Assembly (NCBI GenBank): GCA_031401035.1
Contig: JANNRA010000112.1
Location: 2,628-66,627 of the forward strand
Source of the DNA: a bacterium
Lineage (GTDB): Bacteria; Desulfobacterota; Binatia; HRBIN30; CADEER01
DNA length: 64,000 nucleotides
Reading direction: 5' to 3'
Part shown: piece after piece, positions 1-64,000 of the stretch
Position numbering within the stretch: position 1 is the first letter of the stretch
Layout: each line of letters starts with the position of its first letter
Made by a program: the position numbers and the translations under genes
Notes under the pieces: model-generated
Seen by the model: only the letters and a program-made list of their open reading frames with translations
Database searches by the model: none
Told to the model about the DNA's origin: nothing

Positions 1-487
1 AGACGCGCGGGTCGGGCTTCTCGATGCCGACCACGTGCGAGTCGATGATGGCGTCGAAGTGGCCGTCGAGGCCGTCGCGTGCCAGCGACGCGGCGACGCG
101 GCCGTCGGCATTCGAGACTACCGCCAGGCGCAGGCCGCGGCCGCGCAGCGCCGCCAGTACCGCCGCGGTGTCCTCGCGCAGGACCCGCCACAGCGAGGCG
201 CGCGCGTTCTCGGCGTCGAGGGCGGCCGTGACGGGCGCCTGCGCGGCGGTGGGGACGGCGAGCGCGTCGAGGATGACGGCAATGTACGACCGCGCCCGGC
301 TGGCGTCGTCCTCGGCTGCGGCGGCGCGGAAGCGGGCGTCGACCATGGCCTTACCCTGATACTCTGCGACGGCTACGTCGTGCGCGGTGACCAGGTGGCC
401 GTGCGTGCTGACGCAGCCGGCGATCCAGGCGTGGTCGAGGTGGTGCAGGGTGTTGCCGACGTCGAAGAGGATGGCGCGCAGGGGCAT
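1..487 (-). CDS. HAD-family hydrolase, partial; the C-terminus lies beyond the window start
   Basis: Manual reverse-complement translation from the ATG at 485-487 reads MPLRAILFDVGNTLHH...VVSNADG...GIEKPDPRV. This carries HAD motif I (FDVGNTL), motif II (SNADG) and the motif III Lys. It has no stop before position 1, which is why it is absent from the ORF track. Confidence 0.55.
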   Translation of the reverse strand, partial: MPLRAILFDVGNTLHHLDHAWIAGCVSTHGHLVTAHDVAVAEYQGKAMVDARFRAAAAEDDASRARSYIAVILDALAVPTAAQAPVTAALDAENARASLWRVLREDTAAVLAALRGRGLRLAVVSNADGRVAASLARDGLDGHFDAIIDSHVVGIEKPDPRV

Positions 488-540
488 GCGGTCATGTACC
501 GCGCCGTCCCGGGCGCGGCCAGCAGCGCGCCCCCCAGGCG

Positions 541-1281
541 TCACGGTGCGGGGTGCGGCGCCGCCTCGTGGCAGGGCGCCGCCGCCGGCGCGCCGCCCAG
601 GACGGCGAGCGCGCCGCTCGCCGCGAAGGTCCAGGCGCCGCAGGCGATCAACAGCGCGCCGGCGAGGCGGCGTGAGGCGACGACGCGGCCGAGGCCGCTG
701 ACGCGTTGGGCCAGCACACCGGTGGCGATCATGGCGGGCAGCGTGCCGAGGCCGAAGCCGGCCATCAGCAGCGCGCCGTGCCGAGCGTCGCCGGCGGTGA
801 CCGCGAAGGCGAGCGCGCTGTACACCAGCCCGCACGGCAGCCAGCCCCACAACATACCGAGCGCCAGGGCGCCGGCGAACGAGCGTCCGGGCTGCAGCCG
901 GCGCGCCAGCGGCGCGATGCGCCGCCACAGGCGCGCTCCCTGGCGCTCGAGCGCCGCCAGCCCCGACCACCAGCCGGCGAGATACAGGCCGAGGGCAATG
1001 AGCAGCAGCGCCGCCGCGACGCGCAACAGCAGGGCGCCGGCGGCACCGAGTGCGGCGCTCAGCGCCAAGCCGAGGGCGCCGGCGAGGGCGCCGGCGGCGG
1101 CGTAGCTGACCACACGGCCGAGGTTGAAGGTGAGGGCGCGCGCGGCGGGGGCGCCGCAGCCGCGCGTCGCCAACGCCATGGCGCCGGCGATGCCGCCGCA
1201 CATGGCGACGCAGTGCGGGCTGCCGAGCAGACCGAGACCGATGCCGCCGAGCAGCGTCAGTCCCTCCACCCCGGCGGTCAT
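541..1281 (-). CDS. DsbD_2 / TauE-SafE-like membrane protein (HCxxMCGG motif), associated with the cbb3 locus
   Basis: Internal Met at residue 178 of ORF 541..1812. The protein reads MTAGVEGLTLLGG..SPHCVAMCGGIAGAMALA and is polytopic and hydrophobic. Its ATG overlaps the ccoS stop (ATGA). Confidence 0.6.
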   Translation of the reverse strand: MTAGVEGLTLLGGIGLGLLGSPHCVAMCGGIAGAMALATRGCGAPAARALTFNLGRVVSYAAAGALAGALGLALSAALGAAGALLLRVAAALLLIALGLYLAGWWSGLAALERQGARLWRRIAPLARRLQPGRSFAGALALGMLWGWLPCGLVYSALAFAVTAGDARHGALLMAGFGLGTLPAMIATGVLAQRVSGLGRVVASRRLAGALLIACGAWTFAASGALAVLGGAPAAAPCHEAAPHPAP

Positions 1282-1463
1282 TTCCCTTCCTTCGCAGGCG
1301 CGCTGGGTGGCGCCGGCGCGGGTTCGTCGTCGTCCAAGAGGATGCGCGTCGCCGGCGAATCGAGGTCGTCGAACTGCGCGTTGCGTACCGCCCACAGGAA
1401 TGCCGCGACGGCGGCGACGAGCAGCAGCAGGGCGAGGGGGATGAGGACGTAGATGATGTTCAT
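1278..1463 (-). CDS. ccoS: cbb3 oxidase maturation protein CcoS (61 aa)
   Basis: The C-terminal 61 aa of ORF 1278..2105 read MNIIYVLIPLALLLLVAAVAAFLWAVRNAQFDDLDSPATRILLDDDEP, the classic CcoS signature. Its stop overlaps the downstream start, and its start overlaps the ccoI stop. Confidence 0.85.
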   Translation of the reverse strand: MNIIYVLIPLALLLLVAAVAAFLWAVRNAQFDDLDSPATRILLDDDEPAPAPPSAPAKEGK

Positions 1464-3961
1464 GCGCGTTGCGGCAGCGGCGGCATGGGGCGGGGCACGC
1501 AGCTGTCGGCGGCCGCGACCGGGCCGCGGTGGGCGCCGAGGCGGACGGCGTTGAGCACCACCACCAGCGAGCTGAGCGACATGCCGAGCGCCGCCCAGTA
1601 GGGCGCCACCCAGCCGAGCGCTGCCAGCGGCAGCGCCACGGCGTTGTAGGCGAGCGACCAGCCGAGGTTCTGGTACAGCACGCGCCGCGTCCGATGCGCC
1701 AGATCGATCGCATCGGCGAGCACCCCGAGATCTTCTCGCAGCAGCACGCAGTCGGCGCCGCCGACCGCCAGGTCGGTGCCGCCACCCATCGCCACCGAGA
1801 CCTGGGCGGCACCGAGCACCGGGGCGTCGTTCACCCCGTCGCCGACCATGACCACCACCGCGCCGGCCGCCTGCAGGGCCTGCACGTGGCGCAACTTCTC
1901 CGCCGGCGAGGCGCCGCGCACCGCGACCTCGATGCCCAGTCGTCGCGCCAACTGCGCCACCGCGGCGGAGGGGTCGCCGCTGAGCAGCTGCACCGCCAGG
2001 CCGCGTTGCCGCAGCGCCCGCACGGCGGCCGCCGCCTCGGGACGCGGCGCGTCCTCGAGGGCGAACCAGGCGACCGCCCCGTCCGTGTCGCCGAGCAGAA
2101 CCCACATGTCATCGTCGCGCGACGGTGGGTTAGGGGCGCCGCCGCCGGTGAGTTCCGTCACCCAGTCGGGGTTGCCGATGCGGTAGCGCCGCCCGCCGAC
2201 GACGCCCTCGACGCCGAAGCCGGCGACGGCGGCGGCGTCGACCACCGCCGGGGTGGCAGCGTCGGCGGCGAAGGCGCGCGCGATCGGGTGTTCGGAGCGG
2301 CTCTCCAGCGCGCGCGCCAGTGCCAGGGCGCCGGCGAGGTCGTGCGGCGGCAGCGGCACGCTGCGCCGCAGGCGGAAGCTACCCTGCGTGAGCGTGCCGG
2401 TCTTGTCGAAGACGACATGCGTGGCGCCGTGCAGACCCTCGAGCACGTGCGCGCGCGTCACCAGCAGGCCGCGCCGCAGCAGTCCACCGGTGGCGGCGGT
2501 GAGCGCCGCCGGGGTGGCGAGCGAGAGCGCGCACGGGCAGCTGACAACCAGGACCGACAGCGTCACCCAGAAGGCCTGCGACGGGTCGATGCGCCACCAG
2601 ACGGCGGCGACGGCCGCGGCGAGCAGCAACACGGCGGGGACGAAGGCCTGCGCGACGCGGTCGGCGAGGCGGGCGACGGGCGGCTTCTCGCTGCCGGCGC
2701 GGTCGACCAGGCGCTGCACGCCGGCGAGGACGCCATCGGCGCCGCTGCGCTCGACGGCGACGACCAGCGGGCTCTCGCCGTTCTGCGTGCCGCCGAGCAC
2801 GAGGTCGCCGCGGCGGCGGGCGCGCGGCCACTGTTCGCCGGTCAGCATCGCCTCGTTGACCCAGCCGCTGCCCTCGACGACGCGCCCGTCGGCCGGCACG
2901 GTCTCGCCGGGTTTCACCAGCACCCGATCGCCCGGCACCAACTCCGCGGCGGCGACGATGGCGCTTGCGCCGTCGTCGTCGAGGCGCGTCGCGTGCGCCG
3001 GCGGGCGGCGCAGGGCCCCCTCGATCGCGGCGGCGGCGCGATGGCGGGCGCGCATCTCTACGAAGCGGCCGAGCGAGAGGAGAAAGACGAACATGCAGAC
3101 CGAATCGAAATACACCTCGCCGCTGCGCAGGGCGGTGGCGACGAGGCTGGCGACGAAGGCGATGGCGATCGCCAGCGCCACTGGGACGTCCATGCCGAGG
3201 CGGCGGTTGCGCAGGTCGCGCGCCGCGGCGGCGAAGAACGGCCGCGCCGCCCAGGCGACGATCGGCATGGTCACCAGGGCGCTGACCATGCGCAGGTAGT
3301 CGCGGTGCGCCGGTGCCATGTCCTGCAGCGCCCCGGCGTAGAGGCCGACGGCGAACATCATCACCTGCATCGCGCCGAGTCCGGCCAGGGCAAGGCGACC
3401 GAGCGCGGCGCGGTACTCGTCGCGACGCGCCTGCTCCTGCTGATCGGGCTGATACGGCTGCGCCGCGTAGCCGAGCCGGGCGATCTCCGTCAGCAGGGTG
3501 CTGAGGCGCGTCTCGCCCTCGCGCCAGGCGAGTTCGGCCCGCTCGTGCGCGAGGTTGACGTGCACCGACACAACGCCCGGCTGGCGCGTCAGGTGGCGCT
3601 CGATGAGCCAGGCGCAGGCCGCGCAGCGCAGGCCGCGCAGCGCCAGGGTGACCCGCCGCCCGCGTTCGCCGTCGTCGCGGACGACGCCGCGCTGCAGCGC
3701 CGGCTGGTCGTAGCGCAGCAACTCCGCCACTGCCGCCACCGTGGTGCGCTCGGCGGCGCCGGCCGGCGCCTCCCGGTAGCGGTAGTAGTCGCCGAGGCCG
3801 GTGGCGACGATCAGCTCGGCGACGGCGGCGCAGCCCGGGCAGCACATGGCCCGCGCCAGGCCGTCGATCTGGGCCTGGCAGTCGACACCGTCGGGAATCG
3901 GCAGACCGCAATGGAAACAGGTCAGCGCGGCGGCCGTCGGCTGCGCCAGCGGTGCGTTCAT
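1460..3961 (-). CDS. ccoI: copper-translocating P-type ATPase CcoI/FixI
   Basis: The 833-aa protein has an N-terminal CxxC metal-binding motif, the CPC transmembrane motif (SCPCALSLATP), the DKTGTLT phosphorylation site and a GDGVND-like hinge. It sits in the ccoGHIS block. Confidence 0.9.
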   Translation of the reverse strand: MNAPLAQPTAAALTCFHCGLPIPDGVDCQAQIDGLARAMCCPGCAAVAELIVATGLGDYYRYREAPAGAAERTTVAAVAELLRYDQPALQRGVVRDDGERGRRVTLALRGLRCAACAWLIERHLTRQPGVVSVHVNLAHERAELAWREGETRLSTLLTEIARLGYAAQPYQPDQQEQARRDEYRAALGRLALAGLGAMQVMMFAVGLYAGALQDMAPAHRDYLRMVSALVTMPIVAWAARPFFAAAARDLRNRRLGMDVPVALAIAIAFVASLVATALRSGEVYFDSVCMFVFLLSLGRFVEMRARHRAAAAIEGALRRPPAHATRLDDDGASAIVAAAELVPGDRVLVKPGETVPADGRVVEGSGWVNEAMLTGEQWPRARRRGDLVLGGTQNGESPLVVAVERSGADGVLAGVQRLVDRAGSEKPPVARLADRVAQAFVPAVLLLAAAVAAVWWRIDPSQAFWVTLSVLVVSCPCALSLATPAALTAATGGLLRRGLLVTRAHVLEGLHGATHVVFDKTGTLTQGSFRLRRSVPLPPHDLAGALALARALESRSEHPIARAFAADAATPAVVDAAAVAGFGVEGVVGGRRYRIGNPDWVTELTGGGAPNPPSRDDDMWVLLGDTDGAVAWFALEDAPRPEAAAAVRALRQRGLAVQLLSGDPSAAVAQLARRLGIEVAVRGASPAEKLRHVQALQAAGAVVVMVGDGVNDAPVLGAAQVSVAMGGGTDLAVGGADCVLLREDLGVLADAIDLAHRTRRVLYQNLGWSLAYNAVALPLAALGWVAPYWAALGMSLSSLVVVLNAVRLGAHRGPVAAADSCVPRPMPPLPQRA

Positions 3962-3989
3962 GACGGCAGCCGCCGCGGCTGCGCGTCCA

Positions 3990-4451
3990 TCACCCCGGCG
4001 CCCCCAGCTGTGGCGGCGTCGCGGCGTCGAAGTCGATGCGCGCGACGAGACGCCAGCCGCCGCCGGCGGGCGTCAGCGTCGCGTTCCACGGACCGCGCAG
4101 CGGTGCCGCCAGCGCGCTGCGGAAGATGCCGTCGGCGCCGGCGCGCAGCGGCAGGACCTGATCGCGCGCCGCGTCGGTGGGGTGGGCGAGGGCGAGCAGC
4201 AGCTCGCTGTGGGGATCGATGCCGCTGCCGCGCACTTCGACGGCCAGTCCGCCGTGCGCCGCGACGCGCTCGAGGGCGAAGTCGCGGTTAATGCCCAGGC
4301 CGGCCTTGTAGTAATCGTCGCGCACCAGCGAGTCGGCGTTGCGCACCGCGACCGCCAACGTCGCGAAGCTGAACACGACGCTGGCGGCGGGCAGCGCGAT
4401 GATGAACCAGGGCCAGAACTGCCGGTACCACGGGGTGGGCGGGTCAGTCAT
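3990..4451 (-). CDS. ccoH: CcoH/FixH family assembly protein
   Basis: The start is taken at the MTDPPTPWYRQFWPWFIIALP signal-anchor sequence, an internal Met of ORF 3990..4493. It overlaps the ccoG stop by about 8 nt. Confidence 0.8.
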   Translation of the reverse strand: MTDPPTPWYRQFWPWFIIALPAASVVFSFATLAVAVRNADSLVRDDYYKAGLGINRDFALERVAAHGGLAVEVRGSGIDPHSELLLALAHPTDAARDQVLPLRAGADGIFRSALAAPLRGPWNATLTPAGGGWRLVARIDFDAATPPQLGAPG

Positions 4452-5910
4452 GGTCTTGCTCACCCCGCTCGCGACGCTCGCGACGCTCGTCATGCTCGCC
4501 GTGCGGCCGTGCGGGCGACAGGAAGCGGCTCTCCTCGTGCACCACGGTCTGCGGGTGGTCGAGCGGGCCGATCGTGAAGCGCAGCGGCAGCGACCGCCGC
4601 GCCAGCGCCTCGGGCGGGACCTGGACGCGCACCGCGACGTCGCCGATCTCGCCCGGCGCCAGGCGCACCTCGGGCGGTGCCACCAGCGTCAGGCCGGGCA
4701 GACCGTCGGCGGCGATGCGGTAGACGTGCGGGTGCTGATCGAGGTTCATGATCTTGAGCGTATAGGTGTTCTCGATGCGGCCGTCGCTGGCGACGCGGTA
4801 CAGGCGGGCGCGGTCGCGCAGCACGTCGACGCGCAACGGCACGCGCGCCGACAGCGCGTAGGCGAAGGTGGTCATGATCAGCGACAGGACGACGCCGTAG
4901 GCGATCAGGCGCGGGCGCAGGACGCGCAGGCGGCCGCTCGCCAGGCTGGCCTCGCTGGCATAGCGCACCAGGCCCTTGGCGTAGCCCATCTCGTCCATCA
5001 CGCCGTCGCAGGCGTCGATGCAGGCGGCACAGCCGATGCACTCGTACTGGGTGCCCTTGCGGATATCGATGCCGGTCGGGCAGACGTGCACGCACAGGTT
5101 GCAGTCGATGCAGTCGCCGAGCCCGACGCCGCGCGCCGCGCTGTCGCGACCGCGGTGGCCGCGCGGCTCGCCGCGGCGACGGTCATAGAAGATGGTCAGC
5201 GTGTCGTCGTCGAACATGGCGCCCTGGAAGCGGGCGTAGGGGCAGGCGTACTTGCAGATCTGCTCGCGCATCCAGCCGGCGTCGAGGTAGAGCGCGCCGC
5301 TGAAGACGCAGGCGAAGAAGGTCTCCCAGCCGCTCAACTGACCGGCGGCGAGGCGTGGCAGCAGCGAACGGATGGGCGCGAAGTAGCCGAGGAAGGTGAG
5401 GCCGACGACCACCGCCAGCAGGCCCCAGGCGCCGTGCTTGGCCAGCTTGCGGCCGATCTTCCTGGCCGTCCAGGGACCGCGATCGAGACGCATGCGGGCG
5501 TTGCGGTCGCCCTCGGTCAGCCACTCGATCCACATGAAGAACTTGGTCCAGACCGTCTGCGGACAGGCGTATCCGCACCACAGGCGACCGGCGAGGGCGG
5601 TGAAGAAGAAGAGGCTGAAGGCGGCGATGATCAGCATCCAGGACAGGAAGATGAAGTCCTGCGGCCAGAGGGTGAGGCCGAAGAGGTAGAACTTGCGACC
5701 GGGCAGATCGAACCAGATCGCCTGGCGGCCGTTCCAGCTCAGCCACGGTCCGGCCAGGAAGATACCGGCGAGGACGAACAACGCCACCGCCCGGCGTTGC
5801 TGCCAGGCGCCCTGCACCTCTTTCTGGTAGATGTGCTCGCGCTTGGCGTAGAGCGGAACCTCGGCGAGGGCGGCGCCGTGTTCGTGGTCGTGTGGGGCGG
5901 CCGCGGGCAT
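4444..5910 (-). CDS. ccoG: cbb3 oxidase accessory 4Fe-4S protein CcoG/FixG
   Basis: The 488-aa protein has two ferredoxin-type cysteine clusters (CIDCNLCVHVCPTG...CIGCAACIDACD) and N-terminal transmembrane helices. Confidence 0.9.
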   Translation of the reverse strand: MPAAAPHDHEHGAALAEVPLYAKREHIYQKEVQGAWQQRRAVALFVLAGIFLAGPWLSWNGRQAIWFDLPGRKFYLFGLTLWPQDFIFLSWMLIIAAFSLFFFTALAGRLWCGYACPQTVWTKFFMWIEWLTEGDRNARMRLDRGPWTARKIGRKLAKHGAWGLLAVVVGLTFLGYFAPIRSLLPRLAAGQLSGWETFFACVFSGALYLDAGWMREQICKYACPYARFQGAMFDDDTLTIFYDRRRGEPRGHRGRDSAARGVGLGDCIDCNLCVHVCPTGIDIRKGTQYECIGCAACIDACDGVMDEMGYAKGLVRYASEASLASGRLRVLRPRLIAYGVVLSLIMTTFAYALSARVPLRVDVLRDRARLYRVASDGRIENTYTLKIMNLDQHPHVYRIAADGLPGLTLVAPPEVRLAPGEIGDVAVRVQVPPEALARRSLPLRFTIGPLDHPQTVVHEESRFLSPARPHGEHDERRERRERGEQDHD

Positions 5911-5917
5911 GCGTGTC

Positions 5918-6829
5918 CTACTGGCCGCTCCCCGCCGCGGGCGCGTCGAGGGACAGGCTGTACACGTACGCGGCGACGACCTGCGCCTTCTGCTCGCCGA
6001 GGATGTCGGCGTGCGCCGGCATCTTACCGTAGCGCCCCTTGTTCAGTCCCTCGGCGATGCTCGCCGGATCATTGCCGTACAACCAGACGTCGTCGGTGAG
6101 GTTGGGGGCGCCGAGGGCCTGGTTGCCCTTGCCGTCGGCGCCATGGCAGGCGATGCAGATCGTCTCGTACTTCGCCTTGCCCGCCGCCGCCTGCGCGGCG
6201 TCGACGCTGTGGCCGCTGAGGCTGAGCACGTAGGCGGTCACCAGCGCGACACCCTCGTCGCCGCCGATCGCCGGCGCGAACGGCGGCATGACGCCGTTGC
6301 GGCCGTGCAGGATGCTGGTCTTGATGGTGTCGGGATCGCCGCCGTAGAGCCAATCGTCATCGGTCAGATCCGGGAAGCCGACACCGCCGCGCGCGTCGGC
6401 GCCATGGCACTGGCTGCAGTTGTTGGCGAACAGGTGCTGCCCCATCGTCAGCGCGCGCGGATCGCGCACCAGGTCGGGGATGGGCTGCGCGGCCAGGGCG
6501 GCGTACAGCGGACCGTACTGCGCGTCGGCGCGGGCGACCTCCTGCGCGTGCTGGCCGCTCGAGGTCCAGCCGAGGGTCCCCGGGAAGCGGCCGAGGCCCG
6601 GGTAGAGCACCAGGTAGACGAGCGCGAAGGCGATCGAGCCGACGAACAGCAGCAGCCACCAGCGCGGCAGCGGCATGTCGAGCTCCTGGATGCCGTCGTA
6701 GTCGTGACCGAGCGTCTGCTGGGCGGCGCTGGCGACACGCCGGCTGCGCGCCCAGAGCAGCAGGGCGCCGCAGCCGAAGATGTTGGACAGCGTCAGGGCG
6801 ATGATGAACCAGCTCCACCCGTCAGTCAT
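5918..6829 (-). CDS. ccoP: cbb3-type cytochrome c oxidase subunit III, diheme cytochrome c (CcoP)
   Basis: It has two CxxCH motifs (CSQCHGADARGG and CIACHGADGKGN) and an N-terminal membrane anchor. It lies downstream of ccoQ. Confidence 0.9.
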   Translation of the reverse strand: MTDGWSWFIIALTLSNIFGCGALLLWARSRRVASAAQQTLGHDYDGIQELDMPLPRWWLLLFVGSIAFALVYLVLYPGLGRFPGTLGWTSSGQHAQEVARADAQYGPLYAALAAQPIPDLVRDPRALTMGQHLFANNCSQCHGADARGGVGFPDLTDDDWLYGGDPDTIKTSILHGRNGVMPPFAPAIGGDEGVALVTAYVLSLSGHSVDAAQAAAGKAKYETICIACHGADGKGNQALGAPNLTDDVWLYGNDPASIAEGLNKGRYGKMPAHADILGEQKAQVVAAYVYSLSLDAPAAGSGQ

Positions 6830-7004
6830 GATGCCTCTCTCCGTCGCGACCGCCGCCGCGAGGCTTGTCGTCGTCGAGAAAGGGCAGGGCCGCCGACTCG
6901 TCCCAGCGGCGCTTCTGGCGCGGGCTGAAGGCCCACACGCACAGGCCGATGAAGGCCAGCAGCAATACCGCGGTGCCGAGGCCGCTCAGCGTCGCGAGAC
7001 TCAT
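6822..7004 (-). CDS. ccoQ: cbb3 oxidase subunit CcoQ (60 aa, single transmembrane helix)
   Basis: The C-terminal 60 aa of ORF 6822..7262 read MSLATLSGLGTAVLLLAFIGLCVWAFSPRQKRRWDESAALPFLDDDKP. It lies between ccoO and ccoP, and its stop overlaps the ccoP start. Confidence 0.7.
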   Translation of the reverse strand: MSLATLSGLGTAVLLLAFIGLCVWAFSPRQKRRWDESAALPFLDDDKPRGGGRDGERHHD

Positions 7005-7006
7005 CG

Positions 7007-7624
7007 TCACTGCCTCCCTTTCAACGCCAGGCCGAGCTGCTGCAGGTAGGCGATCAACGCCTCCAGTTCGCTGCGTCCCTCGACCGCCGCCCTGGCGCCG
7101 TCGATCTGTTCGTCGCTGTAGGGCACGCCGACGATGCGCAGCACGCGCATCTTGTCTCCCGTGTCGGCACCGCTCAGGACGTTCTCGGCCAGCCACGGGA
7201 AGGCGGGCATGTTCGACTCGGGCACCAGATCGCGCGGGTTCATGAGGTGGATGCGGTGCCACTCGTCGGAGTAGCGGCCGCCGACACGCGCCAGGTCCGG
7301 TCCGGTGCGCTTCGAGCCGAACAGGAAGGGGTGGTCGTACACCGATTCGCCGGCCACGGAGTAGTGACCGTAGCGTTCGGTCTCGGCGCGCAGCGGCCGA
7401 ATCATCTGCGTGTGGCAGACGTGACAGCCGTCGCGGATGTAGAGGTCGCGCCCCTCGAGCGCCAGGGCGTCGAGCGGCTGCACGCCCTCGACCGGCTCGC
7501 TGACCTCCGTGCCGGCGATCAGCGGCAGGATCTGCGCCAGTCCGGCGAAGCTGACGACGATGAAGATCAGGATCCCCATGATGCCGATGTTGCGTTCGAC
7601 GAGTGGCTGCTGCGTAACCGCCAT
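7007..7624 (-). CDS. ccoO: cbb3 oxidase subunit II, monoheme cytochrome c (CcoO)
   Basis: Internal start at [21 protein letters not shown]. It carries a CHVCH heme motif and conserved ccoO blocks ([21 protein letters not shown]). A GGAGGAGG Shine-Dalgarno sits upstream. Confidence 0.9.
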
Positions 7625-7646
7625 GCCCGGTTCCTCCTCCCTCGCC

Positions 7647-9101
7647 TCAGGCGACCGTGTGCACGGCGCCGGCCGGGCTCGGCACGCCGGCGGACTCGAC
7701 GACACGGCTGCCGGCACGGATCGTCCGCGTCATGTTGTAGACCATCACCAGCATGCCGAGCAGGAAGACGACGCCGCCGCCGAGGCGGCCGACGTAGTAG
7801 GGGAAGGTCGCCTTAATGGACTCGACGAAGGTGTAGGTCAGCGTGCCGTCATCATTGACCGCGCGCCACATCAGGCCCTGCATCAGGCCGGCGATCCACA
7901 TCGACGAGATGTAGAGCACGATGCCGATGGTCGAGAGCCAGAAGTGCAGGTTGATCAGCGGCACGCTGTACATCTCCTTGCGGCCGTAAAGGCGCGGCAC
8001 CAGCGAATAGAGGCAGCCCATGGAGATCAGGGCGACCCAGCCGAGGCTGCCGGAGTGCACGTGGCCGATGCCCCAGTCGGTGTTGTGGGTCAGCGCGTTG
8101 ACGGTCTTCACCGACATCATCGGGCCCTCGAAGGTCGACATGCCGTAGAACGACAGCGCGACGATCATGAAGCGCAGGATCGGATCGGTGCGCAGCTTCT
8201 CCCAGGCGCCCGAGAGCGTCATGATGCCGTTGATCATGCCGCCCCACGACGGCGCCCAGAGGATGATCGAGAAGACCATGCCCAGCGTCTGCGCCCAGTC
8301 GGGCAGCGTGCTGTACAGGAGGTGATGCGGCCCGGCCCACATGTAGATGCCGATCAGGGCCCAGAAATGCACCACCGACAGGCGGTACGAGTATACGGGG
8401 CGCCCGGCCTGTTTGGGCACGAAGTAGTACATCATGCCGAGAAAGCCGGCGGTGAGGAAGAAGCCGACGGCGTTGTGGGCATACCACCACTGCACCATCG
8501 CGTCGGTGGTGCCGGCGAAGATGGAGTACGACTTCAGCGGCGAGACCGGGATCGCCAGGCTGTTGACGATGTGCAGCAGCGCCACGGTGATGATGAAGGC
8601 GCCGTAGAACCAGTTGGCGACGTAGATGTGCTGGACGCGGCGTTTGGCGATGGTGCCGAAGAAGACCACCGCGAAGCACACCCAGACGACGGCGATCATG
8701 ATGTCGATCGGCCACTCGAGCTCGGCGTACTCCTTCGACGTGGTGTAGCCGAGCGGCAGCGTGATCGCCGCCGCGACGATGATCAGTTGCCAGCCCCAGA
8801 AGGTGAAGCCGGCGAGGCGCGGCAGGAACAGCGGCGTCGCGCAGGTGCGCTGCACGACGTAGTAGGCGGTGGCGAAGAGGGTCGAGCCGCCGAAGGCGAA
8901 GATGACCGCGTTGGTGTGCAGCGGCCGCAGCCGCGGGTAGGTCAGCCAGGCGATGTCGGGATTCAGCTCCGGCCAGGTGAGCTGCGCCGCCAGGATGACC
9001 CCGACCAGCATGCCGACCACCCCCCACACCAGGGTCATGATCGCGAACTGCCGGACGACCCGATAATCGTAGGGCTCCGTCCGCACCTGCCCATCACCCA
9101 T
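7647..9101 (-). CDS. ccoN: cbb3 oxidase catalytic subunit I (CcoN)
   Basis: Internal start at [19 protein letters not shown], residue 34 of the ORF. The protein is a 485-aa heme-copper oxidase with about 12 transmembrane helices. A GGAGGA Shine-Dalgarno sits upstream. Confidence 0.9.
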
Positions 9102-9303
9102 AGCTGTCCTCCCGTTCCGAGCCCGCCGCGCTCGATCGGCGAGCGCATTCCCGCAAACCGTTTGCAGACGGCGTGCCGAGGGACGGGCGAACGGGATCAA
9201 CGCGCCCAGCCACCATCCCGTCGCGGCGCCGGGAAAATCGGGCGGGCGATTCCCGAAAGTTGGAGACGCGGCCGGGGGACGAGTCCTGGCGGTCTGCCGG
9301 GGC

Positions 9304-10644
9304 TCAGGACTGGGCCGCCAGGACCTCGGCTGCGGCGCGCTGGCCCGACTGGACGGCGCCTTCCATGTACCCGATCCACTCTGTCGCCGTTTCCGTGCCG
9401 GCGAAGTGCAGGCACCCGACGGGTTGGCGCAGCGTCGTCGCGGCGCTGCTGAGGACGCCCGCCGCCGGGCTCGACACCGGGCAGCCGCCGGACCACGGCT
9501 CGGCGCTCCAGTCGAGCTCGTGATAACCGACCGGCGTCGCCGCCTCGGCGCCGAACCAGCGCGTCAGCGCTGCCACCACCGCTGCCTGGCGACTCGCGGC
9601 GTCGCGCCCCGACCAGCGCCGCGCCGCCGCACCGACGACGAAGCAGACCAACGCCGAGATGCGCCCGTCATGGCTGCAGTTGTCATAGGTGACCGAGATC
9701 GGGTCGCCGTCGCTGACCACTTCACCCGACCAACCGGCGGCGCGCCAGAACGGCCGCGCGTAGCGCACCAGGCACTTGATCGTCGCGCCCATCGGCCACC
9801 GTTGCAGCAACTGGTCGCGCGCCGGCGGCAGCGCCGGGTCGAAACGGATGGCGCGCAGCAGCGCCGGCGGCACGGCGAGGACGACGCGGCGTGCGGTCAG
9901 CAACTCGCCGTCGGTGTGCACGGTCGCGCCGGCGCCGCCCCATTCGACCCTGCGCACCGGCGCGGCCAGGCGCAGCGCGTCGCCGAGGCGCGCCGCCAGC
10001 CCGTCCGAGAGGCCCTGGGCGCCGCCGACCAGGCGTTGCTCCTGCGCCGCCCCCGCCACTTCGACCAGCTGCTCGAAGCCGCCGCCGGCCTGGCAGTAGG
10101 CGAGAAACCACAACGCCGAGACCTCGGCTGGCTCGGCGCCGAAGACGACACGAAAGGCGGCGTCGAAGACGCCGCGGGCCGCGCTGCTGTGCATCAGGCG
10201 CCGCTTCCAGGCCTCCACCGAGAGCGCGTCGAGGCGCTGCGCGGCGCGCGCCAGGTGCGGCGAGGCCGGATCGATGCGGGCGCGCTGCCAGTCGAGGCGT
10301 CGGCGGGCCAACTCCAGATCGAACAGGCCGCGCAGCGGTAGCGAGGGGATGGTGGCGGTGTAGGTCGACGCGCGGCCGCCGACCTCGAGTAGCTTGCGGC
10401 CGTGGTGGTGGGTCGGAAAGGTCGTCAGTCCGAGCTCGCGCGCCAGCGCGACCACGCGGTGTTGCGTCGGCCCGATCCATTGTCCGCCGAGGTCGATGCG
10501 GCCGCCGTCGATGGCGGTCGAGTAGGTGCGGCCGCCGACGCGCGGGCGGGCCTCGACGACGGCGATGCGCTGGGCGGCGCGATGCAGGGCCGTCGCCGCC
10601 GCGAGGCCGGCGAGGCCTGCGCCGACGATGACAGCGTCGAGCAC
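9304..10644 (-). CDS. flavin-containing amine oxidase (NAD(P)/FAD-binding oxidoreductase)
   Basis: The N-terminal sequence [20 protein letters not shown]...[11 protein letters not shown] is a Rossmann dinucleotide-binding motif. The 446-aa protein has the architecture of the monoamine oxidase family. Confidence 0.8.
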
Positions 10645-10664
10645 GGCTGGGGGGCGTGAACTTC

Positions 10665-13304
10665 TTACGGTTCCGTCACCCAGAAGTTGCCGAACAGGAT
10701 GAACATCTCATCCTCGGTGCGGAAGCCGCCGGTGACCGGGCAGGCGTCGCAATCACCGTCGCCGGCGCCGGGGCTCGATTCGCAGGCGGCGTCGTTACCG
10801 TTGCACAACTGGCCCTGCTTGGCGCCGCCGATGCACTGCGTCTTGTTCACCGCGCACGGCCCGCCGACGGCGAAGGCGTTGAAGATGACGCCGGCCGGCG
10901 GCGAGGTCGAGCGGCGCTTCACCGTCTGCGGCTCGGTGGAGCCGTTGTCGTAGTGGCCGCAGTAGGTGAAGGTGCGGTCGTAGTTCGCCGCGTCGCCGTC
11001 GAGCTCGATCGGCGGGTCGAAGCGCAGGACAACCGGGTCGTTGTACACGTAGTTGGCGTAGAGCAGGGCGTCCTGCGGGTCGCGTCCGCCGCCGTCGAGG
11101 CAGGCCGAGGCCGGGCAGGTCGCCGGCTCCTGCGGATTGCACGCCTTGCCGCCGTTGCTGCCGCCGGCGCAGGTGAAGCGACCGCGGTACACCTGGAAGC
11201 GCTTGCCGTGCCGATGCATATGGCCGCTGAGCTCGAAGACGTGCGCGGTCTGGCCCGGCAGAAGCAGGGAGTCGTCGCCGAACATCGTACTCGGCGGGCC
11301 GAACTCGTGCAGGTTGCAGGTCTCCATGTCCGTGAACGGGGCCAACTCGACCTGCGGGAAGGGCGGGAAGTTCTCGTTCCAGAAGATGCGGCTGGTGTCG
11401 AAGATCTGCTCCTGGACGAAGTCCTGCTCGTCGGGCTCGGGGAACAGGATGTTGACCCAGGCCTCCAGCGTGCCCGCCTGGCGGGTCAGGTTGAAGGCAT
11501 GCGAGTTCCACAGAATGACGCCCTTGACCGGCATCTCGTCGTAGACCGTCGAGGGGAAGCGGAAGTGCGCCGTCGTCTCCTGGGCGAAGGCGAAGCCACC
11601 GCTGCCGAGCGAGCCGAAGCCCTCGACCGGGCCGAAGCCGATGCAGGCGATGGTCGTCGAATCCGGATCGGTGGCGCACTGCCCGGCGCCGCAGAAGGGA
11701 ATGTCGAGCGGGTTGCACGCCTGACCAGCGCGGGCGCCGCCCTTGCAGCTGTATGGGCCCCAGCGCGGATCGTCGGCGGCGGCGGTGCCGCGGAAGATGT
11801 CGACGATCAGGTGGTGGCTGAGCGGGTCCTGGCGCACCTCGACGCTCTTGTAGCGGAATGTCTTGCCGTCCGGACTGAGCAGCGAGGCCGGAATCTGGCC
11901 GGTGAAATCGTAGTAGCTGGAGTAGCAGACCTCGGTCTCGCTCTTGCTGGCCAGGGTGTACGCCGGCATGTGCATCTGCACGCCCTTGCCGGCCGGCGGC
12001 GGTTCGAGCGGGTCGATCTTCACCGGCAGCGGTTCGGGCACGCAGGCGTCGAGGAGGGCCGCGGCCTGCGGCAGGTTGGCGTCGCGCGCCGCGCCGCCGG
12101 TTTCGATCCAGATGCCGAGGGCCTCGAGCTCGTCTTCGGTGAGCGTGTCGGCGCGGAGCGGCATCGGGCTGCCGACCGGCGCATCGTAGTCGTCGGGCCG
12201 CGTCTTGGCGGCCAGCTTGAGCCACAGCAGGCTGAAGTCCTTGCTGCCCGGTTCGACGCGGCGCAACGGCGAGTTGGCGCCGACGACGTCGTTGATGTTG
12301 GCGTAGGAGGCGCCGGCGCGCAGGTCGAGGTCGCCGAGCTTGGCGGCGCCGTGGCAGGCGTCGATGCTGCAGCCGCGGTTGTCGAAGATGGCCTTCTGGA
12401 TCAGATCGTAGGTGGTCGGGAAGACGTCGCACTCGGTCTTGACGCAATCGGCCCGGCAGCCGTCGCCGTCGTAGTCGTTGCCGTCGTCGCACTCCTCGAC
12501 CGGCAGCACCTGCATGCCGTCGCCGCACTCGGCGGGCGGGCAGACGACGGCGTTCTGTACGTAGGTCTCCTGCGCCAGGCAGTCGGCGCGGCCGGCGATG
12601 CGGCCGAGGACCTCGTCAAGGTCGCGTCCGTAGGTTTCCGCGAACAAGTCGCCCGGGCAGGCAGCGGCGATGCGTGCCTGTAACAGCTCCTCGGCGCGCG
12701 CGATGGCGCGGCCGCTGCGCTCGACGAGGCTGGTCTTCTGCGCCGGCGTCAGCACGGTCGAGGCAATGGCGTCGAGGGCGCGCTGGCGAGCGCGTACAGC
12801 GTAGCGCAGCAGCGAGCCGGCGGCGCGGCCGGTGACGTCGATGCAGGTCTGCGCGTCGCCGGTCATCGCGGCGATGGTGCCGCCGAGCATCGCCGGCCCG
12901 TAGGCGGCGGTGACCGCCGCGGTGTCGAGCTGGCGGCAGACGTCGATGACGTCGGTCTGCGCGTCGCCGAGGTCGACGTAGCGCAGGGTCTGCAACTGGC
13001 CGGCGGCGCAGTTGTCCGCGACCATGTCGCGGGCGCGCTCGCGCGCCGACTGAATCTTGGCGTCGCGCGTCGCCTCGTCGCACGGCGCGCCGCGCAGTTG
13101 CGCGGCGCTGCAGGTCGTCCGCGCCGCCAGGGCGCGGCTGGCGCACAGCGAGGCGGCGCGCGAGATCGCCCGCTGGCAGCGCGCCGTGTCGGGATTGAAC
13201 CCGCCCCACACCGCCAGGTCCGCCGGTGCCCCGTGCGCGTATGCGCTCGCGGCCGTCAACAGCACGGCGATGAGGATCCCCCAAGTCGTCTTCGTTCGAT
13301 GCAC
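10665..13304 (-). CDS. large secreted cysteine-rich protein with a Myxococcus cysteine-rich repeat and a C-terminal His-rich domain
   Basis: Probable GTG start at VHRTKTTWGILIAVLLTAASAYA (signal peptide). It contains a CGDG..EECDDGNDYDGDGCRADC repeat and many Cys residues. Its C-terminal half carries HH...HMHRHG...M motifs. Confidence 0.6.
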   Translation of the reverse strand: MHRTKTTWGILIAVLLTAASAYAHGAPADLAVWGGFNPDTARCQRAISRAASLCASRALAARTTCSAAQLRGAPCDEATRDAKIQSARERARDMVADNCAAGQLQTLRYVDLGDAQTDVIDVCRQLDTAAVTAAYGPAMLGGTIAAMTGDAQTCIDVTGRAAGSLLRYAVRARQRALDAIASTVLTPAQKTSLVERSGRAIARAEELLQARIAAACPGDLFAETYGRDLDEVLGRIAGRADCLAQETYVQNAVVCPPAECGDGMQVLPVEECDDGNDYDGDGCRADCVKTECDVFPTTYDLIQKAIFDNRGCSIDACHGAAKLGDLDLRAGASYANINDVVGANSPLRRVEPGSKDFSLLWLKLAAKTRPDDYDAPVGSPMPLRADTLTEDELEALGIWIETGGAARDANLPQAAALLDACVPEPLPVKIDPLEPPPAGKGVQMHMPAYTLASKSETEVCYSSYYDFTGQIPASLLSPDGKTFRYKSVEVRQDPLSHHLIVDIFRGTAAADDPRWGPYSCKGGARAGQACNPLDIPFCGAGQCATDPDSTTIACIGFGPVEGFGSLGSGGFAFAQETTAHFRFPSTVYDEMPVKGVILWNSHAFNLTRQAGTLEAWVNILFPEPDEQDFVQEQIFDTSRIFWNENFPPFPQVELAPFTDMETCNLHEFGPPSTMFGDDSLLLPGQTAHVFELSGHMHRHGKRFQVYRGRFTCAGGSNGGKACNPQEPATCPASACLDGGGRDPQDALLYANYVYNDPVVLRFDPPIELDGDAANYDRTFTYCGHYDNGSTEPQTVKRRSTSPPAGVIFNAFAVGGPCAVNKTQCIGGAKQGQLCNGNDAACESSPGAGDGDCDACPVTGGFRTEDEMFILFGNFWVTEP

Positions 13305-13453
13305 CACGCCTACCCCCGTGAAACGTTGTATCGGGGCGCAACCGCTAAGGAAAGGCGGCAGGCGCTCAGCGGCCGAAATCGCCGCCCTCCAGTCGCCGGC
13401 GGCTGCAAATCGGCGCTGGAGCAGGGCGTCATGCTGTGCCACCCTGGCGCGCC

Positions 13454-15013
13454 ATGGCCGACGCGTCCGTGGATGTCCTGATCGCCGGGGCCGGGCCCGT
13501 GGGGCTGACCCTGGGCGGACTGCTGGCCCGCCGCGGCCTGCGCTGCGCCGTCGTCGACCGCGCCGCGGCGCGCACCGATAAGTCGAAGGCCCTGGTCGTC
13601 TGGCCGCGCACGCTGGAACTGCTGGCGGCCGCCGGCATTGAGGCGGCGTTCCTCGGCGCCGGCAGCAAGGCGGGCGGCGGGCGCCTGTTCGGGCGCCGCC
13701 GCCAACTGGCCTGGCTCGACTTCTCGCGCAGCGGCGCGGCGTACCCGTTCAGCCTGATGATCCCGCAGAGCGAGACCGAGCGCCTGCTCGAAGTCGAGGC
13801 GCAGGCGGCGGGGGTGGAACTGCAGCGCCAGACGGAGCTGCTGCGCTTTGCCGCCGCCGCCGACGGCGTCGAGGTGACGCTGCGCGGCGGCGCCGGCGGC
13901 GAGCGGGTGGTGCGCTGCGGGTGGCTGGTCGGCTGCGACGGCGCGCACAGCGCGGTGCGGCACGGGTTGGGCCTCGCCTTTGCGGGCAGCGCGGAGAACA
14001 ACGACTGGTTCCTGGCCGACGTGCACGTCGACGGCGTCCTGCCGCGCGACGAGGTGAGCCTCTTCCTGCATCCCGACGGCGTGCTCGCCTGCTTTCCCAT
14101 TCCGCCCGATCGCTTCCGCGTCCTCGGCGACCTCGGCGCGGCGCAAGGCGAGCATCCGCGCGATCCGACCCTCGCCGACGTGCAGGCGTTGCTCGAGCGC
14201 CGCGGCCCGGGCCGTCTGACGGCACACGACCCGGTCTGGCTGGCTGGCTTCCGCATCAATGACCGGCAGGTCCCGTCGTATCGCCGCGGCCGCGTCCTGC
14301 TGGCCGGCGATGCCGCGCACATTCACAGTCCGGCCGGCGGACAGGGGATGAACACCGGCATGCACGACGCCTTCAATCTCGCCTGGAAGCTGGCACTGGT
14401 GCAGCAGGGGCGGGCCCGCGTCGAACTGATCGACAGCTACGACGCCGAGCGCCACCCGGTCGGCGCCCTCGTCGTGCGCGGCGCCGGCGCGCTGACGCGC
14501 CTGGCGACCATTCACAGCGCCGCCGGGCAGCGCCTGCGCGACGCCTTGGTGTCGCGGGCGTACTCGGTGCGGGCGCTGAGCGATCTGGTGGTCGGGGTGC
14601 TCACCGAAGTGGCGATCCACTATCGCGGCTCGCGCCTGTCGCGCGACGAGCGGCCGGTGCTGACCCGCTTGCGGGCGCGGCATGGCGGGGTGCGCGCCGG
14701 CGAGCGGGCGCCGGATGCGGCGGTGGACGATGCGGCGGGCGGCGCCACATCGCTCTTCGCGCTGCTGCGCGGCGGTCGGCACGTGCTGCTGCTGTCGGCG
14801 GACGCGCAGGCGGGACTGGCCGAGGCGGTGCAGCGCGCCTACCCGGACCTGGTCGACTGCGCGCGGCTGCGCGACCGACCGGCGCCCTACGCCACGCGCT
14901 CCGCGACGGCGATCCTGGTGCGGCCCGACGGCTACATCGGCTACCTCGGCGCGCCGGCAGTGGCGGCACGTGTCGTCGCCCACCTGGGCGCCTATCTGAT
15001 CCCCTCACCCTGA
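13454..15013 (+). CDS. FAD-dependent aromatic-ring monooxygenase (PheA/TfdB class)
   Basis: It has the N-terminal VDVLIAGAGPVGL motif, the DR motif and GDAAHIHSPAGGQGMNTGMHDAFNLAWKL. Confidence 0.85.
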   Translation: MADASVDVLIAGAGPVGLTLGGLLARRGLRCAVVDRAAARTDKSKALVVWPRTLELLAAAGIEAAFLGAGSKAGGGRLFGRRRQLAWLDFSRSGAAYPFSLMIPQSETERLLEVEAQAAGVELQRQTELLRFAAAADGVEVTLRGGAGGERVVRCGWLVGCDGAHSAVRHGLGLAFAGSAENNDWFLADVHVDGVLPRDEVSLFLHPDGVLACFPIPPDRFRVLGDLGAAQGEHPRDPTLADVQALLERRGPGRLTAHDPVWLAGFRINDRQVPSYRRGRVLLAGDAAHIHSPAGGQGMNTGMHDAFNLAWKLALVQQGRARVELIDSYDAERHPVGALVVRGAGALTRLATIHSAAGQRLRDALVSRAYSVRALSDLVVGVLTEVAIHYRGSRLSRDERPVLTRLRARHGGVRAGERAPDAAVDDAAGGATSLFALLRGGRHVLLLSADAQAGLAEAVQRAYPDLVDCARLRDRPAPYATRSATAILVRPDGYIGYLGAPAVAARVVAHLGAYLIPSP

Positions 15014-15047
15014 CCCTCTCCGCAGGGAGAGGGTCAGGGTGAGGGGG
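15001..15047. terminator. perfect 21-bp-stem hairpin of the GGGAGAGGGTCAGGGTGAGGG repeat family, between convergent genes
   Basis: CCCCTCACCCTGACCCTCTCC-gcag-GGAGAGGGTCAGGGTGAGGGG. It overlaps the monooxygenase stop codon. Confidence 0.6.
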
Positions 15048-15109
15048 TGCACACGCCGATCCCCCGGGGGCGTGTCAGGTCCTCGCCTCCCGAGCCCGTC
15101 CGCGCCCCC

Positions 15110-15784
15110 TCACGGGGCCGGCGGCGCCAGCGCCGCCATGTCGCGGCGGAAGGCCTGCATCGCCGCTGCGAAGGACCGCGCCGCCATCTCGCGCCGCGTC
15201 TCCTCGCTGTCGGCGCGCAGCTTGTCGAGCGTCTCCCGCACCTCGCCGGCGTAGGTGCGCGTCTCGCGGCTGCCGTGGCGCGCATCGACGATGGTGGCCT
15301 GGAGCTCGGTGCGCCCGTAGACCTCGGTGTCGGTGAGGCCGTACGCGATGCCGCCGATGGCGCCGGCGACGACGGCGATGGCGACCGCGGTGGCGACGAC
15401 CTGTTCGTGGTCCGGTTGGACCCAGTGCAACTCATCGAGTGACGGCTGCACCAGCACGTCGATGCCCTGCGTCCGCAGCGCCTCCAGTGGCGGCGACGCG
15501 ACACAGGCGGGCAGTGCCTCGACGCGCGCGAAGGCGCCGCTGGCGAGCATCTCGTGCCGCATGGCGGCGCTGACCGCGACGTTGACGTCGCCCTCGTATA
15601 CGTCGCCGATGCTGCGGTCGGCGCGGCGATCGCACACCGCGTGCAGGGCGCCGACCAGCGATCCCGCGCCGCTATCGCTCGGCACGGCCGCCTGCGGATA
15701 GGAAAACGGCAGGCGGCTTACGCAGCCGACCAGACAGAGGCTCGCCGCCATCGCCGCGAGCCCGTTTCCGACCATTCGTCGCAT
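15110..15784 (-). CDS. hypothetical lipoprotein
   Basis: Internal start at MRRMVGNGLAAMAASLCLVGC gives a lipobox LVGC. No recognisable domain. Confidence 0.55.
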   Translation of the reverse strand: MRRMVGNGLAAMAASLCLVGCVSRLPFSYPQAAVPSDSGAGSLVGALHAVCDRRADRSIGDVYEGDVNVAVSAAMRHEMLASGAFARVEALPACVASPPLEALRTQGIDVLVQPSLDELHWVQPDHEQVVATAVAIAVVAGAIGGIAYGLTDTEVYGRTELQATIVDARHGSRETRTYAGEVRETLDKLRADSEETRREMAARSFAAAMQAFRRDMAALAPPAP

Positions 15785-15987
15785 CGCTCGTCCCTCCCGC
15801 CGGCCCGCTAGCGCGCGCGACCTTGACGGCGCAATGACTGCCGCGCACCGATTCGACGCCCAGGACTGGACGCCGACGACGCGGTCGTGTTCGCGACTCG
15901 TCCCCGGACGGCGCCCCGTCCCGGCCGCTCTTCGCACGGCCGTGCAGGTGCGTTGAAGGGGTCGTGGGGGGCGGCTAGGCTCCGCCG

Positions 15988-16878
15988 ATGTTGGCGCCGA
16001 CGTATGCCGGGGCGGTCGAGCCCGAGCGCGAGGTCTTCCTCGAGGTGCGCGGCGTGCGTCTGCATGTGGCCGAGTGGGGCGATCCGGCGCGGACGCCGGT
16101 GCTGCTCTGCCATGGCTTCTGGGATCATGTGCGCAGTTTCGCCACGCTGGCGCCGTTGCTGGCGGCGCGGCATCGGGTGGTGGCGCTCGACGCGCGCGGG
16201 CACGGCGACTCGGGGTGGGCCGACGCCTACGCCTGGTCGGTGCGCTGTGGCGACATCGCCGCCGTGCTCGAGTGGTTGGCGGCGCCGGCGCACCTGGTCG
16301 GCCACAGCATGGGCGGCGGTCTGGTGATCGAGGCGGCGCGCTCGGTTGCCGATCGCGTCCGCCAGGTGGTCAGCCTGGACGGCTTCGGACCGCCGCCATT
16401 CCCGGCCGAGCAGCAGGCGCAGAGCGTCGCCCGGCTGACCGCCTTCCTCGACCAGCGCCGCGCCGTGGCGCGACGGCCGGACTGGCGCCCCTACGCGAGC
16501 CTCGATCAGTTGGTCGAACGGCGCCGGGCGCAGAATCCGCGCCTGACATCCGACTGGCTGCGCTACTTCGCCTTTCACGGCGCCCGCGAGGCGGCCGACG
16601 GCTGGCGCTGGAAGGCCGACCCGCTACTCGCCCAGGACGCCGGCCCGTGGCGGCCGGAGTGGATCGCGCCCGGCTACGCGCGGCTGACGCAGCCGCTGTT
16701 GGCGGTGATCGGCTCGGAAGAGGACACCTGGGGGCCGCTGCCGGAGGCGATCCTGGCACCGCGCCTCGCCGGTGTACGCCAGTTGACCCGGGCGACGATC
16801 GCCGGGGCGGGCCACTTCATGCACATGGAACGGCCGGCGGAGACGGCGGCGCTGCTGCTCGACTGGTTGGCGGCGTGA
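15988..16878 (+). CDS. alpha/beta-fold hydrolase
   Basis: It has an HGFWDH oxyanion-region motif and a GHSMGG nucleophile elbow. The protein is 296 aa. Confidence 0.85.
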   Translation: MLAPTYAGAVEPEREVFLEVRGVRLHVAEWGDPARTPVLLCHGFWDHVRSFATLAPLLAARHRVVALDARGHGDSGWADAYAWSVRCGDIAAVLEWLAAPAHLVGHSMGGGLVIEAARSVADRVRQVVSLDGFGPPPFPAEQQAQSVARLTAFLDQRRAVARRPDWRPYASLDQLVERRRAQNPRLTSDWLRYFAFHGAREAADGWRWKADPLLAQDAGPWRPEWIAPGYARLTQPLLAVIGSEEDTWGPLPEAILAPRLAGVRQLTRATIAGAGHFMHMERPAETAALLLDWLAA

Positions 16879-17525
16879 TGCGTCCGCGCCACGCCCGCGT
16901 CGAGCTCGCCCTGCACGAGCTCTCGCCGCGCGACGGAGCGCCGTTGCTGCTGCTGCACGGGCTCGGCGCGTCGTCGACGGACTGGGGCGAGCTGCCCGGC
17001 GCCTGGCCCGGGCCGGTGCTCGGCCTCGACTTCAGCGGCCACGGCGCCTCGCAGTGGCTGCGCGGCGGCGTCTATCTACCCGAGTTGCTGGCCGGCGACG
17101 TCGACGCGGCGCTGGCGGAGATCGGGCCGGCGCATCTGCTCGGCACCGGCCTCGGTGCCTACGTCGCGCTGCTTGTCGCGGGGGCACGCCCGGCGCTCGT
17201 GCCGGGCGCGCTGCTGCTACCCGGGCGCGGCCTTGACGGCGGTGGCGTCGAACCGGATTTTGATCGCCCGGCCCTGGTCTCGGCGACGCCGGCGCTGCAG
17301 CCGCGGTGGCCCGACGGCTGCGATCCCTGCTGCGCCATGCTGGAGTGCGATCCGCGTCCGCCGGACTACGCGGCGCGCTTCGCCGCCGCGGCGCGGCGAC
17401 TGGTGTTGTGCGAGGATGGCGAGGCGCGGCCGCCGTGGTGGGCGGCCGTACGCGACGCCGGTGCCGAGGTCGTGACCGGCGATGCGCGAGCCGCCCTGGC
17501 GCGGTTGCTGACTCCCTCTCCCTGA
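16878..17525 (+). CDS. alpha/beta-fold hydrolase, second short paralog
   Basis: Its ATG overlaps the upstream stop (TGATG). It carries LLLLHGLGASSTDW and a GTGLGAYVA nucleophile-elbow-like motif. Confidence 0.65.
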   Translation: MRPRHARVELALHELSPRDGAPLLLLHGLGASSTDWGELPGAWPGPVLGLDFSGHGASQWLRGGVYLPELLAGDVDAALAEIGPAHLLGTGLGAYVALLVAGARPALVPGALLLPGRGLDGGGVEPDFDRPALVSATPALQPRWPDGCDPCCAMLECDPRPPDYAARFAAAARRLVLCEDGEARPPWWAAVRDAGAEVVTGDARAALARLLTPSP

Positions 17526-17547
17526 TCGGCCGCAGGCCTGCTGTGCA

Positions 17548-17622
17548 GGGCGCCGCTGCGTCGGCGCCTGTGGCATCGGGCCGCGCTGGCCGCATCCAAC
17601 AGGCGCCGACGGAGCGGCGCCC
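17548..17622. repeat. palindromic MITE-like repeat, family B, intergenic copy
   Basis: GGGCGCCGCTGCGTCGGCGCCTGTGG....CAACAGGCGCCGACGGAGCGGCGCCC. A near-identical copy lies inside the alpha-2-macroglobulin gene at 26840-26920. Confidence 0.7.
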
Positions 17623-17646
17623 GCCAAGTGCATTGACCTGCGATCG

Positions 17647-18942
17647 CTACAGCGCGTCGCGGTTTACCAGGTTTTCCAGCGCCTCCTGGCGGCCCGAGCG
17701 CGGTTGCGGTTCGGGCGCCGTGAGTGCCTGGCGCTCGCAGTCTTCCAAGGTGCGCTCGCCGGCGAGAATGGCGCGTCCCGGCACGGTGTCCCAGCCGGCG
17801 TAACGCGCCTCGATGGCCCGCGCCAGATCGCCGCGTTCGAGCATGCGCGCGGCGCGCAGCAGCCCGCGCGCGACGGCGTCCATGCCGCCGATATGCGCGT
17901 GCACGAGGTCCTCCCTGTCGATGCTCTGGCGGCGCAGCTTGGCGTCGAAGTTGAATCCGCCGCTGCCGAGGCCGCCGGCCTGCAGGATGGTGTACAGCGC
18001 CAGGGCCGTCTCGTCCGGGCTGTTGGGAAACTGATCGGTGTCCCAGCCGTTCTGGGCGTCGCCGCGGTTGGCGTCGACGCTGCCCAGCAGCCCGTTTGCC
18101 GCCGCGTAGGCGAGCTCGTGCTGGAAGCTGTGGCCGGCCAGGGTGGCATGGTTGGCTTCGATGTTGAGCTTGATCTCCTTGTCGAGCCCGAACTCGAGCA
18201 GCAAGCCGTGCACGCTGGCGGCATCGCGGTCGTACTGATGCTTGGTCGGTTCCATCGGCTTCGGTTCGATCAGCAGCGTCCCGCCGAAGCCGCTGCGATG
18301 CTTGTGCTCGACCACCATCGACAGGAAGCGGCCGAGTTGGCGGCGTTCGCGGCCCAGGTCGGTGTTGAGCAACGTGTCGTAGCCCTCGCGCCCGCCCCAG
18401 AGGACGTAGTTCTCGCCGCCGAGGCGCTGCGTCACCTGCATCGCCTTGCGCACCTGCGCGGCGGCGTAGGCGAACACCGCCGGATCGGGATTGGTGGCGG
18501 CGCCGGCGGCGTAGCGGCGATGGCCGAAGAGATTGGCCGTCCCCCACAGCAGGCGCACGCCGCTGCGCGCCATGTGCGCCGCGAGGACGTCGACGATGCG
18601 GTCGAGGCGGTCGTTGGACTCCGCCAGCGTCGCGCCCTCGGGCGCCACATCGCGATCGTGGAAGGTGAAGAACGGCACCCCGAGGGTGGTGAACAGCTCG
18701 AATGCCGCCGCCGCCTTGCGCTCGGCCAGCGCCAGCGGCTCGCCGGCGCCGAACCACGGCCGATCGAGCGTCTCGGCGCCGAACATGTCGACGCCCGGCC
18801 AGCAGAACGAGTGCCAGTAGCAGACCGCGAAGCGCAGGTGCTGGCGCATCGTCTGGCCGAGCACGACGCGCTCGGCGTCGTACCACCGGAAGGCGAGCGG
18901 CGTGTCGCTGTCGGGACCTTCGTAACGGATCGGGTCGGGCAT
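17647..18942 (-). CDS. xylA: xylose isomerase
   Basis: Internal start [22 protein letters not shown], preceded by GGAGG. Conserved XylA blocks are present throughout. Confidence 0.9.
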
Positions 18943-18999
18943 GGGAGCCTCCATCAGCGCTGATCTGACACGAACACTTTCACACGCAGGCACGGATCT

Positions 19000-20463
19000 T
19001 TAAGGTGTGCTCCGGCGCGACGTCGCGGCGCCCTCCGCATACAGGCGGCGGAACCACTCGCGCCTCTCGCTCAGGCCGGGCATCGCCTCCGGCTCCACCA
19101 GCGCCGCGCCGGGCGGCGGCGTGCACACCGCCAGCGCATCCTCGCCGTCGACCGCCAGGCGGGCGAGCCGCGCCGCGCCGAACGCCGGGCCGATCTCGCC
19201 GTCGGCGTGATACTGCAGCGGCCGTTCGAGTGCGCTGGCGAGTATGCGTCCCCAGTAGTGGCTGCGCGCGCCGCCGCCGATGACGGAGACGGTGCTGATT
19301 GCGGTGCCGGCGGACAGCAGGGCGTCCTGGCCGTCGGCAAGCGCGAAGGCGACGCCCTCCAGTACGGCACGGGCGAGCGCGGCGCGCGTCGTCGCGTGCG
19401 TCAGGCCGACGAAGGCGCCGGTCGCCTCGGGGTCGTTGTGCGGCGTGCGCTCGCCGGACAGATACGGCAGGAAGACGACGCGCGGATCGGCGGCATCGGC
19501 CTCGACCTCTGCCAGCAGCGCCGCCTCGCTGGCGGCGCCGGTGAGCGCGGTCACCCAGGTCAGGCAGCTGGCGGCGCTGAGGATGACCGCCATCTGGTGC
19601 CAGGTGTCGGGGAGGCAGTGGCAGAAGGCGTGCACGGCCTGTCGCGGCGCCGGCGCGAAGCGGGCCCCGGCGACGAAGTAGACGCCCGAGGTGCCGAGCG
19701 ACAGGAACGCCTCGCCGGGCCGCACGACGCCGACGCCGACCGCCCCGGCGGCATTGTCGCCGCCGCCACCGGCGACGACGATGCCCGGCGCCAGCCCCCA
19801 CGCCGCGGCGACCTCGGCGCGCAGGCGGCCGGAGGGCGCCGAGCCCTCGACCAGGCGCGGCATGGCGCGTTCGTCGAGATCGCAGGCGGCGAGCAGTTCT
19901 GCCGACCAGGCGCGCCGCGCGACGTCGAGCCACAGCGTGCCGGCGGCGTCGGACATCTCGCCGACGTACTCGCCGGTCAGGCGCAGGCGCAGCCAGTCCT
20001 TCGGCAGCAGCACGCGCGCCGTGCGGCGGAAGATCTCCGCCTCGTGCGCCGCCACCCACAGCAGCTTCGGCGCGGTGAAGCCCGGCATGGCGAGGTTGCC
20101 GGCGAGCGCGTGCAGCCGCGGCGCGCGCCGCTCGAGCTCGGCGCACTCGGCACCGGCGCGGCCGTCGTTCCACAAGATGGCGGGGCGCAGGACGCGGTCG
20201 GCGTCGTCGAGCAGCGTCGCGCCGTGCATCTGGCCCGCCAGGCCGATGCCGCGCACGGCAGTCCATTTGGAGCCATGCGCGGCGCGCAACGCGCCGACGG
20301 CATCCTCGCAGGCACCCCACCACGCCTCGGGGTCCTGCTCGGACCACAGCGGCCGCGGCCGCTGCACGGCGAGCGGCGCGCTGGCCTGGCCGATGACGCG
20401 CTGCGTCGCGTCGACCAGCACCGCCTTGACCGCCGAGGTGCCGAGATCGAGACCGAGGAACAT
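19000..20463 (-). CDS. xylB: xylulokinase
   Basis: MFLGLDLGTSAVKAVLVD is an FGGY kinase N-terminus. The 487-aa protein lies immediately upstream of xylA. Confidence 0.9.
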   Translation of the reverse strand: MFLGLDLGTSAVKAVLVDATQRVIGQASAPLAVQRPRPLWSEQDPEAWWGACEDAVGALRAAHGSKWTAVRGIGLAGQMHGATLLDDADRVLRPAILWNDGRAGAECAELERRAPRLHALAGNLAMPGFTAPKLLWVAAHEAEIFRRTARVLLPKDWLRLRLTGEYVGEMSDAAGTLWLDVARRAWSAELLAACDLDERAMPRLVEGSAPSGRLRAEVAAAWGLAPGIVVAGGGGDNAAGAVGVGVVRPGEAFLSLGTSGVYFVAGARFAPAPRQAVHAFCHCLPDTWHQMAVILSAASCLTWVTALTGAASEAALLAEVEADAADPRVVFLPYLSGERTPHNDPEATGAFVGLTHATTRAALARAVLEGVAFALADGQDALLSAGTAISTVSVIGGGARSHYWGRILASALERPLQYHADGEIGPAFGAARLARLAVDGEDALAVCTPPPGAALVEPEAMPGLSERREWFRRLYAEGAATSRRSTP

Positions 20464-20632
20464 GCGCCGTGTGTAGCCGAATTTCCGTGTTGACTAACAG
20501 TGTCGGCGTCCGTAGCGATGAGGTGTCTCTTCCTTCTTCGCGCAACCCCTTCTCCAGCCCAAGCTTCGGAGGGGGCGACTCCAGCAACGGGGGTCCCGGC
20601 GCCTGCCGGGGCCCCCGTGTCGTCTGTGGTCC

Positions 20633-21199
20633 TCAGCGCAGCCGCGCGACGGCGGCATGGCGCGGGCAATCGCGCAGATGGTCGTTGACCATGCCGACCG
20701 CCTGCATGAAGGCGTAGCAGATGGTCGGGCCGACGAAGCGGAAGCCGCGCCCGCGCAACGCCTTACTCATGGCGCGCGACGCGTCGGTCTCGGCCGGTAC
20801 CTGGGTGAGCGCCCGCCAGGCGTTCTGCTGCGGCCGGCCGTCGACGAACGACCACAACAGCGCGTCGAGGCCGCCGGGCTCGGCGCGGGCGACGAGCACG
20901 GCGCGGGCGGTGTCGATGGCGGCGGCGATCTTGAGGCGGTTGCGGACGATGCCGGCGTCGGCGAGCAGCCGCGTCACGTCGGCGGCGCCGAAGGCGGCGA
21001 CGCGCGCCGCGTCGAAGTCGGCAAAGGCGGCGCGGTAGGCGGCGCGCTTGCGCAGGATGGTCAGCCAGCTCAGGCCCGCCTGTGCCCCCTCGAGAACCAG
21101 AAACTCGAAGAGCGTGCGCTCATCGTGCACCGGCACGCCCCACTCCTCGTCGTGGTAGCGCACGTAGTCGGCATCGGTGCCGGCCCAGGGGCAACGCAT
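20633..21199 (-). CDS. tag: DNA-3-methyladenine glycosylase I
   Basis: Internal start MRCPWAG..DADYVRYHDEEWGVPVHDERTLFEFLVLEGAQAGLSWLTIL is the Tag signature. Confidence 0.85.
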   Translation of the reverse strand: MRCPWAGTDADYVRYHDEEWGVPVHDERTLFEFLVLEGAQAGLSWLTILRKRAAYRAAFADFDAARVAAFGAADVTRLLADAGIVRNRLKIAAAIDTARAVLVARAEPGGLDALLWSFVDGRPQQNAWRALTQVPAETDASRAMSKALRGRGFRFVGPTICYAFMQAVGMVNDHLRDCPRHAAVARLR

Positions 21200-21233
21200 G
21201 GCGGTGCCGTAGCACACCGTTCGCGCTCTCACA

Positions 21234-21285
21234 TGGGCAACCCGATTGGGCAACCCGATTGGGCAACCCGAATGGGGAACCCGAT
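21234..21285. repeat. four tandem copies of the 13-bp unit TGGGCAACCCGAT in a divergent promoter region
   Basis: The copies are TGGGCAACCCGAT, TGGGCAACCCGAT, TGGGCAACCCGAA and TGGGGAACCCGAT. They lie between the tag start and the hydrolase start. Confidence 0.8.
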
Positions 21286-21327
21286 GCAGCCCTCCACATT
21301 CATCCGGCCGCGCGCTATGCCCCACCC

Positions 21328-22200
21328 ATGACCGCGCTGCTCGGACCAACCTCGCACTACTTCTACTCCCAGCGGTTGAAGCTCCATTACGTCGACTGGG
21401 GCAATGCCGAGAAGCCGCCGCTGCTGCTGGTGCACGGCGGCCGCGACCACGCGCGCAACTGGGACTGGGTGGCGCAGGAGCTGCGGCGCGACTTCCACGT
21501 CATCGCCCCCGACCTGCGCGGCCACGGCGATTCGCAGTGGGCGATCGGCGGCAGCTACGCCATGGTCGACTACACCCTCGACATCGCTCAACTGCTGCGC
21601 GCCCTGGCGATCGAGGAGATCACCATCATCGGGCACTCGCTCGGCGGCTCGATCGCGCTGCAGTACACCGGCACCTATCCCGACAAGGTCAAGAAGATCG
21701 TCGCCATCGAGGGCCTCGGGCCGCCGCCCGAGCTGCTGCGCGAGCAGCCGCCGGCGCATCAGCGCATGCGCGTCTGGATCGGCGAGATGAAGGCCCTCGC
21801 CAACCGCCACCCGCACCGCTATGCGACGCTCGACGAGGCGGTCGAGCGGATGCAGGACGCCAATCCGCGCCTGACCCCGGCGCAGGCGCGCCACCTCACC
21901 GTCTGCGGCTCGTATCGGGACGAGGACGGCACCTATCTGTGGAAGTTCGACAACTACGTGCGCGCCAGCTCGCCGTATCTGTTCAACATGATCGACGCGC
22001 ACGACCTCTGGAAGCAGATCACCTGCCCGGTGCTGTTGTTGCGCGGCACCGAGTCATGGGCCTCCGACCCGGAGATCGACGGCCGCGCCGGCGCCTTCCG
22101 CGATTACACCTTCTTCAACATCGAGACGGCCGGCCACTGGGTGCATCACGATCAGCTGACCATTTTCCTCGGCCACGTAAGGACGTTCCTCGGTGTCTAG
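21328..22200 (+). CDS. alpha/beta-fold hydrolase
   Basis: Internal start MTALLGPTSHYF. It has HGGRDHARNWDW and a GHSLGG nucleophile elbow. Confidence 0.8.
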   Translation: MTALLGPTSHYFYSQRLKLHYVDWGNAEKPPLLLVHGGRDHARNWDWVAQELRRDFHVIAPDLRGHGDSQWAIGGSYAMVDYTLDIAQLLRALAIEEITIIGHSLGGSIALQYTGTYPDKVKKIVAIEGLGPPPELLREQPPAHQRMRVWIGEMKALANRHPHRYATLDEAVERMQDANPRLTPAQARHLTVCGSYRDEDGTYLWKFDNYVRASSPYLFNMIDAHDLWKQITCPVLLLRGTESWASDPEIDGRAGAFRDYTFFNIETAGHWVHHDQLTIFLGHVRTFLGV

Positions 22201-22232
22201 CACGGTGGCGCCGGTGTGGTAGCGATGACGGC

Positions 22233-22826
22233 ATGTTCACCGGGATCATCGAAGAGGTCGGCGAGGTCGTCGAGGCCGGCGCCGGCACGTTGCGCATCCG
22301 CGCGCCGTTGGTGCTGACCGATGCCAAGCTGGGCGATTCGATCGCCATCAACGGTGTCGATCTGACCGTCGCCGAGATGGACGGCGAGCTGTTTTTCGCC
22401 AACGTCATGCCGGAGACCTACCGGCGCTCGAACCTCGGGCGCCTGCGCGTCGGCGAGCGCGTCAACCTCGAGCGCTCGGTACGGCCGAGCGACCGCCTCA
22501 GCGGCCACATCGTCCGCGGCGTCGTCGAGGGGCAGGCGATCGTGCACTCCTTCACGCCCGAGGCCGAGGCGGTGATCGCCCGCTTCACGACGCCGCCCGA
22601 GCTGTTGCGGTACATGGTGGTCAAGGGGCCGGTGTGCATCGACGGCGCCAGCCTGACGATTGTCGACAAGACCGCCGACAGCTTCGCCGTGTCGCTGGTG
22701 CAGTACACGCAGGGCCACACCAACCTGAGCGACAAGCAGCCGGGTGACGCGGTGAACATCGAGACCGACATCCTGGCGCGCTACGTCGAGGCGATCCTGG
22801 CGAGTCGGGCCGACAACGGAAGCTGA
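22233..22826 (+). CDS. ribE: riboflavin synthase
   Basis: MFTGIIEEVGEV with duplicated lumazine-binding repeats (..GDSIAINGVDLTV.. and ..GASLTIVDKT..). The protein is 197 aa. Confidence 0.9.
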   Translation: MFTGIIEEVGEVVEAGAGTLRIRAPLVLTDAKLGDSIAINGVDLTVAEMDGELFFANVMPETYRRSNLGRLRVGERVNLERSVRPSDRLSGHIVRGVVEGQAIVHSFTPEAEAVIARFTTPPELLRYMVVKGPVCIDGASLTIVDKTADSFAVSLVQYTQGHTNLSDKQPGDAVNIETDILARYVEAILASRADNGS

Positions 22827-22840
22827 TCGAGCCCCCCATC

Positions 22841-22931
22841 TGGGAGCGCGGGCGGCCCGCCCGCATCCGACTGGATGGCGCGGCGCCGCCGCGCCTGCAT
22901 TTGAACTGCGGGCGAGCCGCCCGCGCTCCCA
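22841..22931. repeat. palindromic MITE-like repeat, family A, copy 1, at the pbpC 3' end
   Basis: Arms TGGGAGCGCGGGCGGCCCGCCCGCA and TGCGGGCGAGCCGCCCGCGCTCCCA flank a roughly 40-bp centre. It is inverted relative to copy 2. Confidence 0.75.
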
Positions 22932-22942
22932 GACGGGGACCC

Positions 22943-25072
22943 TCAGCGGCCGCGGACGTCGAGTCCGGCGGTGGCCGCCACGGTGCCGGTGGCGTCGACG
23001 AGAGCGACGCGGTGGCGGCCGCGAGTCGGCGGCCACAGTACCATCCGTTCCGCGTCGCCGAGATCCTGGCCGTCGACCTGCCAGCGCAGGTCGCGCGCGT
23101 CCGCGGCCTCGAGGGCCAGGCGCTGCCGCGCCGCGCCGATCTCCGGATCGAGCGCGATGATGGTGCCGTCGGTCGGCGCCAGGATGCGCGGCGCGGTGGT
23201 CGGTGCGGCCGGCGCGCCCGACCCCGGCGCGGTGCCGGCGACGAACCACTCGTCGCCGACGCGCTCGAGGCCCGGCGGCGGCGCCGGCGGCGGACTCGGC
23301 AGGTCGCGGTGCAGCGCCTCCATGACCTCCTGCCAGATCGGCGCCGCGCCGCTGACGCCGCTGACGTCATGCATCGGCGCGCCGGAGAAGTTGCCGACCC
23401 AGACGCCGACGGTGAAGCGGCGCGAGAAACCGAGACACCAGTTGTCGCGCATGTCGGTGCTGGTGCCGGTCTTCGCCGCCGACCAGAAGCGTGTCGACAG
23501 GGGGCTCTCGAGTCCGAAGGTGACGGCGCGGCCGGCGCGGTCGGCGAGGATGTCGGCAACGATGAACGCCGCGGCTGGTGCCAGCACCGGTCGCGGCGCC
23601 GTCACGGCCTCGTCCGGGCGCAGCCGCAGCGGGCTCCAGGCGCCGCCGCTGGCGAGGACGCGATAGGCGCCGACGAGTTCCCACAGCGTCACGTCGGCTG
23701 AGCCCAACGCCAGCGCCGGACCGTACCAGCCGCCGCGGCGTCGCAGGCCGTCGAAGCCGAGGGCGCGCAGACGGTCGGCGAACGGGTCGGCGCCGAGCAG
23801 CTGCAGGGCACGCACCGCCGGCACGTTGAGCGAGCCGGCCAGGGCCGTGCGGACGCTGACCGGGCCGCGGAAGACGGCGTCGTAGTTGCGCGGTTGGAAG
23901 AGGCCGCCGGCGACGGCGATCTCCAGCGGCGTGTCGTCGAGTCGCGAGGCGGCGGTGAGTAGGCGTTGCTCGATCGCGGCGGCGTAGAGGAACGGCTTCA
24001 GCGTCGAGCCGGCCTGGCGGGCGGCGCGGACGCCGTCGACCTGCGCCGCGGCGGACAGGGCGCCGCTCGAGCCGACGTAGGCCAGCACGTCGCCGCTGCC
24101 GTTGTCGGCCACCAGCACCGCGGCGTCGCGTACGCCGCGCCCGTGCAGCGCCAGCAGATGGCGCTGGACGGCGTCGCGCGCCGCGCTCTGTACAGCGGCG
24201 TCGAGGGTCGTCGTCGTCGCGTCGCACGCGTCGCCCTCCGGCAGCAGGCGCCGCGCCAGGTGCGGCGCCTCGGCGCGGCGCGCCGGCAGGTGCGGTGTGA
24301 CGTCGATGACGCGGGCGATTGCGGCGTCGAGCGCCGCGGTGCCGGAACCGCCGTCGGCGCGTCGCAGGGCGGCGGCGCGGCGGGCGAGGGCGGGACGCTC
24401 GGCGTTGGGGGCACGCAGCAGTGAGGCGAGGACCGTCGCCTCGGCCGTGCTGAGGCCGTGCGGCGCCTTGCCGAAGAGCACCTCGGCCGCCGCCGCGATG
24501 CCCTGCAACTCACCGCGGAAGGTCACCAGGTTGAGGTAGGCGTCGAGGATCTCGTCCTTGCTCCAGATGGCCTCGAGTCGCCAGGCGGCGCGCATCTGGC
24601 GCCACTTCGCGGCGGCGCCGCGCGGCGCCCCCGGGCGGCGCAGGGACGGGTCGAGGAGCGCCGCCAGCTCCATCGCGTTGGTGCTGGCGCCGCGCGGCGC
24701 GCCGCCGCGCAGGCGCTGCCACGCCGCGGCGGCGACGGCGACGAGATCGACGCCGCCGTGGGTGTGGAAGCGGCGGTCCTCGGAGGTGAGCACGGCGTCG
24801 ATCAGCGCCGGCGAGACGGCGTCGAGGGGCGTCCAGGCGAGTCGCCGGCGGCGTTGGTCGACGCGGCGTTCGTGCAGCACGACGCCGTGCCGGTCGAGCA
24901 GCCGCGCGTCGGAGGGGCAGGCGGCGGCGCGGACGTCGGCGGCGGTGGGCGGATTGGGGACGTCGGGTTGCCACGCTATGGTAGCGAGCAGCGCCAGTAC
25001 GAGAAGTCCCCCAGCCGGGAGCGCGGGCGGCCCGCCCGCAGGCCAGATGACGGCGCGGCGGAGCCGCGCCAT
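22943..25072 (-). CDS. pbpC: penicillin-binding protein 1C (transglycosylase/transpeptidase)
   Basis: It has GT51 motifs (EDRRFHTHGGVD) and transpeptidase SxxK (GSTLKPFLYAAA). ATG start at MARLRRAVIW; the ORF track extends to 25129 through repeat copy 2. It is co-oriented with the upstream alpha-2-macroglobulin gene. Confidence 0.85.
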   Translation of the reverse strand: MARLRRAVIWPAGGPPALPAGGLLVLALLATIAWQPDVPNPPTAADVRAAACPSDARLLDRHGVVLHERRVDQRRRRLAWTPLDAVSPALIDAVLTSEDRRFHTHGGVDLVAVAAAAWQRLRGGAPRGASTNAMELAALLDPSLRRPGAPRGAAAKWRQMRAAWRLEAIWSKDEILDAYLNLVTFRGELQGIAAAAEVLFGKAPHGLSTAEATVLASLLRAPNAERPALARRAAALRRADGGSGTAALDAAIARVIDVTPHLPARRAEAPHLARRLLPEGDACDATTTTLDAAVQSAARDAVQRHLLALHGRGVRDAAVLVADNGSGDVLAYVGSSGALSAAAQVDGVRAARQAGSTLKPFLYAAAIEQRLLTAASRLDDTPLEIAVAGGLFQPRNYDAVFRGPVSVRTALAGSLNVPAVRALQLLGADPFADRLRALGFDGLRRRGGWYGPALALGSADVTLWELVGAYRVLASGGAWSPLRLRPDEAVTAPRPVLAPAAAFIVADILADRAGRAVTFGLESPLSTRFWSAAKTGTSTDMRDNWCLGFSRRFTVGVWVGNFSGAPMHDVSGVSGAAPIWQEVMEALHRDLPSPPPAPPPGLERVGDEWFVAGTAPGSGAPAAPTTAPRILAPTDGTIIALDPEIGAARQRLALEAADARDLRWQVDGQDLGDAERMVLWPPTRGRHRVALVDATGTVAATAGLDVRGR

Positions 25073-25103
25073 CCATTCGGAGCGGGCGGGCCGCCCGCGC
25101 TCC
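25017..25103. repeat. palindromic MITE-like repeat, family A, copy 2; contains the pbpC start codon
   Basis: Arms GGGAGCGCGGGCGGCCCGCCCGCA and GGAGCGGGCGGGCCGCCCGCGCTCC. The centre matches the reverse complement of the copy 1 centre. Confidence 0.75.
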
Positions 25104-25125
25104 AGGATTCGCGGCTCCAAGCTCC

Positions 25126-28100
25126 TCACGGCGCCACCTCAACGGCCTTGTTCGGGCTCTCGCCGAACATCTCCGGCGCGTAGAGGGCCTCGGCGCGCGT
25201 CGGCGGCAGGTCGAAGCGACCGCTCTGGTTCAAGCGCACATCGTACTCGACGCTCGTCCGCCCCTTGGGCAGGAACTGGAAGTAACCGCGGTAGGCGTCG
25301 AAACGGCGCTCGACGAAGTCCGGCGCTGCGACGTCGCTGCTGCCGCCGTTGGCGAGTTGGCTGTCGCGCGCCAGGCCAGTTCCGAGGTGCGAGGCGCCGG
25401 GGGGGATGGGATCGTCGAGCACCACCCAGGTCATGTCGCTCTGCGCCTCGACGTCGACGCGCACGCGCAGCCGGTCGCCGCGGCTCAGCCGGCCGACCTG
25501 GTGCGGATCGAGCGGCGTCACCGTCTTGCTGATGCGATAGCCGCTCGACAGCGGCGCACCGAGGGGAATCGCCGCGCGCGAGGTGACGGTGATCCACGGC
25601 GCGCCGGCGCCGCGCTGCTCGACCGTCAGCGTCGCCGGCGCCGCCGGCCAGGCGAAGCGAGCCGGGCCGCCCGGGGTCGGGGCCCACGCGAGTTCCTCGC
25701 TCGCGGTGCCGAGGCGCAGCGCCGTCACACCGCTGACCGGCGTCGCCTCGAACGCCGCGGCGAAGCGGCGCAGGGCCAGCACGCCCCAGGCATTGGCCAA
25801 CGTCGTGTCCCAGTGGCCGCGCCGTTGGCGCCCGAGGGCGCCGTGCAGCAGGCGTGCGGCGTCGTCCTTCCACAGGCCGAACTCGACGGTATGCAGCAGC
25901 AGGCGCACGGCGTTCTGGTCGGCCGAGGCCATCAACCACCACAGCCCGTCGCCGGCCTCGTCGGAGAAGCCCATCGTCGTGCCCTGCAGGTTCAGGCGGG
26001 CGCGGACGATCTGCTCCACCGCCGCCAGGCGCGCCGCGCGGTCGGGCAGCGTCGGCAGGCGCTGCAGGATGCTCCACCAGTCGAGCACCGCCGAGGTCGG
26101 CCACAGGTTGGGCTCGACGGAGATGCTGCCGAGCATGGCGGGATCGCCGGCGCCGAGTCGCGTCAGGGCGTCCAGGGCGGCGAGCTTACGCAGCGTCAGA
26201 TCGGGCGCGCCCAGGGGCGACTCGCGACGGATGCTGCCCTCGACGAAACCGCGCAGGCCGGCGATGAGCCGGTCGCGCGTCGCGGCGGGGATCTCCCAGC
26301 CGGCCGCCGCGGTGATGGAGACGACGTAGGCGGTGAGGACTTCGCTGCCGTGGCTGAGGGTCGGAAAGAACTTCAGCAGGCCGTCGCCGTCGAGGTACGA
26401 GGGCAGGGCGGCGGCGAGCGTCGTCCAGCCCGCCTGGTCGTCGAGGCCGACGCGGATCGAGGTCTGCTGCTCGAGGCATGTGTATGGGTAGCGGCGCAGG
26501 TAGTCGGCGACACCGCCGGCCGTACCGGCGAGCGAGGCGGCAGCAGCGACGACCAGCCCGCCGCGGCTCGGGAAGGCGTCGGCGGGGCGCGCCACCGGTA
26601 TGCGCAGCGGCTGGTCGGCGCGCAGCAGCGTCGCTTGCAGTGTGCGCACCGGTACCGCCTCGCGCACCTGCTGGGTGACGGCGAGGCGGTCGGCGACGCC
26701 GCCGGCGACGGCCTGCACGGTGTAGCGCAGCTGGTCGCCGTCGGCCGGGACGATGACCGGCCACTCGACGACGCGCGATTCACCCGGCGCGAGCGTCAGC
26801 GCCTGCGGCGCCAAAACCTGTTGCGGCGGCGTCTCCCCTGGAGGGCGGCGCCCCGTCGGCGCCTGTTGGATGGAGGCCGCCCCACCCGATGCAACAGGCG
26901 CCGACGGAGCGGCGCCCTCCAGGGACCCGGGTGCGGCGTCGGTTGCGGGCGATTCCACCGTCAGCGACACCTGCACCTCGAGCGGCCGATCGGTGGTGTT
27001 GCGCAGCGTGAACTGGGCCGGGAAGCGGTCGCCGTGGCGGACCAGCGGCGGCAGGCCGCTGAGCAGCATCAGTTCCTGCGTCGTGCGGATCTCGGTGGCG
27101 CCGCTGCCGAAGCGGCCGAGGCCGGCGGTGGCGACGGCGACGATGCGGAAGGCGGTGAGCGAGTCGTTGAGCGGCACCTCGACCGTGGCATGCCCCTGCG
27201 CATCGAGCGGCACGCGACCGCTCCACAGCAGCAGCGTGTCGAACAACTCGCGCGTCGCCTGCCGGCCGCCGCCGCCGCCTGCCGGCAGCGCCTTGCGGCC
27301 GTAATGGCGTTTGCCGATCACCTCGAGCTGCGCGGTGGCGGTGCGGACATCGTAACCGCGCCGCCCCATCATCGCCTCGAGCAGGTCCCAGCTGGGGTTG
27401 GGCGCCAATTCGAGCAGGCCCTCGTCGACCGCCACCAGCGCCACCTCGCTGCCCGGCGGCGGCGGGGCGCCGTCGCCGTCGCGCACCGCGACGCGCACCA
27501 CGGCGGTGTCGCGGACGCGATAGGTCGGCCGGTCGGCCTGCACGTCGACGCTGAGGGCGTGCGCGCGCCAGCCGACGCGGATCTCGGCGAGGCCGAGCTT
27601 GAAAGCCGGCTTGCCGAGGTCGACCATCGCCGTCGGCTGCGTGTCGGCGACGCGCCCGCGCACCGCCAGCACCGAGATGAATGTATTGGGCGCGTACGGC
27701 CCCAGCACCGGCACCTCGACGCGCGGCTCGCCGCCGCCGATCTGCAGCACGCGCGCCTCGGCGATGCCCTCGCGCTCCACCGTCACCAGCGCCGTGGCGC
27801 GCTGGAAGGGCATGCGCACCTGCAGGCGCGCCGTCTCGCCCGGGGCGTATTCGCGCTTCTCGGGCAGCACATCCATGCGGTCGGCGGCGTCGACGGCGAA
27901 GCCGCCCGGGTCGTCGCCGTCGACGTAGACGCTGCTGTGCGCCGCGGCGCCGCGGCCGGCGTCGTCGCGCACGCGCACCTGCAGGATGATCTCGCCGTCG
28001 GCCGGCGCTGCGGCGCGGCAGGCGAACAGGCCCTGCGCGTCCGTGGCGCCGGCGCAGACGCGCCCCAGCGGCGTCGTCTCTTCGACGTGCTCGTAGCCGT

Positions 28101-30903
28101 AGAAGCCGCCGACGAGGCGCTTGCGGTGCGAGTAGTAGCGGTGCCGGAAGGCGTCGACCTCCACCGCCACATCGGCCACCGGCCGGCCGCGCGTGTCGAG
28201 CACGGCGACCTTGGCGTCGAGGCCGTCGCGCTGCCCGGCCCAGTGTTCGGCGGCGATGCCGGGCAGCAGCGCCGCCGGCCACAACGGCGTCGTCGCCGCG
28301 GCGGTCTGTACCTCGCCGTTGGGGTCGCGGTACTCGATCTCGGCGACCAGTTCGCGCGGCGTCTGCACCGCCGGCAGGCCGCCGATCTCGGCCCGCGCCG
28401 TGCCGGCGGCGTCGAGCGTCAGCGTCTGCGTGCTCAGCACGGCGGTCGACTCGGCGCTGTCCGACGCCTGCTCCTCCGACTGGCGCTGGCGCACGACGCC
28501 TTCGCGCACGGCCCCGTTGGCGAAAGTGAACGACTCGAAGGCCGCGTTGCGCGGCGCCGCGCGCTCGCGCACCTGGGCGCGCAGCACCACCGGCAGCTCG
28601 CCGGCGGCGCCGCCGGCGAGATAGCGGACGGCGAGGTCGACCGGCGCGGAGGGGGCGGCGACCAGCGGCTCGGCCGGCAGTTGCACCGTCGCCTTCATCA
28701 GCGGCACGCGGAACTGCTCGACGCGGAAGCTGCCGGCGGTGACCTCGCGGCCGGCGGCGTTGGCCATGGCGATCTCGTACTGGCCGAGCTTGGCGCCGGG
28801 CGGGATCGGCCAGTCCTGGGTGGCGAGGCCGTCGCCGTCCCAGCTGAGCGGGAGGTCGTAGGTCTCGCTGCTGCCGAGGTGGCGCACGATCGCCTTCACC
28901 GGCCGCGCCTCGCCCTCGACCGCGGCGAAGCCGGCCAGCGTCTGGGCGCGCAGGACGTGCTTCATGTGCACCGTGTCGCCGGCGCGGAAGAGGGCGCGGT
29001 CGAGGATGGTGTGCGCCAGCACCGGCGCGTCGTCGCGCTCGGCGGGCAGATTGAAGCGCCACGCTTCGAGGCCGCGCCCCCAGGACGAGTGGACGAAGCC
29101 GAGGTCGCCGCTGGTTTCGGCGGTGACCAGCAGGCCGCCGTCGAGGCCGGTCAGCGCCGCGGCGGAGTAGTGGTCGCGGTAGTCGATGCCGGTGAAGTCC
29201 TTGTAGCGGTCGCCGTCGGGACAGTACTTCGCCGCGCCCGGCGCCGGCAGGCCGGTGAAGCGCGCCAGGCCCTGCGCGTCGGTGACGCCGCTGGCGAGCA
29301 CCGCGCCGCTGCAGTCCTGCACCGCGACGCGCGCGCCGGCAACCGGCGCCGCCGCGTCGAGCGTCGTCACCCAGGCCAGCGCGTTCTCGCGCGCCCACTT
29401 GAAGTGAACCGCCAGGTTGGTGACCAGGGCACCGCCCGGCACGAACAGCGGCTTGTCCTCGCCGAGCAGCGCGGCACCGAGGCGCGGGCTGCTGAGTTCG
29501 ACGAGATAGAGGCCGGGCCGGTCGAACGGGATGCCGACCACCTGCATCGTCTCCGGCCCGTCGGGCTGCGGCAGCGTGAAGCTGCGCGACGCGGTGCCGG
29601 CGGGCAGGTCGGCGAACATCGAGCGGTCGCGCCGCGCCGCCGCCAGGCGGTGCAGCCAGGGCAGCACGTCCTCGGCACGCTCGACGCGTGCGACGCTGCC
29701 GCCGAGGCGGGCGTACAGGTCCCGCACTGTTGCCGCCCAGCCGTCGGGGCGCTCGCGCGTCGCCCGCACCTCCTGGCCGCGCAGGTCGGGCTCGAGGTTG
29801 CGGATGGTCACCGGCAGGGCCGGGTCGGCCTCGGCCTCGAGCAGGCCGAAGCGAGCGGCGAACCTGGCCAGCGGCGGGTAGGGGGCGGTCTGCACCGTCG
29901 TCGGCGTGTCGGCGAGGGCGCGACCGGCGTCGTCGCGCAGATCGCTGGGCAGGGCGAGGCGCAGGGTGGTCGAGGCGGGGAAGGGCGGCGCGAACTCGAC
30001 GGCCGAGACGAAGTCGCTCGGCGTGTCCGCGGCGATCGGATCGCGGCTGGTGCCCTCGTCGCCGACCAGGCGCACCTGCCGCGCGGTCTCCCACGCCACC
30101 GGGGCGCTGAAGCGCAGCGCGATCGGCGTCAGCGGCGTGCAGTCGGCCTTGGCGTTCTCGCGCTCGCAGGTCACCTCGGCGGTGAAGCGCGGGCGGGTCT
30201 GGTAGGACAGCACCTGGTCGGCGGCGGTGGCGATGCCGGACGGGCTGGCGATGCCGGCGCCCCACACCAGGCGCACCGCGGCGGCGTCGGGGAAGGTCTG
30301 CCGCGCCGCCAGCAGCACGAACGGCGGCGTCGGCTTCATCCAATAGGGCAGGCCGGCGACGACCGCCTCGCGCTCGGGGCCGTCGAGGAGGCGGACGCCG
30401 ACGCGTTCGCTCAGTCCCGCCACCTCGAAACCGGCGCGGGCGAGGATCGAGTCCGGCGTCGCCTCGCCGTCGAGTTGCAGGACGAAGACCTGCTGCGCGT
30501 CGATGCGGTCGCTACCGTCGCCCGGCACCGCCGCGGTGATCGCCGGTCCGCCGGTGGAGAAAGCGAAGCGCGCCGGCGTCACCGCCGCGCCGGCGCGGCT
30601 CTTCAGGTCGGCGCGCAGCGCGAAGGTGCAGCGGGTGCCGGCGGGCAGGTCGCGCTCGAAGTCGTAGGCCCAGGTGCGTACGTCGACCCAGCGCGCCGTG
30701 CCCGGCACCGCGCACTCGACGGCGAACGGCGCCGCGACGTCGCGCAGGTCGCCGAAGGGCACCATCGGCGCCGAGAACACCGCCGTCGCCTGGCGCACCT
30801 GCTTCACCTCGCCCTGCGGCGCGAAGCGCTCCACCGTCACCGCCGCCGGCGCCGCCGTCGCGGCCCCCACCATCATCAGGATCACCGCCGCCAGTTGCCG
30901 CAT
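25126..30903 (-). CDS. bacterial alpha-2-macroglobulin (YfhM-like), secreted, about 1926 aa
   Basis: Start at MRQLAAVILMMVGAATAAPA (signal peptide; no lipobox Cys). It carries the thioester motif CLEQ (RYPYTCLEQQTS) and has MG-domain architecture. Confidence 0.9.
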   Translation of the reverse strand: MRQLAAVILMMVGAATAAPAAVTVERFAPQGEVKQVRQATAVFSAPMVPFGDLRDVAAPFAVECAVPGTARWVDVRTWAYDFERDLPAGTRCTFALRADLKSRAGAAVTPARFAFSTGGPAITAAVPGDGSDRIDAQQVFVLQLDGEATPDSILARAGFEVAGLSERVGVRLLDGPEREAVVAGLPYWMKPTPPFVLLAARQTFPDAAAVRLVWGAGIASPSGIATAADQVLSYQTRPRFTAEVTCERENAKADCTPLTPIALRFSAPVAWETARQVRLVGDEGTSRDPIAADTPSDFVSAVEFAPPFPASTTLRLALPSDLRDDAGRALADTPTTVQTAPYPPLARFAARFGLLEAEADPALPVTIRNLEPDLRGQEVRATRERPDGWAATVRDLYARLGGSVARVERAEDVLPWLHRLAAARRDRSMFADLPAGTASRSFTLPQPDGPETMQVVGIPFDRPGLYLVELSSPRLGAALLGEDKPLFVPGGALVTNLAVHFKWARENALAWVTTLDAAAPVAGARVAVQDCSGAVLASGVTDAQGLARFTGLPAPGAAKYCPDGDRYKDFTGIDYRDHYSAAALTGLDGGLLVTAETSGDLGFVHSSWGRGLEAWRFNLPAERDDAPVLAHTILDRALFRAGDTVHMKHVLRAQTLAGFAAVEGEARPVKAIVRHLGSSETYDLPLSWDGDGLATQDWPIPPGAKLGQYEIAMANAAGREVTAGSFRVEQFRVPLMKATVQLPAEPLVAAPSAPVDLAVRYLAGGAAGELPVVLRAQVRERAAPRNAAFESFTFANGAVREGVVRQRQSEEQASDSAESTAVLSTQTLTLDAAGTARAEIGGLPAVQTPRELVAEIEYRDPNGEVQTAAATTPLWPAALLPGIAAEHWAGQRDGLDAKVAVLDTRGRPVADVAVEVDAFRHRYYSHRKRLVGGFYGYEHVEETTPLGRVCAGATDAQGLFACRAAAPADGEIILQVRVRDDAGRGAAAHSSVYVDGDDPGGFAVDAADRMDVLPEKREYAPGETARLQVRMPFQRATALVTVEREGIAEARVLQIGGGEPRVEVPVLGPYAPNTFISVLAVRGRVADTQPTAMVDLGKPAFKLGLAEIRVGWRAHALSVDVQADRPTYRVRDTAVVRVAVRDGDGAPPPPGSEVALVAVDEGLLELAPNPSWDLLEAMMGRRGYDVRTATAQLEVIGKRHYGRKALPAGGGGGRQATRELFDTLLLWSGRVPLDAQGHATVEVPLNDSLTAFRIVAVATAGLGRFGSGATEIRTTQELMLLSGLPPLVRHGDRFPAQFTLRNTTDRPLEVQVSLTVESPATDAAPGSLEGAAPSAPVASGGAASIQQAPTGRRPPGETPPQQVLAPQALTLAPGESRVVEWPVIVPADGDQLRYTVQAVAGGVADRLAVTQQVREAVPVRTLQATLLRADQPLRIPVARPADAFPSRGGLVVAAAASLAGTAGGVADYLRRYPYTCLEQQTSIRVGLDDQAGWTTLAAALPSYLDGDGLLKFFPTLSHGSEVLTAYVVSITAAAGWEIPAATRDRLIAGLRGFVEGSIRRESPLGAPDLTLRKLAALDALTRLGAGDPAMLGSISVEPNLWPTSAVLDWWSILQRLPTLPDRAARLAAVEQIVRARLNLQGTTMGFSDEAGDGLWWLMASADQNAVRLLLHTVEFGLWKDDAARLLHGALGRQRRGHWDTTLANAWGVLALRRFAAAFEATPVSGVTALRLGTASEELAWAPTPGGPARFAWPAAPATLTVEQRGAGAPWITVTSRAAIPLGAPLSSGYRISKTVTPLDPHQVGRLSRGDRLRVRVDVEAQSDMTWVVLDDPIPPGASHLGTGLARDSQLANGGSSDVAAPDFVERRFDAYRGYFQFLPKGRTSVEYDVRLNQSGRFDLPPTRAEALYAPEMFGESPNKAVEVAP
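26840..26920. repeat. family B palindromic repeat inserted in-frame inside the alpha-2-macroglobulin coding sequence
   Basis: GGAGGGCGGCGCCCCGTCGGCGCCTGTTG...CAACAGGCGCCGACGGAGCGGCGCCCTCC. It is translated as ..LEGAAPSAPVASGGAASIQQAPTGRRPPGE.. with no frame break. Confidence 0.7.
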
Positions 30904-31072
30904 GGGGACGTTTGTCCACTGCCGCCGGTGAATCCGCAAGCTCCTCGCGGGTGGAATCCGCAAGCGGCTCGCCCGCGAAGGCAGGGACCTGGAGACGGAG
31001 GCTAACGCTGGGCCGATTGGGATCCGCGCACGGCCGCGCAATCCGAATTACAGCGGGAATTCATACTGCCGC

Positions 31073-34000
31073 TTGCCATTCATTACGAGTTGCAGGCTAA
31101 AAGGATCCGTGCGCGTTTCGTGGCCGCTCGTCGCGGGCCTTGCGCTGGTTGCGGCGGTGCCGGCCGTAGCGCAGTCGCCCGCCTACTTGGTCAAGGACAT
31201 CAACCGTGCGTCGGTCGATCCCTTCACGTCGGGGGCCTACCCCCTGGGCTTCGTCCTTCTCGGCGGGCGTGCCTACTTCACTGCCGGCGATGCCGCGCAC
31301 GGTCGCGAGTTGTGGCGCTCTGACGGTACGCCTGGCGGCACCACCTTGGTAGCTGACCTAAATCCGGGCCAGGATGACAGCTCGCCGCGCGACCTCACCG
31401 TCATCGATGGGGCGCTGTGGTTCCGCGCCTGGGATGGCCGTCGGGGTTGCGGCGTGTGGCGTAGCGACGGCAGTCCCGCCGGGACGCGGCTGGTGGCGAT
31501 CGTGCACGGTCGCTTCTTCGAGTGCGCCGAGGACGCACGCGAGGGCGGGCAGCCGACCGGATTCGCCGGAATCGCCGGCGCGGTGTTGTTTGCAGCCCGC
31601 ATCGGCGATGGCGGCAGCGAATTGTGGCGCACTGACGGCACGGAGGCCGGCACTGAGCCGTTGCTCGACATCAACCCGGGCGACGCTCCCAGTATGCCTC
31701 GCGGCTTGGTGACCCATGGCGGGGCGGTGTACTTTGCCGCCGACGACGGCGTCCGGGGCACGGAGCTGTGGCGCAGCGACGGCACGGCAGCGGGGACGCG
31801 CCTGGTGCGCGATATCGATCCCGGTGCGCCATCGGGCCTCCAGCCGGCGTCCCTCGCCGACCCGTACTTCTTTCCTGTGCGGCTGTATGTCGTGAGCGGC
31901 GGCCTCGTGTTCGCGGCCTTCGACAGCACACATGGCGTGGAGCTGTGGCGCAGCGATGGCAGCGAAGCAGGGACGTCGATGCTGCTCGACAGCGAACCAG
32001 ACTCGCTTCTCAACGGGCTGCGATTCATGGGTCGAATCGTCCCACCCTTCGTGGCGCTCGATGCGGGTTCCGTCGCCTTCTTCAGCGTCACCGCCACCGA
32101 GGCGCCGGCCCGCCTTCTCGTCTGGCGCAGCGATGGCACCGCGCTGGGCACCACGGCGATGGCCGCGGTAGACTATATGAGTCCGGGGTACATCGGCTCC
32201 CCGCCAGGGGATGCCGCGCGCCTCGGAACAGGACTGGTTTTCAGGGTCGCCGAGCAGGGCGCTACTTCCCTCTGGCGCGTCGATGGTGCGGGCGGCGAGC
32301 CGCAGCGCGTCACCGTGCCCACGCTTCGCGTCGGTGCCATGACGGTGCTGGGCCAGCAGGTGCTGTTCTTCGCCAGCACCGGAACCTCCCGGTGTGGTCT
32401 GTGGCGCAGCGACGGCACACAGGCCGGAACGATTCTGCTGCGCGACGTCGCACCCACTCGCGGCGAGTGTCCGGAGGACTTCGACATCGAGCTGCCCGGA
32501 CACCGCACCGCGGTGGTTGATGGGCGGGTGCTGCTGGCGGCGGACGAGGACGAGCAGGGGGTGGAACTGTTCGCCAGCGATGGCAGCGTCTCGGGAACGG
32601 GTCTGCTGGGGGACCTCAACGACACTCGTCTGCGCACGGGTGGCGTTGGTCTGGAGCTACATGGGTCCTTGGACGATCGTCTCTTCTTCTCGACCTTCGG
32701 CGGCGCGGCATCGGACCTGGATACCGTAGGCGCGCCTACCGGACTCTGGGCTACCGATGGCACGCAAGCGGGAACGGTGCTCCTCGGCGAGATGACTCCG
32801 TGGTGGGGCGGCGCGGTCGGCGATTACTTCGTCCTCGCCGGCCCAGATGGCGTTGGATCTGCGATCTGGGCGAGTGATGGTACTCCAGCCGGAACGCGGG
32901 TGATCGCCTCTGGCGTCGGAGTGAGTCGCGCCCCGATCACCACGTCCAAGGGGCTCTTCCTCCAGGTCAACAGCCCCAGCGAGTCCGAGCGCCAACTCTG
33001 GCGCAGCGACGGAACGGCCTCGGGGACGAAGCGCGTCATCGGGTTCCCCTTGGAGGGCTACTCGACGTCCTTTGGCGCCTGGGCCGCCTTTGGCCGTGGC
33101 CTGGTCTTCATCATCAATAATCGGGACGGAGGCGAGTTGTGGCATACCGACGGAACGATCGGCGGCACCGATCGCATCGAGGTGTTTCCCAACGCCGTCG
33201 CTGACGCGATGATGGAAGTCGACGGGACACTCTTCCTCCACGTTCTTCCCTTTGGCGCTGCCAGGGGCAGCCAACTGTGGCGAACTGATGCAACGGTGGC
33301 CGGCGCAGTGCTCATCCAAGATTTCGCGACCTCGCCGACGCCGGCTCGCGTGTTCTGGCTCGCCGCAGGACCTGGCGCTCTCTTCTTCTCCGCTGGAGAC
33401 GTGCTGTCCGGACTCGAACTCTGGCGTTCCGACGGAACCGCCCCTGGCACGCGGCGCGTGCGCGATGTCGCGCCGGGTCCGACTGGTGCGCTGGTGGATC
33501 CGGCTGGAAGGATTCTCCAGCAGACCGGCGTGGCCCGCGGCGCGCTGGTGTTCATCGCCGACGACGGGGCGCACGGTCCAGAGCCGTGGCGAAGCGACGG
33601 CACGGAGGCGGGGACGACGCTGCTGCGCGATTTCGACCCGCGCCTGCCCGTGGCGCTGGCTAACGGCTTGGCGCTGTCGCTGGCGGACGTCGGCGACCGA
33701 GTCCTGTTGGCACCCCTTGACCGCGACGCCGGCGTCGAGCCGTGGATCACCGACGGCACGGCCCCGGGTACGCGCCGCCTGGCTGACATCGCACCAGGGG
33801 TCCGCTCGGGGTTGAAGAGCGGGGCGCCCTTCGCCTCCACGCGCACCCATGTATTCTTCGGCGCCGATGACGGGAGCAGTGGCTACGAGCTGTGGGCCAT
33901 GCCGCGCGGCGCCTTCGAGGGCGGCGGCTGCGCCGGCGATTGCAACGGCGACGGACGCGTCGCCATCGACGAACTGGTACGTGGGGTTGGGATCGCACTC

Positions 34001-34108
34001 GGCACTACCGCCCTCGACACCTGCCTCGGGTTAGACGCCGACGTGGATGAGACCGTGTCGATCGCCGAGCTGGTCGGCTCCGTTGCCGACGCGCTCGGCG
34101 GGTGCTGA
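31073..34108 (+). CDS. secreted ELWxxDGT-repeat protein with a dockerin-like C-terminal domain
   Basis: There are at least 12 repeats of the (E/G)LWRSDGT(x)AGT pattern. The signal peptide is VRVSWPLVAGLALVAAVPAVAQ; an alternative GTG start lies at 31109. The C-terminus reads CAGDCNGDGRVAIDELVRGVGIALG...DADVDETVSIAELVGSVADALGGC. Confidence 0.8.
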   Translation: MPFITSCRLKGSVRVSWPLVAGLALVAAVPAVAQSPAYLVKDINRASVDPFTSGAYPLGFVLLGGRAYFTAGDAAHGRELWRSDGTPGGTTLVADLNPGQDDSSPRDLTVIDGALWFRAWDGRRGCGVWRSDGSPAGTRLVAIVHGRFFECAEDAREGGQPTGFAGIAGAVLFAARIGDGGSELWRTDGTEAGTEPLLDINPGDAPSMPRGLVTHGGAVYFAADDGVRGTELWRSDGTAAGTRLVRDIDPGAPSGLQPASLADPYFFPVRLYVVSGGLVFAAFDSTHGVELWRSDGSEAGTSMLLDSEPDSLLNGLRFMGRIVPPFVALDAGSVAFFSVTATEAPARLLVWRSDGTALGTTAMAAVDYMSPGYIGSPPGDAARLGTGLVFRVAEQGATSLWRVDGAGGEPQRVTVPTLRVGAMTVLGQQVLFFASTGTSRCGLWRSDGTQAGTILLRDVAPTRGECPEDFDIELPGHRTAVVDGRVLLAADEDEQGVELFASDGSVSGTGLLGDLNDTRLRTGGVGLELHGSLDDRLFFSTFGGAASDLDTVGAPTGLWATDGTQAGTVLLGEMTPWWGGAVGDYFVLAGPDGVGSAIWASDGTPAGTRVIASGVGVSRAPITTSKGLFLQVNSPSESERQLWRSDGTASGTKRVIGFPLEGYSTSFGAWAAFGRGLVFIINNRDGGELWHTDGTIGGTDRIEVFPNAVADAMMEVDGTLFLHVLPFGAARGSQLWRTDATVAGAVLIQDFATSPTPARVFWLAAGPGALFFSAGDVLSGLELWRSDGTAPGTRRVRDVAPGPTGALVDPAGRILQQTGVARGALVFIADDGAHGPEPWRSDGTEAGTTLLRDFDPRLPVALANGLALSLADVGDRVLLAPLDRDAGVEPWITDGTAPGTRRLADIAPGVRSGLKSGAPFASTRTHVFFGADDGSSGYELWAMPRGAFEGGGCAGDCNGDGRVAIDELVRGVGIALGTTALDTCLGLDADVDETVSIAELVGSVADALGGC

Positions 34109-34239
34109 GCGGAGGGCTCGCCGTCAGCGCGCCGGATCGAACGCCGAAGCGGCGGTAGCCGGCCGCTCGCGCCGCGAAATCGCCGCTTCGCCCGGCCGGG
34201 CTTCCGTCTCCGGGTGGGCTCGGATAGGCCTCACCGTTC

Positions 34240-35592
34240 ATGGCGCAGCGCGAGGTGCCGGTCGGCACCAAGGTCCGCTACGGGCTCGGCGAGCTCGGGC
34301 TGAATCTGAAGAACGAGGTCGTCAATCGCTACCTGCTGTTCTTCTACGCCGACACGCTGCTGGTGAATCCGGCCCTGGTCGGTCTGATGATGCTGCTCGG
34401 CAAGGTCTGGGACGCCGTCACCGACCCGGCCATGGGCTACCTGTCGGACACGACGCGCTCGCGCTGGGGCCGGCGCCGTCCCTACGTGCTCATCGGCGCG
34501 CTGCCGATGGGCTTCTTCTTCTACCTGCTCTTCGCGCCGCCGCTCGGGCTGAGTTCGTCCGGGCTGCTCTGGTACCTGCTCGCCGTCACCGTCGCGCTCT
34601 ACACCTTCTTCACCATCTTCACGATTCCATATCTCGCCTGTGGCGCCGAGCTGGCGCGCGGCTACCACGAGCGCACGGCGGTGGTGCAGATCCGCTCGCT
34701 GTGCGGCCTGGTCGGCGGCATCGTCGGCGCGGCGCTGCCGTTGGCGCTGGTCAGCGGCAGCGCCGACGTGCGCGGCGGCTATGCGCAGATGGCGCTGGTG
34801 CTCGGCATCGTCATCGCGGCGGTGACCCTGGTGCCGGCGCTGACGGTGCGCGACGAGGGCCGCGAGCGGCTGCCCGACGCCAGCCTGGCGCACTTCGTCG
34901 CCGGCCTGCGCCACACCTTCGCCAACCGCGACTTCCGCATCATCTTCGCGGTCTTCTGCCTGATGACCACCTCCGGCGCGATGGGCACGGCGATCCAGAT
35001 CATCGTCGTCAAGTACCGCCTCGGCCTGGAGGCGCAGTTTCCGTACATCGCGCTCACCTTCGGCCTCAGCTACGCGCTGTCGTTTCCGTTCTGGCTGGCG
35101 GTGTCGCAGCGCCTCGGCAAGAGCCGGGCGCTGCGCCTCGGCCTGATGCTCGGCTGCGTGGCGCCGTTCGGCTGGTTGCTGGTGCAGCCGGGGCAACTCG
35201 GCGCCATGCTGGCATTCATGGTCGTCGCCGGCGCGGCGACCGGCTGCCTGACGCTGGCGGGGTCGCAGGCGATCGACGTCGTCGACGTCGACGAGTTGCA
35301 CACCGGCGAGTCGCGCGCCGGCGCCTACTTCGGCATCTGGGCCTTCGGGCTCCAGTTGGCGGTGGCGGTCGGGCAGTTCTGCGCCGGCATCCTGCTCGAC
35401 CTGGTCGGCTATGTGCCCGGGCCGAGGCAGTCGCCCGACACGCGGTGGTGGCTGGTCATGCTCGTCGGCCCGCTGCAGGCGCTGGTCACCTTCACCGGCC
35501 TGCTCGTCTTCCGCCGCGTCCGTTTCGAGGAGGGCGACGTCGCCCAGGTGCAGGCTGCCCTGGCCGCCCGCCGCGCCGCGACGGACCCCTGA
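34240..35592 (+). CDS. MFS transporter, glycoside-pentoside-hexuronide (GPH) cation symporter family
   Basis: The 450-aa protein has 12 predicted transmembrane helices. Its N-terminal GLGELGLNLKNEVVNRYLLFFY..D(x)xxG(x)LSD..RWGRRRPY is the GPH signature. Confidence 0.8.
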   Translation: MAQREVPVGTKVRYGLGELGLNLKNEVVNRYLLFFYADTLLVNPALVGLMMLLGKVWDAVTDPAMGYLSDTTRSRWGRRRPYVLIGALPMGFFFYLLFAPPLGLSSSGLLWYLLAVTVALYTFFTIFTIPYLACGAELARGYHERTAVVQIRSLCGLVGGIVGAALPLALVSGSADVRGGYAQMALVLGIVIAAVTLVPALTVRDEGRERLPDASLAHFVAGLRHTFANRDFRIIFAVFCLMTTSGAMGTAIQIIVVKYRLGLEAQFPYIALTFGLSYALSFPFWLAVSQRLGKSRALRLGLMLGCVAPFGWLLVQPGQLGAMLAFMVVAGAATGCLTLAGSQAIDVVDVDELHTGESRAGAYFGIWAFGLQLAVAVGQFCAGILLDLVGYVPGPRQSPDTRWWLVMLVGPLQALVTFTGLLVFRRVRFEEGDVAQVQAALAARRAATDP

Positions 35593-35634
35593 CCGCTGCT
35601 TCCCCACTCCCGCATTGCTCCCGGGGTTCCGCTT

Positions 35635-35749
35635 CCCTCTCCCGCATGACTTGCGAGAGGGCCAGGGTGAGGGCTCCTTCTCGGGTCCCCGCCGGTCCGG
35701 AGAAGGTCCCCTCTCCCCAACCCTCTCCCGCACGTCATGCGGGAGAGGG
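35635..35749. repeat. cluster of GAGAGGG / GGGTGAGGG hairpin repeats upstream of imuA
   Basis: CCCTCTCCCGCatgacTTGCGAGAGGGCCAGGGTGAGGG spans 35635-35673. A perfect hairpin CCCTCTCCCGCA-cgtca-TGCGGGAGAGGG spans 35721-35749. Confidence 0.65.
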
Positions 35750-35825
35750 GGTCGGAAAACTGCATGAGAGCAGGGGCCGGAAACTGCCATTGCCCAGGGG
35801 CGAAAATTAGGCGAAAACCTCCCCC

Positions 35826-36566
35826 GTGGCTGCCACTGCACGGGAACGACTCGCCGCCCTGGACCTGCCGGGGACGGTGCGCTTCGGCGCGCCGACCGCC
35901 GACGCGGTGCGCCGCCTGCCGGTGGGCATCGCGGCGCTCGACGCGCTGCTCGGCGGCGGCCTGCCGCGCGGCTACCTGAGCGAGCTGGTCGGCGGCCGCG
36001 CCAGCGGCCGCACGGCGGTGCTGTACGCGCTGCTGGCGGCGACGACGCGCGCCGGCGAGGTGGCGGCGGTGGTCGACCTGCCCGACGCGCTCGATCCCGC
36101 CAGCCTGGCGCGCGCCGGGGTGCAGCTCGAGCGCGTGCTGTGGGTACGCCCGCCGGCGCCGCGCGCCGCCCTGCAATGCGCCGAGTTGATCCTCGCCGCC
36201 GGCGGCTTCGCGCTCGTCGCGCTCGACCTCGACGGGCCGCCGGCGCGCCTGTCGCGCGCCGCCTGGCCGCGCCTCGCCCAGGCGGCGCGGCGCGCCGGCG
36301 CGGTCTGTGTCGTCAGCGGCGCGCAGCGCCGCGCCGAGGGCGCCGCGGCGCTGGCGCTGCAGCTCGACGCGCGCCGCGTGCACTGGAGCGCGCACCTGCT
36401 CGACGGCCTCGCCGCCACCGCGACGCTGACGCGCAGCCGCTTCGGCGCGGCGGGGCAGGTGGCGACGATCGTCGTCGGCGAGGAACTATCGACGTTCAAC
36501 GCGCACCTCTCCGTCGCCCGCAAGCAGATGCAGCTCCCCTCTCCCGCCGGGAGAGGGTCAGGGTGA
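35826..36566 (+). CDS. imuA: SOS mutagenesis protein ImuA (inactive RecA-fold)
   Basis: GTG start. A RecA-like Walker-A region (LSELVGGRASGRTAV) is present. It is the first gene of the imuA-imuB-dnaE2 cassette. Its last codons and stop are encoded by a GGGAGAGGGTCAGGGTGAGGGG hairpin repeat. Confidence 0.75.
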   Translation: MAATARERLAALDLPGTVRFGAPTADAVRRLPVGIAALDALLGGGLPRGYLSELVGGRASGRTAVLYALLAATTRAGEVAAVVDLPDALDPASLARAGVQLERVLWVRPPAPRAALQCAELILAAGGFALVALDLDGPPARLSRAAWPRLAQAARRAGAVCVVSGAQRRAEGAAALALQLDARRVHWSAHLLDGLAATATLTRSRFGAAGQVATIVVGEELSTFNAHLSVARKQMQLPSPAGRGSG

Positions 36567-36635
36567 GGGGAGCAGACCTCCATGCCGCCGATCGTTTCCC
36601 GTGTCTCCGTGCCTCCGTGGTGAAAGGCATTTTCT

Positions 36636-38111
36636 GTGCGCCTCGCCTGTCTGTACGTGCCGGTGTTCCCGCTCGCCGCCTGGCTGCGCGCCGAGCCGGA
36701 GTTGCGCGGTACGCCGCTGGCCGTCGCCGACGGCGCCTCGCCGCGGGCGCGGCTGGTCGCCTGCTCGCCGGAGGCGGGGCGGCGCGGCGTCGCGCCGGGG
36801 CTGACGGCGGCGCAGGCGGCGGCGATCGCCGGCGACCTGGTGTTGCGGCCGGCCTCGCCCGACGCCGAGCGCGCCGCGCACGCGGCGCTGGCCGACGTGG
36901 CGTACTCGTTCTCACCGCGCGTCGAGGACGGCGCTCCGGGCACGGTGTACTTCGACGCCGACGGCCTGCACGAGCTCTACCCGAGCGAGCCGGCGCTGGC
37001 GCAGGCGGCGCTGCGCCGCGCCGCCGCGCTCGGGCTCGATGCCGCGATCGGCATCGCCGGCAGCAAGATCGCCGCCGAGCTGGCGGCGCGCGATGGCGGC
37101 GGCTGCGCGGTGGTGCCGCCGCACGAGGAGTGGCGGCTGCTGGCACCGCTGTCGCTCGATCGGCTGCAGCCCGCTCCGGCGCTGCGCGAGACGCTGAGCC
37201 GCTGGGGTATCCGCACGCTCGGCGATCTCGCCGCGCTGCCGGCGAGCGGGTTGGCGGCGCGGCTCGGTCCGGAGGCGGCGGCGCTGGCGCGACGGGCGCG
37301 CGGCGAGGACGCGCACCCGTTGGCGCCGCGGCCGCTGCCGCTGCAGTTCGAGGAGGCGGCGGCGCTCGACTGGGGTGTCGACGCGCTGGAGCCGTTCCTG
37401 TTCGTTGTGCGCGGCCTGCTCGACCGCCTGACGGCGCGTCTCGAGGTGCGCGGCCTGGTGTGCGGCGACCTGCGCCTGTCGCTCGGCCTGGTCGACCGCG
37501 GCCGCGACGAGCGCACGGTGACGGTGGCGGCGCCGAGCACGGCGGTGAAGGCGCTGCTGACGCTGGTGCGCGTCCATCTCGAGACCCACCCGCCGCGCGC
37601 CGCCGTCGAGCACCTGCGCCTCGCCGCCGTACCCGAGCGTCTGCGCGCCGCGCAACTCGACCTTTTCCGCCCCGCCGGCCCGGCGCCGGCGCAGCTCGCC
37701 GCGACGCTGGCGCGCCTCGGCGCCCTGTGCGGCGCGGTGCCGGTCGGCATGCCGGTGGTGGCCGACTCGCACCGCCCCGACGCCTACGGCGTGGCACCGT
37801 TCGCGGCGCCGCCGGCGGCGGCGGCAGGAGCGGAGTCGCGGCCCGTGCCGCTCGCCATCCGCGCCGTGCGTCCGCCGCGTCGACTGGAGGTCTTCTGCCA
37901 GCGCGATCGTCCCGACTTCCTGCGCGCCGCCGGCTGCCAGGGCCGCGTCGTCTCTCTCGCCGGCCCCTGGCGCCTCGCCGGCGAGTGGTGGCGCCCCGAG
38001 GCGGTGCTGCAGCGCGACTACTACGACGCCCAGCTCAGCGACGGCGGCGTCTACCGGTTCTACTTCGACCGCGCCGCGCAGCAGTGGTTCCTCGATGGTG
38101 AGTACGACTGA
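36636..38111 (+). CDS. imuB: Y-family-polymerase-like ImuB
   Basis: GTG start with MRLACLYVPVFPLAAW (the typical ImuB N-terminus). The protein is 491 aa and the gene precedes dnaE2. Confidence 0.8.
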   Translation: MRLACLYVPVFPLAAWLRAEPELRGTPLAVADGASPRARLVACSPEAGRRGVAPGLTAAQAAAIAGDLVLRPASPDAERAAHAALADVAYSFSPRVEDGAPGTVYFDADGLHELYPSEPALAQAALRRAAALGLDAAIGIAGSKIAAELAARDGGGCAVVPPHEEWRLLAPLSLDRLQPAPALRETLSRWGIRTLGDLAALPASGLAARLGPEAAALARRARGEDAHPLAPRPLPLQFEEAAALDWGVDALEPFLFVVRGLLDRLTARLEVRGLVCGDLRLSLGLVDRGRDERTVTVAAPSTAVKALLTLVRVHLETHPPRAAVEHLRLAAVPERLRAAQLDLFRPAGPAPAQLAATLARLGALCGAVPVGMPVVADSHRPDAYGVAPFAAPPAAAAGAESRPVPLAIRAVRPPRRLEVFCQRDRPDFLRAAGCQGRVVSLAGPWRLAGEWWRPEAVLQRDYYDAQLSDGGVYRFYFDRAAQQWFLDGEYD

Positions 38112-38140
38112 CTTTCACACGGAGAAACGGAGGAACGGAG
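38112..38140. repeat. left inverted repeat flanking the GxxExxY gene
   Basis: CTTTCACACGGAGAAACGGAGGAACGGAG. Its reverse complement matches 38519-38548 with one mismatch and one indel. Confidence 0.75.
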
Positions 38141-38554
38141 ATGATGGACAGATTGGCGACGGAGGGAATCATTGCGGCGGCGATCGAGGTCCATCGGGCA
38201 CTGGGACCAGGATTGCTGGAGAGCATCTACGAAGAGTGTCTGGCGGAAGAGCTGTCGTTGCGAGGCATGGCGTACGAGCGACAGCGCGGGGTTCCCCTGG
38301 AGTACAAGGGGCGTCGCCTCGGAATCGATCTGCGTATCGATCTGCTCGTCGGTGACCGGGTGGTCGTCGAGTTGAAGGCGGTCGAGAAAATCCTGCCCAT
38401 CCACGCCGCCCAGGTCGTGACGTATCTCCGGCTGACCAACAAACCGTATGGATTGCTGATCAACTTCCACGTCCCGATGCTGAAAGAAGGCATTCGCCGC
38501 TATCTCAATCCCGTCCTTCTCCGTTCCTCCGTTGCTCCGTGTGAAAAGTCCTGA
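38141..38554 (+). CDS. GxxExxY family protein (PD-(D/E)XK_3), inserted between imuB and dnaE2
   Basis: MMDRLATEGI..GPGLLESIYEECL contains the GxxExxY motif. The 137-aa gene is lower in GC than its surroundings and is flanked by 30-bp inverted repeats. Confidence 0.8.
   Translation: MMDRLATEGIIAAAIEVHRALGPGLLESIYEECLAEELSLRGMAYERQRGVPLEYKGRRLGIDLRIDLLVGDRVVVELKAVEKILPIHAAQVVTYLRLTNKPYGLLINFHVPMLKEGIRRYLNPVLLRSSVAPCEKS
38519..38548. repeat. right inverted repeat flanking the GxxExxY gene; overlaps the dnaE2 start
   Basis: CTCCGTTCCTCCGTTGCTCCGTGTGAAAAG. A related motif also occurs at 36593-36627 immediately upstream of imuB. Confidence 0.75.
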
Positions 38555-41500
38555 CGACTACGTCGAGCTGCGCACGCGCAGTGCCTTCTCCTTCCTCGCC
38601 GGGGCGTCGTTGCCGGAGGATCTGGTGGCGCGGGCGGCGGCGCTCGATCACGGCGTCCTCGCCATGGGCGATCGCGACGGGGTGTACGGCGCGCCGCGCT
38701 TTCATCAGGCGGCGGTGAAGGCCGGCGTGCGCGGCATCGTCGGTTGCGAGCTGACGACGGTGGACGGGGCGCTGTACGTGCTGGTCGCCGAGCGGGTGGG
38801 ATATCGCAACCTCTGCCGGCTGCTCAGCGACGCCAAGCTGCGCGCGGCGAAGGGCGCGGCGGTGGTCGAGTGGAGCGATCTCGACGGGCGCAGCGACGGA
38901 CTGATCTGCCTGGCGCGGCAGCCGGCGGGGCTGGCGCGCCTGCAGCGCCTGTTCCCGGGGCGGCTCTACCTCGAGCTGCAGCGCCACCTCGACGCGGACG
39001 AGGAGCGGCACAATCGCGTCCTCGCCGCCGCCGCCGAACACCACCGCCTGCCGCTGGTGGCCACCAACGACGTGCGCCACGCGGCGCCGGACGGGCGGCC
39101 GCTGCTCGACGTGCTGACCTGCCTGCGCGAACACACGACGCTCGACGCCGCCGGCCGCCGCCTGCTCGCCAACGCCGAGCGCCATCTCAAGCCGGCGCGC
39201 GAGATGGCGGCGCTGTTCCGCGACCAGCCGGCGGCGCTGGCCAACACGCGCCGCATCGCCGAGCAGTGCGCCTTCGGGCTCGCCGACCTCGGCTACCGCT
39301 TCCCCGACTATCCGCTGTCGCCCGGCGAGACGGCCGACGGCCACCTGCGGGCGCTCACCGAGGCCGGCGCGCGCGGGCGCTACGGTGCGCTGACGCTGCG
39401 CGTGCGGCGCCAGCTCGAGCACGAGCTGGCGGTGATCGCGCAGCTCGGGCTGGCCGGCTACTTCCTCATCGTCTGGGACATCGTGCGCTACTGCCGCGAG
39501 GCCGGGATCCTGGCGCAGGGGCGCGGCTCGGCGGCCAACTCGGCGGTCTGCTACGCGCTCGGCATCACCGCCGTCGACCCGATCGGCATGGAACTGCTCT
39601 TCGAGCGCTTCCTGTCGCCGGAGCGCGGCGAGTGGCCGGACATCGACATCGACCTGCCGAGCGGCGAGCGGCGCGAGCGGGTCATCCAGTACGTCTACCA
39701 GCGCTACGGCCCGCGCGGCGCGGCGATGACCGCCAACGTCATCACCTACCGCACGCGCAGCGCCGTGCGCGAGGTCGGCAAGGCGCTGGGGTTCGCCGAG
39801 GCGCAGGTGGCGCGGTTGTCGAAGCTGCTGCACCGCTTCGAGTTCCGCGACGACCTCGACCAGCTGGCGGAGCAGTTGCGGGCCGGCGGCGTCGACCCCG
39901 CCGCGCCGCGCGTGCGCCTGTTGGTCGATCTCGTCGCGCGCATCCAGAACCTGCCGCGCCATCTCGGCCAGCACTCCGGCGGCATGGTCATCGCGGCCGG
40001 GCGGCTCGACGAGGTGGTGCCGCTCGAGCCGGCGGCGATGCCGGGGCGGGTGGTGGTGCAGTGGGACAAGGACGACTGCGCCGATCTCGGCATCATCAAG
40101 GTCGACCTGCTCGGCCTCGGCATGATGGCGGTGCTGGAGGACACCCTACCGCTGATCCGCGTGCACGAGGGGGTCGAGGTGGACCTCGCCCGCCTGCCGG
40201 CCGACGACCCGGCGACCTACGCCATGCTGCGGCGCGCCGATACGATCGGCGTCTTCCAGGTCGAGAGCCGGGCGCAGATGGCGACGCTGCCGCGCCTGCG
40301 GCCGGAGCGCTTCTACGACCTGGTCGTCGAGGTGGCGCTGATCCGCCCCGGCCCGATCGTCGGGCAGATGGTGCACCCGTACCTGAACCGCCGCCGCGGC
40401 CGCGAGGCGGTGACGTACGCGCATCCCGACCTCGAGCCGATCCTGGCGCGCACGCTGGGCGTGCCGCTCTTCCAGGAGCAGCTGCTGCGCATGGCGATGG
40501 CGGTCGCCGACTTCAGCGGCGGCGAGGCCGAAGAGCTGCGCCGCGCCATGGGCTTCAAGCGCTCCACCGAGCGCATGCGCGAGATCGAGGCGCGCCTGGT
40601 CCGCGGCATGGCGGCACGCGGCATCGCCGCGGCGGCGCAGGACGGCATCATCACCAGCATCACCTCGTTCGCCCTCTACGGCTTCCCCGAGTCGCACGCC
40701 GCCAGCTTCGCGCTGCTCGCCTACGCCTCGGCGTACCTGCGCCGCCACCACCTCGCCGCCTTCACCTGCGCCATGCTCAACAACTGGCCGCTCGGCTTCT
40801 ACCACCCCGCCACCCTGGTGAAGGACGCCCAACGCCACGGCCTGCACATCCTGCCCGTCGACGTGACGATCTCACCCTGGAACTGCACCCTCGAACCGGC
40901 AGCCATGCAGGCGGCCGCCCAGAGTCCCCCAGCCGAAGGAAGGTGTGCAGATGCCCAGAGTCCCCCAGCCGGGACCGCGGGCGTCTCGCCCGCAGCCGAC
41001 GCCGGTTGGAGCAACCACCTCTCCCTCCGCCTCGGCCTGCGCTACGTCTCCGCCCTGCGCGCCGACACCGCCGCGCGCATCGAGTCCGCCCGCGCCGCCG
41101 CCCCCTTCGCCGACCTCACCGATCTCACCCACCGTGCCGCGCTGCGCGACGACGAACTACAGACCCTCGCCCACGCCGGCGCCTTCGCCCCCTTCGGCCT
41201 CACCCGCCGCGACGCCATGTGGCAGGCCGCCGCCGTCAGCCGCGATCCGCTCTTCGCCGGCGCCCGCGTCCGCGCGACCGCCGCGCCGCTCCCCGCCGCG
41301 CCGTTGCCCGAGATGACCACCGTCGACCGCACCCTCGCCGACTACACAACCCTCGGCCTCACCGCCGGCCCGCATCTGATGAAGTACCTGCGCCCGAGTC
41401 TCGACGCCCAGGGCGTGCTGCGCAGCCGCGATCTGGTGCGGGAGAAAAACGGCGCCTGGGTGAAGCTCGCCGGGCTGGTCATCGTCCGCCAGCGCCCCGG

Positions 41501-41807
41501 CACCGCCAAGGGCTTCTGCTTCCTCACCCTCGAGGACGAGACCGGCATCGGCAACGCCGTCGTCACGCCAGATCTGTTCCAGCGCCACCGCGCCGTCATC
41601 CACACCGCCGCGCTGCTGCTCGTCGAGGGCCCGCTGCAGGTCGTCGAGGGCGTCATCCATCTGCGCGCCCGCCGCTTCACGCCGCTGGCGCTGCCCGAAC
41701 AGGTCGTCACCCAGGCCGGACACGGCTACCGCATGCGCGTCACGCCGCAGGAGGAACCGCCGCCGGGGCTGCCGCCGAGGCTGCCGAAGTCGCACGATTT
41801 CCGCTGA
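38532..41807 (+). CDS. dnaE2: error-prone DNA polymerase DnaE2 (ImuC)
   Basis: The 1091-aa protein has an N-terminal PHP domain ([10 protein letters not shown]), the Pol III alpha core and an OB fold. The start is TTG at 38532 or GTG at 38541, with no obvious Shine-Dalgarno. Confidence 0.9.
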
Positions 41808-41824
41808 CCACACACGGAGGGTTC

Positions 41825-42992
<1,168 letters not shown>

Positions 42993-42997
<5 letters not shown>

Positions 42998-43018
42998 TCC
43001 GGATAAATGTAGTTAGCC
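42993..43018 (+). other. attI core with direct repeats GTTAGTCCGGATA and GTTAGCCGGATA; the recombination point is G(43012)|TT
   Basis: The first cassette begins TTAGCC at 43013. The attC1 inverse core GGCTAAC is the reverse complement of GTTAGCC. Confidence 0.7.
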
Positions 43019-43022
43019 GGAT

Positions 43023-43415
43023 ATGAAACGAGACGAGAAGACCTTGGCAGGATCCGATCTGTCTCCCATCGCAAAGGTCGTGCTTGGGCTGGCGCTCGGC
43101 GTGCCACTAACCTTCTCGTACGCAGCCCTATCGCTGGGCGGCGACACGGCCACGTGGTTGTCCAAGCTCCAGCGTCTGGTCCCCATTGCAGGCGTCGTCG
43201 CGTCGGCGGCCGTCGCTGCACTCTTCTGGAAGCGCGTTCCTGCGCTGCGGTTCGCGCCCGTCGCGTACGCTGTCCCTTTGGCCCTTTCCGTCACCGTCGA
43301 CACTGTGCAAGTAGACCTGCGAACGGTTGTGGAGGGTATTGCTGCCGGGTTGATCATCGGGTTCGGGATCATGTTCGCCATCTGGATCGAGACCAAGGAT
43401 GCGGCGACCGGCTAA
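43023..43415 (+). CDS. cassette 1: hypothetical membrane protein (130 aa, about 4 transmembrane helices)
   Basis: MKRDEKTLAGSDLSPIAKVVLGLALGVPL... Its stop TAA lies inside the attC1 inverse core. Confidence 0.7.
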   Translation: MKRDEKTLAGSDLSPIAKVVLGLALGVPLTFSYAALSLGGDTATWLSKLQRLVPIAGVVASAAVAALFWKRVPALRFAPVAYAVPLALSVTVDTVQVDLRTVVEGIAAGLIIGFGIMFAIWIETKDAATG

Positions 43416-43508
43416 CATGGCGCTGCAGCCGACGCGGGCCACGAGGCCGAACGAGCAACGGGAGCCCGCGCGTGTCGGCCCGCGCGGCTGAGCGCCAAGC
43501 CGTTATCC
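43410..43508 (+). other. attC1 (99 bp): R'' GGCTAAC, R' GTTATCC
   Basis: Inner repeats GCAGCCGACGCGGGCC and GGCCCGCGCGGCTG. R'' is complementary to the cassette 1 opening TTAGCC. Confidence 0.8.
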
Positions 43509-43514
43509 AGACAG

Positions 43515-43856
43515 ATGAAGCTACCCGGGGCAGGTGCGGCGACGATCGATCCAGCGAAGGTCCGGGACTATCTGCTCTCCGAGACACATCCAGTGGGGCG
43601 TTTCAAAGCCTCGTTCTTCGCCAGCCTTGGCTATACGCCGGCCCGGTGGGACCTTCTCCGAAGCGATCTTCACGCGCTGGCCCTGCAGGAAGAGGCCGCG
43701 ACGGGCCTACGAAGTCCGTATGGCCAGAAATTCGAGGTCCGTGGTACCCTCTCCGGGCCGAATGGGCGAAGCGCATCGGTGGCGACGGTCTGGATCATTT
43801 TACAGGGCGAGAGTTCGCCACGTTTTGTAACGGCATTTCCGGGAGTAAAGACATGA
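43515..43856 (+). CDS. cassette 2, gene A: uncharacterized 113-aa protein, putative partner of the DUF4926 gene
   Basis: MKLPGAGAATIDPAKVRDYLLSETHPVGRFKASFF... Its stop overlaps the next ATG (ATGA). Confidence 0.6.
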   Translation: MKLPGAGAATIDPAKVRDYLLSETHPVGRFKASFFASLGYTPARWDLLRSDLHALALQEEAATGLRSPYGQKFEVRGTLSGPNGRSASVATVWIILQGESSPRFVTAFPGVKT

Positions 43857-44077
43857 CCTTCAAGATGCTCGACACCGTCGTGCTGGCAAGGGACCTTGCC
43901 GACAATGGTCTTCGTGCGGGTGACCTTGGCGCGGTGGTTGAAATCTACGAACCGGACGGCTTGGAGGTTGAATTCGTCACTGCATCTGGCAAGACCCAAG
44001 CACTGGTCACGTTGAGCGTCTCAGATGTTCGCCAAGTGCAGGACAGCGATCTCGTTTCAGTTCGTTCCGTCGCTTAG
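43853..44077 (+). CDS. cassette 2, gene B: DUF4926-like small protein (74 aa)
   Basis: MTFKMLDTVVLARDLADNGLRAGDLGAVVEIYEPDGLEVEFVTASGKTQALVTLSVSDVRQV matches the DUF4926 pattern. Confidence 0.65.
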   Translation: MTFKMLDTVVLARDLADNGLRAGDLGAVVEIYEPDGLEVEFVTASGKTQALVTLSVSDVRQVQDSDLVSVRSVA

Positions 44078-44097
44078 GTCGTGTTCGCCAGACCACT

Positions 44098-44154
44098 GGA
44101 TAACAAGCGCGTGCAGCCGACGGCCTCCGGCCGCGGCTGACGCGCACGTTCGGC
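44098..44154 (+). other. attC2 (57 bp): R'' GGATAAC, R' GTTCGGC
   Basis: R'' is the reverse complement of GTTATCC; the cassette opens TTATCC at 43503. Inner repeats GCAGCCGACGGCC and GGCCGCGGCTG. Confidence 0.8.
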
Positions 44155-44169
44155 TGCGTCGAGCGATCG

Positions 44170-44472
44170 TTGATTCCGATCCCAATGCGAGATTCAACAC
44201 GCGCCCAATGGCGTCAGATCGGACGGTTCTACTTCTGGGCGGCACTGGCGACGGGAGTTCTGTCGGTCGCGCTGTCGCTGGGACTGTGGAGATCCTGGAT
44301 CGCGGCCGCGTGGCTCGAGGCAGTTATCGCGCTGCCGCTGATCACTGCCGGTGTTATTCTCATCTGGAGCGTGACGGCCTATCCACTCATGCTTCTTCTC
44401 GCGCTGCTTTTCGGCCGCCCGGGCAAGCCCACGGGACCCGGTGATCCGGATGGGCCGGGTGTGGTCGTGTGA
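44170..44472 (+). CDS. cassette 3: small hypothetical membrane protein (about 100 aa)
   Basis: ..FYFWAALATGVLSVALSLGLW..IALPLITAGVILIWSV.. The ORF is bounded by attC2 and attC3. Confidence 0.6.
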   Translation: MIPIPMRDSTRAQWRQIGRFYFWAALATGVLSVALSLGLWRSWIAAAWLEAVIALPLITAGVILIWSVTAYPLMLLLALLFGRPGKPTGPGDPDGPGVVV

Positions 44473-44505
44473 CGAAGTTTCCGTCGGAAATTCGCTCGCA
44501 ATCCA

Positions 44506-44569
44506 GCCGAACAAAGCGGTGCAGCCGACGCGGGCCTGCGGCCCGCGCGGCTGACCGCTGGCGTTCGGC
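44506..44569 (+). other. attC3 (64 bp): R'' GCCGAAC, R' GTTCGGC, a perfect inverse pair
   Basis: GCCGAACaaagcggtGCAGCCGACGCGGGCCtgcGGCCCGCGCGGCTGaccgctggcGTTCGGC. Confidence 0.85.
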
Positions 44570-44593
44570 TTTCCGCAGGTCTTCGGGTAGACG

Positions 44594-44863
44594 TTGACCG
44601 TGGCCAAGCGCGACACTCTTCTCGTCCAAGTCCTGAGCGGCACGGCGGATGCGAACGTCCCCTTCGACGGGCTGCGCCGACTGCTCGGCCGCCTCGGATT
44701 CGACGAGCGGATCCGCGGCAGTCATCACATTTTCACCAAGACCGGAATCGTGGAAATCCTGAATCTGCAGCCCAAGGGCCGTGACGCGAAGGCATATCAA
44801 GTCAAGCAGGTGCGGGTTGTGATCGTGAAGTATCGGTTGGCGGGAGGAGCCAATGGCCAGTAA
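44594..44863 (+). CDS. hicA: cassette 4: HicA-family mRNA interferase toxin
   Basis: ..RGSHHIFTKTGIVEILNLQPKGRDAKAYQVKQVR.. is the HicA signature. The start is TTG at 44594 or GTG at 44600. Confidence 0.75.
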   Translation: MTVAKRDTLLVQVLSGTADANVPFDGLRRLLGRLGFDERIRGSHHIFTKTGIVEILNLQPKGRDAKAYQVKQVRVVIVKYRLAGGANGQ

Positions 44864-45071
44864 GTGGAAGTACGAGATCATCATCTATTGGAGCGACGAG
44901 GATGAGGCCTACGTCGCCGAGGTGCCTGAGTTGCCGGGCTGCGCCGCCGACGGCACGACCTACAAGCAGGCCCTCGCCAACGCGGAGATCGTGATTCGCG
45001 AGTGGATCGAGACCGCGCGTGAACTAGGCCGACCGATCCCCGAGCCCAAAGGGCGCCTCCTGTATGCGTAA
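44853..45071 (+). CDS. hicB: cassette 4: HicB-family antitoxin
   Basis: MASKWKYEIIIYWSDEDEAYVAEVPELPGCAADGTTYKQALANAEIVIREWIE has the UPF0150/HicB fold pattern. It overlaps the hicA 3' end. Confidence 0.75.
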   Translation: MASKWKYEIIIYWSDEDEAYVAEVPELPGCAADGTTYKQALANAEIVIREWIETARELGRPIPEPKGRLLYA

Positions 45072-45074
45072 GGG

Positions 45075-45164
45075 GCCGAACAAGGCGATCGACCCGCCCG
45101 GCCTGAGCGGCATCGCTCGCCGCGCAGCAGCCTGCGCCGGCGGGTCATCGCCAGCGCGTTAGGC
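45075..45164 (+). other. attC4 (90 bp): R'' GCCGAAC, R' GTTAGGC (canonical)
   Basis: R'' is complementary to the cassette 4 opening TTCGGC at 44564. R' is GTTAGGC at 45158-45164. Confidence 0.8.
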
Positions 45165-45200
45165 CGCTATCCCGCACCATCACCTCGCGGTGACCAGACG

Positions 45201-46949
45201 ATGAAGATGACAATGAGAGCACTGGCTTGCGCGCTGCTGACCGGAGCTATGGCGACCGCCGTCACGGCGCAGGAGGAGCGCGGTGCGATCACCGTCTTCA
45301 TTGCGAAGAAGATCGTCACCATGGATCCGACTCGGCCCACAGCCACAGCGGTCGCCGTCCGCAATGGCACCATTCTTGGCGTAGGTTCGCTCAAGGACCT
45401 TGCGCCCTGGCTCACGACGGCCAAGTACACCGTCAACGAAGAATTCAAGGAGCGGGTGCTGATGCCGGGCTTCATCGACCCGCATATGCACCCGATGCTC
45501 GCAGCCATCCAGTTCGGCACGACATGGATCACGCCCGAGCCGTGGGATGTGATGGGTGCAAAGATCCCCGCCACCATTGGACACGAAGCGTACCTGAGCG
45601 CCTTGAAGGCAGCGTTTGCCGCTGCCCCAAAGGCCGAGCCGATGTTCATCACATGGGGCTACAACCAGATGTTCCACGGTGACATGTCGCGTGCGCAACT
45701 GGATACCATCTCCAGCACCTATCCCATTTTCGTCTGGCACCGCTCGGCGCATGAGGCGTACTTCAATACGCCGATGCTCAAGTACCTGGAAGGTAAGGGA
45801 GTCACCGAAGCAGTGGTCAAAGGCAATCCTCAGATCAACTGGCAGAAGGGATACTTCTTCGAAGACGGCTTGTTCAAGGTTGCCGTACCTGCATTAGCCA
45901 ACTACCTGCTGGCACCCGCGCGCGTGGACATCGGCTATGCCAAAGCGCGCGATTACCTGAACTTCAACGGCATCACCACCGTAGCCGACATGAATACCGG
46001 CGGCGTCAGTTGGGACTTGGAGGTTGGAGCCCTGAAGCGCACATTTGATCGCAAGGACTCGCCGGTGCGCGTACGCCTGACCCCAGACGCCGTGGCGCTG
46101 GCCGCCGCCATGAAGAGCGCGGATGCGGCGTTTGCCTTCATTGGTAGAGCCGGTGAGAAGAACACTCGACACATCTTCACAAACGGGGCGATGAAGCTGT
46201 TTGCTGACGGGGCGATGTTCTCTCAACTGATGCAGCTATCGCCCCCTGGCTACATCGATGGGCATCAGGGTGCCTGGATCACGCAGCCCGCGCCGTTCGA
46301 GGAAGCCGCGCGCCGCTATTGGAATGCGGGCTATCAGATACATGTTCACACGAACGGTGACCACGGCGCGACGATGGTGCTCGACGTTCTCGAGAAACTC
46401 AAGGACGAAAAACCCCGAGCTGATCACCGCTTCACGATCGAACACTATGGCTATGCCACCGATGGCGTCAGTCGCAGGGTTGCGTTGCTCGGGGCGCTGG
46501 TCTCGGCTAATCCCTTCTACTTGTACGACCTCGGCGACAAATACGCCGAAGTGGGTTTGGGCGATGATCGAGCTGCGCGGATCACGCCGCTCGGCGGGCT
46601 CGCCCGTCGTGGAGTTCCTGTCGCGCTGCATTCGGACTTTGCGATGGCGCCTGCCGCGCCGCTCTTGCTTGCGTGGACGGCAATCACCCGCGAGACCCAG
46701 TCCGGCAAGGTGTTCGGACCCGAAGAGCGTTTGACGATGGATCAGGCCATGAAGGCGATCACCATCGACGCGGCCTACATCCTCCACCTGGAGGATCGCC
46801 TCGGCAGCATCGAGGCCGGAAAGCTGGCGGATTTCACCGTCCTCGATCAGGACCCCTACGCGGTCGGCGCGGCTGGGCTGCGCAACATCAAGGTCTGGGG
46901 CACGGTGTTTGAGGCCGCATCGCATCCCGCCAAAGCAAGCGCACCCTAA
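45201..46949 (+). CDS. cassette 5: secreted amidohydrolase-family (Amidohydro_3-like) metal-dependent hydrolase, 582 aa
   Basis: Signal peptide MKMTMRALACALLTGAMATAVTAQE. Motifs include PGFIDPHMHP, an HxH metal site, and later H..D motifs (HVHTNGDHG, HSDF). Confidence 0.75.
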   Translation: MKMTMRALACALLTGAMATAVTAQEERGAITVFIAKKIVTMDPTRPTATAVAVRNGTILGVGSLKDLAPWLTTAKYTVNEEFKERVLMPGFIDPHMHPMLAAIQFGTTWITPEPWDVMGAKIPATIGHEAYLSALKAAFAAAPKAEPMFITWGYNQMFHGDMSRAQLDTISSTYPIFVWHRSAHEAYFNTPMLKYLEGKGVTEAVVKGNPQINWQKGYFFEDGLFKVAVPALANYLLAPARVDIGYAKARDYLNFNGITTVADMNTGGVSWDLEVGALKRTFDRKDSPVRVRLTPDAVALAAAMKSADAAFAFIGRAGEKNTRHIFTNGAMKLFADGAMFSQLMQLSPPGYIDGHQGAWITQPAPFEEAARRYWNAGYQIHVHTNGDHGATMVLDVLEKLKDEKPRADHRFTIEHYGYATDGVSRRVALLGALVSANPFYLYDLGDKYAEVGLGDDRAARITPLGGLARRGVPVALHSDFAMAPAAPLLLAWTAITRETQSGKVFGPEERLTMDQAMKAITIDAAYILHLEDRLGSIEAGKLADFTVLDQDPYAVGAAGLRNIKVWGTVFEAASHPAKASAP

Positions 46950-46976
46950 ACAGATGCTGTTCGATCCCTTGAAGCG

Positions 46977-47036
46977 GCCTAACAACGGCATGCAGCGGAC
47001 GACGCTTCGCGTCGCCGCTGATGCCGGGCGTTGGCC
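46977..47036 (+). other. attC5 (60 bp): R'' GCCTAAC, R' GTTGGCC; last recognisable attC
   Basis: R'' is complementary to the cassette 5 opening TTAGGC at 45159. Inner repeats GCAGCGGACGACG and CGTCGCCGCTG. Confidence 0.75.
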
Positions 47037-47050
47037 GAAGGAGCGTTGCG

Positions 47051-47346
47051 ATGATCAGGGACCGTGCCCCAGTGCCGATGCACGGAGTGCGGCGCCAGCT
47101 CGCAGCACAGGGCATCGGGTGGCACTGGCGGGAGGCGATCCATGCCATCGGCCAGAAGGACATCGGCGCGATCGCCGATGTCCTGGGACACAACCCGTTC
47201 CTGATGGGCGAGACGGCAACCGGGATCGACGCGGTTACGTGCGGCGTCCTGGCGAACATCGTGAACGTGCCCGTCGCGCGCCCCGTCAAGGATGCGGCGG
47301 TGCAGCGCAGGAATCTCGTCGATTTCATCGAGGGGGTGCGCGGTCG

Positions 47347-47359
<13 letters not shown>
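47051..47359 (+). CDS. hypothetical protein after the last attC (orphan or degenerate cassette)
   Basis: AAGGAG Shine-Dalgarno. MIRDRAPVPMHGVRRQLAAQGIGWH... (102 aa). No attC follows, and it overlaps the convergent BVMO gene by about 13 bp. Confidence 0.45.
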
Positions 47360-49221
<1,862 letters not shown>

Positions 49222-49455
49222 GCGCTCCCCCTGGTCGGCGTCGCCGTCGCGCAGCGAACGACAGCACAGTAGCGTTGGCGCGAGAAAGTGCCACGGTGCC
49301 AACCGCCGTTCGGGAGGTCCAAACCGCTGCGCGGGCGCGTCGGGCGGCGCCGCCGGTCCCGCGCATCGCCATCGTTGCGCAAGTCCGACGATTGTCTGCG
49401 TTCACCCTGACACCCCGGTTGCCCGCCCGGGCCCCAGGCCGCTACACACCCGGAC

Positions 49456-50088
49456 ATGCCGTTTCGCAAGCAACTGTTCGAGAACAACCGGCGCTGGGCG
49501 GCGCGCATGACCGAGCTGGACCCGGACTTCTTCGCCACCCTGGCCCGACAGCAGTCGCCGAAGTTCCTGTGGATCGGCTGCTCGGACAGCCGCGTCCCGG
49601 CGAACGAGATCGTCGGCCTACTGCCCGGCGAGCTGTTCGTGCACCGCAACGTCGCCAACGTCGTCATCCACACCGACCTCAACTGCCTGTCGGTGCTGCA
49701 GTACGCCATCGACATCCTGCACGTGGAGCACATCATGGTCTGCGGCCACTACGGCTGCGGCGGGGTGCGTGCGGCGATGAGCAATGCCGAGCTCGGTCTG
49801 ATCGACAACTGGCTGCGGTCGATCAAGGATGTGTACCAGGGCAATCGCGCCACGCTCGACTTCATGAGCGACGAGGACGCGCGTCTCGACCGGTTGTGCG
49901 AGCTCAACGTCGCCCAGCAGGTGGCCAACGTCTGCCACACCACCATCGTCCAGGGCGCCTGGCGGCACGGCCGTCCGGTCACCGTGCACGGCTTCATCTA
50001 CGACGTCCGCGACGGCCTGCTACGCGATCTCGGCTTCTGCGTCGACGGCGTCGATCAGATCCCTCCCATCTACCGCGTCTCGGAGTGA
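49456..50088 (+). CDS. beta-class carbonic anhydrase
   Basis: Has the beta-CA zinc motifs CSDSR and HYGCGG and the N-terminal FENNRRWA. Confidence 0.9.
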
Positions 50089-50276
50089 CCGCCCGGCGCC
50101 GCGGCCGCTCCGCCTAGTGTCGTGAATCCGCAATCCCCGCTACAGCTCGGGGAGCCCTCGGCGCCCCTGGCTAGGCGCGCCGCCGCAGGAATATCGGGCC
50201 ATATTCCAAGGCGGCGCAACGCCGCCAGGGGTGTCGAGAGCCAGCGAGATGTGGCGGGGATCTCGGATTCACGACA

Positions 50277-51491
50277 CTAGCGCGGGTAGTGATACCCCCG
50301 GTCGAGGGGCGCGCGGTCGCGGCTGCCGTCGGGATTGGTCGAGCGCGCCAGGAGTTCCTCCTCCAGCGCCGTGTCGATGCGGCCGCTGCCGCTGTCGACC
50401 GCCGGACTGTCGGGCTCGAGGTGCAGATCGCCGGCAGCGATGTTGACAATCAACGGATCGACGTTGAGGTCGTTGGCACCGCGCACCTCGGCCGGGTTGT
50501 ACACCGCGGTCGGGTCTTCTGCCTCGGGCTGGAACACCACGTTGTAGTCGCCGAGGTAGCCCTCGGTGCCGCCGCTGGCGTCGATGCCGACGTTGGGTCC
50601 GGCCTCCTGCAGGATGTTGTTGATCACCTGCGTGTCGCTCGGTTCGGCGCCGCCATTGGCGCGCAACGAGATGCCGGCACGGTCGGTGAGGGCGACGCTG
50701 TTGTTGATGATCTGCGTGCGGGTGGCGCTGCCGGTGACGACGATGCCGCGGTCGGCGGCGAAGACGAGGTTGTTGAACAGCAGCACGTCGCGCGAGCTGT
50801 CGACGCGGATGCCGTCCGCCGTCGCGGCGTTGGCGATGACGCAGTGGCGGACGACGGCACCATCGGAGCCGCCGCGCACACGCACGGCGACGGCGGCGGC
50901 GGGCGGGTCCAGCGCCGGTGCGGCGCCGCGCAAGATGAAGCCGTCGACCGTGACGAATGGCGAATTGGTGATGATCAGTCCGAACGGCGCGCCGTCGGCG
51001 TCGAGGATGACGTCGCCGTCGGGATCGCCGGTGAACTCGCCGCTGCGGTCCGCGATGATGCGAATCGGTAGCGTCTCGGTGGCCGCGACGTTGGTCACCG
51101 CGACGCGGCCGCGGTAGACGCCGCGGCCGACGTACATGGTGCTCCCGGGTGTCAGCAGTTTGGCCGCGAACTCGACGGTCCGCAGGGGCTGCTCGGCGGT
51201 GAAGCCGGGGTTGGAGTCGTTGCCGTTCTGGCTCACAAAGAGGGTTACTGGCGGTCCCGGCGTGCGCGTCGGGCGCGGGGTGTTGGTCGGTCCGCCGGTG
51301 CGCGTCGCGGTGTAGGTCGGGCCGCCGGTGCGCGTCGGCGTGCGGCTCGGGCCACGTGTCCGGGTTGCCGTGCGCGTCGAGTTCGGATCCGGCGTCAGGG
51401 TTGGCACCGGGCTGGAGCCGCTGGAGCTGCCGCAGCCCGGCAGCACCAGGCACGCCGTCAGGAACAGAGTCGGCAATCGTCGCATGCGCAC
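50277..51491 (-). CDS. lipoprotein with a right-handed parallel beta-helix domain and a (T/P)RT low-complexity linker
   Basis: Lipobox LVLPGC. Linker TRTATRTRGPSRTPTRTGGPTYTATRTGGPTNTPRPTRTPG. Repeated ..NN(S/L)V.. beta-helix rungs. Confidence 0.7.
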   Translation of the reverse strand: MRMRRLPTLFLTACLVLPGCGSSSGSSPVPTLTPDPNSTRTATRTRGPSRTPTRTGGPTYTATRTGGPTNTPRPTRTPGPPVTLFVSQNGNDSNPGFTAEQPLRTVEFAAKLLTPGSTMYVGRGVYRGRVAVTNVAATETLPIRIIADRSGEFTGDPDGDVILDADGAPFGLIITNSPFVTVDGFILRGAAPALDPPAAAVAVRVRGGSDGAVVRHCVIANAATADGIRVDSSRDVLLFNNLVFAADRGIVVTGSATRTQIINNSVALTDRAGISLRANGGAEPSDTQVINNILQEAGPNVGIDASGGTEGYLGDYNVVFQPEAEDPTAVYNPAEVRGANDLNVDPLIVNIAAGDLHLEPDSPAVDSGSGRIDTALEEELLARSTNPDGSRDRAPLDRGYHYPR

Positions 51492-51608
51492 CTCAGTGAA
51501 ATCCCCTCGACGCTAGCCAGCCCGAGCGCGGCTTGCCAGCGAAACCTGCGTCGTCTGCGACGATCGTGGCCGGCCGTAGGCAGCGGCGGCGACGGCGTGC
51601 CATAGATC

Positions 51609-52094
51609 GTGGCGGAGGGCGGCATGCGATTCGAAGCGGAAGCTATCGGGGTGGTCGAGGGCGCGCGCAGCGAGGCCGAGGACGACAATTGGGGCGGCGC
51701 CGAGTCCTGCATCCTCCTGGCGGAGCGCTTCGATGCGGCGGCGCTGCAGGGCCTGGAGGAGTTCTCGCACGTCGAGGTGCTGTTCTTCTTCCACCGCGTC
51801 GATCCGGCCAAGGTGGTGTCCGGAGCCCGGCATCCGCGCAACAATCCCGACTGGCCGGCCGTCGGCATCTTCGCTCAGCGCGGTAAGAACCGGCCGAACC
51901 GCATCGGCAGCACCATCTGCCGGGTCGTGCGGCGCGACGGCCGGCGACTGTACGTCGCCGAACTCGACGCCATCGCGGGCACGCCGGTGCTCGACGTCAA
52001 ACCGGTGATGACCGAGTTCCTGCCGCGCACCGCCGTGCGCCAACCCGACTGGTCGCGCGCCCTGATGCGCGACTACTGGACCACGGTGGCGTGA
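51609..52094 (+). CDS. tsaA: tRNA (t6A37-N6)-methyltransferase TsaA/TrmO (YaeB family)
   Basis: Has ..FSHVEVLFFFH.. and ..RPNRIGSTICRVV....LDAIAGTPVLDVKP. An alternative ATG lies at 51624. Confidence 0.8.
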   Translation: MAEGGMRFEAEAIGVVEGARSEAEDDNWGGAESCILLAERFDAAALQGLEEFSHVEVLFFFHRVDPAKVVSGARHPRNNPDWPAVGIFAQRGKNRPNRIGSTICRVVRRDGRRLYVAELDAIAGTPVLDVKPVMTEFLPRTAVRQPDWSRALMRDYWTTVA

Positions 52095-52592
52095 GTGCGC
52101 CTGCCGCGTCTCGACCTGGTGTCCGCCGCCGCGGTGCTGGGCGTCTGCGCCGCCGGTGCCCTCGGCCTGTCGGCCGGCGCGCTGCTGACCGAAGGCGCGG
52201 TGCTGGTCCCGTGGTGGCGGTCGCTGCCTCCCGAGGCCTTCCTCGACTGGTACGCCACCAACGCGGCACGCCTGTTCAACTTCTTCGGCGTCGTCGAGAT
52301 CGCCGCCGGCGTGCTCGCGGTGGCCGCGGCGGCGCTGTACCGGTTCCATCACGGCGGCGGCGGCCTGTTCGTCGCCGCCGCCGGGCTGGCGGTGGCGGTG
52401 CTGTCCTTCTTCCCGCTCTACTTCGAGCAGGTGAACGCCGACTTCGCCGCCGGCACGGTGGAGCTCGCGGCCGTCGCCGGCGAGCTGGCGCTCTGGGCGG
52501 CCTGGCACTGGGCGCGCACGCTGATCGGTGTCGGCGCCTTCGTCGCTGCGCTGCTGGCGGTGCGTGCCGCCGGCGCTCCGGCGCGCGACTGA
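52095..52592 (+). CDS. hypothetical membrane protein (DUF1772-like)
   Basis: GTG start immediately after the tsaA stop. The protein has four hydrophobic helices. Confidence 0.45.
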   Translation: MRLPRLDLVSAAAVLGVCAAGALGLSAGALLTEGAVLVPWWRSLPPEAFLDWYATNAARLFNFFGVVEIAAGVLAVAAAALYRFHHGGGGLFVAAAGLAVAVLSFFPLYFEQVNADFAAGTVELAAVAGELALWAAWHWARTLIGVGAFVAALLAVRAAGAPARD

Positions 52593-54212
52593 TCAACGCA
52601 GGCCGGGCGCCTCGTGGCCGCTGGCGGCGACGTACTCGAGGTAGCCGCCACCGTAGGCGACCGGGCCGTCGGCGCTGAGTTCGAGGACGCGGTTCGAGAG
52701 GTGCGCCAGGAAGCGCCGATCGTGCGAGACGAAGAGCATGGTGCCCTCGTAGTCGGCCAGTGCCCGCACCAACATCTCCTTGGTCGCCATGTCGAGATGG
52801 TTGGTCGGCTCGTCGAGCACGAGGAAGTTCGGCCGCTCGTAGAGGATGCGGGCGATGACCAGGCGCGCCTTCTCACCGCCGGACAGGACGCGGCAACTCT
52901 TGTCGATGTCGTCGCCTGAGAAGCCGAAGCAGCCGGCGAGGGCGCGCAGGGCGCCACCGTTGGCGAGCGGGAAGGCATCCTCGAGGGTGCGCAGCACCGT
53001 CTTCAGCGGATCGAGCAGTTCCATGGCGTGCTGCGCGAAGTAGCCGAGCGCGACGTTGGCGCCGAGCTTGACGGTGCCGGCGTCGGCGCGGCTCTCGCCG
53101 GCGATGAGTTTGAGCAACGTCGATTTGCCGGCGCCGTTGACGCCCATAACCGCCCACCGCTCGCCGCGTCGCACCACCAGGTCGAGTCCGTCGTAGATGA
53201 TGCGGTCGCCGTAGCGCTTGACCAGGCCCTCGACCTTCGCCACCTCGTCACCGGCGCGGGCGCAGGGCGGGAAGTTGAAGACCAGCGTGCTGCGCCGCTT
53301 CGGCGGCTCGAGCTTCTCGATCTTGTCGAGCTGCTTGACGCGCGACTGCACCTGCGCCGCTTTCGCGGCCTGCGCCTTGAAACGCTCGATGAAGCGCATC
53401 TCCTTGGCCAGCTTGGCCTGCTGGCGCTGATAGGCGGCTTCGGCGTGGACCTCGCTCTGCGCCCGCTGCGCCTCGTAGAAGTCGTAGTCGCCGGAGTAAC
53501 TGGTGAGGTCGCCGCCGTCGATCTCGATGACCCGGCCGACGATGCGGTTGAGGAACTCGCGGTCGTGCGAGGTCATCAACAGGGCGCCCTCGTAGGTGGT
53601 GAGGAAGTGCTCGAGCCAGATCAGCGATTCGATGTCGAGGTGGTTGGAGGGCTCGTCGAGCAGCAGGGCGCTCGGCCGCATGAGCAGGATGCGGGCCAGG
53701 GCGGCGCGCATCTTCCATCCCCCCGACAGGCGGGCGGCGTCGCCGTCCATCATCCCCTGGCTGAAGCCGAGTCCGGCGAGGATCTCGCGCGCCCGGGCCT
53801 CGAGCGCGTAGCCGTCGAGGTCCTCGAAGCGCGCCTGGGCGACGCCGAAGCGCTCGATCAGCTTCTCGATCTCGTCGGCGCGGTCGGGGTCGGCCATGGC
53901 GTGTTCGAGGGCGCGCAACTCGGCGGCGACCTCGGACACCGGACCGGCGCCGTCCATCACTTCGGCGACGACCGAGCGGCCGCCCATTTCGCCGACGTCC
54001 TGGCTGAAGTAGCCGATGGTGACGCCGCGATCGATCGAGACCTGCCCGTCGTCGGGGTGCTCCTCGCCGGTGATGAGGCGGAAGACGGTGGACTTGCCGG
54101 CGCCGTTGGGGCCGACCAGGCCGACCTTCTCGCCGCGATGCACCGCCGCACCCGCCTCGACGAAGAGGATCTGCCGCCCGTGCTGCTTGCTGATCTGGTC
54201 GAGTCGAATCAT
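52593..54212 (-). CDS. ABC-F family ATPase (two tandem ABC domains, no transmembrane domain)
   Basis: It has two Walker A sites (GPNGAGKST and GVNGAGKST) and two LSGG signature motifs. The protein is 539 aa. Confidence 0.9.
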   Translation of the reverse strand: MIRLDQISKQHGRQILFVEAGAAVHRGEKVGLVGPNGAGKSTVFRLITGEEHPDDGQVSIDRGVTIGYFSQDVGEMGGRSVVAEVMDGAGPVSEVAAELRALEHAMADPDRADEIEKLIERFGVAQARFEDLDGYALEARAREILAGLGFSQGMMDGDAARLSGGWKMRAALARILLMRPSALLLDEPSNHLDIESLIWLEHFLTTYEGALLMTSHDREFLNRIVGRVIEIDGGDLTSYSGDYDFYEAQRAQSEVHAEAAYQRQQAKLAKEMRFIERFKAQAAKAAQVQSRVKQLDKIEKLEPPKRRSTLVFNFPPCARAGDEVAKVEGLVKRYGDRIIYDGLDLVVRRGERWAVMGVNGAGKSTLLKLIAGESRADAGTVKLGANVALGYFAQHAMELLDPLKTVLRTLEDAFPLANGGALRALAGCFGFSGDDIDKSCRVLSGGEKARLVIARILYERPNFLVLDEPTNHLDMATKEMLVRALADYEGTMLFVSHDRRFLAHLSNRVLELSADGPVAYGGGYLEYVAASGHEAPGLR

Positions 54213-54274
54213 GCAACCAATCAGCCTAGCCGGCCGGGCGAGGCATTTCGAGATCAGGGCGGATCGGCACGATC

Positions 54275-54718
54275 GTGGCGCGGCCTTGCGCGGCGGCGCC
54301 GGCGCCGGCAGCAGTGGGTGGAGGGGGAGGGACCATCGTGCCAGGACTGACCGCTGCGATGCTGATCGTCGTCGGCATCATCCATCTGATGCCGCTGAGT
54401 GGCGTGCTCGGCGCGGAGCGGCTGACCGCGCTCTACGGCATCGCCGTCGAGGAGCCGAACCTGCTCGTCTTGATGCGTCATCGGGCGGTGCTGTTCGGGC
54501 TGCTCGGGGTGATGCTGCTGCTGGCGGCGGCGCGGCCGGCGCTGCAGTCGTTGGCGCTGGCGACCGGATTCGTCAGTGTCGCGTCGTTCATCTGGCTGGC
54601 CTGGTCGGCGGGCGGCGTCAACGCCGCACTCGGCCGCGTCGCGGCGGTCGACCTGGTCGCCATCGCCTGCCTCGTCGTCGGGGCGGTGAGCTGGGCGCTG
54701 ACGCCCGGGCGTGCCTGA
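54275..54718 (+). CDS. hypothetical membrane protein
   Basis: Has four hydrophobic helices. A possible internal start MLIVVGII lies at 54359. Its stop overlaps the MOSC start. Confidence 0.45.
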   Translation: MARPCAAAPAPAAVGGGGGTIVPGLTAAMLIVVGIIHLMPLSGVLGAERLTALYGIAVEEPNLLVLMRHRAVLFGLLGVMLLLAAARPALQSLALATGFVSVASFIWLAWSAGGVNAALGRVAAVDLVAIACLVVGAVSWALTPGRA

Positions 54719-55272
54719 TGGCGGCGGCGATGCGTGCGATGGTGACGGCGGTGAGTCGCAGCCCGACGCACGCCATGAGCAAGCCGCCGGTGGACGCCAT
54801 CCGCCTGCTGTCGGGCCTCGGCGTGGAGGGGGACACGCACCAGGGCGTGACGGTGCAGCACCGCTCGCGCGTGGCGCAAGACCCGAGCCAGCCGAACCTA
54901 CGCCAGGTGCATCTGATCCACGCCGAGTTGCATGACGCCCTGCGCACGGCGGGGTTCGACATCGCCGCCGGGGCGATGGGCGAGAACGTCACGACCCGGG
55001 GGGTCGCGTTGCTGGCGCTGCCCCGTGGGGCGCGCCTGCGCCTCGGCGACGAGGCGCTGATCGAGCTCACCGGGCTGCGCAATCCCTGTGTCCAACTCGA
55101 CGGCCTGGTGCCGGGGTTGATGGCGGCGACGCTCGAGCGCGACGCCGCCGGTCGGTTGGTGCGCAAGGCCGGCGTCATGGCGGTGGTGCTGAGCGATGGC
55201 ACGGTGCGCCCGGGCGATGCGATTCAGGTCATCCTGCCGCCGCCGCCGCATCGCCCGCTGGTGCCGGTGTGA
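54718..55272 (+). CDS. MOSC domain protein (YiiM-like)
   Basis: GDTH....GENVT..G.....G..L..G.A..E.TG.R.PC is the MOSC beta-barrel signature. The protein is 184 aa. Confidence 0.8.
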   Translation: MAAAMRAMVTAVSRSPTHAMSKPPVDAIRLLSGLGVEGDTHQGVTVQHRSRVAQDPSQPNLRQVHLIHAELHDALRTAGFDIAAGAMGENVTTRGVALLALPRGARLRLGDEALIELTGLRNPCVQLDGLVPGLMAATLERDAAGRLVRKAGVMAVVLSDGTVRPGDAIQVILPPPPHRPLVPV

Positions 55273-55313
55273 GACGCCCCGTCTCCTTCATGTTCCGCGA
55301 CTGATCCCGGAGG

Positions 55314-55784
55314 ATGTCCATGCTGACCCTTGCAGCCGCCGGCGGCGGCTTTCTGCTCGCCGTCTTGTGGTTCGACCTGATGTTCGACGTCCAGGTTCTG
55401 CCCCATCGTGGCGCCGCCGATCTGCCCGAGGCGGTGCTGGCTTCGATCGCCGGCTATTATCGGCGCGTCACCACCGAGGCGGCGCCGATGGGCTACGCGG
55501 TCGGGGTGGTGATGGCCGTCACCGTCGCCGCCGTCGTTGGCCAGCTCACGGCTCGGATCGTGCCGTGCTGGCTCGGCCTCGCGTCCCTGGTGGCGTGCGC
55601 CGTGCCCATCGCGCTCGGGCTGGTGCGCGTGCTGGCCGGCGCCGCCCGTCTCGGCGGGCGCCACGATCCACTCGCGCAGCAGAGCCGGCTGGCGCGGGCG
55701 ATCTGCCGCGACCACCTGTTCTGCTTTGCCGCCCTGGTGGTGTTCCTGGCGCTCCAACTCGCGGTGCTGCCGCGCCTGGTGTAG
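55314..55784 (+). CDS. hypothetical membrane protein
   Basis: The 156-aa protein has four predicted transmembrane helices. Confidence 0.45.
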   Translation: MSMLTLAAAGGGFLLAVLWFDLMFDVQVLPHRGAADLPEAVLASIAGYYRRVTTEAAPMGYAVGVVMAVTVAAVVGQLTARIVPCWLGLASLVACAVPIALGLVRVLAGAARLGGRHDPLAQQSRLARAICRDHLFCFAALVVFLALQLAVLPRLV

Positions 55785-55794
55785 AGGCCGCGGC

Positions 55795-56178
55795 ATGCCG
55801 CGCATCGTCTGTGCCCTCCTGCTCATGCTCGGCGGCTGTGCCGCGCGCCCACCGGTCGTCGTCACGACGGCGGAGGCGGGACGGGCGGTGACCCTGGCGC
55901 CCGGCGACGAACTGCACGTGCGCCTGGCGGCCAACCGCACCACCGGCTACCGGTGGCAGCTCGCCGACGACCCGGCGCCGATCCTGGCGAGCGAGGCGGA
56001 GGTGACCTACGAGCCGCTCGACAGCGCCGGCGGGCGCGTCGGCGCCGGCGGTACGGACGTGTGGCGCTTCCGCGCCGCGGCGGCGGGCCGTACCGAACTG
56101 GTGTTCGAGTACTGGCGGCCCTGGGAGCGTTCCGCCACGCCGGCCGACAGCGTCCGCTTCGCGATCACCGTGCGTTGA
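55795..56178 (+). CDS. chagasin-family (I42) protease inhibitor lipoprotein
   Basis: Lipobox MLGGC. It carries the NRTTGYRW motif and a conserved chagasin beta-sandwich pattern. The protein is 127 aa. Confidence 0.75.
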   Translation: MPRIVCALLLMLGGCAARPPVVVTTAEAGRAVTLAPGDELHVRLAANRTTGYRWQLADDPAPILASEAEVTYEPLDSAGGRVGAGGTDVWRFRAAAAGRTELVFEYWRPWERSATPADSVRFAITVR

Positions 56179-56843
56179 CGCCCGTGCTCGCCTTCCTGCA
56201 CACCGCCGCCGCGCACGTGGCGACCTTCGACGCCCTGCTCGACGAGCTCGATGCGACCGTGCCGCGCCGGCATGCGGTCGCCGCCGCGCTGCTCGACCAG
56301 GCGCGCGCTGCCGGCGCGGTGACACCGGAGATCGCCGCGTGCGTAGCCGACGCGGTGTGGAACCTGATCGCGCAGGAGGCCGACCTGGTGCTCTGCACCT
56401 GTTCGACCATCGGTGCGGCGGCGGAGGGGGCGGCCACCTCGGCGGTGCCGGTATTGCGTCTCGATCGCCCGATGGCCGCGGCGGCGGTCGCCTGCGGCCC
56501 GCGCATCGCTGTTGTCGCCGCGCTGGCGAGCACCGTCGCGCCGACGTTGGCATTGCTGCTCGAGGTCGCCGGGGCCGCCGGCCGTTCGATCGCGCCGCGG
56601 GTGACGCTGTGCGAGGAGGCGTGGCCGCATTTCGAGCGCGGCGACTCGGAGCGCTACTTCGCGGCCGTCGCGAGGGCCGCGCGCGCGGCGGCCGCGACCG
56701 CGGACGTGGTGGTCCTCGCGCAGGGATCGATGGGGCCGGCTGCCGAACGCCTCGCGGCGATCGGCGTCCCCGTACTGGCGAGTCCGCGCCTCGGCGTCGC
56801 GGCCGCCGTCACCCTGTGGCAGGCCGCTCGTCAGCGCCCCTGA
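56175..56843 (+). CDS. Asp/Glu/hydantoin racemase-family protein (arylmalonate decarboxylase-like)
   Basis: TTG or GTG start. It has ..ADLVLCTCSTIG.. and a duplicated racemase-fold pattern. Confidence 0.45.
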   Translation: MTPVLAFLHTAAAHVATFDALLDELDATVPRRHAVAAALLDQARAAGAVTPEIAACVADAVWNLIAQEADLVLCTCSTIGAAAEGAATSAVPVLRLDRPMAAAAVACGPRIAVVAALASTVAPTLALLLEVAGAAGRSIAPRVTLCEEAWPHFERGDSERYFAAVARAARAAAATADVVVLAQGSMGPAAERLAAIGVPVLASPRLGVAAAVTLWQAARQRP

Positions 56844-58236
56844 GGGGCGGCGCCGCCAGGGCGAAGCGGCGCGGGCGGCCGCCAGTCACCTCGGCACGGG
56901 CGCGGGCGAGTTCGTCGCCGAGCGCGCGCGGCAGGCGCACGACGCTTTCGACGATGCGGATCTCGGGGATGAGCGCCGCCAGGTCGTCGGGTGCGACGGC
57001 GGTGCCGCGCACCTCGCGCAGTTCCTGGAATGCGGCCAGAACGCGCGGCGCCATCGGTGCGACGGTGGTGCCGTGGATGGCGAGCACGCGGTGGCTGGGA
57101 GCGGCGATGGCGAGGTAGGCGGCGCCATAGGCCCCGCCGCCCAGCACGCACAGCAGCGGATGCCCGGCGAGGCGCGCTGCGGTGAGGCCGCGCAGGCACT
57201 CGGCGAGGGCGCGCGGCAGGCCAGCGCGTTCCTGACGCAGGTCGCTGGCGTGGCCACGGCAGAACAGGAAGGTGACGATCGGCACGCCGGGCGCGGTGGC
57301 CACCGCCTCGGCCACCGCGGCGAGGACCGCGTGTGCGTCCGCTACGTCGATGCCGTGCGGCGACCGTTCCGGCCCGACAATGATCGCCAGGGTCCGCGAG
57401 CCGCGCAGTTCGCCCCAGGCGGCGTGCACCAGCCCGAGTCGCAGGCTCGGGGCCGTGGCGCGCCACTGGCCGCGAAAGGAATAGGCGAAGAAGTCGCGCT
57501 GGCGCGCCGCCAGGGCCGCGGCCGGGGCTTCGGGCGGATGGAGCTGCGCGAGCAGGGTGTTGGTGACGGCGACGCCGTGCGCCACGGTTGCCGCGATGCC
57601 GCGGCGGACGAGGGGGGCGGTCAACGCTGCGCGCAGGGCCGCGCGCACGGCTGGCGCTGCGTCGTCGACCACGGCGGTGGCATGCCTGGCGCGCAGGCGG
57701 GCGGTGGCGCTCATGACGGTGCGCGCCGCCTCGGCGTGCGCGGCGCCGTCCTCGAGCAGGCGCGGGCCGGTCAGGCCCCACGACGCGCCTCGCACCAGCA
57801 GCAACGCATGCCCGGCGGCGGCGATCACCGCCGGGGCGCCGAAGCATCCGCGCGTGCCGCTGACGACGCTCGCGACACGCACCCCGGCGAGGGCCAGGCG
57901 CGTCAGGCGCACGCCGAGAGCCGAGGCGGCGCCGAGCGCGGCGGGCCCCTCCTGGACGCGCACGCCGCCGCTGTCCCAGACGACGACCAGCGTCTCGCGG
58001 CGCCGTTCGGCCAGCGCCACGAGTTCGCTCAGATGGCGCGCCTCGCCGAGACCGATCGTGCCGCCACGGACGCGGCCGTCGGTGAGCGCCAACAGCAACG
58101 GGCGGCCAGCCAGGCGGGCGCGGGCGGTGAGGACGCTCGTCTGTGGATCGGCGGCGATGAGGTGCAGGCTGCCGGGATCGGCAAGCGCGGCAGCTCGTTC
58201 GACAGCCGACAGGTCGGAGAAGCGCGGCACGGCCAT
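56809..58236 (-). CDS. carboxyltransferase-fold protein resembling fused malonate decarboxylase beta/gamma subunits (MdcD/MdcE)
   Basis: The 475-aa protein has two crotonase/ACC-carboxyltransferase-like halves (..LVVVWDSGGVRVQEG.. and ..FLFCRGHASDL.......GGAYGAAYLA). An alternate-frame ORF 56831..58249 is rejected. Confidence 0.45.
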   Translation of the reverse strand: MAVPRFSDLSAVERAAALADPGSLHLIAADPQTSVLTARARLAGRPLLLALTDGRVRGGTIGLGEARHLSELVALAERRRETLVVVWDSGGVRVQEGPAALGAASALGVRLTRLALAGVRVASVVSGTRGCFGAPAVIAAAGHALLLVRGASWGLTGPRLLEDGAAHAEAARTVMSATARLRARHATAVVDDAAPAVRAALRAALTAPLVRRGIAATVAHGVAVTNTLLAQLHPPEAPAAALAARQRDFFAYSFRGQWRATAPSLRLGLVHAAWGELRGSRTLAIIVGPERSPHGIDVADAHAVLAAVAEAVATAPGVPIVTFLFCRGHASDLRQERAGLPRALAECLRGLTAARLAGHPLLCVLGGGAYGAAYLAIAAPSHRVLAIHGTTVAPMAPRVLAAFQELREVRGTAVAPDDLAALIPEIRIVESVVRLPRALGDELARARAEVTGGRPRRFALAAPPLRGADERPATG

Positions 58237-58394
58237 GACGACCTTTCACCTAGCGCCGCCGCCTGGCCGTGTCAGCCCGCCGTGCCGTGGCGGCGCCGTG
58301 GCGGTTGCTGCGCGCCGCGGCGGTGGATGACGCGGGGTCGCCGGCGAGGGAGTAGGTTCTCAGGCCACGATGCTCTAGGAATCGGTCTCGCCTC

Positions 58395-58892
58395 ATGCGT
58401 GCGTCGCCTGACAGCTCTTGGACATTCCGTTCCGCCACGGCGGCGGATCTCGCTGCGATCGTGCACTTGGCCGTGGCGTTTCGCGACCACCTGGCGCAGG
58501 CGGCGCCCAGCCCGGACGAGTTTCGTGACGGCTTCACCCGCCTGCTCGACGATCAGGCGGCGGCGATCACCGTAGCGGCGCGAGCGAGCGCGGACGCCGC
58601 GGGCTACGTCCTGTGCCGTTACCGCTGGTCGGTCTGGAGCGGCGGCGAGGACGTCGAGATCGAGGACGTGTTCGTCGCCGCGGCGGCGCGCCGGCAGGGG
58701 CTCGGGCGACGCTTGGTGGAATCGGCCCTGGCGCGCGCGCAGGCGCGCGGCTGCCGCGTCGCGGCGCTGACGACGAACGAACGCAACACTGCGGCGCTTG
58801 CGCTCTATGCGCAACTCGGTTTCAGCGCGACACGGCCGCGTTGGCAGGGCGGCCGCCAGCTCTGGCTCGAACGGCGTCTGGGTCCCGCATGA
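58395..58892 (+). CDS. GNAT family N-acetyltransferase
   Basis: Has ..RRQGLGRRLVESALARAQARGCRVAALTTNERNTAALALYAQLGF (GNAT motif A). Confidence 0.8.
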   Translation: MRASPDSSWTFRSATAADLAAIVHLAVAFRDHLAQAAPSPDEFRDGFTRLLDDQAAAITVAARASADAAGYVLCRYRWSVWSGGEDVEIEDVFVAAAARRQGLGRRLVESALARAQARGCRVAALTTNERNTAALALYAQLGFSATRPRWQGGRQLWLERRLGPA

Positions 58893-59356
58893 GCGCGGCG
58901 GATATTGCGCTCATGCGTGCGTGCCTGCGCGAAGCCGAGGCGGCAGAACGGGCAGGGGAGGTGCCGGTCGGCGCGGTGGTGGTACGCGAGGGGCGCATCG
59001 TCGGGCGGGGCCACAACCGGCCGATCGCGGCGCACGACCCGAGCGCGCACGCCGAGGTGGTCGCGTTGCGCGATGCCGGGGCGGCCCTGGCGAGCTACCG
59101 CCTGCCCGACTGCGAGCTGCTGGTCACCGTCGAGCCGTGCGTGATGTGCGTCGGCGCTCTGTTGCAGGCGCGCGTGCGGCGCGTCGTGTTCGGCTGCGGC
59201 GACCCGAAAGCCGGGGCGCTCGGCGGCCTGCTCGATCTCGGCGCCCAGCCGGGGTTCAACCACCGCTTCGAGGTCGTCGGCGGCGTTCTCGCCGAGGAGG
59301 CCGCGGCGCTTCTGCAGGCATTCTTCCGTCGCCGCCGGCGCGCCGACGGCGGCTGA
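58889..59356 (+). CDS. tadA: tRNA-specific adenosine deaminase
   Basis: Has the HAEVVAL and PCVMCVGAL zinc-binding motifs. Its start overlaps the GNAT stop (ATGA). Confidence 0.9.
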   Translation: MSAADIALMRACLREAEAAERAGEVPVGAVVVREGRIVGRGHNRPIAAHDPSAHAEVVALRDAGAALASYRLPDCELLVTVEPCVMCVGALLQARVRRVVFGCGDPKAGALGGLLDLGAQPGFNHRFEVVGGVLAEEAAALLQAFFRRRRRADGG

Positions 59357-59403
59357 CTTGAGCCACCCGACGCACCCGGGTATAGACAGGCGTCTGGCCG
59401 TAC

Positions 59404-59490
59404 GGAGAGGTGCGTGAGCCCGGTTGAAACGGCACGACTCGAAATCGTGTGACCCGCAAGGGTCCGTGGGTTCAAATCCCACCCTCTCCG
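59404..59490 (+). tRNA. tRNA-Ser (anticodon CGA), class II with a long variable arm
   Basis: Acceptor GGAGAGG/CCTCTCC, anticodon loop CTCGAAA, T-loop GGTTCAAATCC. The gene is 87 nt. Confidence 0.85.
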
Positions 59491-59867
59491 CTCCCAACTT
59501 TCCAGCCTCTGTCTGACGTAGACAGCCTCCTCTCCCGGATGCGCCTCGGTGATGACGCCCATCCCCATTTATCATGGTTGGCGAGGGGTTAGGGAAAACG
59601 CGTAGAGCGGGGCGGAAAAGCCCCACCTATACAGCGGGGCCCTGATTGGCTACAGTTCACTCAGCTGGAGTTCCTCCAAGTTCCCCCGTCCAGCCGGCGG
59701 GTCGCCCACTGTCCGGGGCGGCCCGCCCCCCCTTCTTCGTCACCGTATTCAACTGAAATGGGGCGTGCAGCAGACCGACGCATTGCGGCGTCTCTGCTGA
59801 GAAGATGACCGGCCGGCGCATCGCGGATCGAATTGCCGACGGGCCGCGGTCGTCTACAGGCTGCCTC

Positions 59868-60215
59868 ATGCGCTTACGTCCTGCGTCATTCCTGCCCTGT
59901 CTCATGGCCGCCCTCGCGCTGGTTGCGGCCGCGCCAATGCATGCAGGCGACGTGGCAGGTGACGGGTCGATGCGCATGTTCCGCGATCCGCAGCGCGGCG
60001 TGCTCGCCGCTCCGACGGATGCAGGGCTTGGCGACGCGGCGCCCGCGGTCGAGGCTGCCGCGGGCGCGGAGCTGCGCGAAGAAGCGGTGCGCGGCCCGGC
60101 TGGGGGCACGAAGGTGAACCTGCGCGGTCGTATGCGGGCGGCGGTGTCGCGCCACGCCGGGGTCGGCGGCGCGACGCACGCGTGTGTCCAGGAGCCCGGG
60201 CAGGCGCATGACTGA
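59868..60215 (+). CDS. small secreted hypothetical protein
   Basis: Signal peptide MRLRPASFLPCLMAALALVAAAPMHA. Its 3' end overlaps the start of the downstream HExxH protein. Confidence 0.4.
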   Translation: MRLRPASFLPCLMAALALVAAAPMHAGDVAGDGSMRMFRDPQRGVLAAPTDAGLGDAAPAVEAAAGAELREEAVRGPAGGTKVNLRGRMRAAVSRHAGVGGATHACVQEPGQAHD

Positions 60216-61356
60216 GGCGCGACGGTGGCAGGTGGTCGCGGCCCTGGCGGTGACGGCGGTGCTGGCGGCAGCGCAGCCGGCGGGCGCGGCGGTAGTGCGG
60301 GTGATGACGCGTGACAGCCCCGGCGAGGGCTTCAACGACGCGACGCCGGTCGCGGCGGTGGGCGGCAACAGCGGCACGACACTCGGGGCGCAGCGGCGCG
60401 TGGCGTTCGAGTACGCGGCGCAGATCTGGGCCAGCCGTCTGGTCAGCCCGGTCGAGATCCGCGTCTCCGCCACGTTCGACGCGCTGGCCTGCAGCGCCGG
60501 GTCGACGACCCTCGGCGTGGCCGGGCCGGTGAGCGTCTTTCGCGATTTCTCCGGCGCACCGCGTGCCAATACCTTCTATCCGTCGGCCCTCGCAGACCGT
60601 CTGGCGGGAATGGATATCGAGCCGTCGGAGGACGACATCGACGCGACCTTCAACAGCGCCTTTGGCAGCACCTGTCCGTTTCCCGCCGGCTGGTACTATG
60701 GGCTCGATGGCGCGGCGGCGGACGGGGACTCGGATTTCGTCACCGTCGCCCTGCACGAACTCGGGCACGGCTTCGGGTTCCTGACGCTGATGGACGTCGA
60801 GTCGGGCGCGCTCTTCGAGGGGCGAGACGACGTGTTCCTGCTCCAGTTGATCGACGCGCGCAATGGACTGACGCTCGATGCGATGACCAACGCGCAGCGT
60901 CGCTCGGCGCTCGAGGCGACCGGGTCGCTGCGCTTCATCGGCCCGCAGGTGACGGCGTCGAGCGGCGGACTGGTCAGCGGCGTCGACACGCTTGGTCGGG
61001 TGGAGATGTACGCGCCGGCGTTCGCGCAGAACGGCTCGACGGCGAGCCATTGGAGCAACGAGGTGGCGCCGCTGGAACTGATGGCGCCGTTCTTCGAGGC
61101 GCCGCTGCACGACGTTGGCATCGCTGCCGCGGCGCTGGGTGACCTCGGCTGGGAGCTGGCGGGTGCGCCGGGGTGCCCCGGCGACTGCGACGGCGGCGGA
61201 TCGGTGACCATCGACGAACTGGTCGTGGCGGTCTGCATCGCGTTGGGGGAGGCCGAGGTCGCCGCCTGCACTGCGGTCGACGCCGAGGGCGACGGCAGGG
61301 TCTCGATCGCCGACCTGGTCGCCGCCGTCAGCGGCGCACTGGCCGGCTGTCGGTAG
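60208..61356 (+). CDS. secreted HExxH zinc-metalloprotease-like protein with a dockerin-like C-terminal domain
   Basis: Signal peptide ..VVAALAVTAVLAAAQPAGA. It has the motif HELGHGFGF. The C-terminus CPGDCDGGGSVTIDELVVAVCIALG...DAEGDGRVSIADLVAAVSGALAGC parallels the C-terminus of the ELWxxDGT protein. Confidence 0.7.
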   Translation: MTEARRWQVVAALAVTAVLAAAQPAGAAVVRVMTRDSPGEGFNDATPVAAVGGNSGTTLGAQRRVAFEYAAQIWASRLVSPVEIRVSATFDALACSAGSTTLGVAGPVSVFRDFSGAPRANTFYPSALADRLAGMDIEPSEDDIDATFNSAFGSTCPFPAGWYYGLDGAAADGDSDFVTVALHELGHGFGFLTLMDVESGALFEGRDDVFLLQLIDARNGLTLDAMTNAQRRSALEATGSLRFIGPQVTASSGGLVSGVDTLGRVEMYAPAFAQNGSTASHWSNEVAPLELMAPFFEAPLHDVGIAAAALGDLGWELAGAPGCPGDCDGGGSVTIDELVVAVCIALGEAEVAACTAVDAEGDGRVSIADLVAAVSGALAGCR

Positions 61357-61395
61357 CCGCGCCCTGCGTCGCTGCTCAGCCTCCGTAGGTCGACA

Positions 61396-61683
61396 TCAGT
61401 CCGGGAGCTTCGGGTTCGGCGGCGTGATCTCGTCCTCGTCGCGCGGTTCGGCGTCTGGGAACGGGATCTCGTCGTGGGCGCGGGGTTGGTCGGCGGGTGG
61501 TGCGACGACGTCGAGGTCCTTGACGCGGCCCGAGGGCACGCCGACGCCGTCGTCCTCATCGAGGTCGGTGTCGGCGACTTCGTCAGCGGCGCCGCCCGGC
61601 AGTTCGGCCGGCGCCGTGGTGGCGACGATGGTAACGAAGAGCACGGTGCTGAGCGGAGCCGCGAATCGAGTCCAGGCGGGCAT
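61396..61683 (-). CDS. small secreted acidic hypothetical protein (95 aa)
   Basis: MPAWTRFAAPLSTVLFVTIVATTAPA followed by a Glu/Asp/Pro-rich tail. GGAGG Shine-Dalgarno upstream. Confidence 0.5.
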   Translation of the reverse strand: MPAWTRFAAPLSTVLFVTIVATTAPAELPGGAADEVADTDLDEDDGVGVPSGRVKDLDVVAPPADQPRAHDEIPFPDAEPRDEDEITPPNPKLPD

Positions 61684-61751
61684 ACGGTAACCTCCAGGCG
61701 GTCTCCTACCAGAGGGCGCCCCCGCCCGCAGCCGCGATCTTGCGCGGCGCG

Positions 61752-62630
61752 TCAGCGCGCCGGCGCCAGGGCCTCCAGGCAGCGCAGATCGGGGCCGGGG
61801 ATGCCGTCGGGACGCAACGGCTGAATGCAGACGTGATCGGCGCCGGCGGCGTAGTGGGCGTCGATGCGGGCGCGCAGCGTCGCCTCGTCGCCCCAGGCGA
61901 CCAGGGAGTCGACGAGATGGTCGCTGCCGCCGTCGGCGATGTCGGCGTCGGTGAAGCCGAGCCACTTCAGGTTGTTCTGGTAGTTTGGCAGGCCCAGGTA
62001 AATCGCCAGGGTACTGCGCGCCATGGCGCGGGCGGTACTGGCGTCGGTCGCGAGCAGCACCATCTGCTCGGGCGCCAGCCAGCGGTCTGGGCCGAGAATC
62101 GCGCGCGCCCGCGTCGTGTGCTCGGGCGTCGTCAGGTACGGGTGGGCGCCGCGCGCCTGATCGCGGGCCACGCGCAGCATTGCCGGCCGTAGCGCCGCCA
62201 GCATCACCGGCGCCTCGGCGGCCGGCGCGACGGCGCGGTACAGGGCGCCGTGCATGGCGGTGAGGTATTCGCGCATCGCCGTCACCGGTTTGCGGTACTC
62301 GTGGCCGCGCACGGCGCTGACCAGGTGGGCGTGTGAGACGCCGAGTCCCAGCACGAAGCGCCCGCCCGACAGCTCGGCCATCGTTTGCTGGATGGCGCGC
62401 ATGGTCATCGGGTCGCGGGCGTAGATGTTGGCAATGCCGGTGGCGAATCCGATGCGCTCGGTGCGGGCGGCGAGAAAACCCAGCAAGGTGAAGGGGTCGC
62501 GTCCGATGGCCTCGGGCAGCCAGAGCAGCGAGTAGCCGAGCGCCTCGACCTTGCGCACGAAGGCTGCCGCCTCCTCCGCCTGCATGAGGTCGAGGAACGT
62601 CCAGACACCGAGTCGGCCAAGCTGCTGCAT
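61752..62630 (-). CDS. LLM-class (luciferase-like) F420-dependent oxidoreductase
   Basis: Start MQQLGRLGVWTFLD. It has TIGR03620-like blocks (..GYSLLWLPE.., ..RFVLGLGVSH..). AAGGAG Shine-Dalgarno upstream. Confidence 0.8.
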   Translation of the reverse strand: MQQLGRLGVWTFLDLMQAEEAAAFVRKVEALGYSLLWLPEAIGRDPFTLLGFLAARTERIGFATGIANIYARDPMTMRAIQQTMAELSGGRFVLGLGVSHAHLVSAVRGHEYRKPVTAMREYLTAMHGALYRAVAPAAEAPVMLAALRPAMLRVARDQARGAHPYLTTPEHTTRARAILGPDRWLAPEQMVLLATDASTARAMARSTLAIYLGLPNYQNNLKWLGFTDADIADGGSDHLVDSLVAWGDEATLRARIDAHYAAGADHVCIQPLRPDGIPGPDLRCLEALAPAR

Positions 62631-62680
62631 GTGCAATCTCCTTCTTCCGCCCGGATCCCTGCCCGGCGCCAGGCCTGGGA

Positions 62681-63256
62681 TCAAGCCGAGGGGCCGCTGG
62701 GTCCGTGATCGGCGGCGGCGAGAATGGCCAGCGCACAGATCGCCGCCGCCAGGGCCAGTCCGACGATCACACCATGCGCGATCGCGGCGGGGGGCAGCCG
62801 CGCTTCGAGGGGGACGTCGTCCGCGTGCAACACCAGGGTGGCGGCGCGCTGGTCGCCGAATCGCTGCTGCTGCGCTGAGCGCTGCATGAAGATGTAGGCG
62901 ACGAGGCCGAAGAAGATGCTGTCGAGCAGGACCCAGACGTTGCGCGTCAGGCCGCGACTGAGGGAGATCGGCAGGCCGTCCTCGCCGACGACGCGGAGCG
63001 AGAACAGGAGCTTGCCGAGCGTCGCGCCGCCGAGCGATTCGGCGACGCCGTGGTAGGTGATCATCATCAGTGTGCGCGCCAGCCACATGTCGAACCCGGC
63101 GTCAGGCACACCGCGCGTCAGCATGCCCTCATCGGCGCCAAGCGCCAGCAGCAGCATTGCCGCGAAGGCGCCGCCGACGAGGCCGGTGAGCAGCATGTCG
63201 ACGGCGCGCGCGCCGGCGCGGCGGGCGAACCCGGCCGAGATGAGGGGATCGAGCAT
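62681..63256 (-). CDS. RDD family membrane protein
   Basis: Has the pattern ..RRAGARAVDMLL.. plus three transmembrane helices, typical of RDD proteins. The protein is 191 aa. Confidence 0.75.
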   Translation of the reverse strand: MLDPLISAGFARRAGARAVDMLLTGLVGGAFAAMLLLALGADEGMLTRGVPDAGFDMWLARTLMMITYHGVAESLGGATLGKLLFSLRVVGEDGLPISLSRGLTRNVWVLLDSIFFGLVAYIFMQRSAQQQRFGDQRAATLVLHADDVPLEARLPPAAIAHGVIVGLALAAAICALAILAAADHGPSGPSA

Positions 63257-63382
63257 GACGTCGCGAGGGTGTAGTGCGCGTTGGCGGGACGGTCAATGTG
63301 GCCCGCCGCGGCGCGTCGTGTTGACCTCGCTGACCCGACAGGGCAGCGTGTCGCGCGCAGGATGAAATGGCGTGCGTACACG

Positions 63383-63467
63383 GAGAGGTGCCCGAGTGGC
63401 CGAAGGGGCGCGCCTGGAAAGTGCGTATACCCAAAAGGTATCGAGGGTTCGAATCCCTCCCTCTCCG
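63383..63467 (+). tRNA. tRNA-Ser (anticodon GGA)
   Basis: Acceptor GGAGAGG/CCTCTCC, anticodon loop CTGGAAA, long variable arm, T-loop GGTTCGAATCC. Confidence 0.85.
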
Positions 63468-63523
63468 CTTGCCGCGCCGCGCTGGCGCGAGTACGGAAGG
63501 AGTCGCCGCGAGGATGAGCACGA

Positions 63524-63629
63524 GTGATAGCTAGGTCCCGCGCAAGGGAGCGTCGCGAACCCCGTCAGGTCCGGAAGGAAGCAGCGGCACCGACTCCCTC
63601 TCTGTGCCGCGGGGAAGCCTAGCTATCAC
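63524..63629 (+). ncRNA. ffs: signal recognition particle RNA (4.5S, small SRP RNA)
   Basis: Conserved domain IV core ..GTCAGGTCCGGAAGGAAGCAGC.. Terminal helix GTGATAGCTAGG/CCTAGCTATCAC. It sits immediately upstream of dnaX, a common synteny. Confidence 0.8.
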
Positions 63630-63665
63630 TGGTGCCCATCGAGGGGCGTTCGGGAGGGGCGGGGG

Positions 63666-64000
63666 ATGTCGTATCTCGTGTCGGCCCGCCGATGGCGGCC
63701 GCAGACGTTCGAGGACCTGGTCGGCCAGGAGCACGCGTCGCGCACCCTCGCCAACGCCATTCGCTCCGGCCGGGTCGCGCACGCCTTCCTGTTCACCGGC
63801 GTGCGCGGCGTCGGCAAGACCACCGCCGCGCGCATCCTGGCGAAGGCGCTCAACTGCGAACACGGACCGACGCCGACACCCTGCAACGTCTGCACGAACT
63901 GCGTCGAGATCACCGCCGGGTCGGCGGTCGACGTGCTCGAGATCGACGGCGCCTCGAACACCGGTGTCGACGACGTGCGCGAGATCATCGAGAACGTCCG
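63666..64000 (+). CDS. dnaX: DNA polymerase III subunit gamma/tau, N-terminal fragment; continues beyond the window
   Basis: [38 protein letters not shown] is the AAA+ Walker A region. The zinc module is NCEHG..CNVCTNC. Confidence 0.9.

Follow-up and report, generated by a model that had tools for sequence, protein, structure and literature searches.

What are the two long palindromes that bracket pbpC, the gene for penicillin-binding protein 1C, in the 64-kb stretch of bacterial DNA analysed here (the window), and what has the second of them, which overlaps the beginning of the gene, done to it? The answer that we consider very probable is that both are REPINs, that is, inverted doublets of REP (repetitive extragenic palindrome) units, small mobile hairpins moved by a RAYT transposase, and that the second copy settled over the start of pbpC, the protein's first residues now being encoded by it.

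Anatomy of the two palindromes

The longest open reading frame of pbpC (22943..25129, minus strand; 728 aa) carries the Pfam domains Transgly, Transpeptidase and BiPBP_C. Upstream of it in the operon lies the gene for alpha-2-macroglobulin (A2M), with a longest frame at 25126..31041 on the minus strand (Pfam A2M_BRD, A2M and bMG10) and a true start near 30903 by homology. On the other side, a lumazine-binding, riboflavin synthase-like gene (ribE-like; 22239..22826, plus strand; Pfam Lum_binding, 143.6 bits; synteny with the relative L001) is convergent with pbpC. Inspection of the sequence and an inverted-repeat search delimit two imperfect palindromes of about 100 bp, at approximately 22829-22940 and 25005-25106. 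The copies at 22841-22931 and 25017-25103 given in a preliminary description of this DNA are the cores of these longer palindromes. They do bracket pbpC, and in opposite orientation as described, the inverted alignment giving 95/114 identities and the direct one 89/116. Their centres likewise behave as reverse complements (35/43 identities inverted vs 29/44 direct).

Copy 1 (22829..22940, plus strand) is a head-to-head REP doublet with units at 22834-22865 and 22907-22938 and a spacer at 22866-22906 that has a hairpin of its own, GGCGCGGCG/CGCCGCGCC. It corresponds to inverted repeat I3, with arms of 32 nt and a complementarity of 94%, and takes up almost the whole 116-bp gap between the convergent ribE-like gene and pbpC. 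It adjoins the stop codon of the former (22824-22826) at 2-7 nt and, as had been noted before, abuts that of the latter (22943-22945) at no more than 4 nt. Copy 2 (25005..25106, minus strand) is a REPIN like copy 1 in the opposite orientation, but lies within the pbpC frame; its units are at 25015-25039 and 25082-25106, its spacer at 25040-25081, and it begins 19 nt past the A2M stop codon (inverted repeat I7; arms 25 nt, complementarity 96%). In both doublets the tags are outermost and the spacers, of about 42-43 nt, are 81% alike between the copies.

Each arm is by itself a hairpin, consisting of a 7-bp GC stem (GCGGGCG-NNN-CGCCCGC) to which the tag GCTCC(CAG) is appended. Read from the opposite strand the unit is C-Y-G-GGAGC-hairpin, and three of the four ends extend outward as G(T/C)CCCC(C)A(G/T)C(C/T)GGGAGC. 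This agrees with the definition of a REP as a small palindrome of 20-40 nt that bears a conserved unpaired tag on one side: the tag CYGG-GAGC is a variant of GTAG/GTGG and is conserved also at positions that the search pattern left open. As in REPINs, the units form inverted pairs around a spacer, and each pair is predicted to fold into a single long hairpin. The 22-nt arm, GGAGCGCGGGCGGCCCGCCCGC, occurs four times in the 64-kb window with 0-1 mismatch, and a degenerate unit is found at 40972-40993. Shuffled windows contain on average 0.05 arm matches and none of 100 shuffles reaches five, so that five REP units stand against 0.05 expected. The loop of the window's units (GCC or GCT) is a minority type, TCY being commoner. 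The degenerate unit belongs to a single REP of family A (40919..40993, plus strand) that lies in frame within dnaE2 (ORF 38532-41807), with GGACCGCGGGCGTCTCGCCCGC at 40972-40993 and the outer motif CCCAGAGTCCCCCAGCCG present twice. Compared with two homologues, this DnaE2 has about 35 extra residues exactly at the REP site, and its HHH_6 domain has 125 residues against a profile of 90 positions. Copy 1 is extragenic at 3' ends in the usual manner of REPs, whereas copy 2 and the dnaE2 unit lie within open reading frames. The A2M gene carries an in-frame palindrome as well, of a family B that is unrelated to family A.

The REP family and RAYT genes in other genomes

In a scan of species-representative genomes, the exact pattern of the unit was found at no fewer than 120 loci in MAGs (metagenome-assembled genomes) of at least ten phyla, Opitutaceae included. 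Among the matches listed, the positions left unconstrained are strongly biased, both upstream (C 61%, T/C 84%, G 62%) and in the loop (T 77%, C 96%, C/T 96%). In the fetched DNA a perfect 7-bp hairpin precedes GCTCC at 187 of 2395 sites, as compared to 0-10 for seven control pentamers, and the stems covary, with an RGA loop in pairs such as GCGGCCA/TGGCCGC, GCAGGCA/TGCCTGC and GCACGCT/AGCGTGC. Some units stand alone, while others are joined into head-to-head (21) or tail-to-tail (2) doublets, with spacers that vary even inside one genome. The arms are a family of independent REP units and not the ends of one transposon.

An all-against-all comparison of open reading frames within 2.5 kb of the unit, at 120 loci among the matches listed, gave no recurrent neighbouring gene in the top clusters; the only recurring cluster consisted of spurious frames over a larger acidobacterial repeat. 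The family A spacer GGATGGCGCGGCNCCGCCGCGCC has eight matches in metagenomes, none of them with REP arms, and these have been set aside as chance GC hairpins. Searches for the consensus doublet in PLSDB plasmids (blastn, where the query may have been hidden by low-complexity filtering) gave no match, and a full-text literature search for the exact arm sequences and the encoded peptides gave nothing relevant.

The RAYTs, REP-associated tyrosine transposases of the Y1/HUH type, act on single-stranded DNA hairpins, and REP units are their substrates. Such genes were found by inspecting loci with two units about 600 bp apart: REP units flank a Y1 transposase in L106 (Planctomycetales) and in L049 (Stellaceae). 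The two proteins score 39-44 bits with Pfam Y1_Tnp (cut-off 23) and 58 bits (L106) and 88.8 bits (L049) with NCBIfam REP_Tyr_transpos (cut-off 80), and homologues are labelled 'REP element-mobilizing transposase RayT' by JGI. Three homologues led to four further RAYT loci (L130-L133), of which L130 and L131 encode the same protein. REP units or doublets lie on both sides of the RAYT gene in L130, L131 and L133; in L132 the gene is followed by a doublet and preceded by a looser unit. With a strict detector, which required a perfect stem and GCTCC, no other unit turned up in the 20 kb of each of these four loci. Units of this family accordingly flank a RAYT gene in six loci of other genomes, and the flanked proteins have diverged to 43% identity (Planctomycetales vs Alphaproteobacteria). 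In the window itself and in the fetched loci of its relatives, neither tblastn nor a profile HMM of 41 RAYTs run against six-frame ORFs detected a RAYT.

The REP unit of Pseudomonas, GT(A/G)GGAGC-hairpin, has a layout similar to that of the unit in the window. More generally, the elements are reminiscent of REP/REPIN-RAYT systems such as the REP-BIMEs of E. coli and the REPINs of Pseudomonas (Nunvar 2010; Bertels and Rainey 2011; Ton-Hoang 2012): a GC hairpin unit with an unpaired tag, inverted pairs around a spacer, units that flank a single Y1/HUH RAYT gene (here in other genomes), a presence that differs among close relatives, and sites beside stop codons. They differ in the tag, with C(T/C)GG-GAGC in place of GTAG or GTGG, and in the host, which belongs to an uncultured high-GC lineage and is not a gammaproteobacterium. 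PMC3337134, PMC5581495 and the RAREFAN preprint (10.1101/2022.05.22.493013) define REPINs and their single-copy RAYT and present such systems as specific to a lineage and passed on vertically, whereas the near-identical 22-nt unit studied here occurs in many phyla. The GTAG super-family, to which Opitutus terrae GTAG-20 (tag GTGG) belongs, can be compared by its description in Di Nocera et al. 2013 (PMC3733652). According to these authors, it too comprises head-to-head dimers with spacers of 20-100 bp, located less than 20 bp from the stops of convergent or unidirectional genes, with compensatory changes in the stems and with intragenic and N-terminal copies, DnaE2 included, that encode 20-30 residues. 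Opitutaceae MAGs are among the matches listed for the window's unit. For RPE-1, of the Rickettsia palindromic elements (RPE), no link to a RAYT is known. The RPE (compare PMC3733652) are tolerated in frame and add about 30-50 residues, like the palindromes in pbpC, dnaE2 and A2M (family B), but their sequence is unrelated and their host is AT-rich.

The start of pbpC and its relatives

The closest relative compared, L001, has a pbpC with 90% protein identity (dS 0.10-0.25) and an A2M orthologue with 1785 identical residues over 1977 alignment columns; L134 and L135 are more distant. Copy 1 is absent from the corresponding gap in L001, and copy 2 from the orthologous sites in L001, L134 and L135, so that presence varies between close relatives. 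The A2M-pbpC arrangement is kept in all three despite the lack of the copies; L001 also has the ribE-like gene directly after pbpC, as in the window. By this synteny pbpC is in its ancestral place. The comparison shows that the doublets arrived, or were kept, at both sites only in the lineage of the window. Neither site is a clean insertion: the adjoining spacer DNA also differs from that of L001, and therefore a loss of the copies in L001 is a possible alternative to their gain.

The database protein P0001 (NCBI, 728 aa) is identical to the pbpC product of the window and starts, like the frame in the ORF list, at a GTG (25127..25129, minus strand). This candidate start codon (25129-25127) overlaps the TGA stop of A2M (25128-25126) as GTGA and has GAGGTG 5 nt upstream; in L135 the pbpC start likewise overlaps the A2M stop. 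The alternative is an in-frame ATG (MARLRR; 25070..25072, minus strand) in the spacer of copy 2, which is without a recognisable Shine-Dalgarno sequence and buried in the predicted hairpin. Both codons had previously been placed inside copy 2, within a 54-bp gap between A2M and pbpC, and the copy had been credited with providing the start codon. This is true of the ATG, at the centre of the element, but not of the GTG, which lies about 20 nt upstream of it. If the GTG is the real start, its overlap with the A2M stop leaves no 54-bp gap, and copy 2 is entirely coding rather than a donor of the start codon.

Copy 2 encodes about 30 arginine-rich residues of pbpC (about residues 9-42), with the membrane helix LLVLALLATIAW directly after them; in the translated pbpC frame there is no ATG, GTG or TTG between the element and this helix. 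Most N-terminal REPs discussed by Di Nocera et al. 2013 (PMC3733652) differ from that of pbpC, which cannot be bypassed by a downstream start. Orthologues that are free of the element have short and unrelated N-termini (MISAAMMRAFC..., MKRIAG..., MTRTVV...), and homology restarts exactly where copy 2 ends and the membrane helix starts. The check in relatives that the preliminary description had proposed thus argues for an N-terminus remodelled by the element: the native start and cytoplasmic tail have been replaced by copy 2. Purifying selection still seems to act on the gene, with a dN/dS against L001 of 0.31 (0.28 for A2M), an average over both lineages which a very recent loss of function would escape.

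Predicted hairpins, rival explanations and significance

As RNA, copy 1 is predicted to fold with -104.6 kcal/mol on one strand and -94.1 kcal/mol on the other (z about -10), and copy 2 with -101.7 kcal/mol on the mRNA strand. The hairpin predicted around the pbpC start has about -102 kcal/mol, and pairing at its extended base would take in the Shine-Dalgarno sequence as well as the GTG start, the partner sequence lying 3' of the REPIN. It is plausible that an RNA hairpin modulates the translation of pbpC relative to A2M, as had been suggested. A terminator scan found no terminator-like site at either copy and there is no T-run, so that the combination of GC hairpin and T run of an intrinsic (Rho-independent) terminator is absent. 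Rfam 15 at gathering scores detected in the whole window only the SRP RNA and two tRNAs, all elsewhere, and permissive E-values brought up for copy 1 only generic long-hairpin microRNA models, far under their thresholds.

In E. coli, REPs located in operons or a few nucleotides from stop codons stabilise the upstream mRNA, lower distal expression or stall terminating ribosomes. The intercistronic REP of malE-malF is reportedly the subject of work by Newbury in 1987, and REPs near stop codons are said to have been treated by Liang, Rudd and Deutscher in 2015. The doublets studied here resemble the malE-malF REP in being hairpins between two genes of an operon or a few nucleotides from a stop; unlike it, the hairpin here consists of two units, has three times the length of a single REP and is translated.

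Copy 1 sits in one of the two usual places of a REP, with a convergent stop codon on either side, and copy 2 in the other, just past the stop of the upstream gene. The spacer between A2M and pbpC was short, and the second event also removed the native start and cytoplasmic tail of pbpC, the frame of which now has to cross the element, with element-encoded residues preceding the retained membrane anchor. Translation would most likely start at the GTG overlapping the A2M stop, as coupled re-initiation, with the ATG as an alternative. Both doublets would form very stable hairpins in the transcripts: copy 1 probably shields the two convergent mRNAs at their 3' ends and insulates the ribE-like gene and pbpC from each other, while copy 2 probably lowers the expression of pbpC and ties it to the translation of A2M.

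It could also be imagined that copy 2 has inactivated pbpC, in which case the open frame would be a by-product of GC-rich DNA with few stops, and the gene a young pseudogene or one with negligible expression. The loss of the native start and tail fits this view, as do the predicted hairpin, which has about -100 kcal/mol and falls within the first 40 codons and the base of which would occlude the Shine-Dalgarno sequence and the GTG, and the internal ATG that lacks a Shine-Dalgarno sequence; many N-terminal REPs are moreover probably non-coding according to Di Nocera et al. 2013 (PMC3733652). Yet the frame of 728 codons is intact, its dN/dS is close to that of A2M, and the membrane helix is kept right behind the element, where it follows an arginine-rich tail, the layout to be expected of a type II anchor. 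Furthermore, the GTGA overlap with its upstream GAGGTG is a classic coupling layout, which L135 shares in its overlap with the A2M stop. We therefore regard inactivation as unlikely.

Two other explanations have been rejected. The position of the copies at operon boundaries and their very stable predicted folds might suggest regulatory hairpins (terminators or attenuators) that evolved locally in the A2M-pbpC operon, non-mobile and alike through shared function. The same 22-nt unit, however, also lies 16 kb away in dnaE2, at 120 or more unrelated loci and beside RAYT genes; both copies are missing from the orthologous sites of close relatives, and neither site resembles a terminator, which makes a local origin very improbable. 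Hardly credible is the view, close to the earlier statement that pbpC is flanked like a composite element, that the inverted copies around this single gene delimit a composite or MITE-like transposon (a MITE being a miniature element mobilised by a DDE-type transposase) that brought pbpC here. A2M-pbpC synteny is unchanged in L001, L134 and L135 without the copies, and L001 shares the ribE-like neighbour, so that the composite-transposon reading fails. Besides, neither between the copies nor beside them is there a transposase, and no direct repeat (target-site duplication) is visible at their borders; the terminal inverted repeats with target-site duplication of such elements, or the transposase-bearing IS at each end of a composite one, are not found. 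Moreover, no gene recurs beside the unit in 120 loci among the matches listed, and the transposases that units do flank are of the Y1 and not the DDE type.

The REPs in pbpC and dnaE2 are a further instance of a known phenomenon, as intragenic and N-terminal REPs already figure in Di Nocera et al. 2013 (PMC3733652). The unusual feature is that a REPIN landed on the start of pbpC and encodes the first residues of the protein. This is a clean natural case of a REPIN replacing the start of a gene for an essential-class cell-wall enzyme that is apparently still under purifying selection, and a testable example of a mobile hairpin that rewires translational coupling in the conserved two-gene operon A2M-PBP1C. 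A broader reading can be put forward only tentatively, and we think it rather doubtful: one REP-RAYT lineage would keep a near-identical 22-nt substrate (C-Y-G-GGAGC, GCGGGCG-TCY-CGCCCGC) over at least ten phyla despite the divergence of its RAYTs, the family would have been recently active here and repeatedly tolerated in coding sequence (pbpC and dnaE2), and the pbpC copy may have been co-opted both as a new N-terminus and as a hairpin coupling PBP1C synthesis to A2M translation. If a single lineage were involved, it would imply either repeated horizontal spread of REP-RAYT or an unusually tight and ancient protein-DNA constraint, and both would clash with the lineage-specific, vertical picture of REPINs given in the literature cited above. 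The spread of the unit and of its RAYT clade over many phyla of uncultured bacteria bears on whether REPIN-RAYT systems are strictly vertical.

For annotation, in-frame GC-rich REP doublets can yield false or altered N-termini and internal inserts, as seen in pbpC and dnaE2 and, through family B, in A2M. In high-GC MAGs, start-codon calls and domain boundaries need comparison with relatives.

Two palindromes around pbpC

The gene pbpC (PBP1C; 22943-25129, minus strand; domains Transgly, Transpeptidase and BiPBP_C) is enclosed by two long imperfect palindromes. They were seen both in the sequence of 22700-25300 and with a repeat finder, and the preliminary description had correctly spotted a real feature. 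The arms of family A copy 1 (22834-22865 and 22907-22938; 32 nt each) are complementary for 94%, and those of copy 2 (25015-25039 and 25082-25106; 25 nt each) for 96%. The 22-nt arm GGAGCGCGGGCGGCCCGCCCGC has four matches at 0-1 mismatch in the window, of which the G+C content is about 72%, and a fifth, at 40972-40993, with 3 mismatches; in shuffled sequence, 0.05 matches are obtained. The opposite orientation of the copies, as described before, is borne out by a better inverted than direct alignment (95/114 versus 89/116 identities), also for the spacers alone (35/43 versus 29/44).

Copy 1 occupies almost the entire gap of 116 bp between the convergent stop codons of pbpC and the ribE-like gene, a plus-strand gene with lumazine-binding domains that ends at 22826. 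Copy 2 begins 19 nt past the stop codon of the bacterial alpha-2-macroglobulin (A2M) ORF (25126-31041) and is located within the pbpC ORF. The earlier placement of the candidate pbpC starts inside this copy holds for the in-frame ATG (25072-25070; MARLRR), which lies in the spacer, but not for the GTG at 25129-25127. The latter is outside copy 2, overlaps the A2M TGA as GTGA, has GAGGTG 5 nt upstream and serves as the start in P0001, an identical protein in the database. The stretch from copy 2 to the membrane helix LLVLALLATIAW lacks any ATG, GTG or TTG in frame; the next one, a GTG at codon 84, lies past the anchor.

REP units and RAYT transposases

A scan of species-representative genomes with the pattern GGAGCGCGGGCGNNNCGCCCGC matched at least 120 loci. 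The matches listed (at least 120) are in MAGs of Acidobacteriota, Verrucomicrobiota, Planctomycetota, Chloroflexota, Alpha-, Beta- and Gammaproteobacteria, Desulfobacterota, Binatia, Sumerlaeota and Armatimonadota. A few more bins carry other labels, among them Prevotella, Bacteroidales and two Firmicutes, and are doubtful. Among these listed matches, positions left free by the pattern are biased, both upstream (C 61%, T or C 84%, G 62%) and in the loop (T 77%, C 96%, C or T 96%). In all fetched DNA, a perfect 7-bp hairpin immediately precedes 187 of 2395 GCTCC sites, as against 0 to 10 for seven control pentamers, and the partner hairpins, with an RGA loop, display compensatory stem changes. 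Therefore, the matches are not due to chance. Units occur singly or in pairs, of which 21 are head-to-head (spacer, 12-250 nt) and 2 tail-to-tail, and one Gemmataceae genome combines the same arms with differing spacers. The arms thus behave as REP units and their dimers, not as one single transposon.

The units in the window have a GCC or GCT loop, a minority form within the family; those of a relative (L113, from the 1.48-Mb contig that also carries P0006) have this loop and the outer motif GTCCCCC.CCGGGAGC in common with them. The family A spacer was not found in a scan of metagenome contigs. The REP unit GGAGCGCGGGCG-TCY-CGCCCGC is present in MAGs of at least 10 phyla (L002-L121). In Acidobacteriota (Versatilivorator, Terriglobia; L005, L034, L041, L042, L079, L094, L108, L110), it constitutes the termini of larger repeats, which are conserved, measure about 180-250 nt and have two distinct conserved internal sequences; spurious ORFs translated from these repeats are the sole 'recurrent protein' near the unit among the matches listed.

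No recurrent gene lies beside the REP unit across the listed loci. In two of them, L106 (Planctomycetales, 191 aa) and L049 (Stellaceae), a Y1/HUH transposase is enclosed by units about 600 bp apart. Both pass Pfam Y1_Tnp, and with NCBIfam REP_Tyr_transpos (cut-off 80) they score 58 and 88.8 bits, respectively. Their homologues are numerous and bear the JGI name RayT. Four further RAYT loci (L130-L133; three homologues) have REP units or doublets at the gene ends, on both sides in L130, L131 and L133, while L132 has a doublet downstream and a looser unit upstream. Their stems covary (GCGGGCG or GCCGGCG; tail GCTCC or GGTCC), and a strict detector (perfect stem, GCTCC tail) found no units beyond those at the RAYT in 20 kb of each locus. 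The alphaproteobacterial (Stellaceae-like) RAYT (L049, L130-L133; about 10001-10740 in L130-L133) occupies a fixed site inside a liv-type (branched-chain amino-acid) ABC transporter operon, between two ATPase and two permease genes and with REP doublets on its flanks; it looks like a vertically inherited, single-copy gene. Neither the 64-kb window nor the loci of its relatives contain a RAYT gene.

In the outline given by Bertels and Rainey, a REPIN consists of two inverted REPs with a spacer and is mobilised by a single-copy RAYT. Since the arms behave as REP-like units and such units flank RAYT genes in other genomes, family A is a REPIN in this sense, and the palindromes are explained as REPINs from a REP-RAYT family of wide distribution.

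The planctomycete and alphaproteobacterial transposases (L106 and L049) share only 43% identity, and yet a single position, in the loop (TCT versus TCC), distinguishes their REP units; within the alphaproteobacterial clade, REP stems do vary. The cross-phylum constancy of the unit, which is a point of note together with the in-frame capture of the pbpC start, may reflect either horizontal spread or constraint.

The pbpC start in relatives and its possible control

The closest pbpC homologue (P0002, 90% identity) is encoded on a metagenome contig of JGI (L001), where the gene order is likewise imuA, A2M, pbpC and ribE-like. The DNA of both is near-identical through the A2M stop (GCGCCGTGAGGAGC); similarity is then lost for about 150 nt and regained at the membrane-helix codons. 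At this junction L001 is without the element and has a spacer of 79 nt and its own start (MISAAMMRAFC...), its GTGA frame running into a stop codon; the gap downstream of pbpC contains no element either. Two further relatives (L134 and L135, about 70% identity) have no such REP units in 22 kb, and in more distant orthologues the helix comes directly after an initial M-(K/N/T)-R. Thus, orthologues without the element start differently and the 5' end of pbpC has been replaced: from the synteny, the missing element and the relatives' own starts, the element-derived N-terminus is judged new in the lineage of the window and pbpC to sit in its ancestral place. The idea that the gene is flanked like a composite element has to be abandoned, as relatives keep it in place without the copies. 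The difference with L001 is recent, given a dS of 0.10-0.25; dN/dS amounts to 0.31 for pbpC, 0.28 for A2M and 0.13 for ribE. In L135, pbpC overlaps the A2M stop, so that the overlap or coupling possibly predates insertion of the REPIN. The gene is called there with a CTG start over the TGA (CTGA; 10001-10004, GCA_019637795.1).

The predicted RNA hairpins of both doublets have folding energies between about -94 and -105 kcal/mol and z-scores between -5 and -10. The base of the copy 2 hairpin extends in a predicted 206-nt fold, the Shine-Dalgarno/GTG region being paired with codons just after the element. Such pairing would be expected to hamper independent initiation of pbpC, so that the start site would have to be opened by ribosomes completing A2M. 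E. coli REPs, as at malE-malF and within about 15 nt of stop codons, provide a model. By analogy, copy 2 probably lowers PBP1C relative to A2M, and copy 1 probably protects both convergent mRNAs at their 3' ends. The main rival explanation is that copy 2 has simply crippled pbpC; the intact frame, the membrane anchor that is kept and the dN/dS of 0.31 make this less likely. Translational control of pbpC by copy 2, as modelled from the fold, is a plausible hypothesis.

Other palindromes in the window

A solitary REP unit of family A at 40919-40993, with the outer motif CCCAGAGTCCCCCAGCCG duplicated and the degenerate arm match at 40972-40993, is read in frame inside dnaE2 (38532-41807), in the helix-hairpin-helix region of this error-prone polymerase. 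There are about 35 extra residues at this unit, which two homologues lack at exactly that site, and the HHH_6 domain is stretched. Family B is unrelated to A. An 89-nt copy (26836-26924) inside A2M is read in frame, adds 30 residues compared with the L001 orthologue and ends in CTCCAGGG; a second copy (17548-17622) lies at a junction between convergent genes. Family B arms contain the hairpin GGCGCCG-ACGGAG-CGGCGCC, and both copies are absent from L001. As L001 lacks two family A and two family B copies, four palindromic insertions in about 24 kb distinguish two genomes at a dS of about 0.1-0.2.

Tagged REPs have been described in eight phyla, with Planctomycetes and the verrucomicrobium Opitutus terrae (tag GTGG) among their hosts; they occur as head-to-head and tail-to-tail dimers (spacers of 20-100 bp), at <20 bp from the stop codons of genes that are convergent or unidirectional, and as intragenic copies that encode 20-30 residues and are enriched in replication/repair genes, including that of DnaE2 (Di Nocera et al. 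2013, PMC3733652). The case of pbpC agrees with this description. Many REPs at protein N-termini were judged non-coding in that study, as a downstream start existed, whereas pbpC has none.

A third palindromic family (C) shares GAGAGGG(T/C)CAGGGTGAGGG and is found as a perfect 21-bp hairpin at 15001-15046 and as nested inverted repeats at 35602-35757. In the window, a 4.8-kb segment (30940-35786) separates the 5' end of A2M from the imuA-like gene; it has two long ORFs (31073-34108 and 34047-35810) and ends at family C palindromes, versus only about 150 nt in L001. A small PD-(D/E)XK gene (PDDEXK_3, GxxExxY-type) between imuB and dnaE2 has 132 nt more in the window (38286-38421) than in L001. 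The gene call in L001 gives a product of 89 aa, and an internal deletion there is probable. Finally, bacterial small SRP RNA (63529-63627) and two tRNA genes (63382-63467 and 59404-59490) are present, and the inverted repeat at 63513-63640 corresponds to the SRP RNA helix.

Follow-up and report, generated by a model that had tools for sequence, protein, structure and literature searches.

The gene for a bacterial alpha-2-macroglobulin (A2M) in the 64,000-nt stretch of DNA that was analysed (the window) carries a palindromic repeat that a relative 94% identical in DNA lacks. Alignments with homologues show the insert to be lineage-specific and in frame. It is quite probably a recent in-frame insertion of a REP-dimer (REPIN-like) element that the protein tolerates as a loop.

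The A2M palindrome and its empty counterpart

The host gene (25126..30903, minus strand) is an intact ORF of 1925 aa with the Pfam domains bMG3, MG2, A2M_BRD, A2M and bMG10. Its product matches E. coli YfhM structures, and the features of the class are present: a series of MG domains, a bait-region domain, a CxEQ thioester and a C-terminal MG10/CTMG. The gene adjoining A2M downstream (22943..25129, minus strand; Pfam Transgly, Transpeptidase and BiPBP_C) encodes a PBP1C-type penicillin-binding protein, and the same gene order is found in the relative L123. The PBP1C coordinates span the longest ORF; the gene may in truth begin further downstream, since the relative's gene model has 701 aa.

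Inside A2M, as the preliminary description had recognized, lies a palindrome; it measures 89 nt (26836-26924). Its inverted-repeat arms (26836-26871 and 26889-26924) are 36 nt each, are 92% complementary and are separated by a 17-nt gap. The palindrome is translated in frame and without interruption within the 1925-aa ORF, giving exactly the peptide stated earlier, ...GSLEGAAPSAPVASGGAASIQQAPTGRRPPGE.... An nhmmer search with a profile built from 19 doublets of the family described below set the limits of an 83-nt core (26839..26921; E 7.5e-19) that consists of two inverted units and a spacer. Unit 1, CTGGAGGGCGCCGCTCCGTCGGCGCCTGTTG (26889..26921, minus strand), is the first that the ribosome meets and is read as LEGAAPSAPV; it has a 7-bp stem GGCGCCG/CGGCGCC and the loop CTCCGT. 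Unit 2 (26839..26871, minus strand), which is inverted with respect to unit 1, is read as IQQAPTGRRPP and has two mismatches to the family consensus. Two peptides, LEGAAPSAPVASGGAASIQQAPTGR and RPPGETPPQQVLAPQ, are predicted that would report the translated insert.

As RNA the palindrome folds at -83.6 kcal/mol (z -8.6 against shuffles) into a hairpin with a nearly continuous stem of >30 bp; as single-stranded DNA its z is about -10. At gathering thresholds, Rfam recognized two tRNAs and an SRP RNA in the window and nothing at either palindrome copy. A 23-mer from the arm, CAGGCGCCGACGGAGCGGCGCCC, occurs four times in the window with three or fewer mismatches, against 0.03 expected from shuffles, and four matches were reached in none of 100 shuffled windows.

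The metagenomic orthologue L069, with 94% DNA identity, aligns collinearly to the window across 7.1 kb (93-96% identity); at the insert point it is shorter by exactly 90 nt, or 30 codons. From blastn break points and alignments, the lineage-specific segment lies at 26813..26913 (minus strand), where 101 nt stand against 11 nt in L069, a net difference of +90 nt; in the protein, AAPSAPVASGGAASIQQAPTGRRPPGETPPQQVL takes the place of LPTT. The 83-nt core by itself would break the A2M frame, which is kept because the net difference is 90 nt. An in-frame insertion had been claimed beforehand, and its absence from orthologues agrees with this; the length given then, about 27 aa, has to be corrected to 30 codons net. 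Over 1760 aligned codons there are only two other internal indels, of 1 and 4 codons, beside this one of 30. Between the two genes dS is about 0.1 and dN/dS is 0.28, and on this codon comparison A2M is under purifying selection.

The proposed alignment with orthologues was extended to 27 more distant homologues (41-68% identity, the next closest at 67-68%). All have a short loop and no related sequence; an equivalent conserved segment in distant taxa, named beforehand as the sign of ancestral protein sequence, was thus found in none of the 27, nor is the segment present in L069. In all 54 metagenomic relatives the match is shorter than the window segment. Is the empty site of L069 a footprint or a decayed unit? 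This was rejected as unsupported: nhmmer gave no match there, and the likeness of the site to the unit is equalled by 18.5% of background windows, which is not significant. The site has no unusual fold (z +1.3). The junctions in A2M are not clean, 101 nt replacing 11 nt, and there is no target duplication; at the left junction of the empty site, CCCTGGA(A/G)GGC is common to the element end.

A second copy in the window (17544..17626, profile core) is likewise lineage-specific. Its arms (17548-17582 and 17588-17622) are of 35 nt and 86% complementary, and it lies between two converging genes, a hydrolase-like gene (16887..17525, plus strand, start approximate) and the xylose isomerase gene xylA (17647..18942, minus strand), whose 3' end (stop at 17647) faces it. 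The copy is therefore intergenic, as had been said, but its earlier placement upstream of xylA does not hold: it lies 3', downstream of that gene. This doublet is not present in the 93-94% relative, where, as we read the alignment, about 40 nt correspond to about 143 nt in the window. The hydrolase-like protein shares 86% identity with the product of a 231-aa gene of L123 over L123 residues 5-212, and its C-terminal tail departs from the relative's after a common ...AALARL. A synteny break at this site in the 93% relatives was considered and dropped, since the protein comparison shows an orthologous neighbour of which the tail alone differs.

Position of the insert in the protein

Structural modelling had been suggested as a means of placing the insert, and an AlphaFold2 model puts it in a disordered loop of an MG domain. 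The flanking strands, E74-83 and E127-137, belong to blocks whose pLDDT averages about 90 or more; residues 84-126 between them are all coil, with block means down to 52-64. The modelled fold matches the MG6-MG7 fragment of complement C3/C4/C5. In an alignment with E. coli YfhM the insert site follows the strand ...DITNLTDKPQKLNVALT, and it is located about 100 residues past the bait region and about 120 ahead of the thioester motif CLEQ (26467..26478, minus strand). MG8 contains the bait in bacterial A2M and has human MG6 as its counterpart (PMC4498604), so that MG7 corresponds to MG9, which is positioned between the bait-carrying MG8 and the CUB/TED module. According to the model, then, the insert is a disordered surface loop that joins two confidently predicted MG9 beta-strands.

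This position raises the matter of co-option. The MG9 loop on the mobile TED arm might act as an extra protease-sensitive or interaction site, or the mRNA hairpin might tune the expression of A2M and of PBP1C downstream of it, say by being cut by RNase III or by making ribosomes pause. In favour are the prediction of a disordered loop at the surface, the movement of MG9 together with the TED arm upon activation (PMC4498604), the strength of the RNA hairpin given above, the purifying selection on the host gene, and the same mild frame in all three genic copies of the family (see below). We nevertheless think co-option unlikely. The insertion is young, being missing from a relative at a dS of about 0.1 as well as from every other examined homologue; the true bait is intact some 100 residues upstream (PMC4498604); no T-run follows the hairpin; and the shared frame is explained as well by selection purging the two frames rich in Arg and Cys. 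In the 2013 survey of REPs (PMC3733652), moreover, intragenic copies are seen as neutral decorations of loops and linkers.

The repeat family and its class

A genome-wide search had been recommended, and a scan of a genome collection returned, among the matches listed, a multicopy and mostly intergenic family. At least 68 loci carry it, mostly from two uncultured MAGs; the best protein matches of the host lineage are named Candidatus Binatia. The unit is about 33 nt long; a GC stem of 7 bp (GGCGCCG/CGGCGCC) encloses a loop of 6 nt, and a single consensus unit folds at -9.8 kcal/mol (z -2.4). In a doublet, which measures 81-84 nt overall, a variable spacer of some 17 nt lies between two units in inverted orientation, and 19 doublets of this size fit the hairpin layout. 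Among the matches listed, about 20 are doublets and about 45 singlets, with the common termini TGGAGGGCGCC...GGCGCCCTCCA. Across copies the arms are conserved and the spacer is variable. The 5' flank is NTGGAG, its first base being C, T or G according to the copy, and contains no GTAG; CGTC is invariant in the units (CTCCGTCGG) but straddles the loop/stem junction of the 7-bp hairpin instead of lying outside it. No consistent direct repeat flanks the doublets, the bases differing between the two sides in all inspected copies. A covariation test found compensatory base changes in 0 of 21 pairs, so that a selected RNA structure is without support. One relative's contig terminates within the repeat, which breaks short-read assemblies.

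The coding status of the copies was judged from codon-position GC, with controls, and then from Pfam; stop-free spans were rejected as a sign of coding because long open frames abound in GC-rich DNA. In a frame-plot test of 70 copies among the matches listed, 50 were intergenic (of 56 that could be classified), 14 lay at locus edges and 6 were bordered left and right by one and the same frame. For copies with clearly coding sequence on either side, again among the matches listed, about 6 gene pairs converge, 5-6 run in the same direction and 1 diverges. The copies of loci L048 and L015 have Pfam domains on both sides and are read in one frame, (L/V)EGAAPSAPV, as is the A2M copy; genic copies form a small minority, about 3 of the 70 sampled from the matches listed. 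Three further candidates (L050, L051 and L028) passed the frame test, but have the element at the extreme N-terminus, before every Pfam domain. They are probably upstream of the true start codon and for this reason were left out of the genic count. Verrucomicrobia MAG loci contain single units that are nearly identical, including one that lies in frame within a methyltransferase. A profile search of a protein database with the element peptide gave one match, a 54-aa ORF on a 914-nt contig, and neither the unit sequence nor the peptide was found in the accessible portion of the supplementary files of the 2013 survey (PMC3733652).

The element had been called MITE-like. With its two inverted stem-loop units and spacer, its many singlets and no visible target-site duplication, it is built like a REP dimer or REPIN rather than like a classical MITE derived from an insertion sequence. 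REPs, as the survey describes them (PMC3733652), have units of 20-40 bp with a stem of 6-9 bp, to which the 7-bp stem found here conforms, and lie mostly between genes at the 3' ends of converging or same-direction genes, as does the family in its at least 68 loci; the unpaired GTAG (or GTRG/GTGG) tag at the end of the unit is absent from the family. REPs can instead bear an unpaired CGTC at one end, where the CGTC of the family straddles the loop/stem junction. Two inverted REP units and a short spacer in one hairpin, the arrangement seen here, make a REPIN (PMC3116915), and a genome with REPINs also has a cognate RAYT gene, for a Y1 HUH transposase, that is flanked by the same REP.

A classical MITE would be a deletion derivative of an IS, mobilized in trans by a DDE transposase, with terminal inverted repeats and target-site duplications. 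The perfect terminal inverted repeats, the length of 81-84 nt, the multiple and mostly intergenic copies and the lack of a RAYT in 935 kb of window and loci (by approximate probe and motif scan) would all suit such an origin. It is made quite unlikely by the lack of a consistent direct repeat beside the doublets, by the existence among the matches listed of about 45 copies that are single units and not whole elements, and by the arms, each of which forms a short stem-loop of its own, as in REPs. The variable spacer beside conserved arms tells against it too, and in the family loci no pair of arms lies 0.7-2.5 kb apart around an ORF.

Probable arrival of the element and comparison with known repeats

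In the insertion reading that we prefer, the doublet would have entered the A2M gene after the window lineage split from the relative that is now 94% identical, and would have landed in the loop between two beta-strands of MG9. With arms free of stops whichever frame is read, and with 90 nt gained on balance, the ORF would have remained open, and the insert would be translated as a 30-residue disordered loop, rich in Ala, Pro, Gly and Ser, that the fold tolerates. It may best be regarded as a neutral or nearly neutral passenger and not as an adaptation. The family may have spread along a route that uses single strands and depends on the hairpin, as with RAYT / IS200-IS605, or by means of some other enzyme in trans. 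We can only infer this route: the junctions are unclean, a target duplication is not to be seen, and the search for a transposase came up empty. In the 935 kb made up by the window and the family loci, tblastn with an approximate probe found no RAYT / Y1 transposase, and a six-frame scan found no HUH...Y..NP motif. Both window doublets are absent from the 93-94% relative, so that the whole doublet behaves as the mobile unit, although the junctions are not clean.

The polarity of the event, insertion or deletion, rests on a single close orthologue, L069. Were the segment ancestral, it would have been lost in the L069 lineage via slippage or hairpin-stimulated deletion. Long perfect palindromes are readily deleted, as the survey discusses (PMC3733652), and both the CCCTGGA(A/G)GGC common to the left junction and the element end and the unclean indel edges could be read in this way. 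But all 27 distant homologues have short loops without related sequence, the L069 site is no closer to the unit than 18.5% of background windows, and the other window copy is missing from the same relative too. A deletion is accordingly very unlikely, and even so the segment would be a member of a repeat family that had merely arrived earlier.

It is also very doubtful that the family represents a tag-less, RAYT-less REP lineage whose mild frame is repeatedly recruited as a linker or loop. Such a reading would take in that an arm of ~27 nt is almost unchanged between this uncultured lineage, whose best protein matches are named Candidatus Binatia, and Verrucomicrobia, which if true implies horizontal spread or recognition by a conserved host protein, and that in one MAG an MbnB-like enzyme and a DUF2063 domain are fused through (L/V)EGAAPSAPV; A2M would then gain a protease-accessible loop on the TED arm, altering which proteases trigger or escape the trap. 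Chance, by which a GC-rich coding sequence merely happens to be palindromic and to resemble the intergenic copy, is already refuted, common as short GC palindromes are in so GC-rich a genome, by the shuffles (0 of 100 with four arm matches), the folds (z -8.6 to -10), the dozens of copies with identical termini in other genomes among the matches listed, and the absence of the segment from L069.

Filled and empty sites in genomes 94% identical in DNA provide a built-in control. A large multidomain protein can, it appears, acquire a disordered loop of 30 residues from a selfish palindromic repeat and not be destroyed by it, and to survive in a gene, a stop-free GC-rich palindrome would need no more than a net length that is a multiple of three and a loop that tolerates it. 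The peptide could pass for native protein sequence in annotation or structure prediction. The case raises no new question on REP biology or on A2M function; what it adds to the RPE / intragenic REP phenomenon is an uncultured lineage of which little is known, and a host protein that traps proteases in the periplasm.

Correia elements of Neisseria are MITEs with a TA target duplication, an IHF site and promoter elements; they are small and palindromic, are co-transcribed, form long RNA hairpins and have rare in-frame genic copies. The family resembles them in being a small palindromic repeat with a long RNA hairpin and rare in-frame genic copies, and differs in that no TA duplication, IHF site or promoter elements were seen. 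In Rickettsia, an AT-rich, obligate intracellular host, many genes are affected by RPEs (RPE-1 is about 100-150 nt), through which conserved genes gain tens of residues at fold-compatible sites; intergenic copies also occur. The RPEs are said to be the classic case of selfish palindromic DNA in frame within protein-coding genes, reportedly since Ogata et al. in 2000. The A2M repeat is like them an in-frame palindrome that adds a peptide at a fold-compatible site and has intergenic copies too, but its host is a GC-rich environmental organism and its genic copies are few (about 3 of 70 sampled among the matches listed). RPE-4 and RPE-6 are classed as CGTC REPs in the survey (PMC3733652). A relationship of this GC-rich family to RPE-1 to RPE-8 is unlikely, the resemblance being one of behaviour only.

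As for the host protein, the solved A2Ms of E. coli (YfhM, ECAM) and Salmonella (PDB 5a42, 4ziq, 4rtd; PMC4498604) share its domain set, its CLEQ thioester and its PBP1C neighbour; from these and from all other examined homologues it differs in the extra 30-residue disordered MG9 loop. With REP dimers, BIMEs and REPINs (Bertels & Rainey 2011, PMC3116915; Di Nocera et al. 2013, PMC3733652) the family has in common a GC-rich unit with a 7-bp stem, inverted pairs with complementary ends around a spacer of 17-30 nt that form one long hairpin, singlets beside doublets in multiple copies, conserved arms with a variable spacer, and a mostly intergenic distribution that favours 3' ends, with occasional in-frame copies in loops or linkers. 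It departs from them in lacking the terminal GTAG/GTGG tag typical of RAYT-associated REPs (PMC3733652), in having CGTC only across the loop/stem junction, and in that no associated RAYT was found in the 935 kb of window and loci. According to the survey (PMC3733652), Opitutus terrae and other species have intragenic GTAG REP dimers of 20-30 residues in flexible linkers or loops; these are internal to ORFs like the A2M insert, and differ from the present family in carrying the GTAG/GTGG tag and in being linked to RAYTs. A2M is not named among the host genes in the accessible text and supplement (PMC3733652). That Opitutus is a verrucomicrobial host deserves mention in view of the nearly identical single units of the family in loci of Verrucomicrobia MAGs. 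Since in-frame REP dimers of 20-30 residues have already been described, the A2M insert is, by analogy, a further case of the phenomenon known from the Rickettsia RPEs and from Opitutus terrae.

A filled and an empty site in the alpha-2-macroglobulin gene

The alpha-2-macroglobulin (A2M) ORF (25126-30903, minus strand, 1925 aa) has Pfam domains bMG3, MG2, A2M_BRD, A2M and bMG10 and a CLEQ thioester motif; the next gene is of the PBP1C type, and the best database matches of the window's proteins carry the name Candidatus Binatia. Inside this ORF lie two plus-strand inverted arms of 36 nt each (26836-26871 and 26889-26924), 92% complementary and 17 nt apart. The preliminary description held that this palindrome is translated without interruption, and the element (83-nt core, 26839-26921) is indeed read through as ...GSLEGAAPSAPVASGGAASIQQAPTGRRPPGE... 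An antisense open frame of 1882 aa (25357-31005, plus strand) spans the whole A2M gene. It looks like the usual stop-poor frame of GC-rich DNA and not a gene, because a frame-plot test at the element site puts coding on the minus strand.

The insertion was tested against orthologues. In all 27 homologues (database fragments of <700 residues each, 41-68% identity) a short, variable loop takes the place of about 50 residues in the window protein, and the 54 metagenomic relatives all have shorter segments than the window's. The one close orthologue available for comparison, L069, was found on a 248,660-bp contig by metagenome scan and aligns collinearly with the window for 7.1 kb (DNA 93-96% identical). 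Its protein reads ...SPATDAARGSLEG-LPTT-APQALTLAPG... and that of the window ...SPATDAAPGSLEG-AAPSAPVASGGAASIQQAPTGRRPPGETPPQQVL-APQALTLAPG.... The insertion had been put at roughly 27 aa; measured against L069 it is exactly 90 nt, or 30 codons. The 1760 aligned codons hold just two other internal indels, of 1 and 4 codons, and the gene has dS 0.105 and dN/dS 0.28. We treated the L069 site as a true empty site because it has no unusual structure (fold z +1.3, versus -8.6 for the filled site) and its likeness to a repeat unit is equalled by 18.5% of background windows.

The junction itself is unclean, with 101 nt in the window (26813-26913) against 11 nt in L069, and at the left boundary CCCTGGA(A/G)GGC is common to the site and the element end. 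By itself the 83-nt core would shift the frame; there are an extra 7 nt in the GETPPQQVL stretch to its right, which may have arrived along with the element or may reflect a later change that restored the frame. Native A2M sequence beside the insert (26790-26835; GGCGCCGCAGGCGCTGACG on the coding strand) resembles the arm part CAGGCGCCGACG at 11 of 12 positions, and the empty-site orthologue has it too. Together with CTGGA(A/G)GGC at the left junction, this likeness hints that the element lands in arm-like sequence; it does not reach statistical significance.

A second palindrome (17548-17622; arms of 35 nt, 86% complementary) shares with the first the arm CAGGCGCCGACGGAGCGGCGCCC, which occurs four times in the window (up to 3 mismatches) against 0.03 expected from dinucleotide-preserving shuffles. 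A profile search found only these two copies in the window, and Rfam has no family at either. The second copy (17544-17626) was wrongly placed upstream of xylA in the preliminary description: it lies downstream, where the xylA stop (minus strand) faces the end of a hydrolase-like gene that converges on it. A 99% relative (L125, GCA_031413995.1) has it at the identical site. In a 97% relative (L126, GCA_031397705.1, JANNMH010000065.1) the contig end falls inside the element (L126:1617-1635), a multicopy repeat being an expected break point in short-read assembly; in MAGs of this kind the A2M gene is probably broken at the insert. The element is absent from the xylA site of the 93% relatives L123 and L124, in which xylA and the hydrolase-like gene overlap by 20 nt (the window gap is 121 nt). 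Some 143 nt including the element (17505-17646) stand in place of about 40 nt in L123 (L123:11277-11340), and 5 residues substitute for the last 19 of the relatives' hydrolase-like protein. Here the arrival of an 'intergenic' copy altered a gene's end. On these alignments both copies in the 64 kb postdate the divergence from the L069/L123 lineage, suggesting that the family has been active recently.

Anatomy of the repeat family

Taken singly, an arm folds into a small hairpin whose 7-bp stem is GGCGCCG/CGGCGCC and whose loop is CTCCGT. A scan for the arm pattern in prokaryotes, each species represented by a single genome, gave at least 68 loci. The majority of the matches listed come from two uncultured MAGs, CBFGUK01 and CAVWTK01; all the listed loci together contain about 20 doublets and some 45 single units that share their termini. 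The doublet consensus is CTGGAGGGCGCCGCTCCGTCGGCGCCTGTTGGAT, about 17 variable nt, then ATCCAACAGGCGCCGACGGAGCGGCGCCCTCCAG, with a core of 83 nt (n = 11), 82 nt (n = 5), 81 nt (n = 2) or 84 nt (n = 1); the consensus arms contain no stop codon in any of the six frames. Across 19 doublets the arm sequence is kept and that of the spacer drifts; compensatory changes were seen at 0 of the 21 consensus pairs. This pattern points to copying or sequence-specific recognition as the source of arm conservation and lends no support to a selected RNA fold.

The family also clusters as more than two units, since in MAG CAVWTK01 a doublet is followed immediately by a third arm in direct orientation (L028:38-147, ..CCCTCCACCGAACAGGCGCCGACGGAGCGGCGCCCTCCAGGC). 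Several Verrucomicrobia MAGs (L015, L004, L008, L026, L054, L058, L061, L065) carry single units of nearly the same sequence (TGGAGGGCGCCGCGCCGTCGGCGCCTG), so that the arm appears to be common to more than one phylum. In MAG CBFGUK01 many single units adjoin short tandem repeats of 7-8 nt (L009, L021, L055, L045, L067, L047, L056, L016), of the types GGTTAGGG-like, CCTAACAG, GTGACCA/G, and GTGCTGAC or ACGTCAGC.

Genic copies and the fate of the host protein

Long stop-free spans were rejected as coding evidence, being uninformative in GC-rich DNA, and a codon-position GC test was therefore used, with the two window copies as controls. Among the matches listed, 70 copies were tested: 50 are intergenic, 14 lie at locus edges and 6 lie between flanks that agree in strand and phase. 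Copies with two clearly coding flanks are mostly found between converging or same-direction genes, a pattern described for REPs (PMC3733652). Pfam confirmed two genic copies besides that in A2M. One (L048:6242-6322, MAG CAVWTK01, contig_10185) is an in-frame 81-nt doublet at residues 287-314 of a 571-aa ORF, where it joins an MbnB/TglH/ChrH domain (21-280) to a DUF2063 domain (323-416). As these domains are often encoded by separate, neighbouring genes, the doublet may have brought about a gene fusion or helped to stabilise one. The other (L015:846-872, Chthoniobacterales MAG DASXIK01) is a single unit, in frame as LEGAAPSAPV, in an RlmI-like protein, where it occupies residues 193-202 and separates the PUA domain from the SAM-methyltransferase domain. 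All three genic copies use one frame, (L/V)EGAAPSAPV; read in its two remaining frames, that arm would yield WRAPLRRRL and GGRRSVGAC. A selective filter on reading frame is thus plausible, and with three cases only suggestive.

Where in A2M does the insert lie? Residues 1235-1434 (numbered from Met) were modelled with AlphaFold2 on the homologue alignment, giving a confident beta-sandwich in which the strands flanking the insert, E74-83 and E127-137, fall in blocks of mean pLDDT ~90 or higher; model residues 84-126 are all coil, with block means down to 52-64. Foldseek matches it to the MG6-MG7 fragment of complement C3, C4 and C5, and alignment with E. coli YfhM puts the site directly after the strand ...DITNLTDKPQKLNVALT. 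The insert is about 100 residues past the bait segment and about 120 ahead of CLEQ. Because the bait of bacterial A2M is within MG8, the counterpart of human MG6 (PMC4498604), the model and the YfhM alignment place the insert in MG9, outside the bait, which agrees with the predicted MG-domain loop. MG9 is part of the thioester domain (TED) arm, which swings on activation (PMC4498604).

The insert is most simply read as a tolerated passenger: it is young, it sits in a loop of variable length, its frame is mild (Ala/Pro/Gly/Ser) and the gene is still constrained. A gained function, for example an additional protease-accessible loop on the TED arm, is an unlikely alternative. In the mRNA the predicted hairpin would reach -83.6 kcal/mol, its stem exceeding 30 bp, and a hairpin of this kind could serve as an RNase III substrate or slow the ribosome.

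Likeness to REP doublets

The element is a multicopy stem-loop doublet, whole doublets of which have reached two sites since the recent split. It resembles REP dimers or REPINs in its stem-loop doublets, whole-doublet arrival, many singlets and lack of a visible target-site duplication at the listed doublet flanks. RAYT tyrosine transposases, working on hairpins of single-stranded DNA, are believed to mobilise REP dimers and REPINs (PMC3116915, PMC3733652). Within 935 kb (the window and the loci compared with it) an approximate RAYT probe had no match and a six-frame scan for the HUH...Y..NP motif found none. RAYT-linked REPs carry a GTAG tag, whereas the units here do not; they have an invariant CGTC at the loop/stem junction, and published CGTC REPs likewise come without a dedicated transposase (PMC3733652). 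We accordingly call the element REP-dimer or REPIN-like. A protein-database search with a profile of its peptide gave almost no matches.

Rickettsia RPEs are palindromic repeats lying in-frame in genes. Di Nocera et al. (PMC3733652) describe intragenic REPs in several species, more than half being dimers or grouped repeats that encode 20-30 residues; they are most abundant in Opitutus terrae and Rickettsia conorii, and it is suggested that they may occupy flexible linkers or loops. The unit and peptide of the present family are absent from the searched supplementary text of that paper, and A2M is unnamed as a host gene in its searched parts. In-frame palindromic repeats are thus already known, and the main merit of the A2M case is its clean filled/empty pair.

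Follow-up and report, generated by a model that had tools for sequence, protein, structure and literature searches.

Two secreted proteins of unrelated type, encoded in the 64-kb stretch of DNA analysed here (hereafter the window), end in a similar segment of 60 residues bounded by cysteines, which raises the question of what a common module does on such different proteins. The initial annotation had quoted both open reading frames and both C-terminal sequences exactly, and had placed the two modules correctly, with limits slightly off (its start at 33900 lies one base out of frame). The analyses presented here make it likely that the module is a divergent dockerin, consisting of two tandem Ca2+ loop-plus-helix F-hands and acting in a cohesin-docking mechanism. 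It would probably belong to a non-cellulosomal cohesin-dockerin system, distributed mostly among Candidatus Binatia MAGs and characterised by a disulfide clasp.

The first carrier corresponds to the NCBIfam ELWxxDGT model TIGR04534 (E 1e-163, 17 repeats), and the second, with its HELGH at 60754-60768, resembles NF038122 “metallo_LGF” (E 2e-15; 57.6 bits, under the cutoff of 80). Proteins identical to both are present in Logan, with public gene calls beginning at 31109 for carrier 1 (999 aa) and, in run SRR20217205, at 60208 for carrier 2 (382 aa). By eye, a Sec signal peptide can be read at the N-terminus of carrier 1 (VRVSWPLVAGLALVAAVPAVA/QSP) and a signal peptide at that of carrier 2 (MTEARRWQVVAALAVTAVLAAAQPAGA/A). 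The proteins terminate in ...ALGGC and ...ALAGCR, respectively, and a hydrophobic stretch is absent from both ends. The two module copies (Table 1) share 52% identity, ungapped over 54 aa (E 2e-11), and both match an HMM built on 46 family sequences with E-values from ~1e-24 to 1.4e-26, copy 1 covering HMM positions 1-60 (E 8e-26) and copy 2 reaching E 1.4e-26. A six-frame motif scan detected no third copy in the 64 kb.

Table 1. Location of the two carrier proteins and of their module features in the window
Feature	Position	Strand	Description
Carrier 1, secreted ELWxxDGT-repeat (beta-propeller-like) protein	31073..34108	+	1011 aa from first TTG
Module copy 1, 60 aa: GCAGDCNGDGRVAIDELVRGVGIALGTTALDTCLGLDADVDETVSIAELVGSVADALGGC	33926..34105	+	aa 952-1011 of ORF 31073-34108
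Copy 1 invariant Cys codons	33929, 33941, 34022, 34103	+	family-invariant columns
Copy 1 Ca2+ loop 1: DCNGDGRVAIDE	33938..33973	+	canonical D-x-N-x-D-G-x-V-x-x-x-E; motif scan and column frequencies
Copy 1 Ca2+ loop 2: DADVDETVSIAE	34034..34069	+	motif scan and family column frequencies
Carrier 2, secreted HExxH metalloprotease-like protein	60184..61356	+	390 aa from first GTG
Module copy 2, 60 aa: GCPGDCDGGGSVTIDELVVAVCIALGEAEVAACTAVDAEGDGRVSIADLVAAVSGALAGC	61171..61350	+	aa 330-389 of ORF 60184-61356
Copy 2 invariant Cys codons	61174, 61186, 61267, 61348	+	family-invariant columns
Copy 2 Ca2+ loop 1: DCDGGGSVTIDE	61183..61218	+	motif scan and family column frequencies
Copy 2 Ca2+ loop 2: DAEGDGRVSIAD	61279..61314	+	family column frequencies

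Far from being confined to these two proteins, the module is a member of a very large family. A single 61-aa module used as query returned one match in the word-indexed database, so that a profile was needed, with which 52 proteins were retrieved from the same database. An exhaustive HMMER search yielded 12,299 cluster representatives (50% identity) at E<=1e-3 and 9,359 at E<=1e-10, figures which may include linker-driven matches since the profile spanned 150 positions with Pro/Thr linker columns among them; re-verification covered the best 150 of the 12,299, and a clean 61-column HMM found the module again in each of the 198 proteins examined. Recurrence of the motif in other proteins, on which the initial annotation had made its reading depend, therefore extends to thousands of relatives, and its suggestion of a lineage-specific analogue gives way to that of a homologue with a predicted dockerin fold. 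Uncultured lineages of Gram-negative type, for the most part Candidatus Binatia MAGs, host the module, whereas type I dockerins are hosted by cellulolytic Firmicutes; the taxonomic spread is under-sampled, as the locus scan relied on a single narrow peptide pattern ([IV][DE]ELVRGV[GSR]I), with which 12 loci were recovered.

Within the family, the module begins three residues ahead of loop 1, has its loops at columns 5-16 and 37-48 and is internally pseudo-symmetric with a repeat period of 32 residues. Of 242 complete modules, 240 have cysteines at columns 2, 6, 33 and 60. According to the column frequencies, both loops conform to D-x-[ND]-x-[DN]-G-x-V-x-x-x-E (D1 97-98%, [ND]3 86-88%, [DNS]5 92-95%, G6 70-77%, E12 92-93%), and the family thus displays the ligands at positions 1, 3, 5 and 12 and the Gly at position 6 of EF-hand loops, with one deviating loop in each window copy. 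Loop 2 of copy 1 departs slightly from the consensus: its position 6 is Glu, and 77% of the family have Gly there. In copy 2, loop 1 has Gly at position 5 (D/N/S in 92% of modules) and loop 2 has Glu at position 3 and Asp at position 12, both minority states in the family.

Such loops could also be expected of a stand-alone extracellular Ca2+-binding EF-hand pair, which would stabilise its carriers or confer a Ca2+ response without a dedicated partner. The sequence-based placement in Pfam is in line with this alternative, EF-hand models matching 39 of 46 members (best E 3.5e-8) and Dockerin_1 (PF00404) 2 of 46, as are the canonical loops with Glu at position 12 and the name “Ca2+-binding EF-hand superfamily protein” given by JGI to some members. 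In the window, EF-hand_1 remains below its gathering score of 25.4 for both copies (22.2 bits for copy 2, 16.6 for copy 1); Dockerin_1 scores 16.4 bits (E 0.011) on copy 2, against a gathering score of 22.9, and does not match copy 1. The Dockerin_1 threshold is passed by 7 of 40 carriers (best 35.3 bits, E 1.3e-8), which indicates that the family grades into PF00404.

The predicted fold argues for a dockerin. The AF2 model of copy 2 has a pLDDT of 95.5 (the carrier alignment comprised 40 sequences; a model from a 3-sequence alignment, with a pLDDT of 61, was discarded), and places helices at module columns 14-24 and 46-58 and none before loop 1, i.e. two tandem loop-then-helix (F-hand) segments of ~22 residues without entering helices, as in dockerins. 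In a Foldseek search of the PDB, only dockerins superposed well on it (8x39, 5nrm, 4uyq, 2ccl, 4fl4, 2mte, 2vn6, 6kge and 2ozn; TM 0.57-0.68, rmsd 2.4-3.9 Å over 55-63 columns), in an assignment that combines a predicted model with one search method and with weak E-values of 0.06-1, attributable to the small size of the domain. The structure prediction proposed by the initial annotation thus led to solved dockerins, while calmodulin-type EF-hand proteins gave a TM of ~0.3 and an rmsd of ~10 Å. Canonical EF-hand pairs (calmodulin, calerythrin; EF-hand_1, EF-hand_7) share with the module two 12-residue loops of the form D-x-[DN]-x-[DN]-G-x-[VI]-x-x-x-E and differ from it by the entering helix that it lacks at loop 1 and by their four-helix packing, not found in the model; they differ also by the predicted extracytoplasmic location of the module, its presumed disulfides and its fusion to secreted cargo. 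A pure stabiliser would moreover leave unexplained the co-occurrence with cohesins described below, and such a domain would hardly be expected to have spread, on flexible PT linkers, through so wide a range of unrelated cargo. Altogether, we regard an EF-hand pair acting on its own as unlikely.

A dockerin calls for a cohesin. About 26 of the 198 module carriers (proteins or ORFs) also contain a Cys-rich domain of ~150 aa, which proves to be a cohesin by profile comparison: its profile A5 matches about 20 distinct PDB cohesins, mostly over their full length (E 5.6e-10 to 2e-3), and Pfam Cohesin (PF00963) is matched by 13 of 27 domain members (best E 1.2e-9) with no competing family. The candidate P0186 was picked with a CipA cohesin sequence, the cohesin claims themselves being founded on the later profile evidence; P0186 and P0095 derive from sequencing runs other than SRR20217205, that of the window. 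In the word-indexed database the cohesin profile retrieved 7 proteins. The association is also found in a single polypeptide with alternating cohesins and modules (P0055) and in gene order, module-bearing genes adjoining a cohesin gene on the five contigs out of five retrieved via a cohesin protein. Two of these (L015 and L016), from organisms with 60% and 68% GC, show the same succession of FG-GAP plus module, X plus module and cohesin, and cohesin and module genes are adjacent in L017, L020 and L022 too. Cohesins are present in the related Binatia MAG loci L002, L004 and L006, and a cohesin and a dockerin-only carrier occur in one MAG in two cases (L005 and L006; L004 and L009). The dockerin-like reading of the initial annotation is thereby carried further than it was proposed, from a resemblance of motifs to a predicted dockerin-fold homologue found with cohesins in the same proteins, gene clusters and MAG lineages. 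The cohesin-like partner that it had advised looking for exists in related loci and is absent from the window, where the best match of a lineage-specific cohesin HMM has an E-value of 0.75; nor does any cohesin lie within 10 kb of the carriers on two long contigs (L018 and L019), absences which also suit an EF-hand pair without a partner. A cohesin may be encoded elsewhere in the genome to which the window belongs.

The module could also have the dockerin fold and bind something other than a cohesin, such as an envelope polysaccharide, another copy of itself or the catalytic domain of its own protein, cohesin co-occurrence being then only partly relevant. About 170 of the 198 sampled carriers are without a cohesin in the same protein, the alternation in P0055 would also fit intramolecular or self-assembly roles, and it is established that dockerin-like modules occur in many genomes that lack recognisable cohesins (Peer et al. 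2009, cited in PMC9012536). Against this stand the adjacency of cohesin and module genes on all five cohesin-selected contigs, in an order kept across different GC contents, and the lineage cohesins, which are Cys-rich like the modules; an alternative ligand is suggested by no result obtained here. A non-cohesin ligand therefore appears improbable, slightly more so than the EF-hand pair, and cohesin docking is retained as the preferred mechanism.

A C-terminal sorting signal read through its cysteines, with a sortase, exosortase or myxosortase-like enzyme to process it, would account for the position of the module in both window proteins and for cysteines invariant up to its very last residue, and Cys-containing signals such as MYXO-CTERM do exist (PMC11980579), but this reading is effectively refuted by the positions among the best matches (79 C-terminal, 69 internal and 60 N-terminal, i.e. 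129 of 208 occurrences elsewhere than at the C-terminus, with 1-5 copies per protein), to which are added the lack of a tripartite motif with transmembrane helix and basic tail as in MYXO-CTERM, PEP-CTERM or LPXTG-type signals, the absence of matches of either window protein to NCBIfam sorting-signal models, the compact folded domain predicted and the absence from the window of any sortase or CPBP gene, MYXO-CTERM protein or myxosortase. What the initial annotation described as a targeting, anchoring or sorting module is indeed common to secreted proteins that are otherwise unrelated, and its role is probably one of anchoring; its C-terminal sorting function, the Cys-dependent tag and the dedicated sortase or exosortase-like gene sought in the window are abandoned.

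True MYXO-CTERM tails were found on the other side of the presumed interaction, on cohesin proteins and not on module carriers. P0204 combines a cohesin, a PT linker and a MYXO-CTERM tail (TIGR03901, 26.9 bits against a cutoff of 20, E 4.8e-6), its end ...GGCHVAPAGTSSLPVWLLAPLGLALLRRRARR containing the Cys motif, the transmembrane helix and the Arg-rich tail that define such signals. P0201 has a tail of the same type, and P0202 consists of a lipobox, a linker and a cohesin. The anchored cohesins (P0200-P0204) have no individual match to Pfam Cohesin and are assigned at the family level. MYXO-CTERM was described for Myxococcota; myxosortase directs the proteins bearing it to the cell surface (PMC11980579). 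No instance of it on cohesins turned up in the literature searched. The score of P0204 against the MYXO-CTERM model suggests that this protein is displayed at the outer face of a diderm cell through a lipid anchor. The likeness to this sorting system thus concerns the presumed partner and not the module.

Compared with the type I dockerins of clostridial and ruminococcal cellulosomes (PF00404; PDB 1OHZ/2CCL, 4FL4, 2MTE, 2VN6, 5NRK), the module is alike in its size of ~60 aa, its two tandem pseudo-symmetric Ca2+-loop-plus-helix repeats without an entering E-helix, its predicted three-helix fold, its diverse secreted cargo, often joined by Pro/Thr linkers, its termini placed to form a clasp and its co-occurrence with cohesins, including multi-cohesin scaffoldin-like proteins. 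It differs in that most members, both window copies included, fall under the Pfam Dockerin_1 threshold, that it is frequently N-terminal or internal, and that its loops end at position 12 with Glu, like canonical EF-hands, where type I dockerins usually have Asp. Its cargo (M4 thermolysin, penicillin amidase, FG-GAP, matrixin, lactonase propeller, Ig-like domains, CBM96 and Laminin_G_3) is one of proteases, amidases, propeller, FG-GAP and Ig-like proteins, in contrast with the glycoside hydrolases of type I dockerins. A further parallel is offered by the cohesin and dockerin-like modules of diverse bacteria and archaea not known to degrade cellulose, among them ANME archaea (PMC9012536; Peer et al. 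2009 as cited there), with heterogeneous cargo, some proteins that bear a dockerin and several cohesins, and a presumed function in protein tethering. The present subfamily sets itself apart by the Cys signature borne by dockerin and cohesin both, by its abundance (thousands of 50%-identity clusters) and by the MYXO-CTERM or lipoprotein anchors of some cohesins. Among the papers searched, none connects Binatia or Binatota with dockerins.

Few non-covalent protein interactions known are as strong as those of cohesin-dockerin pairs, which form the base of cellulosomes and of many synthetic-biology scaffolds. In the mechanism favoured here, both carriers would be exported via the Sec pathway and, once in the oxidising environment of the periplasm or exterior, the module would bind two Ca2+ and be locked by two disulfides before plugging into the cohesin of another protein. 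In related organisms, cohesins are carried by proteins with MYXO-CTERM or lipoprotein signals, or by scaffoldin-like proteins with multiple cohesins and dockerins. The likely outcome would be the tethering of assorted secreted proteins to the cell surface or their assembly into extracellular complexes, in a cellulosome-like arrangement of non-cellulolytic cargo, here a propeller-repeat protein and a metalloprotease. More tentatively, the module may mark an undescribed major branch of cohesin-dockerin systems, a disulfide-clasped docking on the Gram-negative surface of Candidatus Binatia and neighbouring uncultured lineages, in which anchored cohesins and multi-cohesin/multi-dockerin scaffoldins would display dozens of non-cellulolytic proteins outside the cell, among them proteases, amidases, propeller and FG-GAP proteins. 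If so, a branch comparable in sequence-space scale to the classical cellulosomal families is now annotated as “hypothetical” or “EF-hand”, and a family-specific model could re-annotate thousands of such metagenome proteins. Cohesin-dockerin biology would then reach past plant-cell-wall degradation into uncultured diderms with MYXO-CTERM or lipoprotein anchors, hint at how Binatia organise their exoproteome and provide new docking pairs for engineering, possibly more stable and orthogonal.

The cysteines give some indication of how the clasp may be made. A non-covalent clasp joins positions -1 to -3 to the C-terminus in known dockerins (PMC3821032). In the present module, C1 lies at -2, counted from the conserved Gly, and C4 closes the sequence; the four invariant cysteines probably form two disulfides, for which a handful of variants make the pairs C(-2)-C(C-terminal) and C(loop 1, position 2)-C(linker) probable; the former would be a covalent version of the dockerin intramolecular clasp. 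Co-loss of cysteines is uninformative in the top-scoring sample, where the same 240 of 242 modules have all four. In P0030 and P0049, C1 and C4 are both missing and C2 and C3 kept. Extra cysteines at columns 20 and 36 occur together in 26 modules (28 and 30 occurrences overall), and Cys at column 3 is accompanied by Cys38 in five cases out of five. Copy 2 of the window has a fifth Cys at module column 22, atypical for the family.

The two window proteins whose C-termini had been quoted in the initial annotation, an ELWxxDGT-repeat protein (carrier 1) and an HExxH metalloprotease-like protein (carrier 2), end in one and the same module. The quoted sequences were correct, and only the start at 33900 had to be displaced, as it lies one base out of frame and the module begins at 33926. 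Between the copies, a gapless alignment gives 52% identity (E 2e-11), and a six-frame motif scan of the 64-kb window (71.6% G+C) disclosed no third copy in any frame. Sec signal peptides, as judged by eye, are plausible on both carriers, and the same products, called from starts a little further downstream (999 and 382 aa), are present in a Logan assembly of run SRR20217205. Each window copy has one non-canonical Ca2+ loop.

Features of the window and of related loci outside it
Feature	Sequence	Position	Strand	Remarks
925-aa ORF	window	10665-13442	-	strong coding signal, GC3 0.93
Bacterial alpha-2-macroglobulin and PBP1C-type transglycosylase/transpeptidase	window	22943-31041	-	alpha-2-macroglobulin of 1971 aa; MG2, bMG3, bait region, A2M, bMG10
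Carrier 1, ELWxxDGT-repeat ORF	window	31073-34108	+	TIGR04534, E 1e-163, 17 repeats
Module copy 1	window	33926-34105	+	exactly 60 aa
imuA (RecA-like)-imuB (IMS family)-dnaE2 (error-prone Pol III alpha)	window	35826-41807	+	SOS-mutagenesis cassette
Long alternative ORF	window	38744-42997		overlaps dnaE2
582-aa ORF	window	45201-46949		
tRNA-Ser (CGA)	window	59404-59491		
Carrier 2	window	60184-61356	+	NF038122 metalloprotease family, E 2e-15, sub-threshold
HELGH motif of carrier 2	window	60754-60768	+	
Module copy 2	window	61171-61350	+	exactly 60 aa
Fifth Cys of copy 2 (VAVCIALG)	window	61234-61236	+	module column 22
tRNA-Ser (GGA)	window	63382-63468		
Small SRP RNA	window	63529-63627		directly after the tRNA-Ser-bracketed segment
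Middle gene of trio	L015	8898-9848	+	
Middle gene of trio	L016	8972-9646	+	
ParE/RelB toxin-antitoxin pair	L022	8423-8873	-	inside cohesin/dockerin gene cluster

The family to which the module belongs is genuine and very large. With a profile built from both window copies and one metagenomic match, 52 proteins were retrieved, and an exhaustive HMMER search of 1.84 billion cluster representatives with a 46-sequence profile returned 12,299 of them at E<=1e-3 and 9,359 at E<=1e-10, totals that may be somewhat inflated by the Pro/Thr-linker columns included in that profile. A clean 61-column HMM again matched all of the 198 collected proteins. The consensus reads x-C-[AP]-G-D-C-[ND]-G-D-G-x-V-[TS]-[VI]-[DN]-E-L-[VI]-x-G-V-x-I-A-L-G-(6)-C-[P]-A-[F]-D-x-[ND]-G-D-G-x-V-[TS]-[IV]-[DN]-E-L-[VI]-x-A-V-x-x-A-L-x-G-C, in which one half clearly duplicates the other, with a period of 32 residues, and four Cys (C1 to C4) occupy columns 2, 6, 33 and 60 in 240 of 242 complete modules.

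Profile comparisons place the module in the EF-hand/dockerin region of sequence space. Pfam EF-hand_1 matched 39 of 46 family members and Dockerin_1 two, the threshold of the latter being passed by 7 of 40 longer carriers (best E 1.3e-8); both window copies score under the thresholds of the two models. The first loop begins three residues into the module and its entering helix is absent, and the topology fits the F-hand of dockerins. Glu at loop position 12 and the four Cys set the family apart from classical type I dockerins, and it is best filed as a divergent dockerin.

In dockerins, an intramolecular clasp joins residues -1 to -3, counted from the conserved Gly before the first Asp, with a C-terminal residue, and its disruption lowers stability and weakens cohesin binding (PMC3821032). 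As C1 stands at -2 (C-[AP]-G0-D1) and C4 is the final residue of the module, a C1-C4 disulfide would constitute a covalent version of this clasp. Hints in favour of such a pairing, and of a C2-C3 bond, come from the covariation of Cys residues: C1 and C4 are both missing from proteins P0030 and P0049, which retain C2 and C3, and additional Cys tend to be paired, those of columns 20 and 36 occurring together in 26 modules (28 and 30 occurrences in all) and that of column 3 being accompanied by Cys38 in all five cases. The latter pair is the pseudo-symmetry mate of the putative bond between columns 6 and 33. The export of both carriers is compatible with disulfide formation. Copy 2 carries a fifth Cys, which would stay unpaired if two disulfides are formed by the four invariant ones; its column holds Cys in only 2 of 276 modules of the family.

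The proposal that the module is a C-terminal sorting tag did not hold, since it is often N-terminal or internal, contains neither a hydrophobic helix nor a basic tail and is matched by none of the NCBIfam sorting-signal models. Among the best 150 representatives, 79 occurrences are C-terminal, 69 internal and 60 within 60 residues of the N-terminus, with two copies in 38 proteins, three in seven, four in two and five in one. The module is thus an autonomous domain, and several proteins share a layout of signal peptide, module, Pro/Thr linker and other domains. Its cargo is heterogeneous and comprises M4 thermolysin, penicillin amidase, FG-GAP/VCBS, glucodextranase-B, matrixin, lactonase/YNCE propellers, PD40, Ig-like domains, CBM96, Laminin_G_3 and Kazal domains; the combination of ELWxxDGT repeats and module in carrier 1 was seen again in three fragments (P0003, P0004 and P0020).

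A candidate for the cohesin-like partner, which had also been conjectured, was found outside the window. Two of 40 module carriers contain a Cohesin domain according to Pfam, and iterative searches started from one protein (P0186) uncovered a Cys-rich domain of ~150 aa, in one to three copies, in 26 module-bearing proteins or ORFs, including module ORFs of the Candidatus Binatia loci L002, L004 and L006. Its profile aligns, for the most part over the full length, with some 20 different cohesins of solved structure (E 5.6e-10 to 2e-3), and 13 of its 27 members match Pfam Cohesin with no competing family, which identifies it, by profile similarity, as a cohesin. Some of the proteins combining both domains are scaffoldin-like, such as P0055, which holds three cohesins and three modules and is annotated as “hypothetical protein [Deltaproteobacteria bacterium]” (NCBI MBI3785777.1). 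This giant (1843 aa, domain order Doc-Coh-Coh-Doc-Coh-Doc), like P0053 (1378 aa), P0054 (1554 aa), P0070 and P0092, alternates several cohesins with modules, and proteins of this type could self-polymerise or fold back on themselves if the specificities match. With the cohesin profile as query, cohesin-only proteins bearing putative surface anchors were recovered as well: P0204 consists of a signal peptide, a cohesin, a PT linker and a MYXO-CTERM tail (TIGR03901, 26.9 bits vs a cutoff of 20), P0201 has a tail of the same kind, and P0202 combines a lipobox (LSGC), a PT linker and a cohesin. Myxosortase cleaves MYXO-CTERM proteins, and these are exposed at the cell surface (PMC11980579); a tail of this type is absent from all module carriers.

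Genes for the two domains are also linked, as separate module-bearing genes adjoin cohesin genes on all five contigs reached via a cohesin protein. On L015 (60% GC), an FG-GAP protein with module, a 316-aa protein with module and a cohesin-MYXO-CTERM protein are encoded consecutively on one strand, and the same order recurs on L016 (68% GC). Cohesins adjoin a module on the frameshifted contig L017, a module protein is encoded immediately upstream of the Coh-Coh-module protein P0186 on L020 (72.8% GC), and on L022 there are genes for a protein with two cohesins, for a Doc-Coh-Coh-Doc protein and for a PD40/Tricorn-like one whose module is internal, together with a ParE/RelB pair. The conserved middle gene of the L015 and L016 trios has an N-terminal region that is cohesin-like by eye (LTVGRVSGAVGGVVTVPVEF...) and is matched by neither Pfam Cohesin nor the lineage cohesin HMM; it may represent a second, more divergent cohesin type. 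Lone module carriers in housekeeping contexts were observed on L018, L019 and in the window itself.

Twelve loci emerged from a genome scan that had been kept narrow on purpose: seven lie in four Candidatus Binatia MAGs, two in one “Deltaproteobacteria bacterium” MAG and three in unclassified MAGs, with one locus on a short Terriglobales-labelled contig; four MAGs hold two loci each. An origin of the window in Binatia would be compatible with its G+C content and with the nearest relatives of its modules. Public annotation labels the family proteins as “hypothetical” or “EF-hand”. The concept is not new, since non-cellulosomal cohesin and dockerin modules are established in diverse bacteria and archaea (Peer et al. 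2009, as reported in PMC9012536). No paper linking dockerins to Binatia or Binatota was found in the searchable literature, where four aspects appear undescribed: the four-Cys frame interpreted as a putative covalent clasp, the size of the subfamily, the Cys-rich cohesins matching the modules as putative partners, and the predicted MYXO-CTERM and lipoprotein anchors of cohesins in diderm lineages.

The 64-kb window contains no cohesin according to the lineage HMM (best E 0.75), and no sortase, CPBP protease, T2SS or Dsb gene. Neighbouring genes encode PBP1C and a bacterial alpha-2-macroglobulin, an MFS transporter, ImuA-ImuB-DnaE2, a carboxyltransferase, a GNAT protein, a luciferase-like oxidoreductase, an RDD protein, cbb3-oxidase accessory proteins and COX1, among others. 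The two carriers thus stand as dispersed cargo genes, and a partner, if there is one, would be encoded elsewhere in the genome. The alpha-2-macroglobulin/PBP1C pair is divergently transcribed from carrier 1, and this proximity of a protease inhibitor to secreted surface proteins may be coincidental. Carrier 1 is followed by the MFS gene and, directly downstream, by the imuA-imuB-dnaE2 cassette. Only two short ORFs pass the GC3/GC2 coding filter between 41800 and 47400. The 925-aa ORF contains neither module nor cohesin and has no Pfam match at E<=1e-5. The segment of ~3.9 kb between the two tRNA-Ser genes holds the carrier 2, luciferase-like oxidoreductase and RDD-family genes.

Follow-up and report, generated by a model that had tools for sequence, protein, structure and literature searches.

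A GxxExxY nuclease cassette between imuB and dnaE2 with the anatomy of a 23S rRNA intervening sequence

Introduction

What is a small nuclease gene, enclosed by inverted repeats, doing in the middle of a mutagenesis operon? The gene lies between imuB and dnaE2 in a stretch of 64,000 nucleotides from a bacterium of the Binatia, which is referred to as the window in this report. The original prediction, made from the letters of the window, regarded gene and repeats as a miniature inverted-repeat element that had carried a passenger nuclease gene into the operon, or else as a site-specific insertion that recognises the repeat motif. The features of the locus are as follows.

35826..36566, + strand: ImuA-like (RecA-fold) gene, the first gene of the imuA-imuB-dnaE2 cassette
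36598..36628, + strand: solo right-arm-like array GTGTCTCCGTGCCTCCGTGGTGAAAGG in the imuA-imuB spacer
36636..38111, + strand: ImuB-like Y-family (IMS) gene, assigned by profile match; its stop codon abuts the left arm
38112..38141, + strand: left arm, (C)TTTCAC followed by the tandem octamers ACGGAGAA/ACGGAGGA/ACGGAG; paired with the right arm in the predicted minimum-free-energy structure of the RNA
38141..38554, + strand: GxxExxY / PDDEXK_3 nuclease gene, 137 aa, assigned by profile matches, alignment and AlphaFold model
38518..38548, + strand: right arm, the three octamers CTCCGTTC/CTCCGTTG/CTCCGT followed by GTGAAAAG; reverse complement of the left arm with one mismatch
38532 or 38541 to 41807, + strand: dnaE2 (error-prone DNA polymerase), assigned by the NF004225 match
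41810..41819, + strand: one left-arm-like unit, CACACGGAGG, in the spacer from the dnaE2 stop to the start of the integron integrase
41825..42997, + strand: integron integrase gene, immediately 3' of dnaE2 and co-oriented (TIGR02249, 439.7 bits, cut-off 265)

The cassette and its operon

DnaE2 is encoded behind a Y-family ImuB and a RecA-fold ImuA, the composition of an imuA-imuB-dnaE2 mutagenesis cassette. The window DnaE2 scores 1260 bits against NF004225 (cut-off 939), and the IMS domain is the sole profile match of the window ImuB. The first protein of the operon reaches 64 bits against NF033429, below the cut-off of 150, and is therefore called ImuA-like only.

A repeat search places the inverted arms at 38113-38141 and 38518-38546 (29 nt, 97% complementary, 376 nt apart), where they had been predicted around the gene. 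Each arm consists of a terminal element (TTTCAC on the left, GTGAAA on the right) and three tandem 8-nt units (ACGGAGNN). Directly 3' of the imuB stop codon (TGA, 38109-38111) lies CTTTCACACGGAGAAACGGAGGAACGGAG, which is followed by the nuclease ATG at 38141. The cassette has a size of ~437 bp. At up to three mismatches, a 25-mer of the left arm has two sites only in the 64-kb window, namely the two arms (none expected from 100 shuffles), and the window holds just these two arms and one solo arm. The GC content of the nuclease element is 0.589, compared with 0.78 for imuB and 0.73 for dnaE2, and its product matches both family profiles (see below), which bears out the predicted low-GC GxxExxY gene of 137 aa between these two genes.

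Translation signals are part of the arms. The left arm holds a Shine-Dalgarno sequence (GGAGG, 38129-38133) located 7 nt 5' of the nuclease ATG, in agreement with the original prediction. TTG 38532 and GTG 38541, the candidate starts of dnaE2, lie within the right arm, also as proposed; the nuclease stop codon, assigned to the same repeat, is actually located 4 nt beyond it (TGA, 38552-38554). The end of the nuclease ORF overlaps the dnaE2 start by 14 nt. As read from the sequence, dnaE2 has no Shine-Dalgarno sequence of its own.

The solo array at 36598-36628 is probably the remnant of a second cassette. In the closest relatives, the imuA-imuB spacer has a length of 4 nt and the array is absent. 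The single unit downstream of dnaE2 may be a ribosome-binding site and nothing more.

With an integrase gene so close, the nuclease gene might be an integron gene cassette that was placed by the neighbouring enzyme, the arms acting as attC-like folded sites. The integrase gene is bona fide, its position downstream of dnaE2 is kept in relatives, and attC sites are likewise imperfect palindromes that are recognised by structure. However, the arms flank the ORF, where an integron cassette has a single compact 3' site, and neither arm contains a GTTRRRY or RYYYAAC core site. Furthermore, no tyrosine recombinase is present among the called neighbours at the other GxxExxY loci examined. For lack of core sites and because of the wrong layout, the attC assignment was rejected, and an integron origin of the cassette is very improbable.

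The nuclease protein

The window protein matches PF13366 (PDDEXK_3) with 140 bits (cut-off 22) and TIGR04256 (GxxExxY) with 144 bits (cut-off 35). Residues G24, E27, Y30, D67, E77 and K79 are invariant in an alignment of 28 sequences including the window protein, in which both the GxxExxY motif (G24-E27-Y30) and the catalytic residues D67, E77 and K79 are intact. The AlphaFold model (pLDDT 87.6) indicates a minimal PD-(D/E)XK fold that is weakly closest to Cas4 and lambda exonuclease; the best matches among solved structures are Cas4 SSO0001 and lambda-exonuclease-like nucleases, both weak (TM ~0.5). Residues 126-137 correspond to the translated right arm and are predicted to be disordered. 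Close homologues, whose source labels read Candidatus Binatia, 'Deltaproteobacteria' or 'bacterium', have C-terminal tails such as LRSSVPPCE, LRVSVPPW and SASxRLCGE, and some carry N-terminal extensions (e.g. FHRGGTEDTEE). These tails and extensions are translated from the same kind of repeat as the arms.

PF13366/TIGR04256 is a very large family (at least 7,980 relatives), and the function of PF13366 is listed as unknown. Defence-system models gave a weak Cas4 match for the nuclease and nothing else. A phage origin was rejected, since 2.9 million viral contigs contained a single weak relative of the nuclease and PHROG contained no match.

The imuB-dnaE2 junction in relatives

In at least 15 related loci, the imuB stop codon overlaps the dnaE2 start or lies within a few bases of it; the assumption that both genes are normally adjacent is thus correct. 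In the empty form of the slot, stop and start overlap (ATGACTGA), and an empty junction has the sequence GTATGACTGACTAC. Because this tight overlap is the usual arrangement, the cassette represents an insertion into the junction.

The slot is filled by a GxxExxY gene with the same kind of arms in more than 20 related metagenomic lineages. Five of five homologues that were looked up (63-79% identity) are located between imuB and dnaE2 and all have arms, and a sixth (67% identity) has a methylmalonyl-CoA-mutase gene on one side and a B12-binding gene on the other. At the orthologous loci, gene and repeats occur together, so that the contrary case named in the original prediction, an orthologous gene without repeats, does not arise among them.

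A census of the slot covered 80 further junctions from a metagenome scan with the DnaE2 N-terminus. An intact GxxExxY cassette is present in ~15 of these junctions. Five contain a gene of PF05635 (23S_rRNA_IVP, S23p/Avd-like) with other arm units, two contain cargo-less hairpins of another octamer (GCTACGGG) and several contain internally deleted remnants of a GxxExxY or PF05635 gene. At least 15 junctions are empty, and in most of these the imuB stop and the dnaE2 ATG overlap (tATGACTGActac). Relatives thus show uninterrupted junctions alongside decayed and differently occupied ones. Presence and absence at a conserved junction, with intact, decayed and lost copies, is a homing-type pattern.

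PF05635 (S23p/Avd-like) genes in neighbouring operon slots have the same architecture with other arm units. Genes of this family with inverted tandem-unit arms (7-nt units) are located between imuA and imuB in two relatives (L097, L099). In two others (L003, L007), a PF05635 cassette is inserted into dnaE2 itself; the insert of ~800 nt leaves the polymerase frame open, and the dnaE2 ORF comprises 1219 aa (L003) and 1293 aa (L007) compared with 1091 aa in the window. The dnaE2 gene of L007 additionally contains compact in-frame hairpins of four units, a 17-nt loop and four units, and its imuB contains a single tandem array of this hairpin unit. Inverted GTGTCGCG units also enclose one unrelated PF05635 gene, located on a Verrucomicrobia contig. 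PF05635 genes lying among cmr genes were noted in a study of cas loci, which took them to be functionally associated. The data presented here suggest that such genes are cassette insertions.

Inheritance and decay of the cassette

The nuclease has diverged at the pace of its neighbour. Sequence identities of nuclease and ImuB are 78.6% and 79.5% between the window and L003, 62.5% and 61.1% between the window and L007, and 60.2% for both proteins between L003 and L007. Neighbour joining of 103 GxxExxY proteins unites the 21 slot copies in one pure clade. The low GC content, which had been taken as the mark of a recent arrival, is no such sign because the nuclease diverged in step with ImuB and its copies belong to a single clade. 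GC3 of the nuclease is lower than that of the genome in every lineage (0.73 compared with 0.93 for the window, 0.61 compared with 0.96 for L003). The cassette was already at the imuB-dnaE2 junction in an ancestor of a broad clade and has from then on been passed down with the operon. Accordingly, it entered the slot once, long ago, and was kept intact.

The intact slot nucleases have a dN/dS of ~0.10, compared with 0.33-0.36 for ImuB, and the synonymous divergence of the nuclease is several-fold above that of imuB. Strong purifying selection over such a long vertical descent is unusual for a purely selfish nuclease gene.

The cassette decays through internal deletion, as is seen in the closest relatives of the window (ImuB ~96% identical), which are represented by seven contigs from several samples (L101, L182-L187). 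All seven alleles have a 132-nt in-frame deletion that removes D67, E77 and K79 and leaves 93 aa. Both arms and the 14-nt overlap with dnaE2 are kept. Loss of the catalytic core in the closest relatives indicates that the nuclease is dispensable.

In the DnaE2 tree, the cassette is present in every readable junction of the subclade containing the window, either intact or (L101) internally deleted. The sister subclade is a mix of GxxExxY, PF05635, deleted and empty junctions. This tree, built by neighbour joining from 222 columns of the N-terminal part and lacking support values, is not strong enough to separate ancestral emptiness from precise loss inside the occupied clade.

Conservation of this kind could also be expected of a domesticated subunit of the ImuA-ImuB-DnaE2 mutasome, a nuclease that processes ends or flaps in SOS translesion synthesis and for which the arms are expression signals only. 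The position conserved in more than 20 lineages, the divergence that tracks ImuB, the dN/dS of ~0.1 and an expression linked to the operon in the absence of a separate promoter or terminator are in line with such a role. However, none of the 80 listed GxxExxY loci from other genomes adjoins imuB or dnaE2, and close homologues reside in unrelated operons, e.g. next to the methylmalonyl-CoA mutase and B12-binding genes. Moreover, the closest relatives of the window lack the catalytic core through deletion, and sister lineages have an unrelated four-helix-bundle gene instead or have lost the gene. A mutasome subunit is thus improbable.

Arms across the GxxExxY family

A scan with the family alignment as query retrieved at least 600 stretches, of which 80 listed loci represent ~15 phyla. 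Two contigs binned as archaeal are among the listed loci, and one of them (L085) is armed. The inverted-repeat score used here is that of the best ungapped repeat between the 90 nt upstream of a gene and its last 50 nt plus the 90 nt downstream. A score of at least 12 is reached by 44 of 86 sampled GxxExxY genes, compared with 2 of 277 displaced control window pairs. The armed architecture is common to about half of the sampled GxxExxY genes from ~15 phyla.

The arms have a median length of 29 nt across the family. Tandem arrays with a period of 8 are three times as frequent at GxxExxY loci as those with a period of 7 and 11 times as frequent as those with a period of 10. At least two CRCNRAG heptamers are found upstream of 35 of 60 genes (controls, 4 of 240), and at least two of their complements downstream of 41 of 60 (controls, 6 of 240). 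CACAGAG, CACGGAG and CGCAGAG are the commonest heptamer units. The CRCNRAG core and the TTCAC...GTGAA termini are conserved across phyla. The elements have a preferred orientation, with the purine-type arm upstream in 41 of 50, and by a crude ORF rule for neighbour orientation the cargo shares the direction of both flanking genes in 33 cases (+,+) and runs against both in 3 (-,-).

The two arms of orthologous slot elements change together, all units at once. The pairs observed are CACGGAG/CTCCGTG, CACAGAG/CTCTGTG, CGCAGAG/CTCTGCG, CGCGGAG/CTCCGCG and CGCGAAG/CTTCGCG. In 18 orthologous elements, 96% of the cells are paired, compared with 34-56% in slid registers. Changes on both sides are found in 12 of 22 arm pairs of these 18 elements, a level reached in 0 of 500 shuffles; as the alignment was fitted by a purpose-made diagonal search and the sequences are related, these figures overstate independence.

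Direct repeats beside the arms are no commoner than in shuffled pairings (40 elements), i.e. there is no signal of a target-site duplication. The 5-nt sequence CTGAC that flanks the window element on both sides was accordingly treated as a chance occurrence. An inverted-repeat element with a PD-(D/E)XK gene does interrupt the junction, as the original prediction had it, but it does not behave as a classical miniature inverted-repeat element or transposon. The second proposal, an insertion that recognises the motif as its site, finds no support since the motif belongs to the element and not to the target.

These data have to be weighed against a minimal DNA transposon or homing element, in which the nuclease binds the arm heptamers as terminal inverted repeats, cuts DNA and moves the cassette into junctions, with the cargo-less hairpins as non-autonomous forms. 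The core and termini conserved across phyla would be explained in this way, as would the different arm units of the PF05635 cassettes, which are expected if the cargo recognises its own arms. Presence, absence and replacement at one slot, pristine empty sites interleaved with occupied ones in the DnaE2 tree, and intact, decayed and lost states that resemble the life cycle of a homing endonuclease gene fit as well. On the other hand, the 40 elements lack a target-site duplication signal, the arm units differ between two copies on one contig, and near-identity is not seen among the copies examined. The slot copies group in a single clade whose divergence follows that of the host genes, and must have been immobile for a long time. 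In addition, a small conserved protein could hardly encode specificity for many insertion sites, and no strand-transfer activity is known for a 125-aa PD-(D/E)XK protein. On balance, active transposition or homing of this kind is unlikely.

Comparison with known elements

The anatomy of the window cassette matches that of the 23S rRNA intervening sequence (IVS) of Coxiella. The latter is a selfish element of 428-444 nt with a 28-bp terminal stem, within which RNase III cleaves, and with three or four heptamers in tandem immediately 5' of the S23p start codon, their number varying among strains; its ORF is decaying, and one strain has a 176-bp deletion (PMC4990558). The IVSs of Coxiella burnetii and Leptospira (S23p / PF05635) and the window element are alike in their size of ~430 nt, in terminal inverted repeats that form a stem of 28-29 bp around an ORF of ~125 aa and in tandem repeats of 7-8 nt, variable in copy number, directly before the start codon. 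In both, the ORF is in sense orientation in the host transcript without a promoter of its own, and decays through a large internal deletion while the stem persists. The PF05635 cassettes of like build in neighbouring operon slots of relatives link the two groups further.

There are also clear differences. An rRNA IVS sits in helix 25 or 45 of the 23S rRNA, whereas the window element is located between imuB and dnaE2. No 23S rRNA motifs were found at any GxxExxY locus examined, and Rfam models at gathering thresholds revealed no rRNA in the whole window and no match at the element. The cargo of the rRNA IVS is the four-helix-bundle protein S23p / PF05635, that of the window element a PF13366 PD-(D/E)XK nuclease. 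Furthermore, the window cassette has an 8-nt unit with a conserved core, and its ORF is intact and under purifying selection.

Other palindromic elements are comparable in part. Correia elements of Neisseria, enterobacterial ERIC sequences and the Rickettsia palindromic elements are imperfect palindromes inside operon transcripts; Correia elements are processed by RNase III, and the Rickettsia elements insert in frame into coding genes. All of these are non-coding and occur in many near-identical copies. Like the Rickettsia elements, the cargo-less hairpins and the PF05635 cassette are found within coding genes of relatives, in dnaE2 and imuB. In contrast to all three, the cassettes described here contain a conserved gene in the loop, have arms of tandem units and, in the copies examined (two of them on one contig), differ in unit sequence. 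A small nuclease between conserved genes, at a site that is occupied, decayed or empty among relatives, is reminiscent of free-standing homing endonuclease genes, and a gene flanked by an inverted short repeat that is also found without the gene is reminiscent of REP/RAYT. Unlike either, the cassette shows long vertical inheritance, and its cargo belongs to the GxxExxY family and not to the HUH, GIY-YIG, HNH or LAGLIDADG families. No description of the armed GxxExxY architecture, as a family or by its repeats, was found in the literature searched.

Proposed mechanism

The window element is best described as an IVS-type palindromic, selfish GxxExxY cassette that is co-transcribed and translationally coupled with the operon; the probability of this reading is put at about 0.5. 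No promoter-like site was found before the nuclease ORF and no terminator-like site in 35600-39000. A function of the arms as a terminator was rejected for the latter reason. Without signals of its own, the cassette is most likely transcribed by read-through from the promoter of the operon. A LexA-box consensus scan around the operon gave nothing convincing. Taken together, co-transcription with the operon and translation by a relay are rather probable.

In such a relay, a ribosome finishing imuB at the foot of the left arm would expose the Shine-Dalgarno sequence of this arm. The nuclease ORF would be translated through the right arm, and the ribosome would stop 9-14 nt past the dnaE2 start. 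The imuB-nuclease-dnaE2 relay would thereby replace the ancestral coupling by overlapping stop and start codons. The deletion allele of the nearest relatives, which is in frame and keeps the overlap, is consistent with this relay. It is not universal, since 28 of 41 general elements have an ORF that ends 5' of the right arm.

In the RNA minimum-free-energy fold, the arms are paired in a helix of ~29 bp (z = -3.7), and this predicted helix buries both initiation regions. In untranslated RNA, the arm duplex would close off the cassette and could be cut by RNase III, for which the helix is a plausible substrate. That the arms form a duplex of ~29 bp cut by RNase III is suggested by analogy with the rRNA IVSs, at somewhat less than even odds.

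A stem that sequesters the Shine-Dalgarno sequence and the start codon would also suit an addiction or defence module, with the nuclease as toxin or immune effector and the arm duplex or RNA restraining its synthesis. Purifying selection without evident mobility and the weak likeness to Cas4 in fold and sequence could be explained likewise. Yet known defence systems are unmatched beyond this weak Cas4 likeness, no partner gene is present and deleted alleles persist in natural populations. The probability of such a module is accordingly low.

Several observations bear on the level at which the arms act. Among arm mismatches, the excess of sense-strand G:U pairs (71 compared with 53) is not significant (p = 0.13). 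As there is no strand-specific G:U excess, pairing could be maintained at the DNA level, e.g. by template switching, without selection on the RNA. The heptamer core is conserved in sequence beyond mere complementarity, which points to recognition by a protein rather than to a generic duplex. Bacterial RNase III is not known from most archaea, and the armed element on the archaeal-binned contig L085 weighs against a role of the arms that is exclusively at the RNA level. These three observations together favour arm recognition by the cargo protein. It is tentatively suggested that the nuclease might recognise the repeats of its own arms, in DNA or in RNA, and that this would serve the spread, retention or self-regulation of the cassette and not translesion synthesis.

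Discussion

The cassette of the window is an ancient, vertically inherited member of a large class that generalises the rRNA IVS and is apparently undescribed in the literature searched. A broader view would unite the armed GxxExxY and S23p/Avd-like cassettes and the cargo-less hairpins in one superfamily of minimal mobile cassettes whose cargo recognises its own arms. No description of such a superfamily was found in the literature searched, and the proposal is speculative, with its truth the less probable outcome. Equally speculative is the notion that its members would spread into operon junctions, in frame into coding sequences, and into 23S rRNA, in bacteria and possibly, given one archaeal-binned contig, in archaea. 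If true, the superfamily would account for the origin of the rRNA intervening sequences, and two very large families would have a function assigned to them.

GxxExxY and PF05635 genes are often interpreted as working together with the genes beside them, as in cas loci. Self-contained armed cassettes in sense orientation at operon junctions mean that such gene neighbourhoods have to be read differently. The rRNA intervening sequences, a puzzle for 30 years, are tied to a much larger population of elements. For the nuclease, the arm heptamer CRCNRAG and the 29-bp arm duplex are concrete candidate substrates. Finally, the SOS mutasome operon can hold up to three cassettes, one of them inside dnaE2, with the reading frames kept.

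Composition and divergence of the nuclease gene

The GxxExxY nuclease gene between imuB and dnaE2 (38141–38554) has a GC3 of 0.73, compared with 0.93–0.94 for the genome. Relative to its orthologue in L003, a locus on another contig, its dS is 1.7, whereas that of the adjacent imuB (36636–38111) is 0.37. Despite this difference, the amino-acid divergence to L003 is the same for both genes. The gap between nuclease gene and imuB recurs in L003 and in L007, a further locus used for comparison. A related gene splits a normally adjacent gene pair for a second time, in locus L100:

L100:6001–6480, GxxExxY gene, 67% identical, with a methylmalonyl-CoA-mutase gene on one side and the B12-binding-domain gene belonging to it on the other

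Insertions within dnaE2

A second cargo family, PF05635 (S23p/Avd-like), is found within the coding sequence of dnaE2 itself, flanked by inverted octamer arrays. In L007, cargo-less hairpins and a single array are present as well:

L003:12773–13573, PF05635 gene in dnaE2, flanking arrays GTTGTTAG/CTAACAAC
L007:13192–13795, PF05635 gene in dnaE2, with flanking arrays
L007:12949–13030 and 13711–13795, cargo-less hairpins, in frame in dnaE2
L007:9605–9639, single tandem array of the hairpin unit in imuB, one arm read

PF05635 genes are also present in dnaE2 of L096, L099, L102, L109, L115, L131, L142, L154, L160 and L176; the dnaE2 of the window has no such insert. In L003 and L007, the two loci in which the frame was checked, the polymerase frame stays open across the insert of ~800 nt. 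The hairpins in L007 dnaE2 are built from four GCGGTTAN units, a loop of 17 nt and four CTAACCGC units, and their in-frame insertion resembles that of the Rickettsia palindromic elements. In the PHP domain, other PNNPTTNNPTT stretches resemble additional inserts of this hairpin type.

Surroundings of the operon

An integrase gene and palindromes accompany the operon in the window:

41825–42997, same orientation as dnaE2 and directly downstream, integron integrase gene (TIGR02249, 439.7 bits)
35600–35760 (upstream of imuA) and 36545–36575 (imuA 3' end), palindromes resembling REP elements, pattern CCCTCTCCCGC...GCGGGAGAGGG(TCAGGGTGAGGG)

In the relatives L003 and L099, a co-oriented gene with the same integrase domains (PF13495 and PF00589) likewise sits directly 3' of dnaE2. 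Past the integrase gene of the window lies a low-GC stretch (43500–46400). Its small ORFs gave no family matches; the stretch could be the cassette array of this integrase. The palindrome at the imuA 3' end is missing in the closest relatives (L182). Palindromes of this type also occur at the L155 junction.

Other contents of the imuB-dnaE2 junction

In a more distant lineage (L156, L161 and L166), the imuB-dnaE2 gap measures 149–166 nt. In place of an armed cassette (a gene enclosed by inverted arrays), it contains a short and strongly basic ORF (MKKKAPPIVVPKPKRRIP...KHKK). The 274-nt gap of L108 contains two tandem copies of a GC-rich repeat of ~120 nt, which is a separate repeat family. At the L131 and L160 junctions, the PF05635-type arm unit (CGACTATC) is similar to the native dnaE2 start sequence (GACTAYRTCGAG). 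The resemblance hints that arms might be assembled from target sequence, but it may also be coincidental.
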